A stretch of 64,000 bases of DNA, taken from an uncultured Candidatus Melainabacteria bacterium. Lineage in GTDB: Bacteria > Cyanobacteriota > Vampirovibrionia > Gastranaerophilales > Gastranaerophilaceae. Below, one piece after another: positions 1 through 64,000 of this stretch. Location of the stretch: NCBI GenBank assembly GCA_947090755.1, contig CAMUPF010000008.1, positions 3,901-67,900 of the forward strand, read 5' to 3'. How positions within the stretch are numbered: the stretch's first letter is position 1; each line of letters opens with the position of its first letter. Both the position numbers and the translations under genes were made by a program. The notes beneath the pieces are model-generated. The model had not been told where the DNA came from. It ran no database searches and saw only the letters and a list, made by a program, of their open reading frames with translations.

Positions 1-81
1 GAAATTGATATTGACATTGTTGTCCTTTCATTGCGTTATACCGGTGCATATCCGGTCAAATCCGGAAGCGTCTAAGCTTCT

Positions 82-1773
82 CTATACGTCAAGTCTTCTT
101 CCGCCGCGGCTGGCACTTACATCCTCTTGTGAATCCGGTGCTGCTGGCTTTTCTGCATAATGTTGAATGCTTTCTTTTGAAGATGCACAAACCGCTCTGA
201 CATTAGCCCATTCGCGAATCGCAAGAATCTGTTCCTTTTGAGTTTGTGAAAGCGGAACTGTGTTCGCAATAGCTTTTTCAAAATCCTCAAATTTTAATGC
301 GCGGTTTTCAAAAAAGGCGTCACAAAGCGCTGAAATTACGACCTGTTCGATTTCCGAACCGATAAAACCTTCGGTCATTTTCGCAAGAGTGGTAATAATT
401 TTTGTGTCATCCGGTTTTATTTCTGCACAAACTTCCGGATCTTTCAGACGTTTTAAAAGGTGAACTTTGAAAATTTCCTTACGTTCTTTTATAGTTGGCA
501 AATCAACGAAGAAAATCTCATCGAAACGCCCTTTACGCAATAATTCCGGCGGAAGTCTGTCGATATTATTCGCAGTAGCGATGACAAAAACCGGAGCGGT
601 TTTTTCCTGCATCCATGTGAGGAAGGTTCCGAAAATCCTTGACGAAACGCCGCTGTCGTTGCTTGAGGAAACACCGTTTAAGCCTTTTTCGATTTCGTCA
701 ACCCACAGAATTGCCGGTGCTACTGCTTCGACAGTTGCTATAGCTTTGCGCATATTTTCTTCGGAACTTCCGACTATGCCTGAGAAAATTTTACCTAAAT
801 CAAGGCGTAAAAGCGGCAGTTGCCAGATTGTACTCATTGCTTTTGCTGTTAAACTTTTACCGCAGCCCGGAACACCGGTCACAAGAACACCTTTAGGTGC
901 CGGAATACAATATTTTTTTGCGCGTTCAGACCAGGAATTGTTCCGTTTTAAAAGCCATTTTTTCAGGTTGTCTAACCCGCCGATATCGTTGATTCCAAGG
1001 TCGCTTTGAACATATTCAAGCATACCGGTTTTGCGGATAACCTGCATTTTTTCTTCTAAAATAATACTAATATCGCTTTTTTCAAGTTTCCCGTCGTTCA
1101 CCATCGCAAGCGCAAAAGCATTTTCAGCCTCCTGCATTGTTAGGCCCAGAGCGGCTTTGCACAGTTTTTCCTTGTCTTCTTCAGTAAGTTTTGAAGTGTC
1201 GATGCGTTTGTTTGTCGAAATCATTTTGTTTAAACGCTCTTTGATATCTTCAAGTTTTGGAAGCGGAAAATCGTAGATTACGATATCTTTTTGAAGCGTT
1301 TCGGGGATGGTTAAATCCGGTGAAATAAAGATGATATTTTTTCTGACGGCGCTTGTTTTTAATGTCGGGATTAAATCACGCAGTGAGCGTACGATTGTTG
1401 GGTCGGCAGGACGTTGCTTGTTGCCGAAGAACACGTGGAAATCGTACAATATAAACACTGAATCTTTATCATATTTTTCAATAAATTCGATTAATTTATT
1501 CGGACAGGTAGTATTGGGAAAGTCCTTATCGTCGGATTTTAGGCCGTTAGCCTGCGTCCAGACGAGTACTTCACGCGGAAATTTTATCTGCGTTTCGTCT
1601 GTGACTATTGTTTTTATAAACTTTGTTGCTCTGTCTTCTTCATAACTCGAAATGTAAATATATGGGAATCGCGCTCTTAAAAGGTGCGAAAGTTTTTTAG
1701 GATTTTCATTCATAACTTCTTTCTTAATCTCTGTTGACCTTTTAATGATAGCATATTTTTTACAATTCCGCAA
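82..1773 (-). CDS. AAA+ family ATPase (single AAA module with long N-terminal domain)
   Basis: 563-aa ORF. Walker A GVPGCGKS, Walker [28 protein letters not shown] region. Real start may be the internal Met at 1713 (MNENPKK). Confidence 0.8.
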
Positions 1774-1806
1774 TAGAAGAGGGGCAAATATCTTGCCCCT
1801 GTTGGA

Positions 1807-2947
1807 TTAGCGCTTGATACATCTTATAAGAGTTCCGCCGGATGTCCGTTCTTTAAGCATTCTGTCACCAGGCGCAAAGCCTATATAATAAGCTTTGTCC
1901 GCAGAAACGATTGTACTTGACCAGTATGAATTTGTGCCGTCCTCCAGTCCCCATAGTGTTCTGTTGAAAAACATTGAGGATAATTCTTCTATGTTTGGCA
2001 GCCTGCTTTCGCTGTCAAGTTGCTGGCACAATCGACCGGCATTTATTTGATTTCCCGCGGGAGCATTTTGAGGAAGCGGCAATGGCGCTACGACGACGGT
2101 ATCTGTCGGATAAAGCGCTGTAATTGCACCCATATCCTTGCCAAAAGTATTAGGGCCTTTGTTGCCGTTTAAGTCAAAAACAAAGTTTGCACACATCGTA
2201 GGCTGTGTGTATTCTCCGGTATTGGCAAGCCCCTGATTTGAGTTATGAAACCCGCAATTAGGATTATAGTAAACAACAATACTTTCGCCGTTTTGAGTTT
2301 CAAACGCCGCGGCTTTCGTATTTGTCTGGTTATACACGAAACTTGCTCCGTTAACGCTGTTTACGTGAGAACCCGAGAACATTGAATTTAAATCTGCCAG
2401 TGTTTTTGGAAACGATGAAATGGTTTGACCTTTTAGTGTTGTGAAAGTTGAGGTAATTCCGCAATCTGCGAGGTGTTCAGCGTCACATATATTGTTAATT
2501 TTAAGAACTTTTGCTAACCCTTCTGTAACGAAAGTTTCTGCGGCAGTGTCAGTTGTATCGTTTAATGTTCCGTAGCCGTTGAGTGATGGCATTAATGCGA
2601 TGGCCTGAGAGAATCTTGCATAAAGTGCCTTGCGTTGTGTGTTCCATGTGCGTTCGTTAATGTTACCCGTCAAACTAGGCAGCGTAATGGCCGCAACCAC
2701 GCCGATTATGGTTAAGGACAGCAGGATTTCGGCCATGGTAAAGGCCAAGCCGAGCAGAGCCACGGAGCAAGGCTTGCCTTGCGAAGAGACGAGCGTGCGA
2801 CGGTCAAGACCGCGCTCTTGACCGCTAACGCGAGCGGTGGCGTTTAACGCGAGGCGCAGTACCGGCGTTGCGTTAGCGTGCTCGGCTTGCCCCCCCCCCC
2901 CTACTGTACAGGCCCATATTACAAGGGGTTTCAGCTTTTGTGTTCAT
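1807..2947 (-). CDS. type IV pilin-like (prepilin) protein with DUF1566/Lcl-like C-terminal domain, paralog 1; frame broken at homopolymer tract
   Basis: ORF 1807..2763 carries A/FTMAEILLSLTIIGVVAAITLPSL (Phe+1, Glu+5 prepilin motif) and a C-terminal RLPNIEEL..YWSST..IRCIKR. SD GGAGG plus ATG at 2947 is one frame off and stops at 2873-2875. The pilin frame itself is open from 2943 downward. Confidence 0.7.
2764..2889. repeat. GC-rich hairpin-rich 126-nt block inside the leader-coding region of pilin paralog 1
   Basis: Stems gcaaggc/gccttgc (2767-2782), ggtcaaga/tcttgacc (2802-2823) and gctaacgc/gcgttagc (2824-2831 with 2870-2877). GC content is far above the flanks. No counterpart in paralogs 2 and 3. 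Confidence 0.6.
2890..2901. repeat. homopolymeric C12 (G12 on the coding strand) tract
   Basis: Counted directly: c at 2890, ten c at 2891-2900, c at 2901. Confidence 0.95.
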
Positions 2948-2976
2948 ATTATATACCTCCAAATTTTTATATTTTT

Positions 2977-3005
2977 ATTTTAAACTACGTTTTAGGCGCT
3001 GTCAA
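2977..3005 (-). promoter_or_regulatory. sigma70-like promoter for pilin paralog 1
   Basis: Minus strand reads TTGACA (3005-3000), 17-nt spacer, TAAAAT (2982-2977), about 30 nt upstream of the ATG at 2947. Confidence 0.5.
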
Positions 3006-3143
3006 GTAATTGATTAATTAGTGGCTTTTTTACATTTATTATGTTATATTGTTATTATCGCGTTGAACGCCGGAGGAACTTTTTACAAATCCATTCGTCA
3101 TAATGATTAAATGAATGGAAGTTGTGGAGGAAGAATTAAATTT

Positions 3144-4361
3144 ATGATGAAGAAAATGAAAACTACTAAATCTATTATTACATTGTTATTGGGATTGGCG
3201 TTAACGCTGCCATCAGCGGCTTTTGCTGACGCCCCTCAGGATTTATACGATTATGTTTGGAAAAATGTTAATTCTAAATATGTTGACCAGACTAATAACG
3301 AACAAAATTGGGCAAGATGGCGCCATAAGTACGACGCATCTATGAAAACACAGGAAGATGCTTACGTTGCTATCGCGACAATGCTTGCAAGTTTAAATGA
3401 CCCTTACACAAGATTTTTAGACCCGAAAGAATTTGCGGAGGAAACAAGTTCTATTCAAGGCTCTCTAAAAGGTATCGGGATTCAAATTGCGGTTAAAGAC
3501 GGCAAACTTATGGTAATTGCTCCGTTAGAAGGAACACCGGCTGAGCGTGCAGGGATTATCGCCGATGACGAAATTTTGGAAATCGACGGTGTAAGTACAA
3601 AAGGAATTACCGTTGATAAAGCGGCAGATAAAATTAGAGGTAAAGAAGGTACTTCTGTTAACCTTTTGATTAAACGTAAGGATAATGCGCCGAAAGTTTA
3701 CAGAGTTACCCGTGAAAATATTGAAATTAAATCAATTTCACAAAAAACTCCGCTTGATACTGTTGTTCCGCAAAATATGGGTTATATCAAGATTAGTTCA
3801 TTCTTGAGCCGTAATTTAACAAAAGAATTTACCAATGTTCTTGCGCATTCACTGGATAAGCAGGGTTATATTATTGACCTTCGTTCCAATCCGGGCGGAT
3901 TGCTGGATAATGCGATTAATATCTCGGATATGTTCTTACCGGGCGGTGTAATCGTAAGTACGGTCGACCGTGACGGTTACAAGGTTTCACAGCGCGCAGC
4001 AAGAACTGTGTATACAAGCAAACCGCTAGTAGTCTTGATTAACAAGGGCTCGGCGTCTGCAAGCGAAATCCTTTCCGGAGCGCTCAAAGATCACGGACGT
4101 GCTATAATCGTTGGTGAAAAATCTTTTGGTAAAGGCCTTGTTCAAGAGGTTAACCATCTGCCTATGAATTCAGGTATGAATATTACTATTCAAAAATATT
4201 TAACACCTAACGGAAGCGATATCCATAAAAAAGGTATCACGCCTGATGTGGTTGTTGAATTGACAGAGGATAATATTAAGAATAAAGACGACGTTCAATT
4301 GAAAAAAGCAATTGATGTCCTCGGAAATATGATTAAAGAGCAAGCTGTGGCAACCAGATAA
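3144..4361 (+). CDS. ctpA: C-terminal processing peptidase, family S41 (PDZ-containing)
   Basis: Signal peptide MMKKMKTTKSIITLLLGLALTLPSAAFA. PDZ region GIGIQIAVKDGKLMVIAPLEGTPAERAG. Catalytic GSASASEI and SFGKG motifs. The ORF is open from 3111, but the ATG at 3144 follows GGAGGA. Confidence 0.85.
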   Translation: MMKKMKTTKSIITLLLGLALTLPSAAFADAPQDLYDYVWKNVNSKYVDQTNNEQNWARWRHKYDASMKTQEDAYVAIATMLASLNDPYTRFLDPKEFAEETSSIQGSLKGIGIQIAVKDGKLMVIAPLEGTPAERAGIIADDEILEIDGVSTKGITVDKAADKIRGKEGTSVNLLIKRKDNAPKVYRVTRENIEIKSISQKTPLDTVVPQNMGYIKISSFLSRNLTKEFTNVLAHSLDKQGYIIDLRSNPGGLLDNAINISDMFLPGGVIVSTVDRDGYKVSQRAARTVYTSKPLVVLINKGSASASEILSGALKDHGRAIIVGEKSFGKGLVQEVNHLPMNSGMNITIQKYLTPNGSDIHKKGITPDVVVELTEDNIKNKDDVQLKKAIDVLGNMIKEQAVATR

Positions 4362-4364
4362 CCC

Positions 4365-4529
4365 GAAAAAATTTCGTTTGCGAAATTTTTGAGTGACATT
4401 TAGACAGCGCAGCCATGCGCGGCCCAAGGTTCAGCGCGAGCGAGCGGAGTGCGAAGGACGGAAGTCCGAAGGCACGTTTTCCGCGAGTCGAGCAAGACAG
4501 CGGGGCGAAAATGGCGGAGTACTGCTTTT
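4365..4529 (+). repeat. GC-rich repeat element, copy E2 (degenerate)
   Basis: AT hairpin gaaaaaatttcg/cgaaattttt (4365-4390), core tttgagtgacatttagacagcgcag (4388-4412), 3-prime end ggcggagtactgctttt (4513-4529). Shares these blocks with copies at 48750 and 50825. Confidence 0.65.
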
Positions 4530-4530
4530 C

Positions 4531-6894
4531 ATGAAATTCAAAGAGTGGATTTATAATAAAAACGCAAAAGAAGAAGTCGCTTTAACAAAGAGGCTTCTTC
4601 TTTCGCGCGGGTTAAAAGAGCCCGATGAAATCGAGGAGTTTTTAAATCCTCTTGAAATGAAATTAACCTCGCCTTATGACTTTACGGATATGCAAAAGGC
4701 CGTGGACAGGGTTGTTAAAGCTATTGTCAATCGTGAAAAAATAGTTGTTTACGGGGATTTTGACGCTGACGGGGTTACTTCCACCTCACTTCTTGTTAAA
4801 ACTCTTTCCCATCTGGAGGCGAATGTTGATTATTTTATACCACATCGTGAGAAAGAGGGGCACGGCCTTGATTCTGCGGCTCTGGTGAAAATTATCACTG
4901 CTAAAAAGCCGAAACTTATTATCACGGTTGATAACGGTATCAGCAATGTTAAAGAAGTTGCGTTTTTGAAGAGTTTTGGGGTCGAAACGATTATTACTGA
5001 CCACCACGAGGCAAAAGATGATTTACCGGCGGCACTTGCAATAATTAACCCGAAAGCGCCGAATGCTTTATCCGAATCGCTTTCTGCCAGAAAAATTAAG
5101 GAATTAACGTATCTTGCAGGCGTTGGAGTGGCGTTCAAACTTGCGCAGGCGTTATTAGAAAAATTTGATAAAGTGGAATTTGCGCTGAAAATTCTTCCGC
5201 TTGTTGCAGTCGGAACCGTTGCAGATTTAGTGCCGCTGCTTGGCGAAAACAGATGTTTCGTTAAGCGGGGATTGGAACTTATATTAAACCATGCAGGCCT
5301 GCGTGAACTGTTAAACAGTGCGGGCTATTCGCTTGAAAAACCTGTTACTTCCGAAATCGTTGCCTTTGGAATTGCACCGCGTCTAAACGCTTCAGGGCGT
5401 CTGGAAAGCGTTGATAATGCAATGAAACTCCTTTTGAGCGACAATCCTGCAGAAATTCAGATGGCAGTTCAATCCTTGAATGAATTCAATTCTATCCGTC
5501 AGACCCTTTGCAGCGATATCTTTGCTCAAGCCGACGAAATGTGGCAGAAAGAAGGCGCAAAAAGTTCTGCGGTCGTTCTGTTTCATCCTGAATGGCATAT
5601 CGGGATTATCGGAATTGTTGCGTCAAAATTTGTTGAAAAATACCATAAACCTGCATTTTTAATGACTTATTCAGAAGAAACCCAACAATATCGCTGTTCT
5701 GCGCGTGGTGTTAAAGGGTTAAATATTTTCGACATACTGGATGAAAATGCAGAACTTTTTGACGGTTTTGGCGGTCACGAACTTGCCGGCGGTTGTTCTT
5801 TTTCTAAAGAAAAATCCTCCTTTGAAGAAGTTAAATCGGCTATTAATAAAACTGTTAAAACAATGTTGAACGGTGAGGAATTAAAACCATTTATTGAAGT
5901 GGATTTGAAGCTTTCTCCTACAGATATTAATGAGGGGCTCCTCGAGCAATTAGAAATTTTCGAACCTTTCGGTGCATCTAACCCTAATCCGGTTTTTGCC
6001 GTAGAAAATCTTGTTATTAAAGATAAAAAGCTTATGGGGCAGGATAAAAACCATCTTAAAATTATTTGTGACGCCGGCGGGCATGAACTTACCTGTATAT
6101 GGTGGCAAAGAGGTGATGTGACGCTTGATATTGGCGACAGGCTTGATGCGCTTTTTCACCCTAACCTTAACGAATTTAACGGGAATAAGTATTTGCAATT
6201 AATCTTGCAGGATGTGCATTCCGAAGCAATTGAATACGAAAAAGATGCGGTTATACAAAATGAATTGAAATTTTTTGATCACCGCAAAAAAACAAATATT
6301 TTGCCGATGGTCAATGACTATGTTAAAACCTCAAAGTTTAATATACGAGTTTTTGCGGAAAGCAAAAACGTTATTGACACACTAAAGCCTTTTCCGGCTC
6401 TATCTGAGCGGGTTTTTAACCGTAATGGACTTGAAGCATGCGATTCTGTTATGTTATTTGATTATCCCGCTGACCGGCATGCGCTCGGCGAAATTCTTGA
6501 AAAAACCGGTGCGGGAACTATCCATCTAATGAATTATGATATTAAGCATTTTTCTCAGGAAGAACTGCTCCACACAGCATTTAAAATGTTAAAATATTCG
6601 GTAAACTATAACAATGGCGTTGTTGAGCTGTACAAATTTGCAAGTTTTTTAGGTAAATCATACGAGGTTTTAGGCCTTCTTTTTTCTGTTTTTGAGGAAA
6701 CCGGCCTTATTAAAATTATTTCAAAAACATCTCAGTCAATTACGATAACCCTTGACGAAACAGTAAATATTTCGGGAGTTCTTCACTGCACAAATTATCA
6801 AAGCCTTATGGAAACAGCCGTAGAATGTGAAGATTTCCAGACATTTTTGCTCATCGGTGACCTTGACAAGGTTCAGGAAGTATTTGCTATATAA
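4531..6894 (+). CDS. recJ: single-stranded-DNA-specific exonuclease RecJ
   Basis: DHH motifs DFDADGVTS and ITDHH, DHHA1 region GGHELAGG. ATG at 4531 (MKFKEW). The upstream 46 codons of the tracked ORF lie in the GC-rich repeat. Confidence 0.9.
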   Translation: MKFKEWIYNKNAKEEVALTKRLLLSRGLKEPDEIEEFLNPLEMKLTSPYDFTDMQKAVDRVVKAIVNREKIVVYGDFDADGVTSTSLLVKTLSHLEANVDYFIPHREKEGHGLDSAALVKIITAKKPKLIITVDNGISNVKEVAFLKSFGVETIITDHHEAKDDLPAALAIINPKAPNALSESLSARKIKELTYLAGVGVAFKLAQALLEKFDKVEFALKILPLVAVGTVADLVPLLGENRCFVKRGLELILNHAGLRELLNSAGYSLEKPVTSEIVAFGIAPRLNASGRLESVDNAMKLLLSDNPAEIQMAVQSLNEFNSIRQTLCSDIFAQADEMWQKEGAKSSAVVLFHPEWHIGIIGIVASKFVEKYHKPAFLMTYSEETQQYRCSARGVKGLNIFDILDENAELFDGFGGHELAGGCSFSKEKSSFEEVKSAINKTVKTMLNGEELKPFIEVDLKLSPTDINEGLLEQLEIFEPFGASNPNPVFAVENLVIKDKKLMGQDKNHLKIICDAGGHELTCIWWQRGDVTLDIGDRLDALFHPNLNEFNGNKYLQLILQDVHSEAIEYEKDAVIQNELKFFDHRKKTNILPMVNDYVKTSKFNIRVFAESKNVIDTLKPFPALSERVFNRNGLEACDSVMLFDYPADRHALGEILEKTGAGTIHLMNYDIKHFSQEELLHTAFKMLKYSVNYNNGVVELYKFASFLGKSYEVLGLLFSVFEETGLIKIISKTSQSITITLDETVNISGVLHCTNYQSLMETAVECEDFQTFLLIGDLDKVQEVFAI

Positions 6895-7065
6895 AAAAAG
6901 AAAGTCTCGTCAATAGACAAGACTTATAAATATACATTTACCCTAGACGAATAGTATCATGGACGATTCTTTTTGTCAACTTAATTGTTGTACAAAGTGT
7001 TAAGATTTTGTAATAATTTTGAACTTTTAATAATGTTTTTCGTTATATATATGCTTGCAGGCTGA

Positions 7066-7093
7066 TTGACATCGGTGTCTGCAATGGTATAAT
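7066..7093 (+). promoter_or_regulatory. sigma70-like promoter (extended -10)
   Basis: TTGACA 7066-7071, 16-nt spacer, TGgTATAAT with the hexamer at 7088-7093, about 30 nt before the 7124 start. Confidence 0.55.
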
Positions 7094-7123
7094 TTTATAG
7101 TTAGTGAAATTAAGGAGAAAATT

Positions 7124-7525
7124 ATGAAAAAATTATTTGCTTTATTCGCATTATTGGCATTTGCGTCAGCAGGCGCATCTTTTGCAGCCGGAACTTACAC
7201 CGAATCAGTGGTTAATAAATATACCTCAGGAGTTGCTAAAAAAGAACAGCAAATGAGAAATGACGCAGCAGCAAGACAAAAAGCTAACGATGCTAAAAAA
7301 GCAGAGTTCCAGAAGAAAGTAGAAGCTGATAAGGCAGCACGAGAAGCAAGACAGGCTGAATTTAACAAGAAAATTCAAGACCAGCACGCTGCAAATGAAG
7401 CTAAAAAGGCAGAGTTTCAGAAAAAAGTAGAAGCAGATAGAGCTGCACGTGAAGCGCAACAAAAAGCTAACCAACAAAAACTTCAACAAAAGAAAGATGC
7501 CTGGAATACATTAATGGGTAAATAG
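7124..7525 (+). CDS. small secreted coiled-coil repeat protein
   Basis: Signal peptide MKKLFALFALLAFASAGASFA. Two copies of AKKAEFQKKVEAD(K/R)AAREA. SD AAGGAG upstream. Confidence 0.7.
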   Translation: MKKLFALFALLAFASAGASFAAGTYTESVVNKYTSGVAKKEQQMRNDAAARQKANDAKKAEFQKKVEADKAAREARQAEFNKKIQDQHAANEAKKAEFQKKVEADRAAREAQQKANQQKLQQKKDAWNTLMGK

Positions 7526-7540
7526 GCTTTATTCATAGGG

Positions 7541-7566
7541 GCGGGGTATTTATACCTCGCTTTTTT
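7541..7566 (+). terminator. intrinsic terminator
   Basis: Stem gcggggta/tacctcgc with loop ttta, followed by tttttt. Confidence 0.7.
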
Positions 7567-7689
7567 AATAAAAACTTTTTCAAAAATAGGCCATGTGGCT
7601 AATAACAAATCTTAATATTTACTTTTATGCATGATTGTTTGTGATATTCTAATAATCATACAATTAGAGTTTCAGATAAGAGGATTTCA

Positions 7690-8631
7690 GTGTTAAAAGG
7701 GAAGCTGCAGATAATATTAATTACTTTCAACCGTGCAGAATGGTTGAAAAATACTCTTAACTCTGTTTTATCTGAGAATTCACCTGTTAAAGATTTTGAT
7801 ATTACGGTGGTTGATAATAATTCGACTGATAATACCGGTGATATTGTCAAGGGGTTTTGTGCGCGATTCCCTAATTTGAAGTATAAAAAAAATCGCTATA
7901 ATATTGGCGGTAACGCTAATATCGCCAGAGCTTTTGAAATGCCGGAAAAAGAGTATTTCTGGATTCTTTGCGATGATGATTTGTATGACTGGTCAGCTTG
8001 GAGTGAAGTTGAGAAGGCCATTGAGTCAAACCCTGATGTGGTAATAGTTTCACGTGAACAGTTGAAAAAACAAATAAATTTGGGCACGATTACAAAACAG
8101 CTTACGTTTTTACCGTCAGGTATTTATAAGACTGCGAATATTACTGATGATGTGATTCATGATGCACAGTTTAATATACCATTTTTATTCCCGCATTTAT
8201 CAATTGTTTGTGCTCTAATCAACAGTAAAAAAATAGATAACAGAGTGGTTGTTTCCAAAGATATTGTAATCCCTGATAATCTTAATCGTAAATATTTACG
8301 GGGAATAAATTCATCAAACGCTATGGCACGTAATACTCTTTGGATAACAGGTTTTATTAATTCTATCCAGCTTGTTGAAGATTCTAAAACCAGAAAATAT
8401 ATTCTGGATCATCTTCTGGTGCGTCCTCTGGGCTTTTTCTCAATTATAAGTGCAGAATTCAAATATAACCGTCTTTACTGCGGAAATTCTTTTAAAAACA
8501 TTTGTGATGTGTTCTGCGGAATAAGTATAGGGCAGAAATTTCAGTTTTTATTAGCACTTGTCTGGCTGGATGTTATCTATTTTATTAAAAAGTTTATTTT
8601 GCGCAATAAAAAATACATAGGAGAGAAATAA
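7690..8631 (+). CDS. family 2 glycosyltransferase
   Basis: GTG start after AAGAGGA. ITFNRAEWLKNTLNSVL..VVDNNSTDNTGDIV is a GT2 N-terminal signature. Confidence 0.75.
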   Translation: MLKGKLQIILITFNRAEWLKNTLNSVLSENSPVKDFDITVVDNNSTDNTGDIVKGFCARFPNLKYKKNRYNIGGNANIARAFEMPEKEYFWILCDDDLYDWSAWSEVEKAIESNPDVVIVSREQLKKQINLGTITKQLTFLPSGIYKTANITDDVIHDAQFNIPFLFPHLSIVCALINSKKIDNRVVVSKDIVIPDNLNRKYLRGINSSNAMARNTLWITGFINSIQLVEDSKTRKYILDHLLVRPLGFFSIISAEFKYNRLYCGNSFKNICDVFCGISIGQKFQFLLALVWLDVIYFIKKFILRNKKYIGEK

Positions 8632-9428
8632 TGAAAGTCGTAATCCTTGCAGGTGGGCTGGGAACCCGATTAAGTGAAGAAACAAAACTTGTGCCGAAAC
8701 CAATGGTTGAAATCGGCGGAAAGCCTATTTTATGGCACATAATGAAGATTTATTCTCATTACGGGTTTAACGAATTTATTATTTTAACGGGTTATAAATC
8801 TCACGTTATAAAAGATTATTTCGTCCATTACTACCAGCAATATTCTGATATAACTGTTGATATGCTGAATAATTCCGTTGAAATTCATCGTATAAAAACA
8901 GAACCTTGGAAAGTTACAATGCTCTATACCGGCCAAAATACCATGACCGGCGGACGTATAAAAAAAGCGCAGGAATATATCGGAAACGAACCATTCCTTT
9001 TGACTTACGGTGACGGGGTTTCAGATGTTAACATTGATGAATTGATTAGAAATCACAAAGCGTCAGGCAAAATCGCTACGATGACAGCGGTTCAACCGTC
9101 CGGCCGTTTCGGCGCGCTTGTTATCAAAGACGACAATATGATTACATCGTTTATGGAAAAACCAAAAGGCGATGAATCCTGGATTAACGGCGGCTTCTTT
9201 GTTTGTGAGCCTGAAGTATTTGACTATATTCCAAAAGGTGATGATGTAATTTTCGAACGCGCACCGCTGGAAAATCTTGCGAAAGACCACAAGTTAAACG
9301 CCTACAAGCACGATGGTTTCTGGCGTCCGATGGATACGCTTAAGGACAAAAACGATTTGACAGAAATGTGGGAAAGTTCCAACGCCCCTTGGGCTGTATG
9401 GCAAAATCGCGAGGTGGCTAATGTTTAA
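8631..9428 (+). CDS. rfbF: glucose-1-phosphate cytidylyltransferase
   Basis: MKVVILAGGLGTRLSEETKLVPKPMVEIGGKPILWHIMKIYSHYG is the characteristic RfbF/DdhA N-terminus. 265 aa. Confidence 0.9.
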   Translation: MKVVILAGGLGTRLSEETKLVPKPMVEIGGKPILWHIMKIYSHYGFNEFIILTGYKSHVIKDYFVHYYQQYSDITVDMLNNSVEIHRIKTEPWKVTMLYTGQNTMTGGRIKKAQEYIGNEPFLLTYGDGVSDVNIDELIRNHKASGKIATMTAVQPSGRFGALVIKDDNMITSFMEKPKGDESWINGGFFVCEPEVFDYIPKGDDVIFERAPLENLAKDHKLNAYKHDGFWRPMDTLKDKNDLTEMWESSNAPWAVWQNREVANV

Positions 9429-10503
9429 TAACATTTATGCCGGAAAACGTGTATTTTTAACCGGCCATACCGGATTTAAAGGAAGCTGGCTTGCACTCTG
9501 GCTTACAAAACTCGGCGCTGATGTTTGCGGATATTCACTTGCTCCAAACACCGAGCCTTCAATGTTTAAAGAATTGGGTATTGCGGATAAGATTTCTAAA
9601 TCCGTAATCGGAGATATACTTGATGATGCATCCATAGAAAAAGCGATGCAGGATTTTCAACCTGAAATCGTTTTCCACCTTGCTGCGCAGCCGCTCGTAA
9701 GACTTTCATACTCCGAACCTGTTTTGACTTATAAGACCAATGTTATAGGAACATTAAATGTCCTTGAAGCGGCCAGAAAATGTTCTTCTGTAAAAGCATT
9801 TGTAAATATTACGACCGATAAATGCTACGAAAACAAAGAAATTAACCGTGGTTATCGCGAAGATGAACCTATGGGAGGGCATGATATGTATTCATCATCA
9901 AAAGGATGTGTCGAAATTATGTCATCATCTTTCAGACGTTCATTCTTGCAAGAAGGTTATGCAATGGCAACTGCGCGTGCCGGGAATGTTATTGGCGGCG
10001 GAGACTGGGCTTTGGACAGATTAATTCCGGACTGTGTTAAATATATCAACGCAGGTCAAAAAATTGAAATCCGTAACCCTGTTGCCGTTCGTCCGTGGCA
10101 GCATGTTCTGGAACCGTTGTCAGGCTACTTGCTTTTAGGACAAAAACTTCTTGAACATGGTATTCATTTTGCGGATGGTTTCAATTTTGGCCCTAATGAA
10201 GACAGTGTTTTAAAAGTTGCAGAAGTTGCCCAAAAAGTTACTGAATTTTACGGCCGCGGAGAAGTCGTTGTGCATAAGCGCGATGATTTGCACGAAGCAA
10301 ATTTGTTAATGCTTAATATCGAAAAAGCAGAAAAAGTTCTTGGCTGGACGCCAACTTATACCGCTAATCAGGCTATAGAAAAAACTGTTGAATGGTACAG
10401 ACACTTCTATGCGCATGATACGGGTATGTATAACTTTACAATTAATCAAATCGAAAATTATGAGGAAAGCATAAAATGGAACAAGAATTACGCAACAAAG
10501 TAA
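9421..10503 (+). CDS. rfbG: CDP-glucose 4,6-dehydratase
   Basis: GHTGFKGSWLALWL Rossmann motif, YSSSK catalytic motif, 360 aa, overlaps rfbF. Confidence 0.9.
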   Translation: MFNNIYAGKRVFLTGHTGFKGSWLALWLTKLGADVCGYSLAPNTEPSMFKELGIADKISKSVIGDILDDASIEKAMQDFQPEIVFHLAAQPLVRLSYSEPVLTYKTNVIGTLNVLEAARKCSSVKAFVNITTDKCYENKEINRGYREDEPMGGHDMYSSSKGCVEIMSSSFRRSFLQEGYAMATARAGNVIGGGDWALDRLIPDCVKYINAGQKIEIRNPVAVRPWQHVLEPLSGYLLLGQKLLEHGIHFADGFNFGPNEDSVLKVAEVAQKVTEFYGRGEVVVHKRDDLHEANLLMLNIEKAEKVLGWTPTYTANQAIEKTVEWYRHFYAHDTGMYNFTINQIENYEESIKWNKNYATK

Positions 10504-11819
10504 AAGAGGCTGCAAAGGAATATTATTCGGCAGTTTATGGCAAAAAGAGAGAGTTTGACTACATCCCGCCAAGCGGTAAACTTTTAGGCGAAGAAGAGTT
10601 GATGAATATGATTGACGCTTCTTTGGATATGTGGCTTACGGCCGGAAGATTCAATAAAGAGTTTGAAACAAAGTTTGCGAAATATCTTGGTGTAAAATTT
10701 GCGCTTTCAACAAACTCCGGTTCAAGTGCGAATCTTCTTGCTTTTTCCGCACTTACTTCTCACAAACTCGGCGAACGTGCATTGAAGAAAGGCGACGAAG
10801 TTATCTCTGTTGCTGCAGGGTTCCCGACTACAATAAACCCGATTCTTCAACACGGCATGGTTCCGGTTTTCGTTGACTGTGAAGTCGGAACTTACAATAT
10901 CGACGCAGATAAAATTGAAGAGGCTATAACGCCGAAAACAAAAGCGATTTTCCTCGCTCATACGCTTGGAAACAGCTATGATTTAGACAAAATCATGGCG
11001 CTGGCAGAAAAATATAATTTATGGGTTATTGAAGACAGCTGTGACGCTCTGGGCGGTGAATACAAAGGCCGTAAAATCGGTACCATCGGACATATCGGAA
11101 CATTTAGTTTCTATCCTGCACACCACCTGACAATGGGTGAAGGCGGGGCGGTTATTACAAATGACCCTCAATTATACAAAATTATAATGTCATTCCGTGA
11201 TTGGGGCCGTGATTGCTGCTGTCCTCCGGGCCGTGACGGTGTTTGCGGAAAACGTTTCTCACAACAGTTGGGTAACCTTCCTTACGGTTATGACCACAAA
11301 TACACTTATTCTCACATTGGTTTTAACCTTAAAATTACGGATTGGCAAGCGGCTCTTGGCTGTTCACAAATTGATAAACTCGACAGTTTCTTAGAAATTC
11401 GTCGTCGTAACGCAGCACTTTTGACAGAAAAACTGGCGGATTTAAAAGATTACCTGATTCTGCCTGAGGTTAGAGAAGGTGTAAAACCATCTTGGTTCGG
11501 CTATTTGATTTCTGTTAAAGAAAACGCTCCGTTCACAAAACAAGAAATGGTTGAATACATTGAAAAGAAAGGTATCGGAACGCGTCAATTATTTGCGGGC
11601 AATATCCTCAGACAGCCGATGATTGTAGATAATGATGTTAATTTCAGAATTGGAAATTCCGGTTTGATAAATTCAAAAGATTTGACCGAAGAACATTATA
11701 AATTATTACCGAAAACAGATTTTATAATGAATAATACGTTCTGGGTGGGAACATTCCCTGCGCTTGGAGAAGACGAAATTTCAAGAATCTCAGACGCAAT
11801 TCATGCGTGTGTAAAATAA
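10476..11819 (+). CDS. rfbH: CDP-6-deoxy-D-xylo-4-hexulose 3-dehydrase (E1), DegT/RfbH family
   Basis: 447 aa. FRDWGRDCCCPPGRDGVCGKRF..YGYDHKYTYSHIGFNLKITD matches the RfbH-type cysteine-rich region. Sits after rfbF-rfbG. Confidence 0.8.
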   Translation: MEQELRNKVKEAAKEYYSAVYGKKREFDYIPPSGKLLGEEELMNMIDASLDMWLTAGRFNKEFETKFAKYLGVKFALSTNSGSSANLLAFSALTSHKLGERALKKGDEVISVAAGFPTTINPILQHGMVPVFVDCEVGTYNIDADKIEEAITPKTKAIFLAHTLGNSYDLDKIMALAEKYNLWVIEDSCDALGGEYKGRKIGTIGHIGTFSFYPAHHLTMGEGGAVITNDPQLYKIIMSFRDWGRDCCCPPGRDGVCGKRFSQQLGNLPYGYDHKYTYSHIGFNLKITDWQAALGCSQIDKLDSFLEIRRRNAALLTEKLADLKDYLILPEVREGVKPSWFGYLISVKENAPFTKQEMVEYIEKKGIGTRQLFAGNILRQPMIVDNDVNFRIGNSGLINSKDLTEEHYKLLPKTDFIMNNTFWVGTFPALGEDEISRISDAIHACVK

Positions 11820-11839
11820 AAGGCAGGAGCTATAGCCTG

Positions 11840-12979
11840 ATGAGCGTTGCAAAAGGTCAAAATTGCAGTATTAATTTTTTGAGATTTCTTTTTACATTCG
11901 GGATTTGCTTTATGCATCTTGTTTGTCAGGTGATTTCTCCCTATATTGCATATCCGTTGAACTATGGTAATTTTGCGGCACCTTCTTATGCTGTTGAATT
12001 ATTCTTCATAATGGCCGGTTTTTTCTTGTTTTTCAATAAAAAGCCGCTGGAGGAATACATTTCAAACCGTATAATAAGATTGTGGCCGTTGCTGGTGTTT
12101 TCAACTATTATTGCAGGGATTTTGAGAGCTTTGCATATATCAGGTATGTCATTGAAGTTTGATGATATTCTTAACTGCCTGTTTTTACAGGGAACAGGTC
12201 TGATGCAAGGCGGGGCGACTAATGGACCGGCGTGGTTCGTGGGTGTTTTGTTCTGGGTTTCTGTAATATATTATTATTGCAAAAGAGTACTTGGCAAGAA
12301 ATCATTTATTGCATTAATGATTGTTATGGCGGGTATTGGTTTGATAGTATTCGGAACCACAGGCAAGGCAAATCCGTTTGAAGGAGTCAGAGGATTCATT
12401 CTTCCCGCATGGGGGGGGGGGGGGATCTCTATGATGATGTTACGCGGTTTTACGGCTATAGGCATCGGATGTATTCTGGGAAAATTTCAGGAAATTTTTG
12501 CCGGAAGTCATGCTGCGCAGACCCTGCAAAGTGTTTCGGGCTCAAAGAAGCTTTTCACGGCTTTAGAAGTGATATTTTTCGTCGGACTGTGCGCAGTCTT
12601 ACTGGGAGGCAGCCTGATGAATATATATAGTTCTTATTTATTGGCTATGGGCTTATTTTTAATCGTGTTTTTCTTGTTTTTTAATAATTTAGGATATTTT
12701 TCCTCAAAAGTTCTAAACAGAAAAGTGTTTAATCTTCTCGGAGCTTATTCATACGCCATTTATATAATGCAGAATGTAGTATTTTATATTGTAGATTATT
12801 GTTTGAAAACTTACGAAAATCTAATTCCACATACAAATCTGGTTATAACAATTTCGATGATTTTATTTATTGTAATAGGAATTATTTCTTATTATCTGGT
12901 AAATTTCATCGTAGAAAAAACGGTACAGTTATACAATTTTATTCAAAGAGATAATATTTTAAAGGAGACAACTTTATGA
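11840..12979 (+). CDS. membrane acyltransferase family 3 (putative O-acetyltransferase), contains in-frame G14 tract
   Basis: Multi-TM ORF. The N-terminal FLRFLFTFGICFMH motif is typical of acyltransferase_3. ORF open from 11807, ATG 11840 follows AGGAG. The tract encodes WGGGG. Confidence 0.7.
   Translation: MSVAKGQNCSINFLRFLFTFGICFMHLVCQVISPYIAYPLNYGNFAAPSYAVELFFIMAGFFLFFNKKPLEEYISNRIIRLWPLLVFSTIIAGILRALHISGMSLKFDDILNCLFLQGTGLMQGGATNGPAWFVGVLFWVSVIYYYCKRVLGKKSFIALMIVMAGIGLIVFGTTGKANPFEGVRGFILPAWGGGGISMMMLRGFTAIGIGCILGKFQEIFAGSHAAQTLQSVSGSKKLFTALEVIFFVGLCAVLLGGSLMNIYSSYLLAMGLFLIVFFLFFNNLGYFSSKVLNRKVFNLLGAYSYAIYIMQNVVFYIVDYCLKTYENLIPHTNLVITISMILFIVIGIISYYLVNFIVEKTVQLYNFIQRDNILKETTL
12411..12424 (+). 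repeat. homopolymeric G14 tract (in frame, ON)
   Basis: Counted directly: 12411-12420 plus 12421-12424. Confidence 0.95.
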
Positions 12980-13794
12980 ATTCATTAGAAAAGAAAATGG
13001 TAGACACTCTCGTAGATTTGAAAGAAAATCATCACGTAGTCGGCATCAAAGCAGAATTTGAGGCTGAAGGTACAAGACTTGAAGAAGCTTTGAGATTAAA
13101 AGAAGTTGTAACAAAAGCCGGTCTTGAATTAACTATTAAAATCGGCGGATGTGAAGCTATTAAAGATATGTATGATGCAAGAACAATCGGCGTAAGCACA
13201 ATCGTTGCACCTATGATTGAAACACCTTACGCAATGAAAAAATATGTTCAGGCTACAAAATTTGTATTCCCTGAAGAAGAAAGAAAAGATGTTAAATTTT
13301 TAATTAATATCGAAACAATCACAGGTTATGCAAACCTTAAAGAAATGATTGCGTCCCCATATTTTGCTGAAATTGGCGGTATCGTTCTCGGCCGTGTTGA
13401 CATGACAGGTTCAATGGGCTTGACAAGAGAGGATATTAACTCTAAACAAATTTTTGATATTGCAAATACACTTTCTCAAGAAATGTTAAAAGTCAATAAA
13501 GATATGGTAATCGGCGGTGGTGTTTCTGCACAATCACTTCCGTTCTTTAAAGATTTGCCTGCTAACGCTTTATCAAGATTTGAAACAAGAAAAATCATCT
13601 TCGATGCGCAAAAAGCATTAAAAGACCCTAATGCTGACAAAGGTATTTTGAAAGCTGTTGGCTTTGAATTGATGTGGTTGAAAAACAAACGTGAATTCTA
13701 CGGAATGATATTCCAAGAAGACGCCGCACGTTTGACAATGCTTGAAGCAAGATACAAAAAGTTAATCGAAGAAGCAGGTGGCGTGTATGCGTAA
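12976..13794 (+). CDS. HpcH/HpaI aldolase / citrate-lyase-beta-like TIM-barrel protein
   Basis: IVAPMIETPYAMKKYV, FLINIETITGYANL and IVLGRVDMTGSMG resemble the three conserved strands of HpaI-type pyruvate aldolases. Assignment by motif resemblance only. Confidence 0.5.
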   Translation: MNSLEKKMVDTLVDLKENHHVVGIKAEFEAEGTRLEEALRLKEVVTKAGLELTIKIGGCEAIKDMYDARTIGVSTIVAPMIETPYAMKKYVQATKFVFPEEERKDVKFLINIETITGYANLKEMIASPYFAEIGGIVLGRVDMTGSMGLTREDINSKQIFDIANTLSQEMLKVNKDMVIGGGVSAQSLPFFKDLPANALSRFETRKIIFDAQKALKDPNADKGILKAVGFELMWLKNKREFYGMIFQEDAARLTMLEARYKKLIEEAGGVYA

Positions 13795-14446
13795 GGCTTT
13801 AGTGACAGGTGCCTCCCGCGGTATCGGAAAAGCCATAAAGAATTTATTTGAGGAAAGGGGCATAGTGGTTTATGCCCCTGCCCGCTCTGAAATGAATCTT
13901 TCTTCTAACGAAAGTATCAAGGCGTATGTTGAAAAGATTCCTGATGTGGATATTCTGGTTAATTGTGCAGGTATAAATGATTTAGGCTCTATTGAAGAAA
14001 TGACCGAAGAAAAGTTGCAGGAAATGATTCAGGTGAATCTTATTTCACAAACTATGCTTATCAAATATGTTTCTGAAAAGATGAAGGCTAATCGTTACGG
14101 AAGAATCGTTAATTTTGCGTCTATCTGGTGTGATTTTTCAAAAGAGCGCAGAATTATGTATTCAATAGCAAAAGCAGGAGTAAAAGGTCTGACAACAGCG
14201 GCGGCTGTTGAGCTTTCAAAATACAATGTCCTTGTTAACGCAGTAGCTCCGGGGTTTGTAAATACTGAAATGACTTCGCAAAATAACACCCCTGAACAAA
14301 TTGAGGCGCTTGCGCAGGCACTCCCTATTAAACGTATGGCAGAACCTGTCGAAATCGCTGAATTCGTTTATTTCCTTTCAAGTGAACAAAATTCTTTTAT
14401 TACCGGTCAAACAATTTTTGCAGACGGAGGTTTTTCATGTGTTTAG
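13787..14446 (+). CDS. short-chain dehydrogenase/reductase (FabG-like)
   Basis: TGASRGIGKAI cofactor motif, YSIAK catalytic motif. ATG overlaps the upstream stop (ATGCGTAA). Confidence 0.8.
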   Translation: MRKALVTGASRGIGKAIKNLFEERGIVVYAPARSEMNLSSNESIKAYVEKIPDVDILVNCAGINDLGSIEEMTEEKLQEMIQVNLISQTMLIKYVSEKMKANRYGRIVNFASIWCDFSKERRIMYSIAKAGVKGLTTAAAVELSKYNVLVNAVAPGFVNTEMTSQNNTPEQIEALAQALPIKRMAEPVEIAEFVYFLSSEQNSFITGQTIFADGGFSCV

Positions 14447-15516
14447 ATAAATTGACGGTTAAGTCTAATATAAAAAATTACGATGTGTTTTTTGAAAATG
14501 ACGCATCATTTCTGAAATCACTTTCTGAAAAAGAAAATAGCGTTTATGTCGTTGATGAAAATGTGTACGAAGCGCATAAAACAGGTTGTCTTTCAACTTT
14601 ACCGCAGGAAAGATTAATAATCCTTCCAATCGGCGAAGAAATGAAAAATATTGATTCTGTTTGCAGTTTGTATGAAAAAATCATGCGATTTGCACCTCGT
14701 AAAAACCTGAATCTAATTTCCATTGGGGGCGGTATTACTCAGGATGTAACGGGTTTTGTTGCATCGTCTTTGTATCGCGGTGTAAACTGGATTTTTGTTC
14801 CGACGACTTTACTTGCGCAGGTTGACAGTTGTATCGGCGCTAAGACTTCATTAAATTTCAACCATTACAAGAATCTAATAGGAACGTTTTATCCGCCATC
14901 AGAAATCCATATTTATCCTGAATTTTTGAAAACTTTAACAAAAGCGGATTTTTATTCAGGTGTTGGCGAAATGGCTAAATTACATTTGATGAACGGTGAA
15001 TCTGATACAAAAGTTTTTGTGGATTCTCTGGAAGCTATAGATAGACTTGAGCCGCAAACTTTATTGGAACGCACGCAAAACTGTCTTAAAATCAAAAAAT
15101 CATACATTGAGGATGATGAATTTGATACAGGCAAAAGAAATATGTTGAATTACGGTCATTGTTTTGGTCATGCGATTGAAAGTTCAACAGACTTTGCGAT
15201 TTCTCATGGTCAGGCGGTTGTTGTCGGTATGATTCTGGCAAACAAAGAGGCCTTAAGACGTGGAATTTTAAGCGCGGAAAACGAAAAGTATATCCGTGAA
15301 AATGTTTTAGAACCTGTATTAAAGGTGCAAGTTCCGGATGTAGATGCAGCAAAAACCGTTGCCGCAATGGGACAGGATAAGAAAAATCTTGGTAAAGGTT
15401 TAGCCCTTGTCATGATTCAAGATGGCTATGAAATGGTGAAAATCACTGATATGACTACACAAGAAGCTGGAGAAATATTGAAAGAATGTCAAAAATTAAA
15501 TTATCAGACTATATAG
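14437..15516 (+). CDS. 3-dehydroquinate synthase-like sugar-phosphate cyclase superfamily protein
   Basis: GGGITQDVTGFVASSLYRGVNWIFVPTTLLAQVDSCIGAKTSLNF parallels the AroB core, with HCFGHAIE metal-site histidines. Confidence 0.7.
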   Translation: MCLDKLTVKSNIKNYDVFFENDASFLKSLSEKENSVYVVDENVYEAHKTGCLSTLPQERLIILPIGEEMKNIDSVCSLYEKIMRFAPRKNLNLISIGGGITQDVTGFVASSLYRGVNWIFVPTTLLAQVDSCIGAKTSLNFNHYKNLIGTFYPPSEIHIYPEFLKTLTKADFYSGVGEMAKLHLMNGESDTKVFVDSLEAIDRLEPQTLLERTQNCLKIKKSYIEDDEFDTGKRNMLNYGHCFGHAIESSTDFAISHGQAVVVGMILANKEALRRGILSAENEKYIRENVLEPVLKVQVPDVDAAKTVAAMGQDKKNLGKGLALVMIQDGYEMVKITDMTTQEAGEILKECQKLNYQTI

Positions 15517-17261
15517 CAAAAAGATTGAAAGAATGTTATAATGTAGAACACTTTTTTATGGTTTCCGGAGGCGGTGCAATGCACTTAAACGACAGCCTTG
15601 GAAAATACATCCCCTATACCGCAAACCATCACGAACAGGCTTGCGCTATTGCGGCGGAGGGTTATGCAAGGGTTAATCAGAAACTCGGCGTTGTAAATGT
15701 TACAACCGGCCCCGGAGGTTTGAACTGTCTAAACGGTGTTTTTGGCCAGTGGACAGATAGTGTACCTGTTTTGTATATTTCCGGTCAGGTAAAATTTACC
15801 ACAACAATGGCCTCTTGTCCGGAAGTTCCTCTGCGTCAGCTTGGTGATCAGGAGGTTGATATTATTTCCTGCGTCAAACCGCTTGTGAAGTATGCTAAAA
15901 TGGTAACTGAACCTAATGAAATAAAATACCACCTTGACAGAGCGATTTATGAAGCTACAACCGGTCGTATGGGACCTGTTTGGCTGGATATTCCGATGAA
16001 TGTTCAAGGCGCAATGATAGATGAAGATGAATTAAAAGGATTTACTCCGCCATCTGCTAAAGTGTATGATTTGAAAATTGCGCAGGTCGTTGAAAAATTA
16101 AAATCCGCAAAACGTCCGTTAATCGTTGCGGGTTACGGTTTAAGACTGGCTAAACAGGAAGAAAATTTCTTAAAACTTCTTGAAAACACTGATATTCCTG
16201 TGGTTACAACGTTTAACGGAATGGATTTACTCTCGTCAGACCATAAAAACTTCTGCGGTCGAATCGGTACAGTCGGTCAACGTGCGGGTAACTTTACGCT
16301 TCAAAACGCGGACGTGATTTTGTCCCTCGGAACCCGTAACAATATTCGTCAGGCTAGTTACAACTGGGAAAATTTTGCTAAAAATGCTTATAAAATGGTT
16401 GTCGATATTGACAGCGCTGAACTTGATAAACCGACAGTGGTTCCGGACTTGAAAGTTAACGCGGATTTGAAAGAATTTTTGCCTGCTCTTATAAAAGAAT
16501 TCCCGACGCTTGATGTTAAAGAATGGGCAAGTTTTTCTAAAAATTTACAGGCAAAATATACTTTTGAAAAAACAGAGCAATATCAGTCTAAAGACGGTGT
16601 TATCAATGTCTATGATTTTGTTCATACATTGAGTGAAGTTATGAGTGAAGGTGACATTGTTGTTGCCGGAAACGGCTCTGCCTGTGTTTGTACACATCAG
16701 GCGGCACATGTTAAGCCTGAACAGCGAATTTTCTGGAATTCAGGTGATGCATCAATGGGTTATGACCTGCCTGCGGCGCTTGGGGCCTGTTATGAAGCAA
16801 ATGGCAGAAATGTAATCTGTTTGACCGGCGACGGCTCAATAATGATGAATATTCAGGAACTTCAAACCGTTGCGTTTAATAAGTTACCGCTGAAAATTTT
16901 TGTTATTAATAATGCCGGTTATTCCTCAATAAGACAAACTCAAAGGAATTTCTTCAGCGGTCGTATGACGGGTTCAGGCGATGACAGCGGTGTGAGCGTT
17001 CCGGATTTTTGCAAACTCGCAGAAGGCTTTGGTCTTAATTCGGTAAGAGTTTCTAATCCTGTGACAATGAAAGAGGATTTGGCTGCGGTATTGAAAATGG
17101 ACGGCCCTGTGGTTTGTGAAGTAATGGTAGAAAAAGAATATGCGTTCTCTCCTAAATTATCTGCACGAAAACTGGACGACGGAACAATGGTTTCTCCTAG
17201 TTTGGAAGATATGTTCCCGTTCCTTGACAGGGAGGAATATGAAAGGAATTTGTTAAAATGA
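15486..17261 (+). CDS. thiamine-diphosphate-dependent enzyme, acetolactate-synthase-like (YerE-like candidate)
   Basis: 591 aa. The TPP-binding motif GDGSIMMNIQELQT..NN and the N-terminal HEQACAIAAEGYAR are typical of the ALS/YerE family. Confidence 0.8.
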   Translation: MSKIKLSDYIAKRLKECYNVEHFFMVSGGGAMHLNDSLGKYIPYTANHHEQACAIAAEGYARVNQKLGVVNVTTGPGGLNCLNGVFGQWTDSVPVLYISGQVKFTTTMASCPEVPLRQLGDQEVDIISCVKPLVKYAKMVTEPNEIKYHLDRAIYEATTGRMGPVWLDIPMNVQGAMIDEDELKGFTPPSAKVYDLKIAQVVEKLKSAKRPLIVAGYGLRLAKQEENFLKLLENTDIPVVTTFNGMDLLSSDHKNFCGRIGTVGQRAGNFTLQNADVILSLGTRNNIRQASYNWENFAKNAYKMVVDIDSAELDKPTVVPDLKVNADLKEFLPALIKEFPTLDVKEWASFSKNLQAKYTFEKTEQYQSKDGVINVYDFVHTLSEVMSEGDIVVAGNGSACVCTHQAAHVKPEQRIFWNSGDASMGYDLPAALGACYEANGRNVICLTGDGSIMMNIQELQTVAFNKLPLKIFVINNAGYSSIRQTQRNFFSGRMTGSGDDSGVSVPDFCKLAEGFGLNSVRVSNPVTMKEDLAAVLKMDGPVVCEVMVEKEYAFSPKLSARKLDDGTMVSPSLEDMFPFLDREEYERNLLK

Positions 17262-17971
17262 AAAGCATAATTTATGCAATGGTTCCTGCAAGAGTCGGAA
17301 GCACACGTTTAAAATTAAAGAATATTCGTTTGCTTCACGAGAAACCGTTAATCTGGTATGGGGTAAACGCCGCGCAAACCGCCGGATTTTTCGATAAAGT
17401 TTTTATAAATTCCGATGAAGGTCTGTGGGGTAAACTCGCGCAGGACTACGGGTGTGAATTTTATCATCGTAATAGCGAATTCGCTACCTCTATTTCTACT
17501 GCTGATGATGTTATATATGACTTTTTTAAGAATAATCCCGAATGTGATTTCCTTTTCTGGATAAATACAACAAATCCTTTCCAGCCGTATGAGGATTATG
17601 CAAAAGCATTTGAGTACTTTATTGATAATAATTTAGACGGGTTGATTACGACAACAAAGGATAAAATTCATACAAGGTTTATGGGTAAGCCTCTTAACTA
17701 TAATGCAAATGATAAATTACCTAAAACTCAGGATATTGAACCGGTAGAAGTTTTTGCTTTTCCGTTTAGTATCTGGAGAAGAGAAAGTTTTATAAGAAAT
17801 TATGAAAATCACGGTTATGCTTATCTTTGCGGTAATATAGGCTACTGGGAAGTCAATAAACTTGCAGCAGTTGAAATCGATGATGAGGAAGATTTTCTTT
17901 TCGCTAATGCAATTCTTTATGGACGTGATAATCCTTTGTGTTACAAAAAAGAATATGCAAAATTGGATTAA
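17258..17971 (+). CDS. acylneuraminate/ulosonate cytidylyltransferase family protein (CTP_transf_3)
   Basis: AMVPARVGSTRLKLKNIRLLHEKPLIWY matches the NeuA/KdsB-type N-terminal motif. Confidence 0.75.
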   Translation: MKSIIYAMVPARVGSTRLKLKNIRLLHEKPLIWYGVNAAQTAGFFDKVFINSDEGLWGKLAQDYGCEFYHRNSEFATSISTADDVIYDFFKNNPECDFLFWINTTNPFQPYEDYAKAFEYFIDNNLDGLITTTKDKIHTRFMGKPLNYNANDKLPKTQDIEPVEVFAFPFSIWRRESFIRNYENHGYAYLCGNIGYWEVNKLAAVEIDDEEDFLFANAILYGRDNPLCYKKEYAKLD

Positions 17972-17973
17972 TA

Positions 17974-18695
17974 ATGAAAAGATTTCTAAGAAAAATTTTG
18001 GGTAAAAATAAAACGCAATATTATGACATTTGCGGGGATAATAATAAATTAATTATTATTGAAAATGGTGTTGAGCGTCTGGCGAACAAGGAAACTATTC
18101 TCGGTTTGTGGGTTTCGATACACGGAAATAACAATACCGTAAAGTTAGAACTTCCGATTCATTTTGAAAATTCATCTATTATAATTTCGGATTCTGATGA
18201 GGCTGACATTTTTATCCGCAAGACTCAGCATCACGTTAAAAATTTTTCGGTAAATTCACGCCTGCATAGCGGCCATAAACTATTTATTGATGAAGATTTT
18301 TATTGCAACGGGGCAACAATTTTGCTAAGAGAAGAAAACGCGTCGGTAAAAATAGGTAAAGATTGTATGTTTTCGTGGGGAATAACTATATGGACTTCTG
18401 ACGGACATTGTATTTTTGATAATACAACCGGCGAACTGTTAAATGACCCATCCGGGGGGGGGGGGGCCTCATCGGTAATCATGTATGGGTAGGCTGCAAC
18501 GTTAATTTATTGAAAAATTCGAAAATCCCTGACAATTCGGTCGTTGCGTTAGGGGCAATTATTTCTAAAAGATTTGATGAGGAAAATATTTTGCTCGTTG
18601 GCACAAATGAAGTTAAGAAAAGAAATATTCGATGGACAAGAGATTTTATAACTGATTATAAAAGGAGTAAATGTGAAAGTATTAATAGATTCTGA
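17974..18695 (+). CDS. left-handed beta-helix (hexapeptide) acetyltransferase, split by G13 tract (OFF frame)
   Basis: The upstream ORF ends 26 nt after the tract. The other frame reads LIGNHVWVGCNVNLLKNSKIPDNSVVALGAIISK, a classic hexapeptide transferase C-terminus. 14 or 11 G would fuse the two parts. Confidence 0.75.
18454..18466 (+). repeat. homopolymeric G13 tract
   Basis: Counted directly: 18454-18460 plus 18461-18466. Confidence 0.95.
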
Positions 18696-20197
18696 TTATT
18701 TTTTTATAAGGGATATGTATTATCGTTCCTGCGGCCATACACTTAATACTATTAATATTTTGAAACGTTTTTTCGGCGAAGATTTATTAAAGGATTTCAG
18801 GTGTGTTATTTCTGAAACTGTTTATTACCAGTTAAATGAAGAAGAATTATCCGGTATTAATCCTGTAGTGATTTTTGACAGGGAATTGCGGGATATTTTT
18901 GAGGATAAATTTATATCGCACAATGAAATTGTCGAAAAGTTTTATTACGGCAATTTGACCCCTAACAATCTACAGGATTTGAAGGCGCTTTATTCTCGCA
19001 AACTGGAAGGTTTTGTGCCGGATTTAGTTATGCAATTTGAATATCATAATAAATGTTATGACGATATTTTCCCTAAGGCGTTTAAATTAACCTTTCAGGG
19101 CGGACTTTTTAAAAGGGGAATTGGGCCTGAAACTTATATTATTGACCCCTCAGGCAGCTTTAAGGATTCATCTTTAAATATCTTTCGTGATGAAATTAAC
19201 AATTTCGTAATTTCTGAACAACAAAACACACTGATTGATAACTTTAAACGCCGCCTTAGTAATCTTATAAAAGAGAATACATCTTTTATTTCTACCTTAT
19301 TAGCGCCTTATAAAGAGAAGTTTGATTATCTTGTTTTGCTTCCGTTACAAATGAGTAATCATTATGGTTTTGATACTGAAACAGGATTTAAAACGCAGTA
19401 TGACTATCTTGAATATGTACTGGATAATGTTCCTAAAAATGTCGGGGTAATCGTAACAGAACACGACCATGGCCGTTTTCTTGAAGAAGGAACCTTCGGA
19501 AAAGGCGGATTCTTAGAATGGTTTGAAAACAAGTATGAAAATTTGGTATACATTAAAGAACTGCGGGGGGGGGGGGGGGTATTCCTCTCCGTCAATATAT
19601 TTCTTGCCGGAGGTTGATGCTGTGATAAATGTTTCGTCCTCAGTCGCCCTGACTGCAACTTTATTCGATAAAAGAATAATATCACTTGGTAAAACTTATA
19701 ATAATTGTTTTAAGGATACTCAGGGATTAGAAAACATTATTGAAGTTTTAAGCAAACCGGTTAGAAATAAAAATTCGTTTTTATTCTGGTTTTTGACTAA
19801 ATATGTTTTTTTCGAAAAACAGTTGAATGATAAATCTTTTATGTACCAATATTTATGTGATTCCATAGAAAAATTCAAGAATGAAGGAGTAACTTTTGCT
19901 TACTTTACGCAAATGAATGGAATCGAAGAGGCTTGTGATTCTATTGCAGGGTATATTGAAAATGTTTTCATTACAGAGCGCCGCAGGCAGGAAGATGAAA
20001 GGCTTGCGCAAGAGGCAGAAAGGCTTGCAAGGGAAAAGGAAATAGAAGAAGCAAGACTACGCGAAGAGGAGCGAAAACGGCGGATTGATAAAAAACGTGA
20101 AAGATGTAACCGGTTCGGAATCTATTACGAGGCAAAACATATTATTATCGGCCTGTTCGGGCTTAAAATAAAATTTAGAAACTATTTGGAGGAATAA
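18673..20197 (+). CDS. capsule-synthesis (KpsC/KpsS-like, PF05159-like) protein with C-terminal charged coiled coil, split by G15 tract (OFF frame)
   Basis: YLVLLPLQMSNHYGFD and VIVTEHDHG before the tract. YSSPSIYFLPEVDAVINVSSSVALTATLFDKRIISLGK after it, in the -1 frame. 14 or 17 G would fuse them. Family call by motif resemblance. Confidence 0.55.
19565..19579 (+). repeat. homopolymeric G15 tract
   Basis: Counted directly: 19565-19570 plus 19571-19579. Confidence 0.95.
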
Positions 20198-20200
20198 TTT

Positions 20201-21265
20201 ATGAATACAATTTTAAAAGAAGATTTTGATTATATTCTTGGCGATAAGAATATTGATTGGTCAGAATTAGCAGGTACGACAATTCTGGTTTCCGGAGCAT
20301 CAGGATTCTTGCCCTCATATTTGATAAAAACGCTTTTATACCTGAATTCTCTCGGTGTCCAAAAACCCGTCAAAATCCTTGCACTTGTAAGAAATATTGA
20401 CAAAGCAAAAGCTAAATTTAAAGATTCACTCAATGACAGTAATTTAGTGTTCCTTGCACAGGATGTTACAAAACCGATAGAAGTTCCTGAAAAAATTGAT
20501 TATATTATTCACGCAGCAAGTCAGGCCAGCCCTAAATTCTTTTTCTCCGATCCTGTAGGAACTATCAATGCCAATACTCTGGGTACAAGTAATTTACTGG
20601 CTCTTGCAAAAGAAAAAGAGGTTAAAAGTTTCCTATATTTTTCATCCGGCGAAGTATGCGGTGACATTTTTGAACATAAAAATCTTGTATCAGAAGATGA
20701 TTACGGGATTGTTAACCCGTTAGATGTTAGAAATTGCTATTCAGAGAGTAAAAGAATGGGCGAAAATATGTGTTTTTGCTGGAATTACCAGTATGGTGTT
20801 CCGGTAAAAATCGTAAGACCGTCGCATACTTATGGCCCCGGATTTAGTTTTGACGATGGCAGAGCGTTTACAAGTTTTGTGGCCTCTGTGGTTAAGGGCG
20901 AAGATATTGTGTTAAAAAGTGACGGCAGTGCAAAAAGGTCTTTTGTCTATCTGGCAGATGCAGTAAGAGCGTATATTTTTGTACTTTTAAACGGTCAGAA
21001 CGGTGCCGCTTACAATGTTGGCTACGATGGTGAAATAAGTATTCTGGAACTGGCAAACCTTCTTGTTTCTCTGGCTGATAACAAAAATATTAAAGTTCGT
21101 CGTGAAATTTCAGGTAATGCCCCGAGCAGTAAAGTCGCAAACGGACTCCTCGATATCAGTAAATTAAAAGCTATGGGCTGGTATCCGAATATTTCAGAAG
21201 AAAAAGGGTTTAAAAGAACTATTGACTACTTTCTTCAGGAATTAGAATTGGAGACCGTGCACTAA
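20201..21265 (+). CDS. NAD-dependent sugar epimerase/dehydratase (extended SDR)
   Basis: VSGASGFLPSYL cofactor motif and YSESK catalytic motif. 354 aa. Confidence 0.8.
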   Translation: MNTILKEDFDYILGDKNIDWSELAGTTILVSGASGFLPSYLIKTLLYLNSLGVQKPVKILALVRNIDKAKAKFKDSLNDSNLVFLAQDVTKPIEVPEKIDYIIHAASQASPKFFFSDPVGTINANTLGTSNLLALAKEKEVKSFLYFSSGEVCGDIFEHKNLVSEDDYGIVNPLDVRNCYSESKRMGENMCFCWNYQYGVPVKIVRPSHTYGPGFSFDDGRAFTSFVASVVKGEDIVLKSDGSAKRSFVYLADAVRAYIFVLLNGQNGAAYNVGYDGEISILELANLLVSLADNKNIKVRREISGNAPSSKVANGLLDISKLKAMGWYPNISEEKGFKRTIDYFLQELELETVH

Positions 21266-21270
21266 AACTA

Positions 21271-21297
21271 AAAAAGAGGCTCGATGAGCCTCTTTTT
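21271..21297. terminator. bidirectional intrinsic terminator
   Basis: aaaaagaggctc-gat-gagcctcttttt between convergent genes. Confidence 0.8.
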
Positions 21298-22481
21298 TAT
21301 AATGAATATTTTGTCTTCTTTGCAGATCTGAACTTTTTACGTAAATCGCTTAATGTTATATTATGCAAAAGTCTGCGGATGAAAAGATATGCCATATCCC
21401 GTATTCTGAGATTTTTGACGGCTGTTGAATAAATTTTATTTTTATAGTTTTTGAATATGTTTTTTGTTTTCTTATAATGATTTTGTTTCATAAGTTTAAG
21501 GATATCTTCTCTGTATTCTTTGATTCCGTAACCAAAAACTTCTTCAAGATGTTTTCTTGATTCGTCATCATTCAATAAATCATCAATATATTCTGCAGAA
21601 TGACCTACAAAACGTTGTTCCATAAACAAACCGTGTGCGATAAAGAACGGTATATCTTTTTTGTCGTTTAATTTATCAACAAAAGGGCTTTCCGGAAAAA
21701 TTTCTTTTGCGATATTGATATCTTCAAGAGTCAAAAATGTTTTATAATAAGTTTTATGCTCGTACCAGTCGTATGCCGCAACTTTATCAATAGCGCCGAT
21801 TGCGGACGCTTGTGATTCGTGAATCCTGTAATTAGCGACTAATTTATTTATGTAACCTGCCTTGTAACCTTTACAGAAAAGTGCCAGCCATAAATTGATA
21901 TCAAAGCAATAAATATAAGTTTTATTGATTTTTACAGTTTTAAGTATATCAGCTTTAATTATAGCACCTGCCCAAGGTAGAAAACCGATTCCGCGTCCTA
22001 ACAGGCCTATACAATCAGCGGGAGTATTTTCTACGGAGAAAAATTCTCTTACATCAAAGTGATTTACATTTAAATCTTTTCCCTCTGAATTAATATATTC
22101 AACGTTACCAAAGGCGAAGTCAACATCCGGAGTGCTTTCCATATAGTTAACGAGGGTTTCAAGTCCGCCCTCTCTCAGTTCGTCATCTGCAGATACGACT
22201 TTGATATATTTCCCGCAAGATTGATCGAACATTTTTTGTAATAATAAACCGCTGCCGCCGCCGATATTTTCTTCCATATCAATATGTTTGATACGCGGAT
22301 CGTTATAAGAGCGTGCTATTTCTCTACAGGAATCTTCTGTTGCATGGTTAAGTAAAAATAACTCAAAGTTTTGATATGACTGTTTTAGAACTGATTCAAT
22401 TGAACATTTCAAAAACTTTTCATCGTTATAGTATGGTATCAAAATTGAAACTAAAGGGTTTCCCGTCGGTGTGTTTTGCAT
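21297..22481 (-). CDS. family 2 glycosyltransferase (paralog A)
   Basis: VSILIPYYNDEKFLKCSIESVLKQSYQNFELFLLNHATEDSCREI. 394 aa. Collinear similarity to the 22989..24149 product, including the C-terminal K..YSL. Confidence 0.8.
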   Translation of the reverse strand: MQNTPTGNPLVSILIPYYNDEKFLKCSIESVLKQSYQNFELFLLNHATEDSCREIARSYNDPRIKHIDMEENIGGGSGLLLQKMFDQSCGKYIKVVSADDELREGGLETLVNYMESTPDVDFAFGNVEYINSEGKDLNVNHFDVREFFSVENTPADCIGLLGRGIGFLPWAGAIIKADILKTVKINKTYIYCFDINLWLALFCKGYKAGYINKLVANYRIHESQASAIGAIDKVAAYDWYEHKTYYKTFLTLEDINIAKEIFPESPFVDKLNDKKDIPFFIAHGLFMEQRFVGHSAEYIDDLLNDDESRKHLEEVFGYGIKEYREDILKLMKQNHYKKTKNIFKNYKNKIYSTAVKNLRIRDMAYLFIRRLLHNITLSDLRKKFRSAKKTKYSL

Positions 22482-22509
22482 GCTTAATCCTTTCCTTTGT
22501 CGTGGCGTA

Positions 22510-22528
22510 TATGATATAAGATATCATA
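22510..22528. promoter_or_regulatory. palindrome in divergent intergenic region (candidate XRE operator)
   Basis: tatgatat-aag-atatcata, perfect 8-bp arms, between GT2 paralog A and the XRE gene. Confidence 0.35.
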
Positions 22529-22611
22529 AAATTTGCTAAGTTACAACTTAATATAGCATTTCCATTGTTATTGGTTGATTTTAGAATTATAAAGGAGTTT
22601 AAGGGATTTTA

Positions 22612-22953
22612 ATGGATAAGGCAGAAGTAAAAAAGAATGTGGGGCAAAAGGTTCGTACATATAGGTTGAATTTAAAGTTATCCCAGTTCGCACTTGGTGA
22701 AAAAGCGGATATTAATCAAAGACAAATCGCCCAAATAGAATCCGGAAAATCTTTGCCTTCTCTTAACACTTTGCTTAAATTCTGTGAAATTTTTCACTGT
22801 GAAATCGGTGAATTTTTTGAACAAAATATCGTCAAAACCAGAGAAGAACTTAAGCAGGAGATTATTAACATTATTGATGACTTTAACTTTGGCCAATTAG
22901 AGTTTATATATTTGTATATCCGCAATTTTTCTATGGTTAGGTCAAAAAAATAA
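22612..22953 (+). CDS. XRE-family helix-turn-helix transcriptional regulator
   Basis: VGQKVRTYRLNLKLSQFALGEKADINQRQIAQIESGKSLPSLNTLLKFCEIF is a Cro/C1-type HTH. Confidence 0.8.
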   Translation: MDKAEVKKNVGQKVRTYRLNLKLSQFALGEKADINQRQIAQIESGKSLPSLNTLLKFCEIFHCEIGEFFEQNIVKTREELKQEIINIIDDFNFGQLEFIYLYIRNFSMVRSKK

Positions 22954-22988
22954 ATAGGCCTAGGCATTTAATAGAAAGGAATTTGATT

Positions 22989-24149
22989 ATGAATAGTCCG
23001 TTAGTATCACTATTTATACCGTATTATAATGATAAAACTTTTTTAAGGGTTTCTATAGAGTCTGTATTGTCACAAACTTATAAAAACTGGGAGTTGATTT
23101 TGGTAAACCATGCATCAACTGATTCAAGTCGTGAGATAGCTCATTCATATAATGACAGTAGAATTAAACATGTTGACGTTAGCTGTAATTTAGGGGTTGG
23201 CGGTGGCGGGCTGCTAATGACAAAATTTCTGGAACAGGCTAAGGGCAAATATGTTAAATTTTTATGCGCTGATGATATGTTGCTTGATGATGGATTATCA
23301 ATTCTCGTTGATTATATGGAAAGTCATCCTGATATAGATTTTGCATTTGGCAATTTGAATTATATTAATGAAAACGGCAGGTCTCTGGGGAAAGATTTTT
23401 TCTCGAATAGAGAATATTTTTCTGTTGATAATACTGAAGCTGACTGTATACGTCTTTATTCTAAAGGATATAGTTTTTTACCGTATATTGGCAGTATTGC
23501 GAAACGCCAAATTTTCAATAATATAACAATAAACAAAACGATTATTATGACATTTGATATGTCTTTATGGCTTTCGCTGCTGTGTAAGGGATATAAAATC
23601 GGTTATATTGAACAACTTATCGGAAATTATAGAATTCATAAAGAACAGGCCTCTGCAATACAAAAAAGAAGACAGGCTGAAATGTTAAGTTCGCATGAAT
23701 GGGGAATATTTTGGAAGATTTTTCTTACTATTGAAAGCGTAGATTTGGCAAAAGAGGTATGGCCCGAGAGCGATTTAGCAGAGAAACTTACCCGTAAAGA
23801 AGATATCCCTTTTTTTGTAGCATATATGCTATTTGATTTCTGGATAATTTCGCAGGAAATATATGCTTATATCGCCTCCTTACTTGATGACGATTGCAAG
23901 CGTCAATACTTAATCGAAACATTCGGTTTTGGTGTCAGAGAGTTGAGGAAAGCCTGTCTGAATAAGTTACAAACTAATAATTCAGCGAAAATGAATTCCT
24001 TGAAAAAATATAAAACTAAACTTTATATGAAAGGCGTTAAGGATTTAAATTTACTGGATATGATTTATCTTGCGTTTAGAAAATTTATCAACTTAATTAC
24101 TTTGCGCCCTTTATTTAAACTGTTCAAAAAGAAAAACTATTCGTTATAG
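22989..24149 (+). CDS. family 2 glycosyltransferase (paralog B)
   Basis: VSLFIPYYNDKTFLRVSIESVLSQTYKNWELILVNHASTDSSREI. ATG 22989 after AAAGGA; the tracked ORF starts at TTG 22983. Confidence 0.8.
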   Translation: MNSPLVSLFIPYYNDKTFLRVSIESVLSQTYKNWELILVNHASTDSSREIAHSYNDSRIKHVDVSCNLGVGGGGLLMTKFLEQAKGKYVKFLCADDMLLDDGLSILVDYMESHPDIDFAFGNLNYINENGRSLGKDFFSNREYFSVDNTEADCIRLYSKGYSFLPYIGSIAKRQIFNNITINKTIIMTFDMSLWLSLLCKGYKIGYIEQLIGNYRIHKEQASAIQKRRQAEMLSSHEWGIFWKIFLTIESVDLAKEVWPESDLAEKLTRKEDIPFFVAYMLFDFWIISQEIYAYIASLLDDDCKRQYLIETFGFGVRELRKACLNKLQTNNSAKMNSLKKYKTKLYMKGVKDLNLLDMIYLAFRKFINLITLRPLFKLFKKKNYSL

Positions 24150-24686
24150 AATAAAGTTCATATAGCTTTCGTCGATTTTATCCTGTTCTATTCCGATGTA
24201 TCTTAGAGTTATTGAGGTTGAGGAATGGTTCAGGATTTTTTGTAGAAGCGCGATATCGTTAAACCGGATATAATGGTGATAACCAAACGTTTTTCTTAGC
24301 GAATGGGTACCAACTTTATATTTTATTCCCACTGTTGTGCAAGCCTTATTAATAATCCTGTATGCCTGATGCCTGTCGAGCCGGTTGTTATAAACCGTAG
24401 TAAACAGCGGCTCTTTGTCTTTTTTGCCTTCGATATGACGAATTATTAGTTGTTGTAATTTTTGATTTATCGGGAATCTTTTGTGTTTATGAGTTTTCTT
24501 TTCTGTTATACAAATATGGGTTTTGCCGCGAACATCCCCGACGTTGAGGCCCAGAATATCGGATATTCTGAGTCCGCTGTTTGTTCCCATAACGAAAAAC
24601 AGTAAATCTCTTAAACTTTGCTTTTCAAGAGTGTGTTCAATGCGTTTCAAATCATCTTTGTTTCTAATCGGTTCTACAATGTTCAT
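24144..24686 (-). CDS. small tyrosine recombinase (catalytic domain only, 180 aa)
   Basis: GLRISD (Arg), HSLRKT (His-x-x-Arg), NHSS and LRYIG (Tyr) catalytic residues. No N-terminal SAM-like or arm-binding domain. Confidence 0.8.
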   Translation of the reverse strand: MNIVEPIRNKDDLKRIEHTLEKQSLRDLLFFVMGTNSGLRISDILGLNVGDVRGKTHICITEKKTHKHKRFPINQKLQQLIIRHIEGKKDKEPLFTTVYNNRLDRHQAYRIINKACTTVGIKYKVGTHSLRKTFGYHHYIRFNDIALLQKILNHSSTSITLRYIGIEQDKIDESYMNFIL

Positions 24687-24750
24687 AGTGCCCGCCTTTC
24701 TATGTAAAATTTCTAAATGAGTGCTTTTTTACATAGATAAAAACGAAACT

Positions 24751-24778
24751 AAAAAAGACTCCTTTAGGAGTCTTTTTT
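24751..24778. terminator. bidirectional intrinsic terminator
   Basis: aaaaaagactcc-ttt-aggagtctttttt. Confidence 0.75.
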
Positions 24779-24854
24779 AGTTTGGGTTCGCGCTCGAACC
24801 AATGACAAAGCTCCGCTTTGTTGTGGTTCGTAAAATGCAACGCATACTCATGAT

Positions 24855-24888
24855 AAAAATGGAAATAACAAAAGTTATTTCCATTTTT
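24855..24888 (-). terminator. intrinsic terminator after tRNA-Tyr
   Basis: aaaaatggaaataac-aaaa-gttatttccattttt, a 15-bp stem, immediately 3-prime of the tRNA on the minus strand. Confidence 0.75.
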
Positions 24889-24891
24889 ATT

Positions 24892-24974
24892 TGGGCAGGG
24901 GTGGATTCGAACCACCGTAGGCTCGCACCGACAGATTTACAGTCTGTTCCCTTTAGCCACTCGGGCACCTACCC
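24892..24974 (-). tRNA. tRNA-Tyr (anticodon GTA), class II long variable arm
   Basis: Manual cloverleaf: acceptor GGGTAGG/CCTGCCC, anticodon arm ACAGA-CTGTAAA-TCTGT, T arm GGTGG-TTCGAAT-CCACC. CCA not encoded. Confidence 0.85.
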
Positions 24975-25172
24975 ATATTAAATTTTAGTTTCTTTCCTGC
25001 TCTCTAATGTGTTCCGCCAGTGTCCGTAACCTGCCTAGTGCTCTTTTTCGGCTAATTACTTGTTTTATTTCCTGATGCTATTCATATTCCTTATGGTTGC
25101 GGACCGGCCACACACATTTTTGAGTTTTTATATCAGATTGGTATCTCTGATTAAGTTCGAGATAACGCAATA

Positions 25173-25244
25173 TGCCCTTGACGAGATTTGAACTCGTGGC
25201 CTCTCCCTTACCAAGGGAGTGCGCTACCCCTGCGCCACAAGGGC
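25173..25244 (-). tRNA. tRNA-Thr (anticodon GGT)
   Basis: Acceptor GCCCTTG/CAAGGGC, D arm GCGC-AGGGGTA-GCGC, anticodon arm CTCCC-TTGGTAA-GGGAG, T arm ACGAG-TTCAAAT-CTCGT. Confidence 0.85.
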
Positions 25245-25419
25245 TTGCCTTCTGGTTTGCCGCACTTTGTAATTCTGAAGGGAACCAAGGGAGTGCTGCT
25301 ACCCTCCTCCACTCAAACGATATTCTAATCGTTTTCGCGGAGTCCTTGCCACAAGGGCTCTTTTGGACGCCTCTAGCGTTACGAGCCAACCCGTAAACCC
25401 TTTCCGGCACCCGAGAAAT

Positions 25420-25491
25420 AGCCGGCAATAGGAATCGAACCTACAACCTACGGTTTACAAAACCGTTGCTCTACCGTTGAGCTATGCCGGC
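25420..25491 (-). tRNA. tRNA-Thr (anticodon TGT)
   Basis: Acceptor GCCGGCA/TGCCGGC, anticodon arm ACGGT-TTTGTAA-ACCGT, T arm GTAGG-TTCGATT-CCTAT. Confidence 0.85.
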
Positions 25492-25539
25492 GCGTGAGAA
25501 AATTGTATAATGAACATATTTTAATGTCAAGCCCATTTT

Positions 25540-26517
25540 TTAATTACTTAAAATTTTATTTTCTCCGAACACAAACGCCCGAAACTCTTGCTTGATAGGC
25601 TTGTAGAACTCTTTGACAAGCACATGACGCGTCTGGATGCAGTTGTATTTTCTGGCATGGAGATAATCTTCGTATTCCTGTGCAAATTTCAAGCTTTTTC
25701 TTTGTTCCAAATACGCTTTGAATCCGCTGTTGCGTTTACGTTTTATGCTCTGCAGCGCGAATGAAATCAGAGCGTCATAATTTATATTATACCCGTTGTT
25801 TTTGACCAGCGTAATTATGAAATTGTTATTATCATTAGTTTTAACGCTCAGATAAACTATTGCCTGCTCTTTTTCCATTAAAACGTAGTTGTTTTCACAC
25901 TGATTGTCAAAAAGTTTTAATAAAGGTTCTTTGAATTCATTTTCTGATTGTAAAAGCGCAGGTTTATAGTGGGCGATTAGTTCGTTGTTGATTAAATCCG
26001 CAATCGCGCTGCTGTGCGAATCGTTAGCACTCACAAGGGGGGAGGGTTCAAGGTTCAGAAAATAGTTAATATCGTGCGTGATATCCCATAAATTTTCGTA
26101 AGAGCAGCATCTGAAGCCGCAGCCTTCCATAAATAGTTGTTCTAAATCTTTCTGGGTGTTGTCAACAACAACTTTGAAATTTTTTGCGCCGCGTTCACCA
26201 TAGTGCCGGATGATAAACTTAATCAATTTTTTGCCTGTAAGATAGTCGTTATTTTCAAACAGCAGACGTTTAATATTGATTTGTTCGGCGTTGCCCTGAG
26301 TTGTTGCAGTGCTAATCATGCCTTTTATCGTGCTGTCTTCGGATAGTACAAAGGATTCGGGCATAAATTTAAAGTGTAAGGGCAGAAGGCTTTGCAGCGG
26401 ACTGGCACATTCTTTAAGGATATTATATTTAAAGTAGTCCTGATTCAGACCTGAAATATCTACGATTTTTTTCAGGCGCGATTTGTCAAAAATGTTTAGC
26501 CTTCTAATATTACTCAT
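25540..26517 (-). CDS. hypothetical protein (possibly tandem GNAT-like folds)
   Basis: 325-aa ORF with no diagnostic motif. GAKNFKVVVDNTQKDLEQLFMEGCGF loosely resembles a GNAT core. Confidence 0.5.
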   Translation of the reverse strand: MSNIRRLNIFDKSRLKKIVDISGLNQDYFKYNILKECASPLQSLLPLHFKFMPESFVLSEDSTIKGMISTATTQGNAEQINIKRLLFENNDYLTGKKLIKFIIRHYGERGAKNFKVVVDNTQKDLEQLFMEGCGFRCCSYENLWDITHDINYFLNLEPSPLVSANDSHSSAIADLINNELIAHYKPALLQSENEFKEPLLKLFDNQCENNYVLMEKEQAIVYLSVKTNDNNNFIITLVKNNGYNINYDALISFALQSIKRKRNSGFKAYLEQRKSLKFAQEYEDYLHARKYNCIQTRHVLVKEFYKPIKQEFRAFVFGENKILSN

Positions 26518-26560
26518 AAATTTATTATAACGTTTTCGGTGAAAATCGGCAAGTAGGTAT

Positions 26561-26592
26561 TAAAAAAGGCGCCGCGCAGCGCGCGGCGCCTT
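26561..26592 (-). terminator. intrinsic terminator of rubrerythrin gene
   Basis: ggcgccgcgc-agc-gcgcggcgcc, a 10-bp GC stem followed by a T run on the minus strand. Confidence 0.85.
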
Positions 26593-26607
26593 CCTGTAAA
26601 CATTAAA

Positions 26608-27147
26608 TTAGTTAAAGTATCTTTTTAAAAGACCGTCGAAGCCTCTGCCGTGGCGTGCTTCATCTTTAGCCATTTCGTGAACTGTGTCGTGAATAGCGTC
26701 GTAGCCGAGTTCTTTAGCGCGTTTTGCAAGCATAAGTTTACCTTCGCAAGCACCTTGTTCAGCGCCGGCTCTCAATTCTAAGTTTTTCTTAGTTGAGTTT
26801 GTTACGACATCACCGAGAAGTTCCGCGAATTTTGCAGCGTGTTCAGCTTCTTCAAACGCGTATCTTTTGTAAGCTTCAGCGATTTCAGGGAATCCTTCGC
26901 GTTCAGCCTGTCTGCTCATAGCGAGGTACATACCAACTTCGCAGCATTCGCCGTTGAAGTTCGCGAGTAAGCCGTCCATAATTTCTTTATCATCAACTTT
27001 GCCGTCACCGATTTTGTGTTCGCAGGCATAAACTTTTTCGCCGCCAGCTTCTTGTGCTGTGAAAGTAGTTGCGCCGCAAATAGGGCATTTAGCCGGTTGA
27101 ACGTCAGCTTCTGTAGTCCAGCCGCATACTGTACAAATGTATTTCAT
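26608..27147 (-). CDS. rbr: rubrerythrin, reverse domain order (N-terminal rubredoxin-like, C-terminal ferritin-like)
   Basis: N-terminal CTVCGW..CPICG. Diiron ExxH motifs EEAEHAAKF and DEARHGRGF. Confidence 0.85.
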
Positions 27148-27220
27148 AATTCTCTCCTTTACTAATCTTACCGCTAATATTTTATAATATAACTGTTAAA
27201 ATGTAAATATGTAAGTTACA

Positions 27221-27248
27221 AAAAACGGCTCCAAAAGGGGCCGTTTTT
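27221..27248 (-). terminator. intrinsic terminator after groEL
   Basis: aacggctcc-aaaa-ggggccgtt flanked by A/T runs. Confidence 0.75.
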
Positions 27249-27270
27249 AAATGTTTTGAAGGATGAACGG

Positions 27271-29215
<1,945 letters not shown>

Positions 29216-29296
29216 ATATTGCTCCTTCTTTTCTTACACATATCATAATATAACGAAAATCACAAAATATGTATATCCTTAATGAAAAATTAAGGA

Positions 29297-29325
29297 TTGA
29301 CTAAAGTGAAAAAATAATACATAAT
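29297..29325 (+). promoter_or_regulatory. sigma70-like promoter of pilin paralog 2 (conserved with copy at 63933)
   Basis: TTGACT 29297-29302, 17-nt spacer, CATAAT 29320-29325. The same architecture and downstream leader recur at 63933..64000. Confidence 0.6.
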
Positions 29326-29396
29326 AATTAATAAAGAAAGGCAGGCTGATCCTGTTCTACAATCGAACCCGAGTGAAACTTGGGAGAAAGGAAATT

Positions 29397-30415
29397 ATGA
29401 AAAACAATATTGTAAACATTTTGACAGGGGGGGGGGGCCTCTCTTAACAGGCTTCACTATGGCGGAGATACTTCTGTCATTAACAATAATCGGTGTGGTT
29501 GCGGCGATAACGCTTCCGTCGCTGACAGGCAACATTAACGAACGCACATGGAACACCCAGAGAAAAGCACTTTATGCCCGTATGAGTCAGGCGATTGCCC
29601 TAATGCCGGCGTTGAACGGTTACGGAACTTTGACAGAGGGCAACGAATCAACGTCAGCCGTCGACACCGCTGCCGAAACTTTCGTCACGGAAGGCCTTTC
29701 AAAAGTTCTCAAAATTAATAATATTTGTGACTCCGACCACCTCGCGGATTGCGGTATACCTACCCAATTTAATAATATCGGTGGAGATGTTGTATCTACC
29801 TGGCCTCAAACTTTTGTTGCTTTGAACGGGATGTTTAACGGTTCCTATGAAAACTATGATGGTTCAAGTGTAAATGTTATTTGGACTTATTCACAAACAG
29901 ATACGAAAGTCGCGGCATTTGAAACCGCAAATGGAGAAAGCGTTGCTGCGTATTATAATCCTTATTGTGTAGGTAATTTTAATGAAACAAATGAATATTA
30001 TATTCAACCTAAAGTTTGTGCAAATTTTATATATGACTTGAATGGATCTAAAGGACCTAATACTGTTGGGAAGGACATTGGGTTTATGACGGTATTTTAT
30101 CCTACTGATTCAGTTGTAGTTGCGCCTCATCCTTCGGTTAGACTTGCGACAAACCAGCGGGTTGTGCAGGCTGAGGCAGGGGCGGCCTGTTTCGCGCTGG
30201 ATAATGAAACAAGAGTTCCCAATATTCATGAGATTGCGTCTATGTTTACGAATAGGCTGTTAATGAAATCTACAATCACTGAAACAGGAACTAATGGGAT
30301 TTGGTCGGGTTCAAAATATTCTGCGTCTTATGACTGGTTATTCAACTGGGCTTGTGGAAAATGTATGTTGAAAGACCATGCTTGGACAGGAAATGTTTGG
30401 TGTATAAATCGTTAA
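29397..30415 (+). CDS. type IV pilin-like (prepilin) protein with DUF1566/Lcl-like C-terminal domain, paralog 2; leader interrupted by G11 tract (OFF frame)
   Basis: RBS GGGAGAAAGGA, ATG 29397, MKNNIVNILT, then G11, then TAA at 29445. With 12 G the frame reads GGGGPLLTG/FTMAEILLSLTIIGVVAAITLPSL and joins ORF 29459..30415. C-terminal RVPNIHEI..IWSGS..VWCINR. Confidence 0.8.
29427..29437 (+). repeat. homopolymeric G11 tract
   Basis: Counted directly: 29427-29430 plus 29431-29437. Confidence 0.95.
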
Positions 30416-31045
30416 TTACATTGCAACTGAGCGCAGAACCATATAATACTTGTAATCGCCCCAGTATAAAATTACTACAACAAAATTATCGTCTAAGTCC
30501 TCCGCTTCCAAGAATGTCTTTGGCATTTCAGGTCGTTGTGAGGACTTAAATTTTCCTACGAATTTCAACAAGCGTAAGTGTTGTTTTTGCGACCACGTGG
30601 TCTTTTCTTCCGGCAAGTTGTCTTTGTAAAATCCCATTGGAACGATTTTTTTATCGTAAATCGGGATAATATATTTAACTTTTCCGGCTTCTTTGAACAA
30701 CATGTACCAGTTTCCGGCCTGCTGGCGCGGGGTTAGCAGATAGTACCCCGGTTGAATTGTTATTGTTTTGAAATATAACGGCGCTGTGAGGCGGAACAAC
30801 GAATACGGTGACCATGCGGCATTTTGGGTGTCTATATATTCTTCAGGGTCTAAGTCGTGAACATAGCGGAATGTCGGCACTTCAAGGCTTCGATAGATTT
30901 CGGGGATATCCATATCTTCGAGGTCTTTGTATTCATAATCCTGTGCCGCCTGATCGCGTGGAATTTCTTCGATTTGTACATCTTCGCATAAACCGGCGCT
31001 GCCCAGAAATATTCCCAATAATACCGCTAATAAAATTTTCTTCAT
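30416..31045 (-). CDS. secreted hypothetical protein
   Basis: Signal peptide MKKILLAVLLGIFLGSAGLC. 209 aa, no recognisable motif. Confidence 0.6.
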   Translation of the reverse strand: MKKILLAVLLGIFLGSAGLCEDVQIEEIPRDQAAQDYEYKDLEDMDIPEIYRSLEVPTFRYVHDLDPEEYIDTQNAAWSPYSLFRLTAPLYFKTITIQPGYYLLTPRQQAGNWYMLFKEAGKVKYIIPIYDKKIVPMGFYKDNLPEEKTTWSQKQHLRLLKFVGKFKSSQRPEMPKTFLEAEDLDDNFVVVILYWGDYKYYMVLRSVAM

Positions 31046-31049
31046 AAAT

Positions 31050-31634
31050 CTATTTTAATTGTTTTTTGTCAAAAAGCAAGCGTTGAAAACATTCTTCAAG
31101 CGCTTTGGGGCAAATTCCGATAATATTTTCAAGGTTACCGCTGTAAGATTTTACGTAGCCGGCAGGAAGTTCTTGTATGCCGTAGGCTCCGGCTTTATCT
31201 AGCGGCTTGAAATTGTTGACGTAAAAGTCAATCATTTTGTCAGTAAGGTTGTTGAAAATAACCTTTGATGTTGTTGATTTGATAACATGGCGGCCTGTGA
31301 TTGTGTTAATTAGCGCAATGCTTGTGACGACTTGATGTTCGCGGCCGGAAAGACTTTTGAGCATACGTTTGGCGTCCTCACTGTTGTGGGGCTTTTCAAG
31401 AATTTTGCCATCCAGTACGACAACTGTGTCTGCGCCGATAATATTACAATCGCCTTTAACCAGCGGCACAACGGCTTTTGCCTTATTGTAGGCAAGATTT
31501 TCTACGTACTCATAAGAAAAAACCGTCGTCGCATGAATTTCCTCATACGGGGACGGCACAATTTCAAAAACATATTTGTCTTTTAGAATTTCTGCCCTTC
31601 TTGGAGAAGAAGAGGCAAGAATATTTTTTCCCAT
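31050..31634 (-). CDS. maf: Maf-like nucleoside-triphosphate pyrophosphatase
   Basis: ILASSSPRRAEIL N-terminal motif, GADTVV, GAYGIQ. Confidence 0.9.
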   Translation of the reverse strand: MGKNILASSSPRRAEILKDKYVFEIVPSPYEEIHATTVFSYEYVENLAYNKAKAVVPLVKGDCNIIGADTVVVLDGKILEKPHNSEDAKRMLKSLSGREHQVVTSIALINTITGRHVIKSTTSKVIFNNLTDKMIDFYVNNFKPLDKAGAYGIQELPAGYVKSYSGNLENIIGICPKALEECFQRLLFDKKQLK

Positions 31635-31704
31635 TATGCGCTCCTTTTCCGCTATTATACCAGAAAAGAAACTTAAAATGAGTTTTTACATCTAAATACT
31701 TAAA

Positions 31705-31941
31705 TTAGTATCTTGATGTTTTGGTGTATCTTGCAGCTTTTGCATTGATTGCGTAGCATGCAATGTTTAGACGTTGTTTGATAGCTATCATATTACGGTA
31801 CATTTCTGCTTGATCTTTCATTGCGTCAAGCATTTTTTCAGGTTCGACAAGCGATTCTAAGTTATCGTGGTTGTCAACCTTTTCTTCTGCGTATTTTTTA
31901 ACCAGTAATTGATCAATGTAGTCTTCTGCGCCGATTGCCAT
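31705..31941 (-). CDS. hypothetical small protein
   Basis: 78-aa ORF, no motif. Confidence 0.4.
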   Translation of the reverse strand: MAIGAEDYIDQLLVKKYAEEKVDNHDNLESLVEPEKMLDAMKDQAEMYRNMIAIKQRLNIACYAINAKAARYTKTSRY

Positions 31942-32077
31942 TAAATAGCCTCCAAGAGTTTAGTGTGTTAATTCCTTAGAAAAATAAATATCCTATTTTA
32001 TTCCTATGTATATATAAAGTATTTAACTTTTGCAGAATTGCGTTTTTAGTTGGGTCGTGTTTAACAAAACTTAACAC

Positions 32078-32161
32078 ATGAAAAACGCGGACACCGCTGC
32101 AGGAACCTTTGTCACAGAAGGGCTTTCCAAAGTACCTAAAATTTCTGGCAAAAATGAGTGA
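32078..32161 (+). pseudogene. remnant of a pilin-family gene
   Basis: 27-codon ORF MKNADTAAGTFVTEGLSKVPKISGKNE. The DNA aligns with paralog 2 (29668-29720, DTAAETFVTEGLSKVLKI) with mostly synonymous differences. It lacks the FTMAE segment and the C-terminal domain. Confidence 0.6.
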
Positions 32162-32256
32162 AAGTTGAATGAAAAATTTGTCGGATTTTCTTTTGTTGGT
32201 TCCGGTAGCAGTCATATGTATTAAACGTTAAAAAAACGGCGGGGAACCGCCGTTTT

Positions 32257-32760
32257 TTAGTATCTTTTGTTTAAATCTTTCGGATTGCCGACGCCGAAAA
32301 CATCTTTCAATAACGAGATTCCGCCGTAAGCGCCCAGCAGCCAGCCGCCGGCTTTTGCTATTGAATTTTTACTTGCAAGCACTGTTAAAAGTCCAAGACC
32401 AAGAGGAACAACATTTGAAACCAGCGACATCCCGATACCTTTAAAATATCCCACGGTTGAGTTTACAAAACTTCGCCAGTTTTGTTGTTCTTCCAGATGA
32501 AGCATACTTTTTTTCAGGCTTGCATTTATTGCACTCGGCTGGGAAAGATACATTGTATCGGTTGCGCGTGCGATACAGGCCTCTGCGTCGCGTGTTTTTG
32601 AATAGCTGTCGGACTGTAAAAGCCCCAGAATATGTGCGTCATAGCCAATCATGCCTAAGGCCCCGACACCAACAGTTTTGGCAAGATATTTACCGTAGTT
32701 GCCTTTGATATTTGTTATGCAGTTTGTGTAACCTGTTTTGATTTTTGAAAAGATTTTCAT
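32257..32760 (-). CDS. hypothetical membrane protein
   Basis: 167 aa, Gly-rich hydrophobic segments (VGVGALGMIGY, LGLGLLTVLA, GGWLLGAYGG). Confidence 0.5.
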   Translation of the reverse strand: MKIFSKIKTGYTNCITNIKGNYGKYLAKTVGVGALGMIGYDAHILGLLQSDSYSKTRDAEACIARATDTMYLSQPSAINASLKKSMLHLEEQQNWRSFVNSTVGYFKGIGMSLVSNVVPLGLGLLTVLASKNSIAKAGGWLLGAYGGISLLKDVFGVGNPKDLNKRY

Positions 32761-32773
32761 ATACTACATAATC

Positions 32774-33559
32774 CTACTTTTTATCGGCCTTCTGGGAGTT
32801 TTTAACTTCGAATTCTTTTTCTACAGTCTGGCCGGACATTTTCAACAGGATGTCTGAGGCCATCAGAGAATCCTGACCGTAGCCGGAACTTGAGTTTTGA
32901 ATTTGCGTTAAGAGTTGGACGGTGAGCGGATCACCTGTTGCCATTCGTGATTGAAGTGCTGCCATCGCTAAGAATTTTACTTTTGAATAAGGGTCTTGAA
33001 GCATTTTGTTTATAAGCGCATTAAGCGCTTTGTCGTCTTTTCTTGATTCATCTTCTTCAAGTCGGGCTACTACTTCTTTGGCACCCATAAATCTTAATTC
33101 TTTATCCTGACTGTTTAAATAGTTTTCAAGATTTCTTATATAATCGTCTGTAAGTTCAACGATTTTGCGCTTTTCTGTTTTTTTAGAAGAATTTTCCGTG
33201 TTATTTACGATGTTATTTGTTGTGTTTGTGATATTTTTTGACTCATCAGCCGGTTTTGCAAGCTGTTGGGTGTAGTAGTTTGCAGGATAACTTTGTGCCG
33301 GAGCGGTTTGATAAGAAGGTGCATTTACGTTATAAACAGGCGCGTTCGCTCCCGGAGGCGTAACTGACGGGTTAAAGATTTGAATATTTACACCTGAGTA
33401 GTTAGGAACCTGCACGGATTGTTGCTGCGGTTGGGGTGCAGTTTGGTAAGAAGTCGCCTGTTGAGGCACATTCTGTTGAACCGGCTGTTGTTGAACCGGC
33501 TTGGTATATGCAGATGGAACCGCCTGCGGTATCTGATTTTGTCTTACTGAATTTTGCAT
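32774..33559 (-). CDS. hypothetical protein, Q/P-rich N-terminus and HEAT-like C-terminus
   Basis: 261 aa with a low-complexity QQPVQQNVPQQ N-terminal half. The C-terminal helical repeats are a weak call. Confidence 0.5.
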   Translation of the reverse strand: MQNSVRQNQIPQAVPSAYTKPVQQQPVQQNVPQQATSYQTAPQPQQQSVQVPNYSGVNIQIFNPSVTPPGANAPVYNVNAPSYQTAPAQSYPANYYTQQLAKPADESKNITNTTNNIVNNTENSSKKTEKRKIVELTDDYIRNLENYLNSQDKELRFMGAKEVVARLEEDESRKDDKALNALINKMLQDPYSKVKFLAMAALQSRMATGDPLTVQLLTQIQNSSSGYGQDSLMASDILLKMSGQTVEKEFEVKNSQKADKK

Positions 33560-33666
33560 AAATATAACCTACTATGAATATAAAGTGTTTTGGGGACGGA
33601 ATATTGCTATTTGTTAAAGAAATGTAACGATTTTTCATTGACCTGATTATAAAGTATAATGTTTGT

Positions 33667-34227
33667 ATGGTTGAGATTCTGGGAGAGAAAAAGATTTGTA
33701 AAAAATGCGGGAAGTGTTGCCGCTTGATTTCTTCTACAAAGTCGTATGAGCAGTTGTGCGAAGAGGCGAAAACGGGTGATAGCGTCGCGATAAATTTTTT
33801 AAAACTTTTTTTACCCTATGAATCAATTGCGGATGCGATAAAGATTGATTCCCAACTTGTGGATTCTGTTGTAGAGATGAATAAGCGCGTTTACGGGCCG
33901 GATGTGCAAACGTATTTTTATCACTGCCGTTATATTAATTTCGAAAACGAGTGTATGGCTTATGATATGCGTCCTAAACTTTGCCGTCAGTATCCAAAAA
34001 ATGAGTTTGTTCCGGTTCCGTCCGACTGCTCTTATGAAGGATATTCTTTTGCTGCACGTGAAAAAGTTAAGGCCAAAGTTCGCAAGGCAAAAGAGGATTT
34101 ACTTGATATAAAAGTTATGCGCGAAAAGGCTGTTGAACGCGGTGTGATTGAGAAATTCAACAAGCTTGAAGGAAAATTAACCGCTCTTGTGGAGAATTAC
34201 AAAGCTTTTGGCTCTTACGATTGGTGA
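33667..34227 (+). CDS. YkgJ-type cysteine-cluster (CxxCxxCC) protein
   Basis: CKKCGKCC motif near the N-terminus and a second Cys group (HCRY..ECMAY..LCRQYP). Confidence 0.6.
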   Translation: MVEILGEKKICKKCGKCCRLISSTKSYEQLCEEAKTGDSVAINFLKLFLPYESIADAIKIDSQLVDSVVEMNKRVYGPDVQTYFYHCRYINFENECMAYDMRPKLCRQYPKNEFVPVPSDCSYEGYSFAAREKVKAKVRKAKEDLLDIKVMREKAVERGVIEKFNKLEGKLTALVENYKAFGSYDW

Positions 34228-35591
34228 TTCAGAGCGTCTTGAAGCTTTTCCATTTTTTCTTTAGAGGTGGTTTCAAAATAGATTCTTAAAAGTGGCTCTG
34301 TTCCGCTCGGGCGGGCAAGAATCCAGCTTTCTCCGTCATCAAAAAATAGCTTTACGCCGTCTGTAAGGTCTGTTTTTATAACCTTTAATCCCGCAAGTTC
34401 TTTGAGTGAGCGGATTTTATCAAGGAAAGGTCTTATTTCATCAAAGTTTTCAAGACGCTTATCGATTCTGTCATTAATAAATTCGACTCCGATTAGGGCC
34501 TTTAATTCTTGTTGAAGTTCGACTAAAGTTTTGTTTTCATAGGCCATTGCTTCTAACACCAGAAGGTTAGCGAGGATTCCGTCTTTTTCCGGAATATGGT
34601 TTTGAATGCTAAGTCCGCCGCTTTCTTCGCCTGCTATAATCGGGTTAAATTTTCTCATCGCCGCGCCCACATGTTTGAATCCGACGGCCGTTTCAATTAA
34701 TTCTACACCGAGTTTTTCGGCCAGAATATTTAGCATAAGGCTTGCACCGACTGTTTTTACAAGTGCTCCGGTGTAATTCTTATGTTTTTTCAGGTGTAAA
34801 AGCAGTATTGCAATAATTTCGTTAGGGGTTACGTATTCACCTTTTTCGTTTATTACGCCGAAGCGGTCGCCGTCACCATCATTTGCAAAACCTACAGCGC
34901 CATTACAACAACTGATAAGTTCTTTTAAATATTTAGGTTTAGGTTCAGGCATTCCGCCGCCAAAATTTATATCATGGTGGAGGTGAAGAGACTCGAACTT
35001 TATTCCGTGATTATTCAATAGTTTGTCAAAATAGCCGATTGTTGCGGAATAAAGCCCGTCAAAAATGATTTTTGGCCTGTGAGATTTAATTTTTTGAAAG
35101 TCAATTAGGCTTTCCAGATGTTTAAAATATTCCGGCGCGAAATCCACTTTCTTAATTGTACCGGTGCCAAACGATGTGAAATCCAAACCGAGATTTGCGG
35201 TTATTGTATCCGTTATATCGCTTGTTGCAGGGCCTGCGTAATCAGGAATGAATTTTAGCCCGAGATATTCCGGCGGGTTGTGCGACGCTGTGAACATAAG
35301 CGCGCAGGCGTTGAGTTCTCTGGCCTGAAACGCGAGTACAGGTGTCGGAATGATTTTTTCACTCAACAAAACCTGAAATCCCAAACCGCTTAAAAGTTCG
35401 GCGCTCTCTTTTGCAAAAACATCAGCTTTGTATCGAGGGTCATAGCCGATAATAATTTTTTTATCCGCCCCGAATTCTTCGTAAACATATTTTGCGATTG
35501 CCGTTACCGCACATTTTACGTTTTCGTGTGTGAAATCTTTATCCGTTATGGCTCTCCAGCCGTCTGTTCCGAATGTTATTACGCTTTTCAT
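34215..35591 (-). CDS. phosphoglucomutase/phosphomannomutase family protein
   Basis: Active-site TASHNPPEYLG, metal loop FANDGDGDR. ATG 35591 after GAGGG; the tracked ORF starts at 35606. Confidence 0.9.
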   Translation of the reverse strand: MKSVITFGTDGWRAITDKDFTHENVKCAVTAIAKYVYEEFGADKKIIIGYDPRYKADVFAKESAELLSGLGFQVLLSEKIIPTPVLAFQARELNACALMFTASHNPPEYLGLKFIPDYAGPATSDITDTITANLGLDFTSFGTGTIKKVDFAPEYFKHLESLIDFQKIKSHRPKIIFDGLYSATIGYFDKLLNNHGIKFESLHLHHDINFGGGMPEPKPKYLKELISCCNGAVGFANDGDGDRFGVINEKGEYVTPNEIIAILLLHLKKHKNYTGALVKTVGASLMLNILAEKLGVELIETAVGFKHVGAAMRKFNPIIAGEESGGLSIQNHIPEKDGILANLLVLEAMAYENKTLVELQQELKALIGVEFINDRIDKRLENFDEIRPFLDKIRSLKELAGLKVIKTDLTDGVKLFFDDGESWILARPSGTEPLLRIYFETTSKEKMEKLQDALNHQS

Positions 35592-35628
35592 ATTGCCCTC
35601 TTTCATAAATTCTATTATAATACAAAAT

Positions 35629-36507
35629 ATGAAATCGGGATTGAATTTAGAAAATATTCAAAATATAGCATTTTTAGGGCCTGCCGGTTCTTATTCAGAG
35701 ATGGCGATGGATTTTTTTGTGCACAATTATGAGATAAGAGCGCATGCAACAGAGCAAAAAACAATAAGGCAGGTTGCGGAATTCGTTGATTCTACGCCGG
35801 ATACACTGGGGGTATTGCCTGTAGAGAATTCTATTGAAGGCGCTGTAAGGGAAACGCTCGATAATCTTATCAGACTTAAAAATCCTAATATAAGAATTTT
35901 ATCAGAAGTTTTAATGCCGATTGAACATTGTTTACTGGCGCGAACAACAGAATTTTACAGCATTACCAGCGGCGTAATCTCTCACCCGCAGGCACTTGCA
36001 CAGTGTCAAAACTTTATACATACAGAACTTCCGTACGGGATTCAGACAATGGAGGCCTCAAGTACTGCAGAAGCCGCACGCAGTCTTGCAAATTACAACC
36101 TTACATACGCTGCGATCGGAAGCAAAAAAACGGCCGATATCTACAGACTTAATGTTTTGCGTGAAAATATTAACGACGATAAATCCAATTGTACACGTTT
36201 TATTCTTATAGGTGACGTGGAATCAGAATTCGTCAAAGGAATGCAGTCTTTACTGGCGTTTTCAACAGAAAACAAACCCGGCGCGCTCCTTGATGTTCTG
36301 GAAATATTCCGCAATAATAAAATAAACCTTTCCTATATTTCTTCGCGGCCTTCCAAGCATAAGTTCGGAGAGTACATATTTTATGTGAATTTTGACGGAC
36401 ATACCTCACATTCACAAATTCTTAAAACTGTCGAAGAAATAAAATCTAAGACAACGTTTTTGAGATTTTTGGGCTCTTATGAAAAGAATGTGGTCGAAAA
36501 TGTGTAG
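35629..36507 (+). CDS. pheA: prephenate dehydratase
   Basis: IAFLGPAGSYSE, TRF motif (NCTRFILIG), ACT domain with SRPSK..YIFYVNFDGH. ATG 35629; the upstream part of the tracked ORF overlaps the divergent gene. Confidence 0.9.
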   Translation: MKSGLNLENIQNIAFLGPAGSYSEMAMDFFVHNYEIRAHATEQKTIRQVAEFVDSTPDTLGVLPVENSIEGAVRETLDNLIRLKNPNIRILSEVLMPIEHCLLARTTEFYSITSGVISHPQALAQCQNFIHTELPYGIQTMEASSTAEAARSLANYNLTYAAIGSKKTADIYRLNVLRENINDDKSNCTRFILIGDVESEFVKGMQSLLAFSTENKPGALLDVLEIFRNNKINLSYISSRPSKHKFGEYIFYVNFDGHTSHSQILKTVEEIKSKTTFLRFLGSYEKNVVENV

Positions 36508-36609
36508 GCAAATTTGTGTCAGCAAATTTGCCGGCTTGACTCAGTCGTGAAAAATTGCTAAAAATTAATTACGCATTCTTGTTTCGTTAAATTAGTCAGA
36601 AAGGTTTTT

Positions 36610-37980
36610 ATGGCTAATTCTTTGATACCTTATTCCTTTGTCCCCGGTACAAAAGCCATGGCAAGTGAAGTTAATGCAAACTTCATAGCGCTGGCAAATT
36701 CTGTAGAGGAGGGCAAACAATTTACTAACAAGGCAATCGAAAATTTTAATACGGAATTTGAAACGCGGCTTGATGAATTTGACGGAAAAGTCGGAGATAA
36801 ACTGGAGTTTAATATGTCAAACTCTGTGAATGTTTCAAACTGTATCGTAGAAGTTCCGCAGAATATAAAAGTAGAGTTTAATAACGGGACCGTAACTTTA
36901 AAGGCGGGTTCTGTGGTAACGGTTCCTGACGGGTTTGAAGAGGACGGTGTTACTGCAAAATTTACTTATCATACCGTTGAAAATGATGTTTCCGTGTCAA
37001 CATCAGGCGTAGGGGGAAGTTATGAGGATTTATTTACCTGTTATAATGTAACGACCGGTGATTTCGGAACATTGCGTGCGATGAGTACGGAAGGGGTTAG
37101 CGGCAATACGTTTACGCCTCCGGGGAGCGGCTTCGCTTTTTGGTTTGATAGGGCCTCCAATCTGGTTAAATATGTATCAGGCGGTGCTGTACAGTCCGGA
37201 AAATATTCACTGCCGCTTTTTACATTAAGAAATTCTGCCGCAAATTTGCTCGGTATAAATCAGGTGTTTAACGGTATAGGTTATATCGGCCAGACAACAT
37301 GGCTTGAAAAAGGTGTGAAATGTTTGTTTGCAGACGGAAGAAATTCTGACGGAACATTTAAAAATATTAGTGTTACCCAGCCGGCTATTACGTTAACAGA
37401 TTTGTACAATCAAACCAGCCAGATAGGGCAAATTATTTATAGTCAGACAACGAAACGAATACGTGTTTATGGTTATGGTCCGACGACGTATTTTATACAG
37501 GACAAAGTTCCTACCGGATTCGGGCAATATGCGCTCTGGTACAATTCACGGGAAAATATATTTTATGCAACTGCGGATTCAGGTTCTAACTGGGTTAAAG
37601 ACTATAGAATTATTTTACCGAAACTTACTAAAGCAAGTGAGAATGGAAATATTTCAGGGTTATCAGAAATTCATTCTTTATCAATTTGGGCACAGGCATA
37701 TATTACGAAAAGTTATGTAAATGGAACCTCCGGATATATTGTTTACAGTAACGGCTTCTGTGAACAATGGGGAAGAACGGGTGCTTCAGCCCAAACTGTA
37801 AGTTTGTTAATACCGCATAGAGATGTTAATTTCTCTGTAGTTGCGAGTTCCCGCGGTGGTGCTGCCACCCACACAGCCGGTAACCCTTCGGTAAATATTG
37901 TATCTAACGGGTCAATTACAGTAATTAACAATACAAATGATTATAATTCTGCGTTCTGGCAAACAAAGGGTTATATTTAA
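36610..37980 (+). CDS. phage tail-fibre-like protein (gp53-like C-terminal domain)
   Basis: The N-terminus YSFVPGTKAMASEVNANFIAL is typical of tail-fibre proteins. The C-terminus GFCEQWGRTGA..FSVVAS..FWQTKGYI resembles the gp53-like tip domain. Confidence 0.55.
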   Translation: MANSLIPYSFVPGTKAMASEVNANFIALANSVEEGKQFTNKAIENFNTEFETRLDEFDGKVGDKLEFNMSNSVNVSNCIVEVPQNIKVEFNNGTVTLKAGSVVTVPDGFEEDGVTAKFTYHTVENDVSVSTSGVGGSYEDLFTCYNVTTGDFGTLRAMSTEGVSGNTFTPPGSGFAFWFDRASNLVKYVSGGAVQSGKYSLPLFTLRNSAANLLGINQVFNGIGYIGQTTWLEKGVKCLFADGRNSDGTFKNISVTQPAITLTDLYNQTSQIGQIIYSQTTKRIRVYGYGPTTYFIQDKVPTGFGQYALWYNSRENIFYATADSGSNWVKDYRIILPKLTKASENGNISGLSEIHSLSIWAQAYITKSYVNGTSGYIVYSNGFCEQWGRTGASAQTVSLLIPHRDVNFSVVASSRGGAATHTAGNPSVNIVSNGSITVINNTNDYNSAFWQTKGYI

Positions 37981-37991
37981 GGAGAAAAATT

Positions 37992-38333
37992 ATGAGTTAT
38001 AAACTGGACAAACCATATACAGAGGAAAGCAGGCTTGATTTTATAGTTACCTACAACCATAATCAGGGCTTGTTAATAGAAGAAACAGAAGACGCATTGT
38101 ATGCACTTGAGGCAAATGAGGTTATGCAAGAGGGGGTGCCTGTTGTGGATTCAAATTATGAAACCCGATTGGCACGCGCACAGGCTGATGTGGAAATTGC
38201 AGAAATTAAGGAGCAGCTTGCGGAAATTGATTTGAAATCAATTCGTGCATTGCGTGCCGGAGAGAAAGATTATCTGCAGGAATATGAGGCCGAGGCCGTT
38301 GAATTGCGAAACCGGCTGGAGGCGTTGGAATAG
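37992..38333 (+). CDS. hypothetical protein (possible tail-fibre accessory/chaperone)
   Basis: 113 aa, coiled-coil C-terminus, placed 11 nt after the tail-fibre-like gene. Function inferred from position only. Confidence 0.35.
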   Translation: MSYKLDKPYTEESRLDFIVTYNHNQGLLIEETEDALYALEANEVMQEGVPVVDSNYETRLARAQADVEIAEIKEQLAEIDLKSIRALRAGEKDYLQEYEAEAVELRNRLEALE

Positions 38334-38354
38334 TTTAATTACTAAGGGCGCTGT

Positions 38355-40157
38355 TTATTCAGCGTCCTTTCCTTTAGGCGGTGTTAAAATTATCATTTCA
38401 CAGTTTTGGCAGTCAAACTTTAGGGGAAATTTTATACCTTTTTCATCCTCAAGGAAAAGGTTAACCGGTTTTTGACATAATCCGTGTGCAAATTTAAGGC
38501 AGTGCTTTGTCTTCATAAGTTCAACCTGACGCTGTGGTTGTTCTTTTTCAAACGCCGGCTCTGTGATTTCGCAATAGTGGTCAAAATAGAATTTCTTCGC
38601 GCTGTCGTTTAGAACATTTGCTCTATAGTCCATTTCCTGTACAGGGAATATTGTTTCTTTTAACGGCCGCTGGATTTTTCGCGGGTAATTTTTTAGGCGT
38701 TCCTGCATAAGAGCGTCGAGAGCGTTGCGGCGAAATTCATTTATTATTGAAACCGGCAGGAAAGGCAGGTTACAATTGATATAAAGGTGTTCAATTTCAA
38801 AATCCGATTCGCCGGTCTTTTTAAACTGGTTGAGGAATGTTTCATTAGCCCGCTGCTGGTTTTTAGGCTCTTCACCCTGTGGGAGCGTAATTTTAATGCG
38901 ATTTTCGTCTTCGTCGGTGAGCGTAAGGCCTTCAGAAGTAATTTCGGCATTAACCCTGATTTTGCGCTGGAATCTGGCGGATTCGATTTCTTTTTCGTAT
39001 GCGGAATCTAAATTACGGAAGATTGTGTCACCGGTTTTTATTGCCGGCATGCGGTTCGGGAAGATTTTACGGCCGGCAGTTTTGTTTACCATAAAACCGT
39101 TCAATTCTTCGCGCATAAAGCATAAGCCGTCCTGCGGGTTTAAAGTTACAGCAGTGTCCAATTCAAAATAATCTTTGCCAACAAATTTCACTTTGCCCAG
39201 TTTTTCACCGATTGATTTCGGTGTATTGAAGTTGTAGCATTCGTGGCGTTTTTGAAGAAAATAATCCGTAAATCCGCGGTTGAAACTTTTTTCTAAAACA
39301 GGCGTGAAATCGGTTTTGACTATTCCGGAGGAGGTTTTGTGCGAATATTTGTCAAGTTCACTGCGGTAGTAACTTACGACTGTTTTGATGTAGGTTTCGT
39401 CTTTTAGCCTGCCTTCGATTTTGAAGGATTTTACACCGGCGTCACAAAGTTTTTTAAGATGTTTTGAGGCGTTGAAATCTTTTAACGACAAAAGGTGTTT
39501 GTTTCTGGCTAAATAATTGCCTTTTTCATCAACGAGTGAATATTTTTTGCGGCAAGGCTGTGCGCATTCGCCTCTGTTTGCGGAACGTCCGCCGATGTAT
39601 TGGCTTAAATAGCACTGGCCGCTGTAACTTACGCATAACGCACCATGGACAAAAACTTCTATTTCAGTGTTTTTGAGTGTTTTTGTGATTTGCTCTATTT
39701 GTTCAAGCGATAGTTCGCGTGCAAGAATTATTCGTTTAAGCCCCAGTTCTTTGAAAAAGTTGACTTTTTCAATGTCCCTGTTGTTGCACTGTGTGCTGGC
39801 ATGAAGCGGTATTGGCGGTAATTCGCCGTTTTTTGCAAGTTCCAGAATTCCGAAATCCTGCACAATTATTGCGTCAACACCAATTTCGTAGAGTTTGTGG
39901 ATAAGTTCTTTTGCCTGTAAAAGTTCTTCATCCGTGAGAATTGTATTTAAGGTTACAAAAACTTTTACGTAAAATCTATGTGCATAATCAACTATTTCTC
40001 TGATATCTTCAAGCGAATTGGGCGCGTTTTTTCTGGCGCCAAAGTTTGCCGCGCCGATATAAATCGCGTCAGCACCGCAATTGATGGCGGTGAAGGCGGT
40101 TTGTTTATTTTTTGCCGGTGCAAGAAGTTCTGTTTTCATAGGGTAAATATAACTCAA
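38355..40157 (-). CDS. peptidase U32 family protein
   Basis: EVFVHGALCVSYSGQCYLSQYIGGRSANRGECAQPCR is the U32 signature. 600 aa. Confidence 0.9.
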   Translation of the reverse strand: MSYIYPMKTELLAPAKNKQTAFTAINCGADAIYIGAANFGARKNAPNSLEDIREIVDYAHRFYVKVFVTLNTILTDEELLQAKELIHKLYEIGVDAIIVQDFGILELAKNGELPPIPLHASTQCNNRDIEKVNFFKELGLKRIILARELSLEQIEQITKTLKNTEIEVFVHGALCVSYSGQCYLSQYIGGRSANRGECAQPCRKKYSLVDEKGNYLARNKHLLSLKDFNASKHLKKLCDAGVKSFKIEGRLKDETYIKTVVSYYRSELDKYSHKTSSGIVKTDFTPVLEKSFNRGFTDYFLQKRHECYNFNTPKSIGEKLGKVKFVGKDYFELDTAVTLNPQDGLCFMREELNGFMVNKTAGRKIFPNRMPAIKTGDTIFRNLDSAYEKEIESARFQRKIRVNAEITSEGLTLTDEDENRIKITLPQGEEPKNQQRANETFLNQFKKTGESDFEIEHLYINCNLPFLPVSIINEFRRNALDALMQERLKNYPRKIQRPLKETIFPVQEMDYRANVLNDSAKKFYFDHYCEITEPAFEKEQPQRQVELMKTKHCLKFAHGLCQKPVNLFLEDEKGIKFPLKFDCQNCEMIILTPPKGKDAE

Positions 40158-40202
40158 TCTTGTGTAATAATCAATATTGTGTTATGTTATACAGTGAAAT
40201 AT

Positions 40203-40276
40203 GTGCTTGTAGCTCAGCCGAATAGAGCGTTGGTCTCCGAAGCCAAAGGTCACGGGTTTGAATCCCGTCAGGCACA
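40203..40276 (+). tRNA. tRNA-Arg (anticodon CCG)
   Basis: Acceptor GTGCTTG/CAGGCAC, anticodon arm TTGGT-CTCCGAA-GCCAA, T arm ACGGG-TTTGAAT-CCCGT. Confidence 0.85.
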
Positions 40277-40282
40277 ATTTAA

Positions 40283-40356
40283 GGGCTCGTAGCTCAGTAG
40301 GATAGAGCAACGGTTTCCTAAACCGGAGATCGCGAGTTCGACTCTCGCCGGGCCCA
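40283..40356 (+). tRNA. tRNA-Arg (anticodon CCT)
   Basis: Acceptor GGGCTCG/CGGGCCC, anticodon loop TTCCTAA, T arm GCGAG-TTCGACT-CTCGC. Confidence 0.8.
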
Positions 40357-40363
40357 TTCTCTA

Positions 40364-40392
40364 TTGACCCGTTAGCCAATAAGTGGTATAAT
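40364..40392 (+). promoter_or_regulatory. consensus sigma70 promoter of pilin paralog 3
   Basis: TTGACC 40364-40369, 17-nt spacer, TATAAT 40387-40392. Confidence 0.65.
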
Positions 40393-40430
40393 AAAAACGG
40401 TATTATTTATAACGAGGGTATATTAAAAAG

Positions 40431-41408
40431 ATGAAAAGATTTTTTACGGTGAAATCTGCCGCTTTTACTATGGCCGAAATTCTGTTGTCTTTGACAATCA
40501 TCGGTGTTGTTGCGGCGATTACGTTACCGTCTTTGACCGGTAACATTAACGAACGAACATGGGCGACTCAAAAGAAAGCGCTTTATGCACGTATGTCACA
40601 GGCAATTCCGTTGCTTGATTCTATGAATACTTATGATGACGCCGAGTCTTTCATAGCAGGCGCATTGAATAAAGTTACTAAAATCAATAACGTTTGCGCG
40701 CAAGACCATTTGGAAGATTGCGGTATTAACAAAGATTTGTTAGGAAGACTTGCTGACGGTACGACAACTTCTTTCCCTGAAACCTGGTCTGCTTTAGGTA
40801 TTGATAAGCAATTCTCTTATGCTTCAGCAGCGGATGATACGGCAGAAGCAACTTCAAACAAAAAATTGAGTGCTAATCAGGCAATGGTTGCAGCATTTGA
40901 AACCGGAAACGGTGAATCAATTGTTCTTTATTACAACCCTGATTGTACTGCCGATCAGGAACAGGCGCCAAATGCCATTGTCGACGGTTCCGGTACAAAC
41001 TACATAGACATGTTTGATCACGTATGTATCAATATGATTTATGACTTGAATTCAAACAAAGGACCAAACGCAGTTGGTAAAGATATTGGATTTATGACTG
41101 TATTCTATCCTTCAGACGCAACGGTTGTTTCTCCGGTTCCTTACGTTCAGTCATCAAGCTCTGCGACTTGTGACAGCGAATACAGATTGCCTAACAGATT
41201 CGAAGCTGCGGCATTCGCTCTTAACTCTACTTTAATCAGCGCTACGGCAGAAGGCCCGTATTTAACATCAACTAAGGCGTCAACCGGTAATGATACTTAT
41301 GTTTATATTCAAGATAAAAATTCAAGCGGTGAAATCAAAGCTTATACTAAAAAGATAACCGACGGCGCCTCTGCAGGTGTTTCATTCTCCAGATGCGTAA
41401 AACGTTAG
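40431..41408 (+). CDS. type IV pilin-like (prepilin) protein with DUF1566/Lcl-like C-terminal domain, paralog 3 (no homopolymer tract)
   Basis: MKRFFTVKSAA/FTMAEILLSLTIIGVVAAITLPSLTGNINERTW. C-terminal YRLPNRFEAAAF..SRCVKR. Confidence 0.8.
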   Translation: MKRFFTVKSAAFTMAEILLSLTIIGVVAAITLPSLTGNINERTWATQKKALYARMSQAIPLLDSMNTYDDAESFIAGALNKVTKINNVCAQDHLEDCGINKDLLGRLADGTTTSFPETWSALGIDKQFSYASAADDTAEATSNKKLSANQAMVAAFETGNGESIVLYYNPDCTADQEQAPNAIVDGSGTNYIDMFDHVCINMIYDLNSNKGPNAVGKDIGFMTVFYPSDATVVSPVPYVQSSSSATCDSEYRLPNRFEAAAFALNSTLISATAEGPYLTSTKASTGNDTYVYIQDKNSSGEIKAYTKKITDGASAGVSFSRCVKR

Positions 41409-41434
41409 TATTTATCTCAAACACATCTAACAAG

Positions 41435-41464
41435 AAAAGCTGTCACTTTATGTGGCGGCTTTTC
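41435..41464 (+). terminator. intrinsic terminator
   Basis: agctgtcac-ttta(t)-gtggcggct stem with G-U pairs, followed by ttt. Confidence 0.55.
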
Positions 41465-41512
41465 TATTTACAAATATAATTTAATGGTGTAAAATTTTAA
41501 CAGAGGAAGATT

Positions 41513-43237
41513 ATGGTAAAAGCGTGCGAGAAAAATAAAAAGGATATTTTGAGAATTATCTCATTGTTAACTGATAGAGAGGCGGCAGAAGCACTCGTCG
41601 CGATTAAGAATCTTTCTGACGATTTGCACGCGCACAATTGCAGTGAATTGAACTCTGAATGTATGAGTTTGCTGGGGTTCGCAAATTATCTTGCCGATAA
41701 AAATAATTTTAAATCTTCACTTGAAACCATAAATGAAGCGGCGTTTCTGGCCTCTTATAACAAGAATCTTTCCGCAAAACTGCTTAATGAATTTGTCCTT
41801 GGAGAGTTGAATTTTGCTGAAGGTGAAGCAAAAGTTGCACTAAAACATTATCAAAACGCTAAAGAGCTTTCATCAGAAAAAAATATTGAATACGATATCA
41901 CAGATATGCTTACGATTCGAATGAGCCAGATTAATAACGGATTGGATTTTTCACACCCCGTAAAGGCTGATCCGCTTGTTTCACTGGTTAAAATCGGCCG
42001 TTCAATTACCGCGCTTACTGATATTAAGGTGCTTTTAAAGGTTATAGCGGAAGAAACAAAAAATGCTATTCAGGCCGACAGATGTACTGTTTTTTTGTGG
42101 GATAAAGAAACCGATGAACTCTGGTCAATGGTGGCGCTGGGAATGGACAGCGAAGAAATTCGTTTCCCTGCAAGTAAAGGTCTGGCGGGGTTTGTTGCGA
42201 AAACCGGCGAAAGTGTAAATATTAAAGACGCCTATAACGATTCCCGTTTTAACCCTGAAGTGGATTTGAAAACGGGCTATAAGACAAATACGATTTTATG
42301 CCTTCCGATTAAGAATAATAATCAGGAAATAATCGGGGTTTTTCAGGTTTTAAACAAATTAAAGGGAACATTTACAAAAAGCGATGAGGATTTGCTGGTT
42401 GCAATCGGAGGCAGTGCGAGTATTGCTCTTGAAAATGCCCAATTATTTGCGCAGCAAGAACAGCTTTATAAAGAACAAAAAGAACTTTTTGAAAGTTTTA
42501 TTGATACGCTTGCGGCTTCTGTCGATGCTCGTGACAAGATTACGGCCGGTCATTCTTTGCGGGTAAAATTATATTCAGTTTTAATTGCGCGTAAGATGGA
42601 ATTGCCTGAAAAAGACATCGCCTTGATTGAAAAAGCGGCGATTCTACATGATATCGGCAAAATCGGAATTATGGATTCTGTCCTTCAAAAAGAAGGCAAG
42701 CTTACACCTGAGGAATATGCACATATTCAGGAACACGCCAGAATTACGCATGATATCTTAGATAAAATTCACATGTCAAAAGATTTTAAGGTTATCACTG
42801 AAATTGCTTGTTCCCACCATGAAAAATATAACGGTGCAGGCTATTATCGGGGCTTAAAGGGTGAAGAGATTCATTTAGGCGGAAGAATACTTGCTGTTGC
42901 GGATGTGTTCGATGCTATAACGTCTAAGCGTCATTATCGTGACAGAATGCCGATTTTTAACGTTATTAATATCCTTCTAAAGGATTCCGGAACACATTTT
43001 GATAAAGCGATTGTCGATGTGTTTATGTCCGTGCCTTTACTTGGGTTGATTCAGGTGTTTTTGAGCGAAAACCCTGAAAAAATGCTTGCGGCAAAAGACG
43101 TAAAAGTTCTTGCTGAAAACAATCTTGCGGATTTGTATGAAGCCGGAAATTGCGAAAAACAGACGACAAAACAGAAAAAATTGATTGAAGTTTTTGAAAG
43201 CTATTATGCATGCAAAAATGGAGCGGGTGCTGAATAA
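41513..43237 (+). CDS. GAF-domain HD-GYP-type phosphohydrolase (putative c-di-GMP phosphodiesterase)
   Basis: GAF region, then HDIGKIG and HHEKYNGAGYYRGLKG. The GYP motif reads GYY here. Confidence 0.8.
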   Translation: MVKACEKNKKDILRIISLLTDREAAEALVAIKNLSDDLHAHNCSELNSECMSLLGFANYLADKNNFKSSLETINEAAFLASYNKNLSAKLLNEFVLGELNFAEGEAKVALKHYQNAKELSSEKNIEYDITDMLTIRMSQINNGLDFSHPVKADPLVSLVKIGRSITALTDIKVLLKVIAEETKNAIQADRCTVFLWDKETDELWSMVALGMDSEEIRFPASKGLAGFVAKTGESVNIKDAYNDSRFNPEVDLKTGYKTNTILCLPIKNNNQEIIGVFQVLNKLKGTFTKSDEDLLVAIGGSASIALENAQLFAQQEQLYKEQKELFESFIDTLAASVDARDKITAGHSLRVKLYSVLIARKMELPEKDIALIEKAAILHDIGKIGIMDSVLQKEGKLTPEEYAHIQEHARITHDILDKIHMSKDFKVITEIACSHHEKYNGAGYYRGLKGEEIHLGGRILAVADVFDAITSKRHYRDRMPIFNVINILLKDSGTHFDKAIVDVFMSVPLLGLIQVFLSENPEKMLAAKDVKVLAENNLADLYEAGNCEKQTTKQKKLIEVFESYYACKNGAGAE

Positions 43238-43240
43238 AAG

Positions 43241-44743
43241 ATGAAGAAAATTTTCCTTACAAGTTTAATATTATTGACGGCGGCCCCTGTAATGTCTGAG
43301 GATTTGTATTCGCAGCTGCAGCTGGTAGACCCTGTTATGCAAAATGTTCTGAATTTGTCGCAGGATGCCCCAAAGAAAGTAGCAATCAGTTATGACAGCC
43401 CTTTTGCTCTGTATAATATTGCGTTTGAACGGTTTAAAAACTGCAATATTAAGCCGGCTTATGACGACTTTAAAAACCTTTTTGAAAATGCAAATGCCAG
43501 TGATTATTTCTACATGAAAATGGCTGAAGAAATGGCTAAAATAGGGTTTTATTCACTTTCAGACCTTGCAATGAGTAAGATTAAAGAAAAAGATATTGCT
43601 AATATTGTTGTCGAAGACATCAGGCATTATTATTTTCCGGCGCAGCAAATGCGCCAGAAAAAAGAATTATATCTGGCAGAACTTTATTCGAATATTGTTT
43701 ATAACGAACAAACAAGTGAGGTTATTACAGAACTCAATCAGGCTGACGATTCTTTAGACGGCATAGATTATGCGAATTATCTTCTGGCGTTTGCCTTTGT
43801 CCAGAACAATGATTTTGAAAAAGCTAAAACCTTTATTGATAAGGCCGTGTATTTGAATCCTGACAACCTGAATTATCAGGCGTTGCAGGTCGAGATTCTT
43901 GCTGAAACAAATCAGCCTAAAGACGCGTTAAAGATAATTAATAAACTCAAAAAACAGCAGATTTATTCTATAACCTTTACAAATAAAATAAATTCTCTGG
44001 AACAATACGTTCAATACAAACTTGCGAAAAAAGATTCTGTAAAGGCGTATCATTTAGGCTACTATTACTACTGGGAAAAGGCTTACGAAAAAGCAATAAG
44101 AACGCTTTCTGCAATTGAAAAGAAAAATAAAGACGTAAATGCGCTTCTTTCACGAATTTACTATGATACGCAGGATTTTGACAAAGCCTTTGGGTTTGCG
44201 TCAAAAGCGAAATCTTCCGCCCTTGCAAATGAGGTTCTGGGCGATTATTATACCGATAAAAAAGAGTTTAATCTTGCTCTGAAATGCTATTCAAAAGCGT
44301 GCTCTTTAGATAAGAAACAATTAAAATACCGCGAGAAATTGGCTCAGGCTTACCTTGCTCTGGGGAATACCGGTAAGGCCAAAAATCTTTTTGAAGATGT
44401 GATTATGAATTCAAGTAATGCGTATCTGTCATATTATAATCTGGCGCAGATTGACAGCACAAAAGAAATGGCATATTTGCGCAAAAGTGTTGCTATAAAT
44501 ATGATGTTTTCTGACGGCTGGCTTTCGCTTGCAAATAGCGAGTTGAAAAAAGAAAACCTTGACAGTGCTGGCAAGTATTTGAAAATTGTAAAATCTATTG
44601 ACGAAAATAATTTTAAATATTATTATTATCTGGGGTTATTATGTAACAAACAGGGGCAAAAGCGTGATGCAGAACAGAATTTCCAAAAAGCTCTTCTGTT
44701 AAACCCTGATTTTGAACCGGCAAAAGAGGCGTTGAGTATATGA
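43241..44743 (+). CDS. secreted tetratricopeptide-repeat protein
   Basis: Signal peptide MKKIFLTSLILLTAAPVMS. Multiple TPR-like A..Y...G....A repeats. Confidence 0.7.
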   Translation: MKKIFLTSLILLTAAPVMSEDLYSQLQLVDPVMQNVLNLSQDAPKKVAISYDSPFALYNIAFERFKNCNIKPAYDDFKNLFENANASDYFYMKMAEEMAKIGFYSLSDLAMSKIKEKDIANIVVEDIRHYYFPAQQMRQKKELYLAELYSNIVYNEQTSEVITELNQADDSLDGIDYANYLLAFAFVQNNDFEKAKTFIDKAVYLNPDNLNYQALQVEILAETNQPKDALKIINKLKKQQIYSITFTNKINSLEQYVQYKLAKKDSVKAYHLGYYYYWEKAYEKAIRTLSAIEKKNKDVNALLSRIYYDTQDFDKAFGFASKAKSSALANEVLGDYYTDKKEFNLALKCYSKACSLDKKQLKYREKLAQAYLALGNTGKAKNLFEDVIMNSSNAYLSYYNLAQIDSTKEMAYLRKSVAINMMFSDGWLSLANSELKKENLDSAGKYLKIVKSIDENNFKYYYYLGLLCNKQGQKRDAEQNFQKALLLNPDFEPAKEALSI

Positions 44744-45393
44744 AATTAAATATTTTAATTGTTGAGGATCACGAATTAACACGTTTTGGTCTGAAAACTA
44801 CATTTGAAGGCGTAGATTATGTTAATACAATTTTCGAGGCCGAATCCGCTGAAAAAGCATTAGAAATTTTTGATTCAAATCAGATTGACGTGATTATTAT
44901 GGATTTAGGGCTTCCCGGCATGAACGGAATCGAGGCGACTCAAAAAATTCGTTCACGTAAAAAAGACGTTAAGGTTATCATGTTAACCTCTCATAACGAT
45001 GAAAAAGAGGTCATAAGCAGTCTGAAAGCCGGTGCAAATGCCTACTGTTCCAAAGAAATTAATCCGCAAAGACTAATCAGTGTCGTTCAATCCGTTGCGG
45101 ATGGTGCGGCGTGGTTTGACCCGAGCATTGCGCACATCGTTTTAAAAGCTAGTTGTCAGGCGCAGGTTCAGGAGGACAATTCCGCTGAGAACGCTAAAAA
45201 ATACGACCTTACAGCCCGTGAATCTCAAATATTAAAACTAATGACAGAAGGCTACAGTAATATGGAAATTGCTCAAATTCTGGTCATAAGTATAAATACT
45301 ACAAAAGCCCATGTCGCAAATATTTTACAAAAATTAGAGGTTGACGATAGACTTCAGGCGGCCCTGAAAGCTTTAAAAAATAAAATAGTATAA
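44740..45393 (+). CDS. response regulator, NarL/LuxR family
   Basis: Receiver ILIVEDHELTR..IIMDLGLPGMNG. LuxR HTH LTARESQILKLMTEGYSNMEIAQIL. Confidence 0.9.
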   Translation: MKLNILIVEDHELTRFGLKTTFEGVDYVNTIFEAESAEKALEIFDSNQIDVIIMDLGLPGMNGIEATQKIRSRKKDVKVIMLTSHNDEKEVISSLKAGANAYCSKEINPQRLISVVQSVADGAAWFDPSIAHIVLKASCQAQVQEDNSAENAKKYDLTARESQILKLMTEGYSNMEIAQILVISINTTKAHVANILQKLEVDDRLQAALKALKNKIV

Positions 45394-45402
45394 TGTGGAA
45401 TT

Positions 45403-45987
45403 ATGACAAAAGTTTTACTTGTTGATGATAACTCAAAATACTTGAAAGACGCGCTTCCGTTTTACGGTTATGAAGTAACGTGTGCTTGTGATGGCGTTCA
45501 GGCATTAAAAACACTTGCAAAAAATTCTGATTTTGATATTATACTTTTAGATGTAATGATGCCGAATATGAACGGATGGGAAACCCTTCGTAATATCAGG
45601 CAGAATTCATTGACAGAACACTTGCCGGTAATAATGCTTACGGCCGTAAACGATGAGCAAAAAATGGTTCTGGGATTGAAAAATGGAGCCGATGATTATA
45701 TAGTAAAACCCTTTATGCTCCCGAATCTTTTGGCCAGAATGGAGGCGGTTCTCAGACGTTCTAAGCCGAAAAGCCCAAAGATACAAAATACAGCAGTAAA
45801 TAATTTGACAAATAAAGAAAAGGAAGTTCTGTCAATGCTTGCAAAAGGCGCAAGCAATAAGGAAATCGCCGATAAAATGGTTGTCAAAGAAGTTACTATT
45901 AAGACTCACTTAAATTCTATTTATAAAAAACTTAATGTAACAGGCAGAACACAGGCCATTTTACTCGCTGTAAATATGAAATTTTAA
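45403..45987 (+). CDS. response regulator with LuxR-type HTH output
   Basis: Receiver VLLVDDNSKYL..ILLDVMMPNMNG..DDYIVKPF. HTH LTNKEKEVLSMLAKGASNKEIADKM. Confidence 0.9.
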   Translation: MTKVLLVDDNSKYLKDALPFYGYEVTCACDGVQALKTLAKNSDFDIILLDVMMPNMNGWETLRNIRQNSLTEHLPVIMLTAVNDEQKMVLGLKNGADDYIVKPFMLPNLLARMEAVLRRSKPKSPKIQNTAVNNLTNKEKEVLSMLAKGASNKEIADKMVVKEVTIKTHLNSIYKKLNVTGRTQAILLAVNMKF

Positions 45988-46004
45988 AAGGAGAAATTAT
46001 AAAA

Positions 46005-46538
46005 ATGATAGATTATACAAGAGAAGAATTAGTTGAATTGCTAAGAAAGAATCCTGAAAGGTTTAACGAATGGAAACAACAGCAGGATGAAGAAATTAAT
46101 TTGAGTGAAATGGACTTTTCAGGTTTAAATCTGAATGAAATTGATTTCAGCGATGTTAATCTTAATTCAAGTTCGTTTGCGGATTGTAGTCTGTCATTAG
46201 TAAACTTTACCAATACTGATTTGACATCAGTTGATTTTACCCGTTCACATATTATAGAGTGCGATTTCTCCGAAAGTTTGATGACCGGAACCGATTGCAG
46301 TTATTCTGTCTTAAGTTATTGTAATTTTACAGATACTGATCTTGCGGGATGTATATTCTGCGAGGCGGATTTAAGCAATTCAGACTTTACTTCGTCGGTT
46401 AACCTTCATGCCTCAAGATTTGATGAAGATACTGTCTGGCCGGATCCTGAGTATTTGCCGGAAGATTTTGATGCTGTATACAGTAAAGACCTTTCTTCGC
46501 TTGAAGATGACGATGATACAGTTATTTCGGATTACTAA
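46005..46538 (+). CDS. pentapeptide-repeat protein
   Basis: Long run of A(D/N)LxX repeats (DFSGLNLNEIDFSDVNLNSSSFADCSLS...). Confidence 0.85.
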   Translation: MIDYTREELVELLRKNPERFNEWKQQQDEEINLSEMDFSGLNLNEIDFSDVNLNSSSFADCSLSLVNFTNTDLTSVDFTRSHIIECDFSESLMTGTDCSYSVLSYCNFTDTDLAGCIFCEADLSNSDFTSSVNLHASRFDEDTVWPDPEYLPEDFDAVYSKDLSSLEDDDDTVISDY

Positions 46539-46577
46539 GAAGTAGCAAATTTATTTTTTAGTGATTTTAAAACTGTT

Positions 46578-47117
46578 ATGAATGTTAGCAGGCCCGAAAA
46601 TTATTCATTGCAAAATTTTTGTGCGTTGCCAAAATGGCAAAGTATCGTTGACGACCGTCTTGTTCGAGGGCCGCGTGTATCTTGTCCGTGGCGGCTTTAT
46701 GAAATGAAGCAGGAAGGTATAAATCAGATTATTGATTTAAGAAATTGTTCTTATTTTAAACGCCCTATGGAAAAGTTTTTTTGTAAGCTTTTGGGAATAA
46801 AATATGTAAATTATCGCTATTCCCATAAAGACGTTAATTTGCCTTCCCATGATTTTTTTGTACGTGTTAATAATACAATTTTAGAGAATGACGGAAAAAC
46901 TTATATTCACTGTATGAAAGGGAAAAGACGCACAGGGATGTGTGTGGCTTTCTATGAAAAGTTTCATACAGAAAAAAGCGATGCCGAGATTGTAGGGAAT
47001 ATGCTTGATAAGGGCTTTCAGGATATTTATGGGCCATATAAATCTAAAAAGATTGTAAGAATGCGCAACATATATGGAAAATTTGTCGAAAAATATTTTC
47101 CGTCTGTTAAAAGTTGA
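46578..47117 (+). CDS. Cys-based protein tyrosine/dual-specificity phosphatase-like protein
   Basis: HCMKGKRRTG matches the HCx5R(S/T) P-loop. Confidence 0.7.
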   Translation: MNVSRPENYSLQNFCALPKWQSIVDDRLVRGPRVSCPWRLYEMKQEGINQIIDLRNCSYFKRPMEKFFCKLLGIKYVNYRYSHKDVNLPSHDFFVRVNNTILENDGKTYIHCMKGKRRTGMCVAFYEKFHTEKSDAEIVGNMLDKGFQDIYGPYKSKKIVRMRNIYGKFVEKYFPSVKS

Positions 47118-47207
47118 AATTTGTAACAAAATTATTAAGTATTTGTTATCGTGTCAGTAGTGGATTAAAATATTCTTAGGAGAGAGTGTCTTCTTGACAG
47201 GTGACAA

Positions 47208-48374
47208 ATGAGTACTCAAAGTGTAAATTTAATAAATTCTAAGGATTTATCGTATCAGTACGACTGGTTTCAAAAAACATTTCCGCCGGTCGTACAGGAA
47301 GTTTTTGATAACTTTTTCGGGCAGAATTTCACGTTTACTCTTCTTGGCGTTTGTAAAAATGTCAATGCGGTTTCTGATAAGGATGCGTATTTTGTCACCA
47401 AAATTAAAATTGATAAACAGCATGATATCTTTTTCCGTATATCAGAAACCTCTATCTCGCTTATACTTGAGAGGGTTCTGGGCAGGCCAAACGGTGCGTT
47501 TGATTTGAATAAGCTTACTGAATTGGAAACTAAGATTATTACAACCTTTAATGATTGTCTTTACAGGTCTGTTGTTAACTTCCTGAAGCCTGCGCCGCCG
47601 ACTCTGGCAAGAACAAATTTTGATGTCGTATATCTGGTATTTATTCTGACCGATGGTGAAACAGGTAAATCCGGAAGGTTTGTTGTTACGCTCCCCGATG
47701 TCTTACTGGAGCCAGAATCTATTGAGGCTCAGGGCGAGTTTTCGGTAGAACATTTTGAAAAAAGTACAATTCAGGCCCGTTTAGAGGTTGGCAGGACTAT
47801 ATTTAAACTGCACGATTTGAAACACCTCGAAATTGATGATATGGTGGTGTTTGAAAATAGTAATACGGATAGATTAAAGTTGTATTTCAGGGATTATGAA
47901 ACGGATGTGTTGTTGAAACCTAATTTAAGTTTGGTGGTACCGGTTGATAATGATGGAGGTTCTGAGGTGTCAGAAAATGAAAATATAAATATTTGGGATA
48001 GTATTGAGGTTGAGATGGTCGGCCACTTTGATGCTGTTGATATTACGCTTGGTGAATTGAAGAAGATTCAGGCCGGAATGGTGGTTGATTTGACTTCAAT
48101 TTATCAAAACAGAGTGACGTTAACCGTTGAGGATAAACAGATTGCGTCCGGCGAACTTGTTATCATTAACGATAAGTACGGCGTGAAGATTACAGAAGTT
48201 TACGCTCCAAAAGCGGCGGATGAAATCGCTCAGGCTCCTGTATCGGAGGGTGTGCCTGCTTCTGATACGGTGGGAGCAGTGGATGATATCCCTGAGGTTT
48301 CAACCGGTGGAGATGGTGTCGGAGATGATGAAGAATTCGATTATAGCGATTTCGATTTAGAGGAGGATATTTAA
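47208..48374 (+). CDS. flagellar motor switch protein, FliM-like with C-terminal FliN/SpoA domain and acidic tail
   Basis: LILERVLGRPNG..LTELETKI (FliM middle-domain-like). The C-terminal LGELKKIQAGMVVDLTS..VEDKQIASGELVIINDKYGVKITEV is a SpoA/FliN fold signature. Confidence 0.7.
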   Translation: MSTQSVNLINSKDLSYQYDWFQKTFPPVVQEVFDNFFGQNFTFTLLGVCKNVNAVSDKDAYFVTKIKIDKQHDIFFRISETSISLILERVLGRPNGAFDLNKLTELETKIITTFNDCLYRSVVNFLKPAPPTLARTNFDVVYLVFILTDGETGKSGRFVVTLPDVLLEPESIEAQGEFSVEHFEKSTIQARLEVGRTIFKLHDLKHLEIDDMVVFENSNTDRLKLYFRDYETDVLLKPNLSLVVPVDNDGGSEVSENENINIWDSIEVEMVGHFDAVDITLGELKKIQAGMVVDLTSIYQNRVTLTVEDKQIASGELVIINDKYGVKITEVYAPKAADEIAQAPVSEGVPASDTVGAVDDIPEVSTGGDGVGDDEEFDYSDFDLEEDI

Positions 48375-48375
48375 G

Positions 48376-48849
48376 GTGACTTCTTATCTTTTGACTTTTA
48401 CGGTTTATACAATGGCTATGGTTGGCATGATTTTTCTTGCGCTGTTTGCTTATAAAAAGTTTTCTGTGCAAAATAATCGTGTTTCGCAATCAAATTTTCT
48501 TGAAGTTGAAGATTGCGTGACTCTCGGTATGCGTAAACAGTTGTATGTTGTAAGAGCAGGAGAAGAAAAATTTTTAATTGCGTCTGATGCAGAAAGAACG
48601 ACATTCCTTTCAAAACTTCAAAACTCAGAAACTCCACGAAAAGAAATTAGTTCCTTCGAGGCTATCGGACATTTTTACCCTGAGGAAGAGCGCGAAAATG
48701 TAAGGAAGGACGCTACGGCAGTTTTGAGAAATATAATAAGCACCCCGAGAAAATTTCGCGAAGAGCGAAATTTTGGAGTGGGGTATGAGACAGCGAAGCC
48801 GGGTACGGCCCGCGGTTCAGCGGGGCGGAGCGGCGAAGAACTGCTTTAG
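48376..48849 (+). CDS. fliO: FliO-like flagellar export protein; C-terminal tail encoded by the GC-rich repeat
   Basis: GTG start after AGGAGGA. Single N-terminal TM segment (TFTVYTMAMVGMIFLALFAY). Position between fliM-like and fliP. Confidence 0.6.
   Translation: MTSYLLTFTVYTMAMVGMIFLALFAYKKFSVQNNRVSQSNFLEVEDCVTLGMRKQLYVVRAGEEKFLIASDAERTTFLSKLQNSETPRKEISSFEAIGHFYPEEERENVRKDATAVLRNIISTPRKFREERNFGVGYETAKPGTARGSAGRSGEELL
48750..48848 (+). repeat. GC-rich repeat element, copy E3
   Basis: Hairpin aaaatttcgc-gaaga-gcgaaatttt (48750-48774), core ttggagtggggtatgagacagcgaag (48773-48798), end ggcgaagaactgcttta (48832-48848). Confidence 0.7.
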
Positions 48850-48862
48850 GAGAAAGAAGATA

Positions 48863-49504
48863 ATGGATAGTGTAATAAAAGATATAAACCCTGTTTTACA
48901 GTTACTTGTTGTAATGACGGTATTTTCGCTAATCCCGTTTATTTTCTGCTGTATGACGAGTTTTTTAAGATTTGCGATAGTGTTTTCAATGCTTAAAACC
49001 GCGATGGGAACCCAACAGGTTCCGCCGAGTATTGTAATTATCGGGTTATCAATGGTTTTGACGTTCTACACAATGGGTGGAACATTCCAAAAAATGTATG
49101 AAATGGGGTCTGTACCTTATCAACAGAGCCAGAATATTGTGGCTGCGATTGACGAGGGTTCTAAGCCCTTAAAAGAATTCATGATGAAACAGACGCGTGA
49201 AAGCGATTTGGCGTTTTTTGTCGAGTTGTCGCAGAAAACTCCGCCTAAAAGCCCTGAGGAAATAACAATATGGCAGGTGGCACCCGCATATATTATGAGC
49301 GAATTGAAAACAGCGTTTGAAATCGGGTTTATAATCTTTGTTCCGTTTATTGTATTAGACCTTGTAGTCGCGAACATTTTGCTGGCTCTGGGGATGTTTA
49401 TGCTGTCGCCGACGATTATTTCGCTGCCGTTTAAACTGCTGATATTTATCGCGGTAGACGGCTGGGGATTGATTGTACAGGGGCTTGTGACAAGTTATAA
49501 CTAA
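48863..49504 (+). CDS. fliP: flagellar export apparatus protein FliP
   Basis: ATG 48863 after AGGAGAAAG. FLRFAIVFSMLKTAMGTQQVPP and AFEIGFIIFVPFIVLDLVVANILLALGM are FliP signatures. Confidence 0.9.
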   Translation: MDSVIKDINPVLQLLVVMTVFSLIPFIFCCMTSFLRFAIVFSMLKTAMGTQQVPPSIVIIGLSMVLTFYTMGGTFQKMYEMGSVPYQQSQNIVAAIDEGSKPLKEFMMKQTRESDLAFFVELSQKTPPKSPEEITIWQVAPAYIMSELKTAFEIGFIIFVPFIVLDLVVANILLALGMFMLSPTIISLPFKLLIFIAVDGWGLIVQGLVTSYN

Positions 49505-49529
49505 CCGGAAAGCGTGGAGGTGTCGAGTT

Positions 49530-50024
49530 ATGGAACTTATGGTTGAATATTTAGCAAAAGGCTTTCTGGTAATGCTTTCGATTTCAATGCCGTGTGTATT
49601 AGTTGCGGCCGGAATCGGTCTTGTCGTCGGTATTTTGCAGGCGGTTACACAGGTTCAGGAACAAACTATCGCCGCGGCGCCGAAAATTCTCGGTGTATTC
49701 CTGATAATTATTATCGGCGGTTACGCATTTATGAATAATTTAAGTAACTTTTTTATTCAGGGGATGGGCTTAGCGTTCAATGTTTTGCCTAAGAATGACA
49801 GTTTTGTACTTTCTTCTGATTATTACAAATACACAACACCGTTTCAGGGTGAAATGGATGCTGATAAATTCAAAAATGTTCCTGATATCAATGAAATTAT
49901 GAAAAATCCGGGAAAGGTTCCATATATTGATAAATATGAACGTGCAAAATATCATCCGTCAGCGCGTACACCGATGCCGCGTCCTAATCTGATTGAAACG
50001 AATCAGATTTTAAGAGGTCAATAG
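49530..50024 (+). CDS. fliQ: flagellar export apparatus protein FliQ with ~75-aa C-terminal extension
   Basis: The first ~88 aa match FliQ (GILQAVTQVQEQTIAAAPKILGVF). The ORF continues for about 75 further residues. Confidence 0.85.
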   Translation: MELMVEYLAKGFLVMLSISMPCVLVAAGIGLVVGILQAVTQVQEQTIAAAPKILGVFLIIIIGGYAFMNNLSNFFIQGMGLAFNVLPKNDSFVLSSDYYKYTTPFQGEMDADKFKNVPDINEIMKNPGKVPYIDKYERAKYHPSARTPMPRPNLIETNQILRGQ

Positions 50025-50028
50025 ACAG

Positions 50029-50814
50029 ATGAACGGGTTTGATTTTCTGACTGAACTTGTGAAGATTTTTCCGGAATTGGATAAATGTCTGATTGTCGGA
50101 ATCTTGATATTCTCAAGGTTGATGGGATTTTCACGATTTGCGCCAATTTTGAACAGAAAAGAAATTCCGGGGATGGTGAAACTTTGTCTTATTTTTATTT
50201 TGACTGTAACGATTACTATGGTTGCAAAGCCTGATGGACAGTTACTTCAGGATTCGTTGTTGTTGTCGATTGTTTTAAATTTCGTCGTCGGCGGACTTCT
50301 GGGGTATGTTGCTCAGGTAATTTTGATTGCGATAGAAGCGGGCGCTGATATGATTAATATGCAAATGGGGCTTTCTTCAGCTATGGTTCTTGATCCGACG
50401 ACTTCAAGTCAGGTGTCGATTCTGGGTAAATGCTTTTCGCTCTTTGCGCTGTGTATTTTTATACATATCGGCGGGTTTTATTGGATGATGAATGCGTTTA
50501 TGAAAAGTATGGAGGTCTTCCCGATTTACGCTACATCTATCCCGCTGGAGAAGATTGTAAACCTTGATTATCTGGTGAAAATTACGTCAAATGTGCTGTA
50601 TATGGGCCTTCAACTTGCGTCACCAGTGCTTCTGGCGACACTCGGACAGGATATTATTCTTGGCGTAATTTCAAAAACTGCGCCGCAGGTAAACGTTTTC
50701 CAGTTAAGCTTTCTTTTTAAACCTGTACTTGGCGCGGCGATAATGGTTTGGATTTTGCCGATGCTGTTTAATATAATTCAGGATTATCTGACGTCATACA
50801 GCCGAATATTTTAA
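50029..50814 (+). CDS. fliR: flagellar export apparatus protein FliR
   Basis: 261 aa, multi-TM, FSRLMGFSRFAPIL and GLQLASPVLLATL motifs. Follows fliQ. Confidence 0.85.
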   Translation: MNGFDFLTELVKIFPELDKCLIVGILIFSRLMGFSRFAPILNRKEIPGMVKLCLIFILTVTITMVAKPDGQLLQDSLLLSIVLNFVVGGLLGYVAQVILIAIEAGADMINMQMGLSSAMVLDPTTSSQVSILGKCFSLFALCIFIHIGGFYWMMNAFMKSMEVFPIYATSIPLEKIVNLDYLVKITSNVLYMGLQLASPVLLATLGQDIILGVISKTAPQVNVFQLSFLFKPVLGAAIMVWILPMLFNIIQDYLTSYSRIF

Positions 50815-50824
50815 CTGTCCGAGC

Positions 50825-50933
50825 AAATCTCGCGATAAGGAACGTGAGCGAGATTTGGGAGTGGCGTATGAGACAGCGCAGTCGCGGGTTGACTCGCGTG
50901 AGCGAGGCAAGCAGGCGACGGAGAACTGCTTTA
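50825..50933 (+). repeat. GC-rich repeat element, copy E4
   Basis: Hairpin aaatctcgc-(14 nt)-gcgagattt (50825-50856), core ttgggagtggcgtatgagacagcgcag (50855-50881), end ggcgacggagaactgcttta (50914-50933). Confidence 0.7.
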
Positions 50934-51887
50934 TTCTAAAACTATTGCCGCGATGAGGATTATTGACATATACATCATAATATTGCGTGATAAAAGCAGG
51001 CGAAAATAGAAGCTTTCAGCGCCGTCTTTTACAACTTGTGTCCAGTTGTCCAGCGGAAAATTAAGTTTATTTATACGTGGAATTACAGTTTTATCGGCGT
51101 TGAATTGAAGTAATTCTTTGAAAAGCCAGACGATGTAAGGTAAAGTTATAAATCCTGCAAGATAAAGCCGGTTGTGGCTCATAAGCGTAAGCGCTATGAG
51201 TGAAAGGAAGCCGATATCAAAGAAGATTGCCAATAATATAAGCGCTTTATTTTTATCACCAATGCGGCAGGCAAGAGTTTTCTTGTGCGAAACCATATCG
51301 CCGTCGTAGTCCAAAACTGTATGTGTGTAAAGGAATTGTTCAGAAAACATCACGCTGACAAGCGAAAGAATAAGAACTTCAAGTGAAAAATTTCCGGTCA
51401 TAACATAATATGTTCCTTCGAACATCAACGGGCCGTATACGATTCCGACGGCAAGTTCACTGCAGCCGATAAGCGAACATTTCTGATAAAATAAAACTGC
51501 TGCCGCGCCGATTGCCATTAACCACCATACGTGCGGGCCGCTCAGGAAAAACAGGGTTATACCGATTAGTGATGCAAGTGAACAAAGGATTATAATTGCG
51601 ATTCCGATTTGCTTGTGGCTGATGATGTTTTGACAAATAAGTCTGCATTTACCCTTTTGAACGGTGTTGTGAAAATTCCGGTCGCGCAGGATGATTTTGT
51701 AATCGAGGTAATCATCGACAAGGTTTGTCGCAAGGTGCGCAAGTTCTATGCCAAGGCCTGCAAGGAGCCCGAGCCAGATGTTTCCGCCCATTTTAACCCC
51801 GTAGGCAAAAATTACAGCCCACGACATAACCGTAATCGGGATTGAATAGGCTCTCACACATTCTAACCAGTTTTTAACAATACTCAT
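50931..51887 (-). CDS. UbiA-family aromatic prenyltransferase (MenA-like)
   Basis: Multi-TM, Asp-rich NLVDDYLDY motif. 318 aa. Confidence 0.75.
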   Translation of the reverse strand: MSIVKNWLECVRAYSIPITVMSWAVIFAYGVKMGGNIWLGLLAGLGIELAHLATNLVDDYLDYKIILRDRNFHNTVQKGKCRLICQNIISHKQIGIAIIILCSLASLIGITLFFLSGPHVWWLMAIGAAAVLFYQKCSLIGCSELAVGIVYGPLMFEGTYYVMTGNFSLEVLILSLVSVMFSEQFLYTHTVLDYDGDMVSHKKTLACRIGDKNKALILLAIFFDIGFLSLIALTLMSHNRLYLAGFITLPYIVWLFKELLQFNADKTVIPRINKLNFPLDNWTQVVKDGAESFYFRLLLSRNIMMYMSIILIAAIVLE

Positions 51888-52105
51888 TGGCGAAGTAATC
51901 CCTCTTTGCTTTTGACGGCTTCGTAACTAGCGCCGGCCTCCAGAACTTCTTCCGCGCTCATACCGAACAACGTTATCAAGTTATCCGCGTCGCGGTCGTT
52001 TGTTTCCAAAAGTTTTACGACTGTTTTTACAGCTTCCTCGCGGCTCAGGCTGGAAAACTGGTTATAAATCCCGAGTTGGAAACTTCTTTTCTTCGCTTTA
52101 CCCAT
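51884..52105 (-). CDS. hypothetical small protein
   Basis: 73-aa ORF, overlaps both neighbours by 4-8 nt (operon-like). Confidence 0.45.
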   Translation of the reverse strand: MGKAKKRSFQLGIYNQFSSLSREEAVKTVVKLLETNDRDADNLITLFGMSAEEVLEAGASYEAVKSKEGLLRQ

Positions 52106-52964
52106 TGTTTTTCATTGCCTCCAAGGCCAGCAGACCCGCGCCAATCATTCCTGAATAGTTACCGGCGCTTGCGTGACGGATTTTTAACGGTTGGGTTACG
52201 ATTTCTTTGTTGACTTCGCGCTCTAAATATTCAGCGTCAAGAAATTCGCCCAGAGAGCCTGAAAGAACGATTACGTCAGGATCAAAAAGGTTCGCAAGCC
52301 CGATTAAACCGGTCAGAACATCGTTTTGCCAGCGGTTAATTATATCGGTCATTTTGCCCTCTATAACGTCGTAAGTCGTAATATCAGGGTTGCCGCTCAT
52401 TTCTTCGGCCGTAATCTTCAAACCTGTGCCGGATGTGTAGATTTCAAAACAATCCCACGAACCGCAGGTGCATTTGCGCCGTTTGTCAGGATACATTTTG
52501 AAATGCATTTCGCCTGCGGCGCCGCTTTTACCTTTGTAGAGTTTGTTGTTGAGGATAATTCCACCGCCGACACCGGTGCCAAAAGTAAGCATTATTGAAT
52601 ACGGAAAACCTTTTGATGCACCGATTACGTGCTCTGCCCACGCCGCTGCGTTCGCGTCGTTCTCAACGAAAACCTTTTTGTTGGAGAGCGCCTGAAAATC
52701 CATTGTCGGGTATTCGGCTGCAATGTTTCCGGTTGAACCAAGAATCCCTGTGTTCTCGTTGTTTACCGCACCGCACGTTGCAATTCCGATAACATCAACA
52801 TCGTTTTCGTGTTTGCGCACAATTTCTTCAAGCGTTGATTTTATTTGTGCGAAAGTTTTTGGCGTCGAATGCTTTTCGATTTCTGCGATAATTTCGCCGT
52901 TTTCGTTGATGATAGTGTTATAAATTTTTGTTCCGCCAATATCAATAACCAGTGCCTTTTTCAT
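52098..52964 (-). CDS. ROK-family sugar kinase (N-acetylmannosamine kinase candidate)
   Basis: DIGGTKI, ENDANAAAW and the zinc motif CTCGSWDC. Directly downstream of nanE. Confidence 0.8.
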   Translation of the reverse strand: MKKALVIDIGGTKIYNTIINENGEIIAEIEKHSTPKTFAQIKSTLEEIVRKHENDVDVIGIATCGAVNNENTGILGSTGNIAAEYPTMDFQALSNKKVFVENDANAAAWAEHVIGASKGFPYSIMLTFGTGVGGGIILNNKLYKGKSGAAGEMHFKMYPDKRRKCTCGSWDCFEIYTSGTGLKITAEEMSGNPDITTYDVIEGKMTDIINRWQNDVLTGLIGLANLFDPDVIVLSGSLGEFLDAEYLEREVNKEIVTQPLKIRHASAGNYSGMIGAGLLALEAMKNNG

Positions 52965-53651
52965 TTAAACTCCACGATTTTGTACGAATCTTTTTGTAAT
53001 CAACTGCGGGCGGGTTATCGCTGAACCTATTACCACGCAGTGCGCGCCCAGCCTGAACGCTTCTTGAACCTGTTCTGTTGTCCAGATTCTGCCCTCCAGA
53101 ACAACAGGAACTTTCACGGTTTTAACAAGGTTTTCTAAAAGTTCAAAATCAGGCCCTTCGCCCTCGTTTGGTGAATTTTGTGTGTAACCGGAAAGCGTTG
53201 TTGAAATCAGGTCTGCGCCGGCTTTTTCTGCGAAAATCCCTTCTTCAAGCGTAGAAATATCAGCCATCGCAATGCGTTTATTGATATGAATGTATTTGAT
53301 AATTTCTTCCACGGTGCAGTCTTCGTGCGGCCTCATAGTACCGTCAAATGCTACGATATCTGCGCCAGCTTTAATAAGTTCCAGCGTGTCCTTTATTGAC
53401 GGGGTGATATAAACTATTTCTTTCCAGTTTGACGGGATTACGGCAGGTTTTGTAAGCCCGATTACAGGCACATCAAAAAGCCCTTTTGCGTTTCTGACAT
53501 CCCGTGCTCCGGCAACTCTCAATGCTCCTGCGCCGCCTTTGATAACTGATTTCATCATTGCAATCATACAAATTTCATTGTAAAAAGGCTCATTTGGCAT
53601 AGCCTGACAGGACACAACAACTTTGTTTTTTAAACGATTAACCATTTCCAT
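52965..53651 (-). CDS. nanE: N-acetylmannosamine-6-phosphate 2-epimerase
   Basis: VVSCQAMPNEPF, PVIGLTK and DISTLEEG regions typical of NanE. 228 aa. Confidence 0.85.
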   Translation of the reverse strand: MEMVNRLKNKVVVSCQAMPNEPFYNEICMIAMMKSVIKGGAGALRVAGARDVRNAKGLFDVPVIGLTKPAVIPSNWKEIVYITPSIKDTLELIKAGADIVAFDGTMRPHEDCTVEEIIKYIHINKRIAMADISTLEEGIFAEKAGADLISTTLSGYTQNSPNEGEGPDFELLENLVKTVKVPVVLEGRIWTTEQVQEAFRLGAHCVVIGSAITRPQLITKRFVQNRGV

Positions 53652-53724
53652 TCCATAAATTATAATCCAAAAAAATTTGTTTGCGGTATAATATTTTTAA
53701 TTGTAAAGAACCTCGGGGGAGATT

Positions 53725-55062
53725 ATGAAAAAAAGTTTTGTTGAATATCCGTACCTAACAGAGAAAGTAGAGATTTTTGAACGTGAAAACGGGCATAAAA
53801 TCGTTCTTGCGCACAAAGAGGGTGAACTTGTTAATGTTTCAAGCTGGGTGAAAACCGGCTCTATTAACGAGGACGATACGAACAACGGAATCTCGCATTT
53901 CCTTGAACACTTGATGTTCAAAGGCACCGGAAGATTTAAGGTCGGGGAGTTTGACAGAATTTTGGAGGCAAAAGGCGGTATCGTAAACGCTGCAACCTGG
54001 AAGGATTACACTTTCTACTACGTAACTTTGCCAAAAGGTGAGAATGATGAAAATCTTTACCTTGCAATTGATTTGCACTCAGATATGATGACCGGCGCGA
54101 TTTTACCGGAAGAGGAAATCGGCGCGCCGTTTAATTTAAACGATACAGCGGTAACTGACAAGCGCGAACGCCATGTTGTTATCGAAGAAATCAGAATGCG
54201 CAAAGACCAGAACTGGACAAAGGTTTATAATGCGTGCAATTACAATATGTACACGCAGCACCCGTACAAACGCGACGTTATCGGAACTCCGGAAATTATT
54301 TCGCAGGTGACGCAGACGCAAATTATGGATTACTACAAAACCCACTACACGCCTGAAAATATTACCACTATTGTCGTTGGTGACTTTGATAAAGAAAAGG
54401 TTCTTGCGGCCGTTGAAAAAGGTTTTGATTTTTCCGGCACCCGTAAGGCTCCGAAACGTGAAAACACAATCGACACACCTGTCAGCGAAACAAAAGTTAT
54501 CGAAAACACGACAAATGCAAACACCGGTTATGCAATGTTCGGGTTCCTCGGGCCAAAAGCCAGCGAATTAAAAGACAATATCGCGCTTGATTTAATCAGT
54601 ATAATCCTTGGCGAAGGCACCAGTTCAAGACTTTATCAAAACTTAATCGAAAAACAGCCTGAACCGATTGTGAATTACGCAGATTCTACCCATTATCAGT
54701 TTAAAGACGGCAACAATTTCTTTATTCAGGCAAACTTCCGCCCTGAAAAGAAAGATACTGTTATTGAGATGTTGAAAGCCGAACTTGAAAAGCTTTTGAG
54801 TGAGAAAATTACGGATAAGGAACTTTTGAAGGCTAAAAAGAAAACCAAATCCCGTTTCGCCGAAAACGCAGAAACCGTAAGTGAAATCGGAGAAACAATC
54901 GGTTATTACATGACGGTTTGTGATGATTTGAAACTTGTCGAAGAATACTTGCGTGATTTGGAAAACATCACGATTGCCGACCTTGAGGCGGCGGTTCGTA
55001 AATACTTGAACATCCAAAACGCAGTGATTTCGGTGCTTATGCCGCAAGGACTTGACAAATAG
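53725..55062 (+). CDS. M16 (pitrilysin/insulinase) family zinc peptidase
   Basis: HFLEHLMFKGT inverted zinc motif (HxxEH). Confidence 0.9.
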   Translation: MKKSFVEYPYLTEKVEIFERENGHKIVLAHKEGELVNVSSWVKTGSINEDDTNNGISHFLEHLMFKGTGRFKVGEFDRILEAKGGIVNAATWKDYTFYYVTLPKGENDENLYLAIDLHSDMMTGAILPEEEIGAPFNLNDTAVTDKRERHVVIEEIRMRKDQNWTKVYNACNYNMYTQHPYKRDVIGTPEIISQVTQTQIMDYYKTHYTPENITTIVVGDFDKEKVLAAVEKGFDFSGTRKAPKRENTIDTPVSETKVIENTTNANTGYAMFGFLGPKASELKDNIALDLISIILGEGTSSRLYQNLIEKQPEPIVNYADSTHYQFKDGNNFFIQANFRPEKKDTVIEMLKAELEKLLSEKITDKELLKAKKKTKSRFAENAETVSEIGETIGYYMTVCDDLKLVEEYLRDLENITIADLEAAVRKYLNIQNAVISVLMPQGLDK

Positions 55063-55093
55063 TTTTAAATCGTAAATAATATAAATACAGGGC

Positions 55094-55117
55094 GAGAGGA
55101 TTGCCGTCCTCTCTTTA
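55094..55117 (+). terminator. intrinsic terminator
   Basis: gagagga-ttgccg-tcctctc followed by ttt. Confidence 0.6.
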
Positions 55118-55277
55118 ATTGCCCCTAATGTATTAGTTTAAGCACTAAAAGTATTAGTAATAATATGATTAGTGCTTTTTCGCTTACTGCGAAATACATC
55201 GTGCATCACCTCCTCTCTTAAAGCCTTGATGCCGAAAACATCAGTTGAGAGGCTGTGCGGGGCGTACCCATGTAATT

Positions 55278-55496
55278 TTATAATTCTTTATTGTTAATAA
55301 TACCAAGATTTAATTCTAAAACTTCTGCGATTTTGTAGAGATTTTTCAATGTAATATTGCCTACTCCCTGTTCAAGCGTGCGAATCGTGTTAATGCTCAC
55401 GCCGGATTTTTCGGATAATTGTTCTTGAGAAAGCTCCTTTAAATCTCTAGCATACTTTATTTTGTATGCCAATTTCAGTAAATCTTCTTTTTTCAT
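55278..55496 (-). CDS. XRE-family HTH protein (72 aa)
   Basis: LSQEQLSEKSGVSINTIRTLEQG is a Cro/C1 HTH. Confidence 0.8.
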   Translation of the reverse strand: MKKEDLLKLAYKIKYARDLKELSQEQLSEKSGVSINTIRTLEQGVGNITLKNLYKIAEVLELNLGIINNKEL

Positions 55497-55590
55497 AATT
55501 TAATTATATGTTATTGACAAATTTTCAACAAGTCTTTATAATGGTTGTATAACCAATATATTGTTTTAAACGATTATAAAAGGAGTGATT

Positions 55591-55776
55591 ATGGCACCGG
55601 ATTTGAAAAAGATTGAACAGATGGCAGAAAAAATTCTTAAGATTATTATCGTTATGCGATATTATTGCAAGCAAAGCGAAGACGAGTATGAAATGGGGAA
55701 TGTCATACCGCTTATTGATATTTTATGGAAAGAATCTGACAATTTGGTTTGTGAAATTTGCGGGTTTAATGATTAA
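55591..55776 (+). CDS. hypothetical small protein
   Basis: AAAGGAG RBS, ATG 55591, 61 aa. Divergent from the XRE gene, with TTGACA-17-TATAAT in the spacer. Confidence 0.5.
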   Translation: MAPDLKKIEQMAEKILKIIIVMRYYCKQSEDEYEMGNVIPLIDILWKESDNLVCEICGFND

Positions 55777-57251
55777 AGTTCTTCGTAAATTTCAATCGGG
55801 GCGTAGAAGGAAACTTCTTCGCGCGCAAGAACACTGACTTCATTGAAATAGCTTGATAGCATTTTGAATATCAGGTGGCGGAATTCAAGCGGAACAATTA
55901 TTGTACGGCAATTGTATTTCGTCATTAGTTTTTCAAGCTTTTTAGCCAGTTGATCAGCGTATTTTGCGTCGATTTTGATGATTTCTTCGTCTTCCTCTTC
56001 TTCAACGGCTGTTTCGCAGACGTTTAGGAGCGAATCTTCTGTGATTTCGATTGCAGGGATTACGCCGTCTTCGTTTACAAAATTCCTTGTAATCTGGCGG
56101 CCGATTGAAAGACGCAGTTTGCGCAAAATGTCTGATTTGTCGCAATCGTTCGCAAAATCATTAATTTTTTCTAAAATAAATGTGATGTCTTTTATTGAAA
56201 CTCTTTCATTGATGAGGCTTGTCAGAATGTATCTTAAATCTGCAAGGGTTAAAAATTCAGGGATTAGGTTTTCGATTAAGTAGGAGTTGTTTTCATCAAC
56301 GACTTCGATGTAGTTGTCAAGTTCGTTGTAGTCTAAGATTTCGTCAACAAATTTTACAGCGATAAATTCCAGCGCGCGGGTTATGCATTGAGCGCCGGAA
56401 AGTCCTTTTTCCCAGAAGTCTTTGCATTTTGTTTTTGGAACCCATACGATTTTTTTGCCTGAAATGGCGTCATCGTCATAGATTGCGTCTTTAATTTTTT
56501 TGTCGGTAAGGATATTGTCAGCGAAAAACATCAGATGATTAGGGTAGACGATTCCTCTAAAGACTTCCAGCCCGCGGATTTTTATGGTGTATTCGTAAGG
56601 GCTCAGGGTTTCGTCGTCCTTAAAAACGATTTTAGGGATTACGTAACCCAGTTCTTCGGTGAGTTTAAGGCGAAGTTTGACGGTTTCTGCGATAAGTTCT
56701 TCTTCGTCGATATCCTGTTCTGCGTCGATGTAGCCGAGGATTTCTTCGCTTAAAGTTATGGCAAGCTTGTCTTCGTGAAGTTTTTTGTACATACCTTCGG
56801 GCGAAGTGGTTTCCGCAAGCTGGCGCTTGAGTTCTTCAAGTTCGCGCAAACCCGTTGATATTCTGTCGTTAAGGCGTTTGCGGCCAAGTGAGGCAGGCGC
56901 TTCGTTTTCGAGTTCTTTTTTTGCGCGTGCAACTTTGTTTTTAACTTCTTTGATTTTGTGTTGGATTTCAAGGCACGCTTCATAGGGTGTAAGTGTAGGG
57001 GATAGAAGTTTTTCCATCTGGCTTTTGAAGTTAGAGATGTTTATTTCGTCCGTGTTTCGGGTGTAATTTTCGTCTTCGGATTCTTTCATAAAAATGCAGT
57101 TGTACTGATAGCCTTCATCCATTTCGACTTCGTTGATGGTGTAGAGTTCCCAGCCGTTCATAGACATTTCGTTCAACAGGTTTTGAAGAGCCTGTGTGTC
57201 TTCGCTTGAACAGGTTTTGATAACATATTGCATTTTCTTGTTTTTAAACAT
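55773..57251 (-). CDS. soluble protein with DUF4177-like N-terminus, coiled coil and FlhA C-terminal (FHIPEP cytoplasmic) domain; no transmembrane region
   Basis: LTEELGYVIPKIVFKDDETLSPYEYTIKIRGLEVFRGIVYP and LTSLINERVSIKDITFILEKINDFA closely parallel conserved FlhA-C blocks. The N-terminus NGWELYTINE.. is DUF4177-like. Confidence 0.65.
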   Translation of the reverse strand: MFKNKKMQYVIKTCSSEDTQALQNLLNEMSMNGWELYTINEVEMDEGYQYNCIFMKESEDENYTRNTDEINISNFKSQMEKLLSPTLTPYEACLEIQHKIKEVKNKVARAKKELENEAPASLGRKRLNDRISTGLRELEELKRQLAETTSPEGMYKKLHEDKLAITLSEEILGYIDAEQDIDEEELIAETVKLRLKLTEELGYVIPKIVFKDDETLSPYEYTIKIRGLEVFRGIVYPNHLMFFADNILTDKKIKDAIYDDDAISGKKIVWVPKTKCKDFWEKGLSGAQCITRALEFIAVKFVDEILDYNELDNYIEVVDENNSYLIENLIPEFLTLADLRYILTSLINERVSIKDITFILEKINDFANDCDKSDILRKLRLSIGRQITRNFVNEDGVIPAIEITEDSLLNVCETAVEEEEDEEIIKIDAKYADQLAKKLEKLMTKYNCRTIIVPLEFRHLIFKMLSSYFNEVSVLAREEVSFYAPIEIYEEL

Positions 57252-57402
57252 ATCTGACTCCTATATATGTATAATTATAACATATTTTTGAACCTCCGCC
57301 TAGTGCGAAATGATGAAATTATTTTTACAAAAATTCACATATTTGCCACGCAATAATTTTTTTCAGGTGTTTTTGATATAATGAAAAACAAGGAAATTTT
57401 AT

Positions 57403-58254
57403 ATGGCGGTTGAAAAATCTATTATGGAAAAAGTTAGTTTGTTGTCAGCAGAAAAGGCATTACATAGCGTGGAAGGACCTATCTCTCATGTTTTACCTCT
57501 CGAAATGTTTAGAAAACATGAAGATATGAAATCTCTTTTAAAGTTTAATAATTCTATTGAAAATCCGGTTTTCGTTTCTTTGAAATCGGATTTTTTGTAT
57601 AAAATGCAGAGGTTGTTGAAGCAGGACAGACCTATAATGATTGCGATTACGGGTGAGAGCGCGAGCGGTAAGTCTTGTTTTACGCAGAATTTGAAACAAT
57701 CTATTCTTGATATGGGTGTTGAATGCTCCTTTATCAGCTGCGACAATTTCTATCAGGATATTTCCTGCTACTATGAAAAATACGGAAATTACGGAAACGC
57801 ACTTGCGGCCGGTGTTGATTTGGAAGGCCCGAGCGCATTTGATTTGGAAGAACTTGAAAAATCGCTGGATGAAATTTCGCACGGCAAAGATATTTGTATT
57901 CCGAAAATGAATTTAAGCAACGGGGTTTGCATTAAAAACCAGACACCTGTAAAAAGTGCAAAAGTCGTTCTTGTTGAAGGTATTGCTTCAATGTGGAACG
58001 GGCTGGACAAAAAGTTTGATGTAACCATTTACGTAGATTTGGACGAAGCGACCCGTAAAGCGCGTCACGTTGAACGTGCGGCCAGCCGCAACAAGTCTAA
58101 AGAAGAAGCGTTGCAAATGTGGAAATATATGAGTGCGTCTGCAGAACTTCATATTCAACCGCACAAAGAAAAATGTGATATCGTTTTGAACGGTAACTAT
58201 TACAAAGAAGATTTGTTTAAAATGTTTGATAAAATGAAAATGTTATTTTCATAA
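57403..58254 (+). CDS. uridine kinase / phosphoribulokinase family protein
   Basis: P-loop IAITGESASGKS. 283 aa. Confidence 0.7.
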   Translation: MAVEKSIMEKVSLLSAEKALHSVEGPISHVLPLEMFRKHEDMKSLLKFNNSIENPVFVSLKSDFLYKMQRLLKQDRPIMIAITGESASGKSCFTQNLKQSILDMGVECSFISCDNFYQDISCYYEKYGNYGNALAAGVDLEGPSAFDLEELEKSLDEISHGKDICIPKMNLSNGVCIKNQTPVKSAKVVLVEGIASMWNGLDKKFDVTIYVDLDEATRKARHVERAASRNKSKEEALQMWKYMSASAELHIQPHKEKCDIVLNGNYYKEDLFKMFDKMKMLFS

Positions 58255-59046
58255 AGGTTTCGGACGGTTCTTATTGTTGATTAAATAAGTTCTTATATTG
58301 TCTGAAATATGGACGTTTTGTAGCGCCATGTGGTGTTTGCGCATCAGGGCGATTCGCTCCTGCTCTTCTTCAAGGTTGCGTTCGGGCGCCGGTTTGATGG
58401 ACTTTTTCACTTCTTCAAAACCGGATTTATTTTGTTTGTTGATGATTTTCTGTGCGATTTCATCAATGTTTGAGCCGCTGGTGCCGTACTTGCTTGCAAC
58501 TTCTGCAGGCGTTGCACCCTGCGGAAAATTGTAAAGCCATTTCAAAGTTAATTTGTCGTTTGTGGAAAGATTTTTAATACCCTTCTGGTGCGGGGTGTAC
58601 ATAATATCAGTTTTATACGGGCTGTGACCTAATCCCAGCGCGTGGCCGATTTCGTGCAAAATCGTGTGGTAAACCTCGTCTTCATCCATGTACTGCGCGT
58701 GAACCAGCCCCTCGGTCAGCCCGATTTGAACCTCGGCGCTATAAAGCCGGTTATTCGGGTCGTATTGGAATGTACAGTATCCGAGTGCCTGCCTGTCTAC
58801 GCGTTTCCACTCAATGTTTACGTTGGATTCCAGAAGTGTGCCGACGATTTTGAAAGAAATCTTGCCGCCTGACGCCCTTTGCCACGCTTCAAGCGCCTGT
58901 TTTACCATCGCGCGGTATTTGTAATCCTCTCCCTGTTTTGAATAAAATTTCATCGGCGCAATATAAACCTTCAACGGCATAAATGTCCAGCGCATCAGTC
59001 GGCCGTTTTTTAAAGATTCTGACAGATATGTTCTTCCATTTTCCAT
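58249..59046 (-). CDS. matrixin-like (M10/metzincin) zinc metalloprotease
   Basis: HEIGHALGLGHS zinc-binding consensus. Confidence 0.85.
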   Translation of the reverse strand: MENGRTYLSESLKNGRLMRWTFMPLKVYIAPMKFYSKQGEDYKYRAMVKQALEAWQRASGGKISFKIVGTLLESNVNIEWKRVDRQALGYCTFQYDPNNRLYSAEVQIGLTEGLVHAQYMDEDEVYHTILHEIGHALGLGHSPYKTDIMYTPHQKGIKNLSTNDKLTLKWLYNFPQGATPAEVASKYGTSGSNIDEIAQKIINKQNKSGFEEVKKSIKPAPERNLEEEQERIALMRKHHMALQNVHISDNIRTYLINNKNRPKPL

Positions 59047-59104
59047 ATTTTTATTATATAATAAGATTAGGTATTAGGGAAGACTAATTAGGAGGATATG
59101 TATA

Positions 59105-59443
59105 ATGAATATTATGCAAATGATGAAGCAGGCGCAGGGCTTGCAAAAAAGATTAAAAGATACACAGGCTGAACTTGCTAATCTTGAAGTGGTCGGCGAA
59201 AAAGGCGGCGTTAAAGTCGTTTGCGACGGTCAGGGCAAGTTTAAGTCAATTTCAATTTCAGCAGAAGCTGTAAACCCTGAAAATCCGTCTGCTGTTGATA
59301 AAGACACTTTAGAAATGTTGGAAGATGTCGTATCTGCTGCTATTAAACAGGCCGGCGACAAAGCTAATAAAGAAATGGAAACAAGAATGACTGCTGTTAC
59401 AGGCGGTTTGAATATTCCGGGATTGCAAGGCTTATTTTCATGA
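59105..59443 (+). CDS. ybaB: nucleoid-associated protein YbaB/EbfC
   Basis: MQMMKQAQGLQKRLKDTQAEL..GGGVKV. 112 aa, upstream of recR. Confidence 0.9.
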   Translation: MNIMQMMKQAQGLQKRLKDTQAELANLEVVGEKGGVKVVCDGQGKFKSISISAEAVNPENPSAVDKDTLEMLEDVVSAAIKQAGDKANKEMETRMTAVTGGLNIPGLQGLFS

Positions 59444-60036
59444 TATACCCTAAATCTATTGCAACGTTAATAGAGTATTTTCAGAAATTCCCGTCAATCG
59501 GGCCGAAATCCGCACAGAGAATGGCGTTTTATCTTTTGAGAATGCCGGTTACGGAAGTGGAAAAATTTTCACAGGCGATGTTGGAGGCGAAAAATAATAT
59601 TAAAAACTGCGAAATTTGTTTTAATATTTCGACCTCTACGCCTTGTGAAATTTGTGCGTCTACAAGCCGCGACCGCTCAACAATCTGCGTAGTTGCCGAA
59701 ACCAAAGACCTTATTGCTATTGAAAAAACCAATGAATATAAAGGACTTTATCACGTTTTGCAAGGCCTGATTTCGCCCATGGACAGTATCGGTGCGGACG
59801 ATATCAGAATCAAGGAACTTTTGAGCCGGCTTGTGAACGATGAGGTTAAAGAAGTTATTCTTGCACTTAGCCCCTCAGTTGAGGGCGAGGCAACCAGCCT
59901 TTACTTGACCAGATTGATTAAGCCGTTTAATATAAAAGTTTCGCGAATTGCCTTCGGCTTGCCGATTGGTTCGGATTTGGAATACGCTGACGAAATTACT
60001 CTTGCCAGAGCAATCGAAGGGCGTCGGGAAATTTAG
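59440..60036 (+). CDS. recR: recombination protein RecR
   Basis: Zinc finger CEICFN..CEIC and Toprim region ICVVAETKDLIAIEKT. Confidence 0.95.
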   Translation: MIYPKSIATLIEYFQKFPSIGPKSAQRMAFYLLRMPVTEVEKFSQAMLEAKNNIKNCEICFNISTSTPCEICASTSRDRSTICVVAETKDLIAIEKTNEYKGLYHVLQGLISPMDSIGADDIRIKELLSRLVNDEVKEVILALSPSVEGEATSLYLTRLIKPFNIKVSRIAFGLPIGSDLEYADEITLARAIEGRREI

Positions 60037-60067
60037 CCAACCTTGGCATTACAGAAAGTGTGAAAAA

Positions 60068-60823
60068 ATGATAAACAGAAAATCAAGAGATGATATAAAA
60101 CGTATGCGCCACGCGGGCCATATTGTGGCGCTGGTACATCAGGAAATGAAACGCGTCGTAGAACCTGGGATTTCTACAAAAGAACTTGACAATATTGCAA
60201 TGAAAGTTATTAAAGAAAACCGTGCGATACCTACATTCTTAGGATATAACGGGTTCCCCGGATGTATTTGCACATCAATTAACGAACAGGTTGTCCACGG
60301 GATTCCGAACGAAAACGTTATCCTGAAAGAGGGCGATGTCATAAGTATTGACGTTGGCGCGACTTACGGCGGTTTCGTTGGCGACAGCGCGTGGACTTAC
60401 GGCGTCGGAAAAATCAGCGACGAAGTTCAAAATCTCTTGAAATTTACAGAAGAAGGCTTATGGGCCGGTATTGCAAAAATGCACGAAGGTAATGTTTTGG
60501 ACGATGTTTCTGCGGCAATTGAGGCGGTTGCTAACCGCGAAAACCTCGGAATCGTTCGTCAATACGGCGGTCACGGAGTAGGCCGCGCAATGCATGAAGA
60601 GCCGTTCTTATTTAATTATTCGGTCGGTGACAGAACACAGTTAAAAACCGGCATGGCAATTGCGATCGAGCCTATGTTTATCTTAGGCGGTGTGGATGAG
60701 GTTGAAGTCGCTGATGATGATTGGACGGTAAGTTCTGTTGGCAAAATGCCTGCGGCACACTTTGAACATACGGTTGTTGTTACGGATAATGAACCGATAA
60801 TTACAACTAAATTGATGCTTTAG
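60068..60823 (+). CDS. map: type I methionine aminopeptidase
   Basis: ATG 60068. HGIP, DVGA..GFVGD, GHGVG and EPM metal-site motifs. Confidence 0.95.
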   Translation: MINRKSRDDIKRMRHAGHIVALVHQEMKRVVEPGISTKELDNIAMKVIKENRAIPTFLGYNGFPGCICTSINEQVVHGIPNENVILKEGDVISIDVGATYGGFVGDSAWTYGVGKISDEVQNLLKFTEEGLWAGIAKMHEGNVLDDVSAAIEAVANRENLGIVRQYGGHGVGRAMHEEPFLFNYSVGDRTQLKTGMAIAIEPMFILGGVDEVEVADDDWTVSSVGKMPAAHFEHTVVVTDNEPIITTKLML

Positions 60824-60825
60824 TA

Positions 60826-60847
60826 TGGCGCGGCGCACGCGCCGCGC
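60826..60847 (+). terminator. GC hairpin after map (no clear T run)
   Basis: ggcgcggcg-cacg-cgccgcgcc, 9-bp stem. Confidence 0.45.
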
Positions 60848-60871
60848 CTCCTAACTTATAAAAGGAGCTTT

Positions 60872-61504
60872 ATGAATTATTATGTAGGTTTATCGCTGAC
60901 AGCAGGGTCAACAATGGACACGGGACTCGCTGTTTTAGACGAAGATTATAACCTTATTATGGTAGACAAACTCTATAAAATGAGCGATGTGATTTTCTTT
61001 TTTGAAAATTTTTCGTCACTTAAACAATCAAAACTCTGCGTATCTTTGCCGTGGGATAGAACGCTTTTGAACGGTAAATGGCGAATTTTGTCAAAGCCAT
61101 ACCAACTTGTTGCGACAAATCCGCATATTAAAAATATTGATAACTGGACACAAAGATATTCAACGCGCGGCTGCGACTTCTTTAACGGCTTGATAGAACA
61201 GGGGGTTGAAGTAAATCGTTTTGAACTATACCTGACACGTCAAAGTCTGCATTTGAATTCGTGCTTCCGCGAAAGAACCCCTGCGGATTGCAAGTTTTTA
61301 CAACAGGTTCTGACGAACGAATGGGGAATAAATTTGCCTGTAAATATGATGCCGATGTCGCAATTGGAAGCTATAGTTGGCGCGATTCTGGCAATGGAAA
61401 ACGCGAAAAATCCTGACAATATCAAGGAACTTTTCACCTTCCGCGGCCAGCGCGTAATTGATGTTAAAGACAGGGCAAACGTTAAAAATCTTATTTGCGT
61501 TTAA
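60872..61504 (+). CDS. hypothetical protein
   Basis: 210-aa ORF after AAAGGAG, no diagnostic motif. Confidence 0.5.
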   Translation: MNYYVGLSLTAGSTMDTGLAVLDEDYNLIMVDKLYKMSDVIFFFENFSSLKQSKLCVSLPWDRTLLNGKWRILSKPYQLVATNPHIKNIDNWTQRYSTRGCDFFNGLIEQGVEVNRFELYLTRQSLHLNSCFRERTPADCKFLQQVLTNEWGINLPVNMMPMSQLEAIVGAILAMENAKNPDNIKELFTFRGQRVIDVKDRANVKNLICV

Positions 61505-61517
61505 CGAAAATGATAAT

Positions 61518-61548
61518 AATAAACGCCCCGATTTTCGGGGCGTTTATT
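61518..61548. terminator. bidirectional intrinsic terminator
   Basis: aataaacgccccg-atttt-cggggcgtttatt between convergent genes. Confidence 0.8.
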
Positions 61549-61784
61549 TATGTATTAATTTCTCTTTTTTCTGATATCTCAAGGTCTTTGTTTTTGATGT
61601 TATTGACCACCGCGTCTACCAGAAGACTGAAGGATTTGGAGTTTTCAATGCCCGGAAATTCCGCTTTTAACTGCGAAATAACTTCACGCTCAAGCTTCGC
61701 TTCCATTTCGTGGAAACTCATCCGCTCAATGCCGTTTACGTCGCTCATATATTTTGATTTGTTTTCTTTATCTTTGTCAAGCAT
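61548..61784 (-). CDS. hypothetical small protein
   Basis: 78-aa ORF, charged/helical. Confidence 0.4.
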   Translation of the reverse strand: MLDKDKENKSKYMSDVNGIERMSFHEMEAKLEREVISQLKAEFPGIENSKSFSLLVDAVVNNIKNKDLEISEKREINT

Positions 61785-61881
61785 TTTTCTGCTCCTACTT
61801 TTTAACCTTCTTTGTACTATTTTAAAGCATCCTCAAGGGAAATATTTCCTTTTTTAAGCACTTTGTTACAAAAATGTTACA

Positions 61882-63870
61882 TTACAATTTCGCGAAATTC
61901 GTAAGGTGGTTGTACTTATCCCTTAATAGGCTTAAAAGCGCCAGACGGTTGGTTTTTACGGCTTCGTCTTTGTCCATTACAAGTACGTCCTCAAAGAATT
62001 TTACAACTGCCGGATTGATTGCGACGAGTTGTGCCAGATATGCAGTATAGTCAACGTTTTCGTTGATTTTTGTGACTTGCGCGAAGAGTTCTTTTTCTGC
62101 CGTTTCTTTTAACAGGTTTACATTAACACTGCGGTTTTCAATCTCTTTTGTGATTCTCAACACTCTGTTTGCGCTTTCTAACAATTCAGGATTATCGAGC
62201 GTTGAAACAACTTTTACGCGTTCAATGTAGTCGTTAAGGTTAGATAATGCTCTTTCAGCGCACGCCTCTAGTACTGTCTTTTTATATGTGTCGTTTAAGA
62301 AAATGATTAAACGTTGGATGAAAAACTCTCTGATTTCATCTGCGCAATCGCGTTTGATTGGCAGAAGTTCAAGAGATTTGTAGATTAAAGCGTTGATATC
62401 GATTTTTAGGCCATATTCAAGTACGGTTCTTATAATACCAAGTGCCGCACGTCTTACGCCCAGCGGGTCAGAGGAGCCGGTTGGCTTCTTACCGTCAACA
62501 AAAACTGCACAAATATTGTCGATTTTGTCTGCAATACCTGCGATTTGGCCTTCGATTGATTTTGCGGTTTCGCTTTCTGCGTTAAGCGGGAAGTAATGTT
62601 CTTTAATACCTTCGCAAACTTTCGCGTCTTCGCCCGAAACTCTTGCGTAATCCGCACCGATAAAGCCTTGAAGTTCGGTGAATTCAAAAACTAATTTCGT
62701 TGTCAAATCCGCTTTTGCAAGCAATGCCGCGCGTTCAATTGTAGCAGAAGTTTGGCCGAGTTCTGACATCAAGTGTTTGCTTAAAGCAACCATTCTTTGC
62801 GCCTTGTCGTACATTGACCCCATTCCTTTTTGGAACGTAATACCCTTTAAGTCCTCAACATAATCACTAAGCGGTTTTGCTGTATCTTCGTTAAAGAAGA
62901 ACACGGCGTCGTCAAGTCTTGCTTTGATTACGCGAACGTTACCGGCCGCAATGTTTGCGAACTCATCGCCAAGGTAGTTTGTCATTGTAATAAATTTGTT
63001 GATAAGTTTACCGTCTTTGTAAAGCGCGAAATAACGCTGGTGAACAGCCATAACGGTTACGGTTACTTCTTCCGGAATCTCTAAATATTTCGGGTCAAAG
63101 TCGCAAACAGCAGGAACCGGATATTCTGTGATGAAAGTTACTTCATCAAGCAAATCGTCTGTGTAGTGTGGTGTTGCGCCGAGTTTTTCAGCTTCTTTTT
63201 TCGCTAATTCGATGATTCTTGCACGGCGTTCGTTCTGGTCTGCGATTACGTAATGTTTTCTCATCAGGTCTAAATATTCGTCAGGGTGAGAAATTTTGAA
63301 GGATTTTTCCGGCGCGAATCTGTGGCCGCGTGAAATGTTTGATGATTCTTTGTCAATAATTTTGATTTTCACTTCTTCACCATCAAGAATTGAAACAATC
63401 CATCTAATAGGACGTGAGAATTTTTCATCGTTTGCGCTCCAGCGCATAAAGTGAGAACCTTGCAGCTTCAAAATTAACGACGGAATATTTGATTGTAAAA
63501 CTTCAACAGCTGATTTCCCCTTGATTGAAATCTTTGCGTGAACATAATTGTCTTCAACGTACAAATCTTTCGGGTCGATTCCGTTTTTCTTGCAGAAGCC
63601 TTCGCCGGCTTTTGTTACGTTGCCGTTTTCATCATACGCTACATTTTTGATAGGGCCTTTAACGATTTTAACTTCATCCTTGCCTTCTTTTGAAAGCCCG
63701 TCCAAAATTACTGCTAAACGACGCGGGGTCGCATAAACCTTAATGTCTGAATAGTCGATTTTGTTTGTTGTTAAAAGCGTTTCAAAACTTTTTTTCAATT
63801 GCTCTATTGCGCTTGGTATAAATCTATATGGTAATTCTTCTGTTCCTATTTCTAATAAATATTTACTCAT
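61882..63870 (-). CDS. glyS: glycine--tRNA ligase beta subunit
   Basis: MSKYLLEIGTEELP N-terminus. 662 aa from ATG 63870 (after GGTGAG). Anticodon-binding C-terminal region. Confidence 0.9.
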   Translation of the reverse strand: MSKYLLEIGTEELPYRFIPSAIEQLKKSFETLLTTNKIDYSDIKVYATPRRLAVILDGLSKEGKDEVKIVKGPIKNVAYDENGNVTKAGEGFCKKNGIDPKDLYVEDNYVHAKISIKGKSAVEVLQSNIPSLILKLQGSHFMRWSANDEKFSRPIRWIVSILDGEEVKIKIIDKESSNISRGHRFAPEKSFKISHPDEYLDLMRKHYVIADQNERRARIIELAKKEAEKLGATPHYTDDLLDEVTFITEYPVPAVCDFDPKYLEIPEEVTVTVMAVHQRYFALYKDGKLINKFITMTNYLGDEFANIAAGNVRVIKARLDDAVFFFNEDTAKPLSDYVEDLKGITFQKGMGSMYDKAQRMVALSKHLMSELGQTSATIERAALLAKADLTTKLVFEFTELQGFIGADYARVSGEDAKVCEGIKEHYFPLNAESETAKSIEGQIAGIADKIDNICAVFVDGKKPTGSSDPLGVRRAALGIIRTVLEYGLKIDINALIYKSLELLPIKRDCADEIREFFIQRLIIFLNDTYKKTVLEACAERALSNLNDYIERVKVVSTLDNPELLESANRVLRITKEIENRSVNVNLLKETAEKELFAQVTKINENVDYTAYLAQLVAINPAVVKFFEDVLVMDKDEAVKTNRLALLSLLRDKYNHLTNFAKL

Positions 63871-63932
63871 CTTTCTCACCTTTTAATATCTGTACTCCAA
63901 TTATAAAAAAGACATGCTGTGATGTAAAGCTA

Positions 63933-64000
63933 TTGACGAAAAAAGAAAGATGATACATAATGGTTATATAAAGAAAGGCAGGCTGATCCTGTTCTACAAT
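63933..64000 (+). promoter_or_regulatory. second copy of the pilin-family promoter and 5-prime leader (gene continues beyond the window)
   Basis: TTGACG 63933-63938, 17-nt spacer, CATAAT 63956-63961, then ataaagaaaggcaggctgatcctgttctacaat, identical to 29331-29363. Confidence 0.6.

Follow-up and report, generated by a model that had tools for sequence, protein, structure and literature searches.

The operon at positions 7690–21265 of the window, i.e., the 64,000-nucleotide stretch of DNA analysed here, rather likely makes a CDP-activated 3,6-dideoxyhexose carrying a long acyl-derived branch at C-4. Such a sugar would belong to the yersiniose/erwiniose/caryophyllose class, with tailoring by a dehydroquinate synthase-like (DHQS-like) enzyme and an SDR, and with a separate CMP-sugar module. 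The operon comprises 14 genes on the same strand and forms part of a glycan locus of the Gastranaerophilales (Melainabacteria; Table 1). Its middle part, 12976–20197, was the subject of an earlier note whose assignment of the aldolase, SDR, DHQS-like, ThDP and cytidylyltransferase families was confirmed by Pfam and NCBIfam profiles. The acetyltransferase-like gene at 17974–18695 and the rfbF, rfbG and rfbH genes directly upstream, all three of which pass the NCBIfam equivalog cutoffs, were omitted there.

Table 1. Features of the operon and of the remainder of the glycan locus (L numbers denote individual loci or contigs)
Feature	Position	Strand	Support
GT2 glycosyltransferase, operon gene 1	7690..8631	+	Pfam Glycos_transf_2, 74.5 bits
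RfbF, glucose-1-phosphate cytidylyltransferase	8631..9428	+	TIGR02623, 402.5 bits (cutoff 300)
RfbG, CDP-glucose 4,6-dehydratase	9421..10503	+	TIGR02622, 487 bits (cutoff 278)
RfbH/E1, CDP-6-deoxy-4-hexulose 3-dehydrase	10476..11819	+	NF011936 RfbH, 667 bits (cutoff 423)
Membrane acyltransferase (Acyl_transf_3)	11807..12979	+	Pfam, 85 bits
HpcH/HpaI-type pyruvate aldolase, divergent; class II, metal-dependent	12976..13794	+	Pfam HpcH_HpaI, 39.5 bits (cutoff 25)
FabG-like SDR, short-chain ketoreductase	13778..14446	+	Pfam and NCBIfam
DHQS-like enzyme, TIGR04425 type	14437..15516	+	DHQ_synthase N- and C-terminal domains; TIGR04425, 393.5 bits
YerE/JanthE-like ThDP carboligase, ketone-accepting, three-domain	15486..17261	+	Pfam; best PDB match 8RPH
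NeuA/PseF-like cytidylyltransferase (CTP_transf_3)	17258..17971	+	Pfam, 71.9 bits
Hexapeptide-repeat acetyltransferase-like gene, frameshifted	17974..18695	+	Homologues intact in L095–99
Putative CMP-sugar glycosyltransferase, WbbB-like predicted fold, frameshifted	18673..20197	+	AlphaFold model of intact homologue
Extended SDR, 354 aa	20201..21265	+	Pfam Epimerase, 145.9 bits
GT2 glycosyltransferase, remainder of glycan locus	21297–22481	-	ORF profile scan
Small HTH gene, remainder of glycan locus	22612–22953		
GT2 glycosyltransferase, remainder of glycan locus	22983–24149	+	

A single acyl-branched scheme has been put forward for yersiniose (YerE/YerF), erwiniose (ErwE/F/I/J) and caryophyllose, in which a YerE-like enzyme joins an aldolase-made 4-hydroxy-2-oxo acid to CDP-4-keto-3,6-dideoxyglucose; MMAR_2331, a gene of the 'aldolase/citrate lyase family', is tied to caryophyllose, and MMAR_2332 is the ThDP enzyme (PMC9306805). 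The operon shares with these pathways the genes leading from CDP-glucose to CDP-4-keto-3,6-dideoxyhexose, a YerE-like ThDP carboligase, SDR reductases and the setting in a surface-glycan locus, and with that of caryophyllose an aldolase likened by its family description. It differs in its host, an uncultured gut Melainabacterium, in having no E3 (AscD/RfbI-type) reductase gene between 7690 and 21265, and in the presence of the genes for a DHQS-like enzyme and a FabG-like SDR between those of the aldolase and the ThDP enzyme. The published accounts of these pathways that we consulted make no mention of such a step.

Gene neighbourhoods point in the same direction. Our survey covered 80 species-level genome loci with an aldolase-like gene, 47 of them flanked by 8 kb or more of sequence at both ends. 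Among these 47, the aldolase gene adjoins that of a YerE-like ThDP enzyme in 44, and it has rfbF/G/H nearby in 35 and an RmlD-like SDR reductase gene in 34. The latter reductase, a 280-aa protein, is absent from the operon described here. Aldolase paralogues of about 80% identity are also found alone, outside glycan loci. Just five of the 80 loci have a NeuA-like gene 10 kb or less from that of the aldolase, among them one or two of the 27 with the DHQS-like gene, i.e., it is no more common in the latter than elsewhere. The route drawn in the earlier note, from aldolase via a 3-deoxy-2-ulosonic acid and its CMP derivative to a KpsS-like transfer, gives way to an association of the aldolase with the ThDP enzyme and RfbF/G/H. 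Moreover, the window aldolase is 94% and the ThDP enzyme 92% identical to its counterpart in L015, a locus with rfbFGH and, where the window has the DHQS-like/SDR pair, a gene for an HAD phosphatase. This likeness places both enzymes in the CDP-linked acyl-branched pathway of PMC9306805 rather than on a CMP-ulosonate route.

Based on the families of RfbF, RfbG and RfbH, these enzymes would provide the CDP-4-keto-3,6-dideoxyhexose acceptor. The AlphaFold model of the aldolase (pLDDT 94.7) is nearest in fold to the TIM barrels of HpaI and pyruvate kinase, and its residues E113 and D142 fall on the motifs 'QVES' and 'GPADL' of HpaI, which contain the HpaI metal ligands E149 and D175. We infer that the aldolase joins pyruvate to a phosphorylated aldehyde, in all probability erythrose-4-phosphate, and so forms a DAHP-like 3-deoxy-heptulosonate 7-phosphate. 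The best PDB match of the ThDP enzyme is 8RPH (E = 4e-110), the structure of JanthE, which is described as YerE-like. Family and context suggest that the enzyme decarboxylates the keto acid and couples the remainder with the CDP sugar at its C4 ketone. A candidate for the subsequent reduction of the branch ketone is the SDR of 354 aa. It is 62–65% identical to the product of the gene directly following that of the ThDP enzyme in L001–4 and L011, and likewise to that of the gene after the homologue of the WbbB-like transferase in L095–96; for the gene at the latter position in L097–99, identity is 92%.

The slot between the genes for the aldolase and the ThDP enzyme is variable. At the 80 loci it contains the SDR and DHQS-like genes (27), an HAD-IA phosphatase gene (19), an HAD-IIA phosphatase gene (9) or nothing (25), and the FabG-like SDR gene is paired with the DHQS-like gene at every locus that does not end at a contig edge. 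The pair and the HAD phosphatase are not strictly alternatives, since in L097–99 both occur together, with the phosphatase gene inserted before that of the ThDP enzyme. Because phosphate-removing enzymes alternate in the slot, the intermediate probably carries a phosphate. The slot variants are interleaved among the nearest neighbours of the aldolase and of the ThDP enzyme, and given the near identity of these enzymes the keto-acid donors made by the different variants must be similar.

The DHQS-like enzyme scores 393.5 bits with TIGR04425 ('AroB-related putative sugar phosphate phospholyase (cyclizing)'), just under the cutoff of 400, and 267 bits with the aroB model, whose equivalog cutoff is 305. 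Within the sugar-phosphate cyclase superfamily (AroB, DOIS, EEVS and others), it is about 35–40% identical to bacterial AroB; its NAD-binding motif and zinc ligands are conserved, as are the residues that bind phosphate and carboxylate. Unlike AroB, it shows family-specific changes beside the active site (DSS to DSC, GHT to GHC, HGE to HGQ, YQP to YPP) and is encoded in glycan operons rather than in aromatic amino acid contexts. The catalytic and DAHP-binding residues of DHQS, including the carboxylate-binding lysine and arginine, are all retained across 31 family members, and with such a complete site its substrate should resemble DAHP. We favour a model in which the DHQS-like enzyme would remove the phosphate by NAD-dependent oxidation, β-elimination and reduction, and the FabG-like SDR would reduce the resulting 6-ketone to yield 3,7-dideoxy-heptulosonate, hence a side chain with a terminal deoxy group as in caryophyllose. 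In sister loci with an HAD phosphatase instead of the pair, the chain end would be hydroxylated. To our knowledge, every DHQS-superfamily enzyme characterised so far is a cyclase, and a non-cyclising phospholyase would represent new chemistry; phosphate elimination is thus the weakest link of the proposed pathway. The branch of caryophyllose is a 1,3,4,5-tetrahydroxyhexyl group that is deoxygenated at positions 2' and 6' (PMC5706390), which by analogy would be exactly the one expected from a 3,7-dideoxyheptulosonate donor.

The genes for the cytidylyltransferase and the glycosyltransferase appear to constitute a separate, portable module. The cytidylyltransferase scores 68.6 bits with the PseF model, below its cutoff, and matches NeuA proteins in the PDB at about 2e-14. 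The putative glycosyltransferase (18673–20197), which the earlier note had called KpsS-like, has no sequence match in Pfam (including Capsule_synth), NCBIfam or among PDB chains; the best PDB fold for the model of an intact homologue is the β-Kdo transferase WbbB (TM 0.53–0.58, as compared with 0.2–0.35 for other GT-B folds). The nearest known counterparts of the module are the retaining β-Kdo transferases WbbB (GT99) and KpsC/KpsS (GT107) and the NeuA/KdsB cytidylyltransferases, but the transferase gene is out of frame in the window. A CTP_transf_3 gene directly before it in most related loci, and one gene further away in the window, fits a CMP-sugar donor. The transferase gene lies directly 3' of the CTP_transf_3 gene in L012–14/L032 and L100/L102; in the window and in L095–99 the acetyltransferase-like gene, whose homologues in L095–99 are intact (233–240 aa), is placed between the two. 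No CTP_transf_3 gene was called on contig L101, where the transferase gene is present. Together with the acetyltransferase, the module may add an O-acetylated, CMP-activated sugar of the ulosonic type.

It is unlikely that the two parts form one route in which the aldolase, alone or aided by the DHQS-like enzyme and SDR, makes a seven-carbon 3-deoxy-2-ulosonic acid that is activated by the NeuA-like enzyme and transferred by the WbbB-like enzyme, the ThDP enzyme possibly introducing a branch at the 6-ketone left by phosphate elimination. Such a route would agree with the lack of a NeuB- or KdsA-type synthase, which the earlier note had pointed out and which holds for all 43 ORFs of the window in a Pfam scan, with a transferase fold nearest to that of a CMP-Kdo-using enzyme, and with the resemblance that 3,7-dideoxyheptulosonate in its pyranose form would bear to a truncated Kdo. 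Furthermore, the order aldolase–SDR–DHQS–ThDP–CMP transferase–transferase recurs in the window, L095/96, L097–99 (with the HAD phosphatase before the ThDP enzyme) and L012–14/L032, the last being a compact island with no rfbFGH within 10 kb, to which the route of the earlier note may still apply, and in several lineages the CMP transferase gene follows the ThDP gene directly with overlapping stop and start codons, which leaves room for a functional link. However, NeuA-like genes are scarce near the aldolase, the CMP transferases of different locus types are just 25–29% identical, and the cytidylyltransferase/transferase pair is also found near the aldolase at the HAD-variant loci L015 and L026. 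In addition, the pair (L100, L102) or the transferase alone (L101) occurs on short contigs with no visible aldolase gene, and the window ThDP enzyme is 92% identical to that of a locus with both rfbFGH and an HAD phosphatase.

Two other readings concern the DHQS-like enzyme itself. That it is a true cyclase is rather doubtful. It would then convert the DAHP-like product, or a phosphorylated branch on the CDP sugar, to a dehydroquinate-type carbocycle which the SDR reduces, giving a glycan with a quinate-like unit. Cyclisation is common to every known member of the superfamily, the catalytic residues are conserved, the NCBI family name includes 'cyclizing', and cyclic ketones are among the in-vitro substrates of YerE-like enzymes (PMC12247030). 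Yet a free dehydroquinate-type product, being no longer an α-keto acid, could not serve as ThDP donor, and a substrate already linked to the sugar fits poorly with the conserved residues for carboxylate binding. Moreover, no activating enzyme or transferase for a carbocycle is conserved with the DHQS variant in the survey, and the near-identical, interleaved ThDP enzymes of DHQS and HAD variants point to similar acyclic donors. Very unlikely is an order of events in which the aldolase step follows those of the DHQS-like enzyme and the SDR, the latter two turning a sugar phosphate into a deoxy-aldehyde, e.g., a 4-deoxytetrose, which the aldolase would condense with pyruvate in the manner of the published scheme. 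The published caryophyllose scheme does require a C4 deoxy-aldehyde, whose origin is left unexplained (PMC9306805), and HAD phosphatases could also act on an aldehyde phosphate; but the retained DAHP-type site with its lysine–arginine pair for the carboxylate fits a 2-keto-3-deoxy acid phosphate, not a tetrose phosphate.

Three genes of the operon contain poly-G tracts of 13–15 bases. That of the acyltransferase gene (11807–12979) is an in-frame G14 at 12411–12424, so that the gene reads ON; in related contigs it is G13 with a split gene (L097) or G14 with an intact one (L098/99). The acetyltransferase-like gene is put out of frame by a G13 tract (18454–18466) and would be restored by one extra G; the tract is G14 in L097–99. 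In the transferase gene the frame is broken at a G15 tract (19565–19579), and removal of one G restores it. The difference in tract length between the window and L097–99 suggests phase variation, with the acyltransferase set to ON here and both the acetyltransferase and the transferase to OFF, even if the frameshifts, seen in a single sequence, may reflect homopolymer errors of the assembly. Homopolymeric-tract phase variation of surface-glycan genes occurs in Campylobacter jejuni, and the variable, frame-switching tracts within three glycan-modification genes are of the same kind. We know of no description of it for Melainabacteria. As to the branched sugar itself, the tailoring step ascribed to the DHQS-like enzyme would be an undescribed element within an otherwise known kind of pathway.

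The genes between 7690 and 21265 of the window lie on one strand, with successive stop and start codons overlapping or abutting (see table). An earlier note on this DNA had read the interval 12976-20197 as a possible aldolase-based route to a CMP-activated ulosonic acid. Family searches found every enzyme family that it named in this interval, but as block limits these coordinates cut an operon and leave outside both rfbFGH, the genes for CDP-4-keto-3,6-dideoxyhexose, and the acyltransferase gene. When compared with CMP-ulosonic acid pathways, the window has the CTP_transf_3 cytidylyltransferase, while a PEP-dependent synthase of the NeuB or KdsA type is not among the 43 ORFs scanned, as the note had said. 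Its CMP-ulosonate logic fared less well, as the block fits a CDP-branched-sugar pathway better. It is rather probable that the block belongs to a pathway making a CDP-linked 3,6-dideoxyhexose with an acyl branch at C-4, and that this pathway has gained two additions: an undescribed but widespread tailoring pair, consisting of a 3-dehydroquinate synthase (DHQS)-like protein and an SDR, and a separate, phase-variable CMP-sugar module.

Glycan operon genes, in order, and long G/C tracts of the window
Feature	Coordinates	Place	Remarks
GT2 glycosyltransferase		first gene of 7690-21265 operon	
RfbF, glucose-1-phosphate cytidylyltransferase		second in operon	above NCBIfam equivalog cutoff
RfbG, CDP-glucose 4,6-dehydratase		third in operon	above NCBIfam equivalog cutoff
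RfbH, E1 3-dehydrase		fourth in operon	above NCBIfam equivalog cutoff
Acyl_transf_3 membrane acyltransferase		between RfbH and HpcH/HpaI-like genes	
HpcH/HpaI-like protein (aldolase)	12976-13794		HpcH_HpaI above Pfam cutoff
FabG-like SDR	13778-14446		
DHQS-like protein	14437-15516		TIGR04425 393.5 bits (cutoff 400); aroB equivalog TIGR01357 267 bits (cutoff 305)
Three-domain ThDP enzyme	15486-17261		
NeuA/PseF-like cytidylyltransferase	17258-17971		CTP_transf_3, Pfam 71.9 bits
Hexapeptide acetyltransferase-like gene		after cytidylyltransferase	interrupted at G13 tract
Transferase gene, family unassigned	18673-20197		interrupted at G15 tract
Extended SDR, 354 aa		last gene of 7690-21265 operon	
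Two further GT2 genes, HTH gene, small tyrosine recombinase		beyond operon, end of glycan locus	
C12 tract	2890-2901	about 130 nt upstream of pilin-like gene (1807-2763, minus strand)	
G14 tract	12411-12424	inside acyltransferase gene	frame intact
G13 tract	18454-18466	inside acetyltransferase gene	+1 G needed for frame
G15 tract	19565-19579	inside transferase gene	-1 G needed for frame
G11 tract	29427-29437	about 20 nt upstream of family-unassigned ORF 29459-30415	

Among genomes, the nearest match is Candidatus Gastranaerophilus phascolarctosicola (aldolase identity 94%). Elsewhere in the window, a prephenate dehydratase gene (35530-36507) indicates that aromatic amino acid synthesis is present, and flagellar export and switch genes (47208-57251; FliN-type, FliP, FliR family, FlhA) fit a motile Gastranaerophilales genome.

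The ThDP enzyme has its best match among PDB sequences in 8RPH (JanthE; full-length match, E=4e-110), described as a YerE-like, ketone-accepting carboligase. The next match is 5AHK, which we take to be YerE of Pseudomonas protegens. YerE joins a pyruvate-derived C2 unit to CDP-4-keto-3,6-dideoxyglucose. In a more general scheme an aldolase provides a 4-hydroxy-2-oxo acid, a YerE-like enzyme decarboxylates it and couples the product to that CDP-keto sugar, after which a reductase completes the branch, with erwiniose, caryophyllose and gastriose as examples (PMC9306805). The same paper terms the caryophyllose aldolase gene MMAR_2331 'aldolase/citrate lyase family'; PMC12395582 gives no annotation for MMAR_2329-2331, and PMC12247030 cites an in-silico study that covered more than 200 clusters of the YerE-like type. 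All functions of the scheme have predicted counterparts in one operon of the window, namely three equivalog-level genes for supply of CDP-4-keto-3,6-dideoxy-D-glucose, a predicted pyruvate aldolase encoded beside the predicted ketone-accepting YerE-like carboligase, and the 354-aa SDR as candidate (YerF-like) branch ketoreductase. We regard it as likely that aldolase and ThDP enzyme act with the upstream CDP-sugar genes. Profile searches of the operon genes recovered no family matching the E3 reductase (AscD/RfbI) that partners E1, which differs from the YerE-type pathway; this reductase could be encoded outside the operon. A phosphonate pathway (PEP mutase plus decarboxylase) was considered and dropped because the ThDP enzyme (591 aa) belongs to the YerE/AHAS type and HpcH is what the barrel protein matches.

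The AlphaFold model of the aldolase (pLDDT 94.7) is a PK-like TIM barrel, with HpaI class II aldolases and pyruvate kinase as nearest solved folds. A single-sequence search of the PDB gave no match and a profile search only weak ones to HpaI/YfaU. In the profile alignment the invariant residues E113 and D142 fall on the HpaI motifs 'QVES' and 'GPADL', which presumably contain the HpaI metal ligands E149 and D175; Lys55 may take the position expected for the pyruvate-binding Arg70 of HpaI, in a part where the alignment is unreliable. A plasmid search yielded three matches only, all distant. One homologue, from Novosphingobium humi (47.5% identical), lies directly after rfbF-rfbG and another, from Ilyobacter (36.5%), within an organic-acid catabolic gene cluster, which supports generic pyruvate-aldolase chemistry and no further conclusion. 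Paralogues that share about 80% identity with the copy of the glycan locus stand alone in the homologous loci L008-L010, L029 and L085, with neither a ThDP nor an rfb gene within 10 kb; those in L008-L010 adjoin guanylate kinase and ADP-forming acetyl-CoA synthetase genes. Such a lone copy might serve in housekeeping, for instance as an alternative entry to the shikimate pathway if its product is DAHP-like.

The aldolase belongs to a large family with strong conservation (more than 7000 matches in a protein search, the best 120 of them at 78-93% identity). We surveyed 80 species-level genome loci from Melainabacteria, Elusimicrobia, Bacteroidota, Firmicutes, Spirochaetes and Rickettsiales MAGs (aldolase identity 62-94%), annotated by tblastn and HMM searches. 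Of these loci, 47 have flanks of 8 kb or more on either side; in this set a YerE-like gene adjoins the aldolase gene 44 times, rfbF/G/H are found in 35 and an RmlD-like 280-aa SDR gene, which the window lacks, in 34. The slot between aldolase and ThDP genes is variable: 27 of the 80 loci have the SDR and DHQS-like genes, always paired where the contig permits, 19 a HAD-IA and nine a HAD-IIA phosphatase gene, and in 25 it is empty. Based on these counts, the conserved unit joins rfbFGH and a reductase to the aldolase and the ThDP enzyme, with a tailoring gene or gene pair as an option between these two; it is an acyl-branched sugar pathway. Species-level genomes of Melainabacteria, Elusimicrobia, Bacteroidota, Firmicutes and others yielded more than 490 relatives. 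The survey of neighbourhoods that the earlier note had proposed thus places the cytidylyltransferase outside the conserved unit, a NeuA-like gene being present within 10 kb in only five of the 80 loci, with no enrichment in the DHQS variant.

Several loci depart from the common arrangement. In L067 (9454-11650) three tandem aldolase paralogues (72%, 69% and 49% identical to the window protein) lie directly upstream of the ThDP gene. L011 (12829-21062 of a 1.87-Mb Melainabacteria contig) is a more elaborate variant, in which after the aldolase-SDR-DHQS-ThDP block come a methyltransferase gene, PseB/PseC-like genes, a CTP_transf_3 gene, and genes for an AP_endonuc_2 TIM-barrel, an ATP-grasp and an RraA-like (aldolase-type) protein; rfbFGH are not within 10 kb. 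The closest relatives of the window, L097-L099 (aldolase 98% identical), have a HAD phosphatase gene in addition to the DHQS/SDR pair (in L097, DHQS-like 5030-6121 and HAD 6187-6843). A G13 tract covers the end of the DHQS-like reading frame, some 70 nt before the HAD gene starts, and could act as a switch between two side-chain chemistries.

The DHQS-like protein scores below the cutoffs of both the aroB equivalog and TIGR04425, the family of 'AroB-related putative sugar phosphate phospholyase (cyclizing)'. In 31 family members from several phyla and in AroB, residues R114, D130, K136, N146, E178, K181, K220, R234, N238, H241, H245, H257 and K316 (window numbering) are conserved. By constant offsets, we take their equivalents in Aspergillus DHQS to be R130, D146, K152, N162, E194, K197, K250, R264, N268, H271, H275, H287 and K356. 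The protein retains the NAD-binding glycine motif, the Zn ligands (Glu, His, His) and the phosphate- and carboxylate-binding residues of AroB and sugar phosphate cyclases, including the Lys/Arg pair that holds the carboxylate. Family-specific changes (DSC, GHC, HGQ and YPP) occur beside the active site. A housekeeping AroB paralogue was rejected because all contexts sampled are glycan operons with the DHQS-like gene beside aldolase and ThDP enzyme genes. Literature searches found no link of caryophyllose or M. marinum LOS with dehydroquinate and no mention of TIGR04425 or 'AroB-related'.

What does the pair do? Since two unrelated types of HAD phosphatase alternate with the DHQS homologue in the slot, the intermediate is probably phosphorylated. 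DHQS chemistry starts with phosphate elimination. With all DAHP-binding and catalytic residues kept, the substrate should be a 3-deoxy-2-ulosonate 7-phosphate, as pyruvate and erythrose-4-phosphate would yield. L015, a locus of the HAD variant, has a ThDP enzyme and an aldolase that are 92% and 94% identical, respectively, to their window counterparts; HAD-variant loci also supply all of the five nearest relatives of the window's ThDP enzyme, and slot-variant labels are interleaved among nearest neighbours; hence, the keto-acid donors across variants must be close analogues. We infer elimination followed by ketonisation as the simplest chemistry matching these observations. In the HAD variant, hydrolysis of the 7-phosphate would give a 7-hydroxy acid. 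In the DHQS variant, the DHQS-like enzyme would eliminate the phosphate to leave a 6-keto-7-deoxy acid, its enol intermediate being ketonised instead of cyclised, and the SDR would reduce the 6-ketone to 3,7-dideoxy-heptulosonate. Decarboxylative coupling and branch reduction would then create a 1,3,4,5-tetrahydroxyhexyl branch, which is exactly the side chain of caryophyllose (PMC5706390). The two erythro centres of that side chain are compatible with an origin from D-erythrose. We know of no precedent for a DHQS homologue that ketonises; the DSC, GHC, HGQ and YPP substitutions are candidates for the changed reaction outcome. Judged from sequence, deoxygenation as the specific role of the pair is a tentative proposal, to which we give somewhat less than even credence.

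The second addition is built around the cytidylyltransferase, which has the N-terminal PAR..S.R....KN motif, and the transferase gene that follows it. After frameshift correction the transferase product has 507 aa. It has only nine detectable relatives, and a truncated form is present on 34 contigs. Neither its halves nor the corrected protein matched Pfam (Capsule_synth included) or NCBIfam, and PDB sequences gave no match to the single sequence, nor to a profile at E values up to 10. The model of an intact homologue, P0241 (pLDDT 73), reached its highest TM scores (0.53-0.58) with the beta-Kdo transferase domain of WbbB, compared with about 0.2-0.35 for other GT-B folds. Any likeness to the GT99/GT107 proteins (WbbB, KpsC, KpsS) would be one of predicted fold, and does not extend to membership by sequence. 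In most contexts recovered (window, L012-L014/L032, L095-L100, L102) a CTP_transf_3 gene precedes the transferase gene, either immediately or with one gene in between; the pair is also near the aldolase locus in L015 and L026, the transferase is fused to a GT2 domain in L012-L014/L032, and in L101 no CTP_transf_3 gene was called upstream. This recurrent pairing indicates a portable 'activate and transfer' pair, which probably serves a CMP-linked sugar of the ulosonic type.

That the CMP transferase activates the aldolase-derived acid itself, as the earlier note had proposed, is improbable in view of the rarity of NeuA-like genes near the aldolase and their lack of enrichment in the DHQS variant. 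We retain it as a minority reading because the cytidylyltransferase pair recurs right after the ThDP gene in Gastranaerophilales, even at 27-40% pair identity, and because rfbFGH are not within 10 kb of the compact L012-type island. The conserved catalytic residues bear on a further alternative, that the DHQS homologue truly cyclises to a carbocyclic quinate-like unit, displayed as the C-4 branch of a CDP-sugar or as a CMP-activated 'carba-ulosonic' acid. In the latter form the WbbB-like transferase may add the unit to the glycan, and a tertiary alcohol beside the carboxylate may mimic the anomeric centre of Kdo or sialic acid. In a milder version of this reading, one aldolase/DHQS/SDR product may supply both ThDP branching and the CMP transferase. 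Given the close relationship of the other enzymes to those of HAD-variant loci, we consider cyclisation unlikely and favour the acyl-branched CDP-sugar with a separate CMP-sugar module.

By chance 0.05 runs of G9 would be expected; the window has five G/C tracts of 11-15 bases, and runs of G9 or longer gave 25 matches. Between the window and the near-identical loci L097-L099, tract lengths differ in the acyltransferase (G14 versus G13/G14), acetyltransferase (G13 versus G14) and transferase genes (G15 versus G13), giving different on/off combinations. Long homopolymers within genes and frame-switching length differences between relatives are both typical of phase-variable contingency genes. 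The differences thus look like contingency-locus switching, with homopolymer assembly error as the alternative. The transferase gene of L095 is tract-free and intact; L015 has tracts of G10 to G14. A search for invertible promoters by inverted repeats found a single weak pair (6995-7015/7600-7620; 21 nt, 76% complementary) bracketing the region upstream of the operon, which might be an invertible promoter or chance. A small tyrosine recombinase gene (178-180 aa) stands repeatedly at glycan-locus edges, in the window (24144-24686, minus strand), L003, L001 (1606-2148 and 3350-3886) and L097 (15330-15872).

The published schemes consulted do not state how the deoxygenated chain end of branched sugars such as caryophyllose arises. 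If our proposal is true, this end would have a simple origin in a DAHP-like aldol product, from which a DHQS-like enzyme eliminates phosphate before a ketoreductase acts. The sugar-phosphate cyclase family would then have either a reaction outcome or a biological role that is new for it. As the cassette is widespread, this would extend to many glycans that await characterisation, those of human gut Gastranaerophilales among them. Exchange between HAD and DHQS/SDR variants, taken with the poly-G switches, points to antigenic diversification in this little-known group.

Follow-up and report, generated by a model that had tools for sequence, protein, structure and literature searches.

The window, that is, the whole stretch of 64,000 nucleotides analysed here, has a GC content of 39% and contains a tightly packed operon of 14 mostly overlapping genes at positions 7124-21265. 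The twelfth gene of this operon encodes an acetyltransferase and is divided between two reading frames by a poly-G tract (Table 1). The other genes of the operon encode a GT2 glycosyltransferase, the enzymes RfbF, RfbG, and RfbH of the CDP-3,6-dideoxyhexose pathway (all above the NCBIfam cut-offs), an Acyl_transf_3 membrane acyltransferase, an HpcH-type aldolase, an SDR, an AroB-related enzyme (TIGR04425, 393.5 bits against a cut-off of 400), an acetolactate-synthase-like ThDP enzyme, a cytidylyltransferase, a 507-aa protein, and an epimerase/dehydratase. Judged by this gene content, the locus is a surface-polysaccharide locus. The cytidylyltransferase gene stops 2 nt ahead of the acetyltransferase ATG, and this adjacency suggests a CMP-activated acidic sugar as the candidate acceptor. 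A sialic-acid (NeuB-type) synthase was not recognised among the annotated operon genes.

Table 1. Coordinates of the acetyltransferase gene, its poly-G tract, and related features in the window
Feature	Position	Strand	Remark
G12 run before pilin-like gene 1807-2763	2890-2901	-	Leader out of frame; G11 or G14 would fuse
Sigma-70-type promoter, TTGACA-16-TATAAT, 12/12, with TG	7066-7093	+	Consensus match only; operon head
Third poly-G tract, G14	12411-12424	+	Inside Acyl_transf_3 gene 11807-12979, same operon
Cytidylyltransferase, CMP-sugar-synthetase type (CTP_transf_3, PseF/KdsB-like)	17258-17971	+	Upstream gene
Whole acetyltransferase gene, NeuO/OatWY-like left-handed beta-helix O-acetyltransferase	17974-18695	+	Frameshifted at G13; ON = 240 aa (G14)
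5' ORF as assembled, OFF product of 172 aa	17974-18492	+	Holds Met132 and catalytic His145
Poly-G tract G13, putative hypermutable switch	18454-18466	+	ON state encodes Gly161-165
3' gene part, +2 frame, LIGNHVW...INRF*, 75 aa	18468-18695	+	Trp172, Trp221, Arg223, last beta-helix coils
Downstream gene, 507 aa in frame, split by second tract	18673-20197	+	GTG start
Second poly-G tract, G15, OFF	19565-19579	+	In frame at G14 or G17
Terminator-like hairpin, 14-bp palindromic stem	21269-21299	-	Consensus match only
G11 run before pilin-like gene 29459-30415	29427-29437		Leader out of frame; G12 or G9 would fuse

The hairpin is located between the last operon gene, which stops at 21265, and a convergent gene (21297-22481) whose 3' end faces it. 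Its stem is palindromic and begins with an A run, and it could thus terminate both transcripts. The region from 8631 to 17971 is an unusual mix, with RfbF/G/H, the ThDP enzyme, the HpcH aldolase, the SDR, TIGR04425, and a second cytidylyltransferase, and this combination points to a sugar that is branched or uncommon in some other way. Beyond the operon there are more GT2 genes, and the glycan locus is flanked at 22612-25491 by an HTH gene, three tRNA genes (tRNA-Tyr/Thr/Thr), and an integrase fragment, the latter being the C-terminal part of a tyrosine recombinase (24144-24686, minus strand, 180 aa). The GC content of the glycan locus (0.34-0.38) is below that of the adjoining regions (0.40-0.43), so the locus may be a genomic island. 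An Rfam scan returned tRNAs only.

Elsewhere the window carries the flagellar genes FliN and FlhA. The FlhA-like ORF (55773-57251, minus strand) covers model positions 323-672 of 678, and the N-terminal membrane domain is absent. GroEL (27271-28938) is 90% identical to a Gastranaerophilaceae protein. It also has a 98% match at NCBI labelled 'Fusobacterium sp.' (P0035) and an 89% match labelled 'Heliobacteriaceae', both of which are probably mislabelled Melainabacteria MAGs. A Fusobacterium origin, to which the 98% match would point, was rejected on the grounds of the 39% GC, the flagellar genes, the synteny with a Gastranaerophilales MAG described below, and the 90% identity of GroEL to the Gastranaerophilaceae protein.

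The tract in the acetyltransferase gene is a run of exactly 13 G. The upstream frame starts at the ATG at 17974, with an alternative GTG start at 17938, and its product ends in ...PSGGGGASSVIMYG* at a stop codon (18490-18492) that lies 26 nt past the tract. The second frame is open from just behind the tract to a stop at 18693-18695 and reads LIGNHVWVGCNVNLLKNSKIPDNSVVALGAIISK... (LIGNHVWVGCN...). A preliminary description of this DNA had claimed that a G13 tract splits a single gene and that the upstream part ends 26 nt beyond it, and the sequence agrees with both statements. It had further claimed that 14 or 11 G would restore one protein of about 240 aa. When tract lengths of 9 to 16 were translated in silico, a long product was indeed obtained at G11 (239 aa) and G14 (240 aa) only, and lengths of 9, 10, 12, 13, 15, and 16 gave products of 166-173 aa. 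The glycine stretch of the ON protein follows the His145 loop and precedes the IGNHVW coil.

Runs of this length are exceptional in the window. The numbers of G/C runs with lengths of 1 to 6 are 15975, 3526, 538, 115, 6, and 1, respectively. There are none of length 7-10, followed by one each of 11, 12, 13, 14, and 15. The expected number of G/C runs of at least 11 per window is 0.0025 under an independent model with the base composition of the window, and 7e-5 when the empirical decay is extrapolated. The G13 tract of the acetyltransferase gene is therefore far beyond chance. GGG is the least used glycine codon in the window genes, with 10% of Gly codons, so four consecutive GGG codons are unexplained by coding needs. 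All five runs of at least 11 are associated with surface glycan or pilin-like genes. A scan for promoters and terminators near the G13 tract gave nothing above chance.

Hexapeptide-repeat acyltransferases are built from imperfect [LIV]-[GAED]-X2-[STAV]-X repeats that form a beta-helix. Those that use acetyl-CoA have a histidine on a protruding loop and a conserved tryptophan from the adjacent subunit. The fused protein has these features of a left-handed beta-helix acyltransferase, namely hexapeptide repeats, a loop histidine (His145), and the tryptophan (Trp172). It has 21 relatives in a large protein database. The nearest complete homologues, P0001/P0155 (233 aa, 74%) and P0003/P0156 (241 aa, 60%), are both without the G tract. 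They are single polypeptides and are collinear with the fused protein across the junction, a segment with the family consensus LNxPxxVxIGNHVW; a non-collinear alignment with such homologues had been named beforehand as an outcome that would speak against one split gene.

The Pfam Hexapep model matches residues 167-197 (E 1.3e-4) with 22 bits, below its 27-bit cut-off. Together with the NCBIfam models for maltose/galactoside O-acetyltransferase, which also score below their curated cut-offs, the matches extend across the junction (residues 95-212). The family assignment hence rests on profile and fold matches to PDB entries. The family profile matches OatWY of N. meningitidis (2wlc) with an E-value of 1.6e-45 over profile positions 29-223 of 234, which is near full length, and NeuO of E. 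coli K1 (3jqy) with 1e-39. Maltose acetyltransferase, the next family, follows at 7e-20. A total of 69 PDB chains were found at E<=0.001; the 60 listed all have a hexapeptide-repeat beta-helix and are for the most part acyltransferases. The AlphaFold2 model of the fused protein (pLDDT 76, pTM 0.71) consists of short-strand coils. In Foldseek, NeuO and OatWY are its top matches with TM values of 0.69/0.76 and an E-value of 1e-9, the next beta-helix enzymes have E-values above 1e-5, and the matches as a whole are beta-helix proteins, comprising acyltransferases and related enzymes. A tblastn search of phage genomes found neuO of CUS-3 with 34% identity over residues 113-236, a segment that spans the junction.

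The similarity to NeuO and OatWY is full-length, includes the N-terminal helix extension, and is closer than that to other beta-helix enzymes. These matches bear out the earlier identification as a hexapeptide acetyltransferase. The broader designation of a sugar O- or N-acetyltransferase stands with respect to the C-terminal beta-helix, and is narrowed here to a NeuO/OatWY-like O-acetyltransferase, that family being the one whose substrates are polymers of sialic acid.

NeuO and OatWY share six conserved active-site residues (NeuO/OatWY numbering): His147/121, Trp171/145, Met134/108, Arg174/148, Trp220/195, and Arg222/197 (PMC3046976). In the HMMER alignment, five of the six are kept in the fused protein. 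Met132 and the catalytic His145 (in SDGH) correspond to Met134/108 and His147/121 and are encoded before the tract. The remaining three, Trp172 (in NHVW, for Trp171/145), Trp221 (for Trp220/195), and Arg223 (for Arg222/197), are encoded after it. The sixth position, Arg174/148, is likewise behind the tract and is Cys175 here; the arginine is lost, and this position varies among close homologues. The His145 and Trp172 columns are invariant or nearly so in the homologue alignment. By this alignment, the G13 tract falls between the catalytic His145 and its partner Trp172. The 172-aa OFF product should be inactive because three active-site residues and the coils of the acetyl-CoA tunnel are missing from it.

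Length variation was found among public assemblies of the same strain. An identical upstream gene is present on ten public contigs. Nine of them show 0 substitutions against the window over 2.8-8.3 kb (one in L021), and the tenth (L016) has 4 mismatches in 12.7 kb. The remaining differences from the window are gaps at G tracts. At the acetyltransferase tract, G13 is present in the window and in SRR13440548 and SRR13440551 (L019/L026, L023). G14 is present in ERZ13657772, SRR13440541, and SRR13440555, where the called 240-aa protein (P0145, on L016-L018) is identical to the in-silico fusion. SRR13440552 also has G14, with the contig ending 6 nt past the tract and no full-length call. Four further contigs end in or just past the tract, and some of the contig ends carry a spurious 'cccc'. 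These breaks are only suggestive of length heterogeneity within a population.

The OFF state that had been claimed for this sample stands insofar as the frame is broken as assembled. The state is that of the assembly consensus, which is a single G away from ON and may be a homopolymer consensus error. The genome might truly be G14 and the gene intact here. In line with such an error, G14 is the modal length in the other assemblies of the strain and in the sister allele described below, short-read contigs end in the tract or with the spurious 'cccc', coverage is about 4-10x in the two contigs that give it in their names, and an Illumina consensus at G13/G14 can be one off. Against it, three independent assemblies of the strain agree on G13, and the lengths in the sister allele run from 11 to 21 and include both OFF frames, G13 and G15 each being represented by 8-9 contigs. 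This range is too wide for an error of ±1, which weakens the explanation. A miscalled G13 in this window is thus a less favoured account that nevertheless keeps some weight, and the locus remains a hypermutable switch even if the call is wrong.

The sister allele shares about 82-85% nucleotide and about 89% protein identity with the window gene and has its tract at the same codon. In its 90% cluster, the ON lengths are G14 (85 + 1 contigs) and G11 (1 contig, a fragment). OFF lengths occur in frame A, with G13 (9 contigs) and G19 (1 contig), and in frame B, with G12 (2 contigs), G15 (8 contigs), and G21 (1 contig). Lengths 13, 14, 15, and 19 were confirmed in DNA, and 11, 12, and 21 were derived from called proteins. 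No mismatches over 2.4-5.7 kb were found in 15 of 18 sister-allele assemblies. The modal length across public assemblies is therefore an ON length, and OFF lengths are found in both frames. About 89 of 111 contigs (~80%) are ON and about 22 are OFF, a figure that is descriptive only, since the contigs come from few cohorts and are not independent. An in-frame share far above the neutral one-third nonetheless argues that the intact enzyme is under selection. One sister-allele protein (P0154, on an 11951-bp contig) reads SGGGGALIGNH, which corresponds to G13 plus an extra C and restores the frame without a 14th G; the C was either inserted in compensation or introduced by the assembly.

A decaying pseudogene, in which a fixed frameshift has inactivated a dispensable gene that has no switching role, would also be broken as assembled, and a few related contigs (P0147-P0149) have extra N-terminal disruptions. 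This reading is very improbable given that about 80% of the related contigs have an intact 240-aa frame, that near-identical assemblies without substitutions show no visible decay, that the active-site residues are conserved, and that a lineage diverged by 15-18% has kept its tract at the corresponding codon.

Long homopolymers, mostly A/T runs, are sites of RNA polymerase slippage. Slippage, or +1/-2 ribosomal frameshifting, could yield full-length enzyme from a G13 gene, in which case the OFF state would be leaky or absent. The data are compatible with a minor fraction of corrected mRNA, and the slippage of polymerase on long runs counts for this idea. No stimulatory structure or recoding signal is present near the tract. 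In addition, the length varies in the DNA and ON lengths predominate, which points to selection on the DNA frame. Expression that is independent of the frame would predict no in-frame bias, and the bias in the DNA would be left unexplained by slippage. Correction at the level of expression is thus improbable as the general account of the tract.

Among genomes, the nearest match comes from a Candidatus Gastranaerophilales MAG that shares synteny across 6 kb with 72% nucleotide identity; the other matches are Gastranaerophilales/Vampirovibrio MAGs and a few others. The host is probably a gut bacterium of the Gastranaerophilales (Melainabacteria). At the tract site, the syntenic ortholog reads CCG CAA AAC GGT GTT GAA (PQNGVE) without a repeat. 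The tract is, by this comparison, an insertion specific to its lineage and lengthens this part of the protein by up to three residues.

The downstream gene overlaps the end of the acetyltransferase gene by 23 nt and is preceded by the Shine-Dalgarno sequence AAAGGAG. Its own tract has 12, 13, 14, or 15 G across other assemblies. The lengths of this second tract and of the acetyltransferase tract co-occur in several different combinations, and by these combinations the two tracts vary independently. The 507-aa protein has a full-length single-polypeptide homologue (P0157) with 69% identity and LLGCGGYSS at the tract site. Its homologues are few and without a Pfam domain. No family was assigned by NCBIfam or Pfam, where hits at E<=10 were noise, and sequence and profile searches of the PDB gave no match. 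A single-sequence AlphaFold2 model (pLDDT 44) was unusable. A KpsS/KpsC-like CMP-sugar transferase, considered as a candidate identity for this protein, was unsupported by Pfam, NCBIfam, and the PDB.

The third tract of the operon is in frame as assembled. At G14 the Acyl_transf_3 gene encodes 390 aa, and at the other lengths examined, G12, G13, G15, and G16, its product shrinks to 208-274 aa. Contigs of the same strain (L018, L020, L021) start or break in this tract. Outside the operon, the two pilin-like genes are paralogous 318-aa ORFs whose first residue is the Met within GFTMAEILLSLTIIG, an N-terminal motif of the prepilin type. Each has a leader peptide encoded by an upstream ATG together with the G12 or G11 run. 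From this arrangement, the pair look like two more phase-variable surface-protein genes.

Related genomes contain further runs. The sister lineage has an extra G12 (L001, 2754-2765) near the 3' end of the AroB-like gene, which encodes 387 aa there versus 359 aa in the window, and this gene is followed by an extra HAD-family gene that is absent from the window. A mouse-gut 'Vampirovibrio sp.' MAG has an in-frame C12 run encoding PPPP (L010, 10968-10979) in a 295-aa ORF that adjoins an acetyltransferase homologue. Long G/C runs may be widespread in the glycan loci of gut Melainabacteria, as these examples suggest.

The tract, the frames, the homology, the positions of the active-site residues, and the length polymorphism among otherwise identical assemblies support, with a probability of roughly 85%, a simple-sequence contingency switch, that is, slipped-strand translational phase variation of a NeuO/OatWY-like O-acetyltransferase in a surface-polysaccharide operon. 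As in contingency loci, a long repeat lies within the reading frame and changes of its unit number toggle between a full-length and a truncated product, and repeat number is polymorphic among near-identical genomes with 0 substitutions over kilobases.

In the contingency switch, a tract of 14 G (or 11 or 17) would let the ribosome read through and give a trimeric beta-helix enzyme of 240 aa at G14. The ON enzyme would presumably move acetyl from acetyl-CoA onto a sugar of the surface glycan. The acceptor would probably be the CMP-activated acidic sugar made by the neighbouring cytidylyltransferase. With 12, 13, 15, 19, or 21 G, translation would stop 8-17 codons past the tract. The truncated product would keep the catalytic histidine and be left without the partner tryptophan, the Trp/Arg pocket, and the acetyl-CoA-binding coils, and acetylation would be lost. 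The gain or loss of one G at replication would toggle the state, presumably reversibly within a population. Together with the tracts in two more operon genes and the two pilin-like genes, this would make the cells of a single clone differ in their surface type. The selection behind it may come from phage, host immunity, or antibody. The stop at 18492 would also uncouple translation from the overlapping GTG at 18673, and could lower the expression of the next gene.

A further reading is tentative and rather unlikely. In it, the in-frame lengths G11, G14, and G17, which encode 4, 5, and 6 glycines, act as a rheostat of activity or acceptor choice, and the tract is part of a Campylobacter-style multi-locus poly-G 'phasome' in gut Melainabacteria. 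Members of the latter would be glycan acetylation, acylation, the 507-aa protein, and the two pilin-like genes. A rheostat is conceivable because the tract separates the loop of the catalytic His145 from Trp172. The heptad domain of NeuO, whose activity depends on its length, can be likened to it. A literature search found no paper describing a multi-locus poly-G 'phasome' in gut Melainabacteria.

Gut Melainabacteria (Gastranaerophilales) are uncultured, and to our knowledge nothing is known about their surface variation. A literature search for phase variation or homopolymers in Melainabacteria/Gastranaerophilales found nothing relevant. According to this search, the host lineage is new for repeat-mediated phase variation. 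The placement of the repeat within the catalytic domain of a NeuO/OatWY-type enzyme and the evidence for both OFF frames in public assemblies are also new. The slipped-strand mechanism and the type of target are already known from NeuO and from the glycan loci of Campylobacter/Helicobacter. The mechanism is textbook, so the gain is one of taxonomic breadth and no new principle. In practical terms, tract lengths in public metagenome reads would be a marker for ON/OFF dynamics across hosts and time, and MAG annotation will mistake poly-G-switched genes for pseudogenes or split ORFs.

Among known systems, OatWY, the capsule sialic-acid O-acetyltransferase of N. meningitidis W-135/Y, is the best sequence-profile match to the enzyme described here. 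The equivalents of its Met108, His121, Trp145, Trp195, and Arg197 are conserved. OatWY has no Gly-run insertion in its loop 134-137, whereas the present enzyme has one. We know of no homopolymer control of OatWY.

NeuO, which acts on the E. coli K1 capsule and is encoded by prophage CUS-3, has the same fold and belongs to the same sub-family. Its substrate is a surface polysaccharide, and an intragenic repeat switches its translation ON/OFF (PMC3046976). The gene described here is likewise a surface-polysaccharide modifier, by homology, with an intragenic ON/OFF repeat. The NeuO repeat is a 5' heptanucleotide VNTR that encodes a disordered N-terminal RLKTQDS domain, and differs from the mononucleotide G run found here, which lies centrally in the catalytic domain, after the histidine and before the tryptophan. 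Arg174 of NeuO corresponds to a cysteine in the present enzyme. Another difference is the location, since NeuO is borne on a prophage, and the present gene belongs to a chromosomal operon; an integrase fragment and tRNA genes follow about 5.5 kb downstream of it. The switching of the same enzyme family by a different repeat in E. coli K1 suggests convergent phase-variable O-acetylation of glycans.

In Campylobacter jejuni and Helicobacter, poly-G/C contingency genes are located in capsule, LOS, and flagellin-glycosylation loci (PMC8355987, PMC2823697). Both those species and the present organism are AT-rich gut bacteria with several G/C runs in surface-glycan genes, about 8-15 long in the former, and each tract is ON or OFF regardless of the others, so that surface types arise by combination. 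The phylum of the present organism (probably Melainabacteria) is distinct from Campylobacterota, and its tracts are longer (11-21). The locus indicates that gut Melainabacteria share the poly-G strategy of Campylobacter, Helicobacter, and Neisseria.

Follow-up and report, generated by a model that had tools for sequence, protein, structure and literature searches.

A poly-G tract as a probable on/off switch of a KpsC/WbbB-related transferase in a glycan locus of an uncultured gut bacterium

A G15 tract and the glycan locus around it

The window, i.e. the whole 64-kb stretch of DNA analysed in this work, holds a run of exactly 15 consecutive G at positions 19565-19579 of the + strand. No homopolymer in the window is longer, and a run scan matched both the position and the rank that the first-pass annotation had given to it. 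Further runs of at least 11 G or C are located at 2890 (C12), 12411 (G14), 18454 (G13) and 29427 (G11). Runs of A or T are at most 8 bases long throughout the window, which has a G+C content of 39.4%. A pattern of 11 G has 15 matches in the window, every one of them within these five tracts, against 0.04 expected by chance. The expectation was taken from dinucleotide-preserving shuffles (n=100), and 15 matches were reached in 0/100 of them. The five tracts, 11-15 bases in length, sit in three glycan enzymes and two pilin-like proteins.

At the G15 tract, ORF 18673..19617 (314 aa) and ORF 19523..20197 (224 aa) overlap, the second being in the +1 frame of the first. Both the ORF coordinates and this offset agree with the earlier description of two reading frames meeting at the tract, and the peptides quoted from them (LLPLQMSNHYGFD, VTEHDHG and YSSPSIYFLPEVDAVINVSSSVALTATLFDKRIISLGK) were all found in the translations. 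The tract was resized in silico, and lengths of G11, G14 and G17 each gave one open reading frame, of 506, 507 and 508 aa, respectively. A single protein of about 508 aa had been predicted for 14 or 17 G, and a tract of 11 G can be added to these. Lengths of G12, G13, G15 and G16 gave truncated products of 313-317 aa. The tract spans the codons for residues 298-303 (Gly299-302). The features of the locus referred to below are:

12976..17261, + strand: putative donor-sugar cassette with an HpcH/HpaI-type aldolase, an SDR, an AroB-related cyclising phospholyase and an acetolactate-synthase-like TPP enzyme
17258..17971, + strand: CTP_transf_3 cytidylyltransferase (NeuA/KdsB/PseF class), two genes upstream of the transferase
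17974..18695, + strand: O-acetyltransferase, left-handed-helix, split by G13 at 18454-18466 (OFF; G14 = ON)
18673..20197, + strand: entire gene of the putatively phase-variable transferase, 507 aa at G14, split (OFF) by G15 in the window
18673..19617, + strand: OFF-state product, 314 aa, covering the N-terminal Rossmann domain plus strands one to three of the C-terminal one (LLPLQ, VTEH)
19565..19579, + strand: G15 homopolymer, candidate slippage-prone switch, encoding Gly299-302 in a surface loop
19580..20197, + strand: 3' remainder of the gene, not in frame in the window, with Ser307, the VDAVINVSS nucleotide-phosphate motif, the last Rossmann strands, a charged coiled coil and the GLKIK tail
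20201..21265, + strand: NAD-dependent epimerase/dehydratase, beginning 4 nt past the transferase stop codon

The OFF-state product encoded by 18673..19617 ends in 13 missense residues followed by a TGA stop. The start of the transferase gene overlaps the O-acetyltransferase gene (17974..18695) by 23 nt. At its other end, the epimerase gene starts 4 nt past the stop, so the two genes may be translationally coupled. We can only speculate that the early stop, 580 nt ahead of the epimerase gene, lowers the expression of the epimerase.

The locus begins with a GT2 gene, followed by RfbF, RfbG and RfbH, by Acyl_transf_3 (carrying the G14 tract, in frame) and by the putative donor-sugar cassette. It continues with CTP_transf_3, the O-acetyltransferase, the transferase and the epimerase/dehydratase, and it ends with GT2 genes, an HTH regulator, an integrase and tRNA genes. 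RfbF, RfbG and RfbH are the first steps of the CDP-3,6-dideoxyhexose pathway. No genes for an exporter or polymerase of the KpsMT, Wzx or Wzy type were seen in 7690-24149, which leaves the word 'capsule', used for the glycan in the first-pass annotation, unsupported.

One protein of modified GT-B fold and its probable donor

A search of 5.8 billion proteins with the fused protein returned nine clusters only. Seven of these consist of full-length proteins with 37-69% identity, which align unbroken over the junction, and the other two are the 314-aa fragment of the window itself and a 316-aa fragment from a sister species (80% identical). Altogether eight full-length homologues with 34-71% identity align past the tract junction, with lengths of 459-532 aa, as in the seven clusters. 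The homologues are split nowhere other than at a G tract. The claim that the two halves make up one protein therefore stands, as full-length homologues bridge the junction and an otherwise identical G14 allele is intact at 507 aa.

The AlphaFold2 model of the fused protein (pLDDT 77, pTM 0.72) consists of two Rossmann-like halves and, at the C-terminus, a long helix. In the model the glycines encoded by the tract fall in a loop, residues 299-305, with pLDDT below 50, between strands of the C-terminal Rossmann half; a frameshift at this point therefore splits a single domain. Of 77 aligned homologues, 50-71 have a gap at the Gly300-302 columns, so the G run sits where loop length can vary. Two normally separate proteins, considered as an alternative, were ruled out, since the break falls within one Rossmann domain and homologues are split only at G tracts.

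The fused protein itself gave noise only against Pfam (E >= 0.08), with no match to PF05159 (Capsule_synth, KpsC/KpsS, GT107) even at E<=1. It matched no NCBIfam family, and PDB sequences gave one noise match. It is thus below the PF05159 gathering score of 20 bits. A family profile was built from the eight full-length sequences and searched against 1.84 billion representatives, giving 707 proteins at E<=1e-3, of which 311 also passed E<=1e-30; many of these relatives bear added GT2, GT1/GT4, methyltransferase, HAD or TPR modules. PF05159 was matched by 31/77 single-domain relatives (best E 4e-11) and by all seven long relatives tested, at 19.6-33.4 bits, with at least 20 bits in six of the seven. 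The matches of the long relatives cover residues ~208-355 and lie on either side of the tract position. An HMM search of the fused translation, proposed earlier as a check, was hence negative for the protein itself, and it is the relatives (31/77 and 7/7) that match across the tract position.

A profile of the 77 sequences found WbbB in the PDB at E = 0.0036. The alignment pairs S307..G339 (SS..VDAVINVSS.VGL), directly past the tract, with WbbB 283-330 (SANSL..VFTINSSVGLEA), which includes the INSS motif. The top Foldseek matches of the model in the PDB were 9yfx (KrkA, E 3e-7), 5fa0 and 8csb (WbbB) and 6mgd (KpsC). The TM score with WbbB was 0.58-0.61 on the target, and KrkA, WbbB and KpsC ranked above generic GT-B enzymes. 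The predicted structure is thus a modified GT-B fold resembling WbbB, KpsC and KrkA. Because of the PF05159 matches of relatives, the WbbB profile match and the Foldseek ranking, the label 'KpsC/KpsS-like' given earlier is correct as far as fold and remote homology go. Counting the protein among KpsC/KpsS is a different matter: QXXXD is absent, the PF05159 score is below threshold, and the capsule part of the label falls as described above.

Retaining Kdo transferases are defined by an absolutely conserved QXXXD motif, with the Asp nucleophile and a Gln that binds the carboxylate (PMC12887879). Further features are a (K/R)XHP motif that binds CMP, Ser-Ser phosphate binders and a Glu base; KrkA (GT140) has Ser in place of K/R in this motif (PMC12887879). 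At the position of QXXXD the window protein reads LLPLQ226-MSN-H230. None of 111 family members examined has QXXXD at this site, and the family has Tyr, His, Phe or Ser at position 230. The (K/R)XHP position reads T262-E-H264-D265, where the His is kept in 71/77 sequences and the residue after it is Pro in 23/77 and Asp in 26/77. The Ser-Ser phosphate binders, at the last Rossmann strand-helix turn, are kept as S321 and S322 (position 322 is Ser in 63/77 and Thr in 13/77). In the column of the Glu of WbbB the window protein has Gln142, where 56/77 members have Glu.

Membership of the retaining Kdo transferases (GT99/GT107/GT140) was rejected, as QXXXD is missing, and for the same reason the chemistry and donor of KpsC or WbbB are not transferable to the window protein. 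Judged from the alignments and the model, the family forms a branch of its own, as yet uncharacterised, within the KpsC/WbbB/KrkA fold. Binding of a cytidine nucleotide is predicted and is probably retained. A double-displacement mechanism via Asp cannot be assumed from these motifs, and mechanism and donor probably differ from those of the retaining Kdo transferases.

The neighbouring genes give an indication of the donor. The CTP_transf_3 gene at 17258..17971 likely makes a CMP-activated sugar. Its product reaches 28-31 bits with KdsB models, whose cut-offs are 193-255, and 69 bits with PseF, whose cut-off is 206; both scores fall far short. The donor is probably some CMP-activated sugar other than Kdo. 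The AroB-related cyclising phospholyase of the cassette matches TIGR04425 with 393 bits. In L016, a Gastranaerophilales MAG, the genes from Acyl_transf_3 through the epimerase form a syntenic block with 55-89% aa identity, and with 70-89% for the donor-sugar cassette. Within this block the transferase is merely 38-41% identical, which suggests a diverged acceptor specificity. CTP_transf_3 adjoins family members also in L016, L018, L020 and L021. It is a stand-alone gene in L018. The L020 version forms a fusion with an RraA-type pyruvate aldolase, and a gene for a KdsD-like SIS+CBS isomerase comes before it. L021 has its cytidylyltransferase gene immediately upstream, split by a G12 tract, and an interrupted transferase tract; the switch would there act on another gene of what looks like the same pathway, which ties the two enzymes to one switched trait.

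Because cytidylyltransferase and pyruvate-aldolase-type genes are found nearby, here and in relatives, we infer a CMP-activated acid sugar (2-keto-3-deoxy, ulosonic-type) as donor, and probably not Kdo itself. The first-pass annotation had named an ulosonic-acid residue as the sugar added. The aldolase and cytidylyltransferase neighbours support this without proving it, and Kdo in particular is improbable.

ON and OFF alleles in other assemblies

Contigs for comparison were picked by their identical downstream epimerase, which makes the sample unbiased by tract length. In one independent assembly, L010, the transferase is intact with a G14 tract and 507 aa (protein P0010). A comparison of L010 with the window over 4,008 bp (window 17258-21265) shows just two differences, each a single G in a G tract: the tract at 18454 is G13 in the window and G14 in L010, and the tract at 19565 is G15 in the window and G14 in L010. 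The transferase and O-acetyltransferase genes are therefore both ON in L010 and both OFF in the window. L012 and six similar places are contigs that start within the tract. The fused G14 translation of the window is identical to P0010, and relative to P0010 the distal reading frame is preserved with its conserved motifs and no other inactivating lesion.

In the sister species (80% identical) the tract is G10 in two contigs, G12 in 10, G13 in 36, G14 in 28 and G15 in two. These lengths were inferred from the protein variants of one 90% cluster, with G13 and G14 also confirmed in the DNA. The ON state is G14, in frame with 489 aa, and was found in 28/78 contigs. Contigs in the ON and the OFF state, taken from different samples, match exactly over ~3.96 kb apart from the tracts. 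The O-acetyltransferase tract of the sister-species contigs is G13, G14, G15 or G19, independent of the transferase tract, and the two neighbouring tracts occur in the combinations 14/13, 13/13, 15/13, 19/13, 15/14 and 14/14. The 69% relative L021 has the interrupted tract CTGGGATGTGGGGGA at the same site, where no slippage is possible, so its transferase stays ON. The L016 homologue has no tract. Stop codons or frameshifts elsewhere in the gene are limited to two isolated cases among the relatives, L011 and L003; L011 has G14 and two substitutions beside the tract, one of which makes a stop codon. An invariant, always out-of-frame tract had been named as what would point to a fixed pseudogene, and in the relatives lengths from G10 to G15 occur, with in-frame and out-of-frame alleles both common.

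The comparative signature, as read from these assemblies, is the standard one for a simple-sequence contingency locus. A transferase that is decaying for good, with the tract as nothing but the breakpoint, would account for the split in the window and for the several nearby poly-G genes that are likewise out of frame. Against this, the distal 618 nt are still open and carry conserved motifs, L010 has an intact allele with zero differences besides tract length, and about one third of the sister-species contigs have in-frame alleles; we consider such decay hardly credible. Expression of the full-length protein from the G15 allele by RNA polymerase slippage or ribosomal frameshifting, making the tract a dimmer instead of an on/off switch, is very improbable too, if slightly less so. 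Long homopolymers promote transcriptional slippage. The 15 G of the window also exceed the 9-10 G typical of Campylobacter (PMC6321876). The differences in DNA length between otherwise identical genomes nevertheless suffice for switching, so slippage in transcription or translation is not needed, though leaky expression could add to it.

The remaining alternative is an artefact of assembly or sequencing, in which the true tract is 14 G (ON), the 15th G is miscalled and there is no OFF state in the window. All tract lengths given here are the assembled consensus of short-read metagenomes, where homopolymers of 13-15 bases are error-prone, and the exact count of 15 in the window may for this reason be off by one. 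Short-read assemblers cope badly with long G runs: several contigs end within the tract with 18-19 terminal G's. The two odd substitutions beside the tract in L011 point the same way, as does the difference of exactly one G between the window and L010. An artefact would however have to produce opposite errors in two tracts of one window, -1 at 18454 and +1 at 19565, and the out-of-frame lengths repeat across many independent assemblies (G13 in 36 and G12 in 10 contigs of the sister species). We regard a miscalled 15th G as unlikely, and the locus remains hypervariable even if the count in the window is wrong.

The proposed switch and known systems

Our preferred reading, to which we assign a probability of about 0.8, is a slippage-driven on/off switch of one GT-B-type transferase that adds an acidic sugar to a surface glycan. 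Slipped-strand mispairing in replication would gain or lose one G in the hypermutable tract, and this would shift the part of the gene after the tract into or out of frame. With 11, 14 or 17 G, a GT-B-type transferase of 506-508 aa would be made; with 15 G, as in the window, translation would end 13 codons past the tract. The resulting 314-aa product is expected to be inactive, since it is without the Ser phosphate motif, two C-terminal Rossmann strands, the coiled coil and the GLKIK tail. With the transferase OFF, the predicted glycan decoration would be absent. The enzyme most likely adds one CMP-activated acidic sugar, made by the adjacent aldolase and cytidylyltransferase genes, onto the surface glycan that serves as the presumed acceptor, and either phage or host immunity may be the selective agent.

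Independent switching of the transferase and the O-acetyltransferase would give mixed populations differing in one glycan decoration. Taken together, the tracts of the transferase, the O-acetyltransferase and Acyl_transf_3 could provide up to eight glycan states in a population. A broader reading is offered tentatively and may well prove wrong: an uncultured gut lineage, possibly Gastranaerophilales, which are relatives of cyanobacteria that do not photosynthesise, with an unusually dense set of Campylobacter-style poly-G tracts and a new KpsC-related family (~700 representatives), in which the Asp nucleophile has been lost, the chemistry is another one and the donor is an unknown CMP-sugar from the AroB-like cyclase/pyruvate aldolase/TPP cassette. 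The link to Gastranaerophilales comes from the syntenic cassette, at 65-89% aa identity, for which horizontal transfer would be another explanation. Comparisons of GroEL, CtpA and GlyS with PDB sequences did not point clearly to any lineage: the best scores of GroEL were with a reconstructed ancestral chaperonin and Thermus, and those of CtpA were about equal for bacterial CtpA and the algal D1 protease.

Poly-G contingency genes are textbook knowledge in cultured Campylobacter, Neisseria, Haemophilus and Helicobacter. What is new here is not how the switch works but the host, an uncultured gut bacterium, and the enzyme family. A search of the literature on phase variation or homopolymeric tracts in Gastranaerophilales/Melainabacteria found nothing relevant. 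Public metagenomes alone capture ON and OFF alleles on otherwise identical backgrounds, which means that phase variation of surface glycans can be read straight from metagenome assemblies. It also cautions against taking a 'split' or 'truncated' gene in a MAG from such a lineage for a pseudogene, since these genes are often switches. Furthermore, the uncharacterised KpsC-like transferase family and the CMP-sugar pathway are candidates for biochemistry.

As an enzyme, the window protein is like KpsC/KpsS (GT107), WbbB (GT99) and KrkA (GT140) in its modified GT-B fold, in the LLPLQ strand with its Gln and in the His of the HP motif (H264). It shares with KpsC, WbbB and KrkA the Ser-Ser phosphate binders, a helical, membrane-associating C-terminus and a neighbouring cytidylyltransferase gene. 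It differs from these three in being without QXXXD, in having HD for HP and Thr for K/R, and in Gln142 at the position of the Glu of WbbB. Like WbbB, larger relatives of the window protein are fused to other modules, here GT2, GT4 and methyltransferase modules.

As a switch, the locus can be compared with several pathogens. Poly-G or poly-C tracts switch glycosyltransferases of LOS or capsule in Neisseria (lgtA/C/D, siaD), Haemophilus and Helicobacter (futA/B). In common with these, there is a homopolymer prone to slippage in the reading frame of a glycosyltransferase, and the predicted outcome is a reversible loss of one epitope and surface variants arising from multiple loci. The enzymes of Neisseria, Haemophilus and Helicobacter belong to other GT-A or GT-B families, and in these cultured pathogens switching was measured by experiment.

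Campylobacter is the closest parallel in arrangement. Its tracts have the G's on the coding strand with a mode of 9-10 G, and non-variable homologues have interrupted tracts (PMC6321876). The present case is similar in the interrupted tracts of non-variable homologues and in an AT-rich genome with G/C runs well above chance; the tracts of the window are longer, at 11-15 G against a mode of 9-10. The host here is uncultured, unlike C. jejuni, and the closest named syntenic locus is a Gastranaerophilales MAG. In cj1421 of C. jejuni one additional G causes loss of the MeOPN decoration and gain of phage resistance (PMC3417653). The likeness to the MeOPN transferases encoded by cj1421/cj1422 is one of arrangement; in place of a phosphoramidate, a CMP-activated acid sugar is the probable donor here. 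In both cases a poly-G tract lies on the coding strand within a transferase gene that decorates a glycan, and a single G decides between on and off. Six genes of the C. jejuni capsule locus carry poly-G tracts (PMC3417653), and there as here several independently switching poly-G genes appear to be combined in one glycan locus.

Sugar-nucleotide genes of the glycan locus

Features of the glycan locus
8631-11819, RfbF, RfbG and RfbH equivalogs (glucose-1-phosphate cytidylyltransferase, CDP-glucose 4,6-dehydratase and 3-dehydrase)
11807-12979, Acyl_transf_3 membrane acyltransferase with a G14 tract at 12411-12424, in frame
12976-17971, conserved five-gene cassette (1239-6242 in L016, a Gastranaerophilales MAG locus)
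17974-18695, maltose/galactoside O-acetyltransferase-like left-handed-helix gene with a G13 tract at 18454-18466, directly upstream of the split transferase gene
24144-25491, tyrosine-recombinase (Phage_integrase) gene, tRNA-Tyr and two tRNA-Thr genes, at the end of the locus

The cassette comprises an HpcH/HpaI-type aldolase, an SDR, an AroB-related cyclising sugar-phosphate phospholyase (matching TIGR04425 slightly under the cut-off), an acetolactate-synthase-like TPP enzyme of 591 aa and a CTP_transf_3 cytidylyltransferase, and is 70-89% identical to its L016 counterpart. The five genes resemble a biosynthetic route to a putative, so far undescribed CMP-activated sugar. Since RfbF, RfbG and RfbH equivalogs are all present, a CDP-3,6-dideoxyhexose is probably made as well. 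Alternatively, the TPP enzyme and the SDR could take part in the synthesis of a branched sugar of the yersiniose type. The integrase/tRNA boundary and the G+C content of 34-38%, below that of the flanks, are consistent with the locus being a mobile or exchangeable island.

The AroB-like gene of the window (14437-15516) carries no poly-G tract and is not followed by a HAD-hydrolase gene. In the sister species (L001-L009) the AroB-like gene has a tract of 12, 13 or 19 G (near 2103-2115), a few codons upstream of the stop, and an additional HAD-hydrolase gene lies downstream.

Poly-G tracts in acyltransferase and prepilin-like genes

The Acyl_transf_3 gene is ON in the window with G14 and would be truncated with G13 or G15; its homologue in L016 has no tract. 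The O-acetyltransferase-like gene is OFF, its frame being split by G13 (240 aa if intact), and is ON with G14 in L010, an independent assembly. Its tract has 13, 14, 15 or 19 G in the sister-species contigs and changes in length independently of that in the transferase gene.

Poly-G tracts are also found on the coding strand, near the 5' end, of two paralogues of about 320 aa each with a type IV prepilin-like N-terminus (G/A-FTMAEILLSLTIIGVVAAITLP).

29397-30415, plus strand, prepilin-like paralogue with G11 within the leader peptide
1807-2962, minus strand, prepilin-like paralogue with G12, which precedes the GTG at 2763 by 127 nt

The plus-strand gene is OFF because G11 falls within the leader peptide (MKNNIVNILT-GGGG-PLLTG|FTMAE); G9 or G12 would be ON. 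The minus-strand gene allows two readings: either it is OFF, and an ORF of 384 aa would result from G11 or G14, or G12 is a promoter/5'UTR tract.

Lesions and gene neighbours of the transferase and its relatives

Two copies of the transferase gene carry other lesions, each seen in a single sample. In L011, a contig with G14 in this gene, a G>T change turns the codon of Glu282 into a stop, and directly 3' of the tract there is a T>A change (19516 and 19580 in the window). The sister-species contig L003 lacks about 40-48 bp from 7284 onward, where the C-terminal coiled coil is encoded. Either lesion could reflect genuine secondary inactivation or misassembly.

Features of the relative L021
132-850, CTP_transf_3 cytidylyltransferase, split by G12 at 347-358
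847-2337, transferase 69% identical to that of the window, tract interrupted

The L021 transferase stays ON because its tract is interrupted (CTGGGATGTGGGGGA), and the gene directly upstream that is split by G12 encodes a different CTP_transf_3 cytidylyltransferase; the switch therefore appears to have been relocated within the pathway, onto a different gene. Cytidylyltransferase genes likewise adjoin distant family members in proteobacterial MAGs (L020, 7474-13441; L018, 9707-12058), the order in L020 being a KdsD-like SIS+CBS isomerase, a CTP_transf_3/RraA-type aldolase fusion and a multidomain family member of 1164 aa.

Follow-up and report, generated by a model that had tools for sequence, protein, structure and literature searches.

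Phase-variable multigene families with conserved 5′ expression cassettes are represented by the opa genes of Neisseria and the vlp/vsp genes of Mycoplasma. The poly-G gene family examined here resembles them: promoter, UTR, leader-peptide coding sequence and slippery tract are shared by members whose mature bodies diverge, and gene conversion probably homogenises the 5′ ends. The differences lie in the slippery repeat, here a G11–14 homopolymer within the prepilin leader; in scale, with about 100 members in 1.8 Mb; and in the leader, which is structured in only about a sixth of those members.

The structured leader itself resembles 5′ UTR stabilisers such as the 5′ stem-loop of ompA and the STAB-SD of Bacillus thuringiensis cryIIIA. 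It shares with these a start-less sequence of Shine-Dalgarno (SD) type at most about 10 nt from the predicted 5′ end, stable hairpins, and a real SD thereafter, but its first hairpin is not flush with the 5′ end and it belongs to a repeat family rather than to a single gene. Rickettsia palindromic elements (RPE) are palindromic repeats that insert in frame into open reading frames, and the Correia elements of Neisseria, found in 5′ UTRs and transcribed together with the gene, change how the mRNA is processed and how stable it is. Like RPE copies, all 18 copies of the present repeat that lie between a poly-G tract and the FTMAE motif are open, whereas the leader copy at 29342–29384 is untranslated and has no in-frame start. 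Neither terminal inverted repeats of MITE or Correia type nor a TA or other consistent target-site duplication was found; the two hairpins are independent local stems, and the SD-like sequences that flank the unit are non-identical in most copies (AAAAGGAGT versus AGAAAGGAA, and others). Unlike both element types, the unit brings its own SD and can be tandemly repeated.

The REP and BIME elements of proteobacteria are short GC-rich hairpins present in dozens of copies, specific to a species or genus and sometimes located inside genes, and one end of a REP element bears a tetranucleotide tag, GTAG or CGTC (PMC3733652). Like these elements, the present repeat is a short GC-rich palindrome in high copy number, is transcribed with its flanking genes, often stands right behind stop codons, and has compensatory stems. 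Of the 17 UTR copies, 12 show CTAC (GTAG on the other strand) 2 nt to the 3′ side of hairpin 1; others have CTAT, and the generic copies read ATCCAYA. The fit to the published definition of the tag is uneven. This GTAG prompted consideration of a REP/RAYT identity, which was rejected as a canonical REP system because the Y1 transposase (PF01797) gave no hit in the genome and was found in one of eight genomes of the genus, with positive controls detected. The repeat further departs from REP/BIME in its stem of 4–6 bp with a fixed CUGAG loop, in its almost invariable sense orientation (REP elements occur in alternating pairs), and in having half of its copies within a single gene family, either in 5′ UTRs or in translated leader peptides. 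The leader is best described, by its resemblances, as a hairpin repeat of the REP/RPE/Correia kind, recruited to a 5′ UTR. A search of Rfam 15 (cmscan of 29200–29500, E up to 10) returned chance hits only (E 6–8, far under the gathering scores), and a literature search found no paper on poly-G phase variation or this hairpin repeat in Melainabacteria or Gastranaerophilales.

Promoter and leader of pilin paralog 2

The window, the 64,000-nt stretch of DNA analysed as a whole, corresponds to C8:3901–67900 of a 53-contig, 1.78-Mb genome, and its contig stops 30 nt past the window. GroEL is closest to that of Candidatus Gastranaerophilales MAGs, at 89–91% identity; Vampirovibrio follows at 70% and other Melainabacteria at about 65%. 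Positions 29297–29396 are read as the promoter and ~66-nt 5′ UTR of a poly-G phase-variable prepilin-like gene, pilin paralog 2, of this Gastranaerophilales bacterium. The features of this region and of its counterpart at the window end are collected in Table 1.

Table 1. Features of the paralog 2 leader and of the second leader copy, in window coordinates
Feature	Position	Strand	Basis
glyS, divergent from fourth-paralog promoter	61882–63870	minus	
Sigma-70-type promoter, pilin paralog 2	29297–29325	+	10/12 consensus positions
−35 TTGACT (spacer 17 nt)	29297–29302	+	
−10 CATAAT	29320–29325	+	
Predicted transcription start, paralog 2	~29331–29333	+	
163-nt block, 100% identical to window-end paralog; probable gene-conversion tract	29331–29493	+	alignment to L092
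Pseudo-SD AAGAAAGG at transcript 5′ end	29334–29341	+	read from sequence
Hairpin 1, CAGG-CTGAT-CCTG	29342–29354	+	fold and covariation
Hairpin 1, extended form GGCAGG/CCTGTT	29340–29356	+	
Conserved box TTCTACAAT, consensus YCYAYAAT, 3′ of hairpin 1	29355–29363	+	
Hairpin 2, CCCGAGT-GAA-ACTTGGG, adjoining SD	29368–29384	+	fold and covariation
True SD AGAAAGGAA	29385–29393	+	read from sequence
Start codon ATG, paralog 2	29397–29399	+	
Leader-peptide start MKNNIVNILT, then G11 tract (29427–29437)	29397–29437	+	
Promoter of fourth paralog, TTGACG-17-CATAAT	63933–63961	+	10/12 consensus positions
Second leader copy, to window end	63968–64000	+	33-mer match
Second copy, pseudo-SD	63971–63978	+	
Second copy, hairpin 1	63979–63991	+	
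Second copy, box	63992–64000	+	

A preliminary description of this DNA had reported a conserved promoter common to the two sites, with TTGAC, a 17-nt spacer and a −10 region. These elements are present at both, and the gap from promoter to shared leader is 5–6 nt in each case; the two spacers are unrelated in sequence. The promoter is not special to the pair. In the genome, at 39.6% GC, 119 homopolymer runs of G or C reach 8 nt or more, most often 13, and 102 of them lie 20–80 nt behind an SD and ATG. Upstream of 84 of these 102 poly-G genes stands TTGAC-N17-19-nAnAAT, which is therefore the family consensus rather than a peculiarity of two copies. The predicted UTR has a median of 18–19 nt and is this short in most members; it reaches 62–72 nt in those with two hairpins. 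Within the window, G tracts lie at 2890–2901, 12411–12424, 18454–18466, 19565–19579 and 29427–29437. Across this contingency-gene family of about 100 members two types of leader peptide occur, one like MKNNIVNILT and a longer one like MKN..LKSRDLW.

The G11 tract of paralog 2 begins ten codons after its ATG. As assembled the gene is OFF, its frame running into a stop. With G12 the frame is joined to G-FTMAE and reads MKNNIVNILTGGGGPLLTG followed by FTMAEILLSLTIIGVV, a prepilin signature.

The transcript is predicted to open with the pseudo-SD, which has no in-frame start codon downstream and whose final two G lengthen hairpin 1 through G-U pairs. Both leader hairpins noticed earlier appear in the predicted minimum-energy structure of the leader, and the 3′ arm of the second does abut the ribosome-binding site, ending on the base before the true SD. 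An SD-like sequence (AGAAAGG(A), AAAGGAG or AGAAAGTGAG) stands directly 5′ of hairpin 1 in all 17 UTR copies of the genome and, by eye in printed sequences, in most UTR copies of relatives. In the box, columns C22, T23, A24, A26, A27 and T28 are invariant in the own-genome alignment (A1), and the YCYAYAAT box is found in the translated and generic copies of the repeat as well.

The −35 element of paralog 2 directly adjoins an inverted repeat, CCTTAAT-GAAAA-ATTAAGG, at 29277–29295, 62–80 nt upstream of groES on the minus strand. This repeat is kept in seven of the eight species of the genus, differs from the CIRCE consensus, and may be a groESL operator.

The identical tract and the gene beyond the window

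Exact copies of the 33-mer ATAAAGAAAGGCAGGCTGATCCTGTTCTACAAT stand at two places in the window, 29331–29363 and its final 33 nt (none expected by chance in 100 shuffles), just as had been described. The remainder of the second copy, comprising hairpin 2, SD, ATG, G11 and a prepilin open reading frame, lies beyond 64000 and was read from a 103.7-kb ENA contig, NODE_236 (L092), found by an exact-protein look-up of glyS. NODE_236 matches the last 6000 nt of the window with 0 mismatches. Past 64000 it continues with hairpin 2, the SD, ATG AAAAACAATATTGTAAACATTTTGACA, G11, and then CCTCTCTTAACAGGCTTCACT ATGGCGGAG. The fourth paralog that had been predicted there thus exists in an independent assembly, and the ATG, poly-G and FTMAE by which it was to be recognised are all present, the last as G-FTMAE. 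Translated with 11, 12 and 13 G, it is OFF at G11 and gives a 330-aa prepilin-like protein at G12.

In the window's own assembly the body of the fourth paralog opens contig C38, whose first bases lie inside the poly-G tract. One external assembly supports the join of C8 to C38, and the overlap inside the genome's own assembly is only 11 nt. That a poly-G pilin gene lies downstream of the second copy is certain; that the C38 body is this gene is probable but not proven, as short-read assemblers can mis-thread an exact repeat of 163 nt. Another contig end, that of C28, bears a leader variant identical to that of the second copy. Contigs C8, C11, C17, C24, C25, C28 and C44 terminate in the leader and many others in poly-G, while C38 starts with CCCCCCTCTCTGAAC, which resembles an error-laden read-through of a poly-G tract. 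The leader repeat and the poly-G tracts are the break points of short-read assemblies of these genomes.

Alignment of paralog 2 to the fourth paralog gives 163 identities in 163 positions, from about the predicted transcription start to codon 32. The block takes in the UTR and ATG, the leader-peptide codons, G11 and the linker, and the mature helix as far as its twelfth codon. The earlier contrast between identical non-coding DNA and diverged coding regions is therefore wrong at the 5′ end, where the first 97 coding bases are equally identical. Downstream of the block (29494–29760, ~270 nt) the match falls to 42–53 of 60 per alignment block, and farther on to about half; upstream of it, the promoter block matches at 43 of 60. 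Selection does not require perfect identity of the leader, because other genomic copies of it differ at several positions. The tract is sharp-edged and crosses from UTR into coding sequence, and recent gene conversion or partial duplication is its economical explanation. Of the two accounts offered previously, a regulatory leader or recent conversion, conversion best accounts for the identity, and a regulatory (switching) role is unsupported. The descriptive part of this reading, that is, a promoter and a leader made of a repeat unit, together with the conversion tract, is given high confidence.

The 30-nt sequence coding for MKNNIVNILT is joined to differing UTRs and differing modules after the poly-G tract: elsewhere in the genome it follows a short UTR in C37 and leads into other downstream modules in C48. 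Variants of the unit likewise pair with different leader peptides and different post-poly-G modules. Family 5′ ends are, by this comparison of their parts, mosaics with breakpoints at the SD and the poly-G tract. At the orthologous site beside groES, paralog 2 and its leader are missing in all seven other species of the genus. This absence is in line with rapid turnover of the pilin family.

Structure, contexts and distribution of the hairpin repeat

The leader is, from the comparison of its copies, one unit of a genus-restricted, sense-oriented dispersed repeat. Its order is pseudo-SD, hairpin 1 (stem of 4–6 bp, CUGAG/U loop), YCYAYAAU box, hairpin 2 and SD. A structure-blind nhmmer search found 17 UTR copies in the genome, all located in the interval that runs from a promoter and its SD-like sequence to a second SD, an ATG and a poly-G tract. 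Ten are complete, each followed by SD, ATG and poly-G, and seven are interrupted by contig ends; a genome-wide search of this kind had been proposed, and every complete copy it returned stands ahead of a poly-G gene.

The repeat also occurs outside UTRs. In 18 poly-G genes a CTGAG-loop hairpin lies between poly-G and FTMAE and is read in the FTMAE frame, and in relatives G001 and G005 a near-identical CCGGCTGAGCCGGTTCTACAATTGAACCCGAGCAAG directly 3′ of poly-G is translated (PAEPVLQLNPSK...FTMAE). About 18 generic copies lie outside the family and consist of the hairpin-1-plus-box part: hairpin, ATCCAYAWTTGG, then ~30 nt more. Eleven of them start no more than 8 nt from the stop codon of an open reading frame on their own strand, the TGA of the loop is itself the stop codon in three, and the next gene starts 48–119 nt downstream in eight. 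Examples are C12:18129, C15:2798 and C42:5631, and the next SD and ATG often follow some 50–70 nt on. Membership of the 33-mer in a generic repeat upstream of unrelated genes had been named as a finding that would count against the earlier reading. The hairpin-1 half comes close to this, for it recurs at the stop codons of unrelated genes and in translated copies; the full unit with hairpin 2 and SD is found in this genome exclusively before poly-G pilin genes.

All UTR and translated copies are in sense orientation. Two generic copies are antisense to their flanking open reading frames, and one of these precedes a same-strand poly-G gene. In relatives, copies are also seen just upstream of the −35 element. 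Two units in tandem, each of hairpin 1, CAYAAT box, hairpin 2 and AGAAAGGA, occupy one 5′ UTR at L036:1114–1170 (G003) and at L070 (G005), so the unit, SD included, can apparently duplicate head to tail. At L058, L065 and L066 (G003/G007) a hairpin GGCA-CTCAG-TGCC lies ~45 nt past the post-poly-G hairpin, and its loop is the exact complement of CUGAG; a kissing-loop pair or an inverted, BIME-like pair of units is possible.

Covariance-model hits are confined to the genus, where seven of eight genomes have them, at 0 to 42 per genome; none of 44 other genera sampled from the family does. A pattern search of 53 genomes outside the genus yielded nothing but one match with 2 mismatches in unrelated sequence context. 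In G005:C1 (closed, 2.02 Mb), 29 of 31 model hits lie on the + strand at 0.21–0.71 Mb and on the − strand at 0.96–1.73 Mb, a pattern that reads as a replichore-like strand switch of the repeat, and hence of the poly-G genes.

The covariance model was built on a 15-sequence alignment of own-genome copies. There hairpin 1 pairs in full (100%) and three of its pairs co-vary; its stems in the genome are CAGG/CCTG (12 copies), GTGG/CCAC (3) and CCGC/GCGG (2), with loops CTGAG or CTGAT. Hairpin 2 shows no co-variation there, and departures are unpaired cells at its two end pairs. The genus set comprises 55 hits in 52 distinct rows. Across it hairpin 1 is again 100% paired (51 distinct sequences with letters there), all four pairs change on both sides, and relatives have GCCG/CGGC, GCCA/TGGC, CCGG/CCGG and other stems. 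Hairpin 2 is 87% paired, with G-U against G-C at 28 versus 7, A-U against G-C at 27 versus 5, and C-G against U-A at 25 versus 3; slid controls are 17–52% paired. The genus-wide alignment was fitted to the model, which favours structure. The search that yielded the 17 own-genome copies used no structure information, and no stem among them is broken despite variable linker columns. Compensatory changes, for which a covariance model had been recommended, are thus found in both hairpins, and by this comparative evidence both stems are shown to be maintained by compensatory substitutions. In some relatives hairpin 2 is swapped for an unrelated hairpin against the SD, such as TGGC-N5-GCCA or CGGG-N6-CCCG.

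On the opposite strand the G-U pair of hairpin 2, present in 28 sequences, would become an A-C mismatch; this favours the sense strand, most simply the mRNA. Folds of the UTR from about the predicted start show both hairpins in five copies, with the SD core unpaired at a probability of 0.93–0.96; when the window copy is folded with extra upstream sequence the value is 0.88. Single-copy fold z-scores are unremarkable (−1.2 and −1.0). A 150-nt fold produces a competing helix of CCUGUUCU with the SD, and this SD-sequestering alternative, confined to that fold, is not seen in the UTR-only folds.

Possible roles of the unit

In the proposed explanation, the 163-nt block is a tract of recent conversion or duplication, and the family of about 100 members in which it lies exchanges its 5′ modules at the SD and poly-G. 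The unit would act constitutively in cis in the mRNA and not as a sensor. Hairpin 1 would sequester the end of the pseudo-SD and the pyrimidine-rich spacer, while hairpin 2 would clamp the 5′ side of the true SD and leave the SD single-stranded. The 5′-proximal SD-like sequence, together with the hairpins, may slow mRNA decay, and a gene in ON phase would then be efficiently translated regardless of the sequence upstream. The sequence prerequisites of a stabiliser that would lengthen mRNA half-life are seen, with the pseudo-SD at about +3 to +11 and the hairpins after it. Against a 5′-terminal stabiliser, some 9 nt separate hairpin 1 from the predicted 5′ end, a less than ideal placement. Against any function, the unit is dispensable because most family members manage without it. 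The cis-acting mRNA function is a tentative proposal whose chances fall somewhat short of even, and the whole explanation, joining repeat-unit leader, conversion tract and constitutive cis-acting role, has about an even chance of being correct.

The main rival holds that the unit is a neutral or selfish passenger, a REP- or MITE-like repeat spread by a hairpin-dependent DNA mechanism, without function in the leader, and surviving only at harmless sites such as 5′ UTRs, in-frame leader peptides and intercistronic spacers. The appearance of the hairpin-plus-box module in three unrelated contexts, its restriction to one genus with very uneven copy number, and the many family members without the unit all fit such a repeat. 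Perfect CTGAG-loop hairpins with stems of at least 4 bp number 63, against 1–27 for 13 control loops. One generic copy is truncated at the orthologous site in a sister species (L059 versus L062), as expected under neutral decay, and a spread limited to hairpin-competent copies would likewise yield compensatory stems. The passenger reading nevertheless lacks a Y1/RAYT transposase in this genome and in six of the seven others of the genus, as well as terminal inverted repeats or a consistent target duplication, and it sits poorly with almost uniform sense orientation, with unbroken stems in all 17 own-genome copies, and with a UTR subfamily that has its own hairpin 2 exactly against the SD, replaced by other hairpins in relatives. 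It is a serious rival, though judged less likely than not. A role at the DNA level, as a recombination anchor or single-stranded hairpin signal for cassette exchange among pilin genes or for modulating poly-G slippage, would account for the visible shuffling of modules with breakpoints at SD and poly-G, for an identity tract that starts exactly at the pseudo-SD, for loci with copies on both sides of the promoter-SD-ATG-poly-G cassette, and for the strand bias in G005. This bias may merely follow gene orientation, ordinary homologous recombination requires no special signal, and the G-U pairs of hairpin 2 fail to pair on the complementary strand. A 180-aa tyrosine recombinase consisting only of the catalytic domain is encoded nearby at 24144–24686 on the minus strand (3 copies in the genome, up to 6 in relatives), and its presence agrees with that of the element in all eight genomes of the genus. 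A link between the two was rejected as not specific, since 24 of 45 family genera carry the recombinase and the element is missing in the 44 other genera sampled. A DNA-level role is accordingly considered improbable.

Readings in which the leader is a regulator are less favoured still. In a translational switch, CCUGUUCU (the 3′ arm of hairpin 1 and the spacer) would pair either with the pseudo-SD, leaving the SD open, or with the true SD, closing it. In the 150-nt fold, minimum-energy and centroid structures alike place CCUG.UUCU on AGAA.AGG around hairpin 2, and a pyrimidine-rich YUCY lies 3′ of hairpin 1 in all variants. Against this, the UTR-only folds of every copy prefer hairpin 1 with the SD open, no covariation can be assigned to the alternative helix since AGAAAGGA supplies both partners everywhere, and no Rfam family matches. 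CsrA (PF02599) is absent from all eight genomes of the genus, and a CsrA dual-site leader was rejected on this ground. Such a switch, which temperature, a protein or a small RNA could toggle, is highly improbable. Pilin genes elsewhere are known to be preceded by riboswitches, as in the c-di-GMP-II riboswitch of Clostridioides difficile pilA1, and the TAYAAT box looks like a −10 hexamer. A ligand-sensing riboswitch is opposed by the lack of any Rfam match even at E up to 10 and by an architecture limited to a pair of short, independent hairpins that form neither a conserved junction nor a pocket. An internal second promoter at TACAAT was rejected, as the sequence has neither a −35 nor a TGn element at proper spacing. 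Both are further opposed by the translation of the same sequence in other genes, and their combined likelihood is close to nil.

A more ambitious reading would make the unit, with ATG, leader peptide and poly-G, a portable expression-and-switch cassette grafted by recombination, its borders marked by the hairpin repeat, with which this genus of gut Melainabacteria puts new surface-protein genes under slippage control. Copies of the repeat are seen ahead of the promoter, within the UTR and behind the poly-G tract. Termination of ribosomes that read out of frame (OFF) or from upstream, at the TGA in the hairpin-1 loop, may be part of how the cassette works. This wider reading is speculative and, on balance, quite unlikely.

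The locus is part of a very large contingency family: some 100 poly-G pilin-like genes share a 1.8-Mb genome, in a gut lineage that has received hardly any study. Interchangeable front-end modules make up this family, and one of them is a structured repeat that can serve as UTR, translated propeptide or intercistronic spacer. If its hairpins alter mRNA life or translation, they would set the output of every carrier gene in ON phase; should they be recombination borders, they would account for the diversification of the family.
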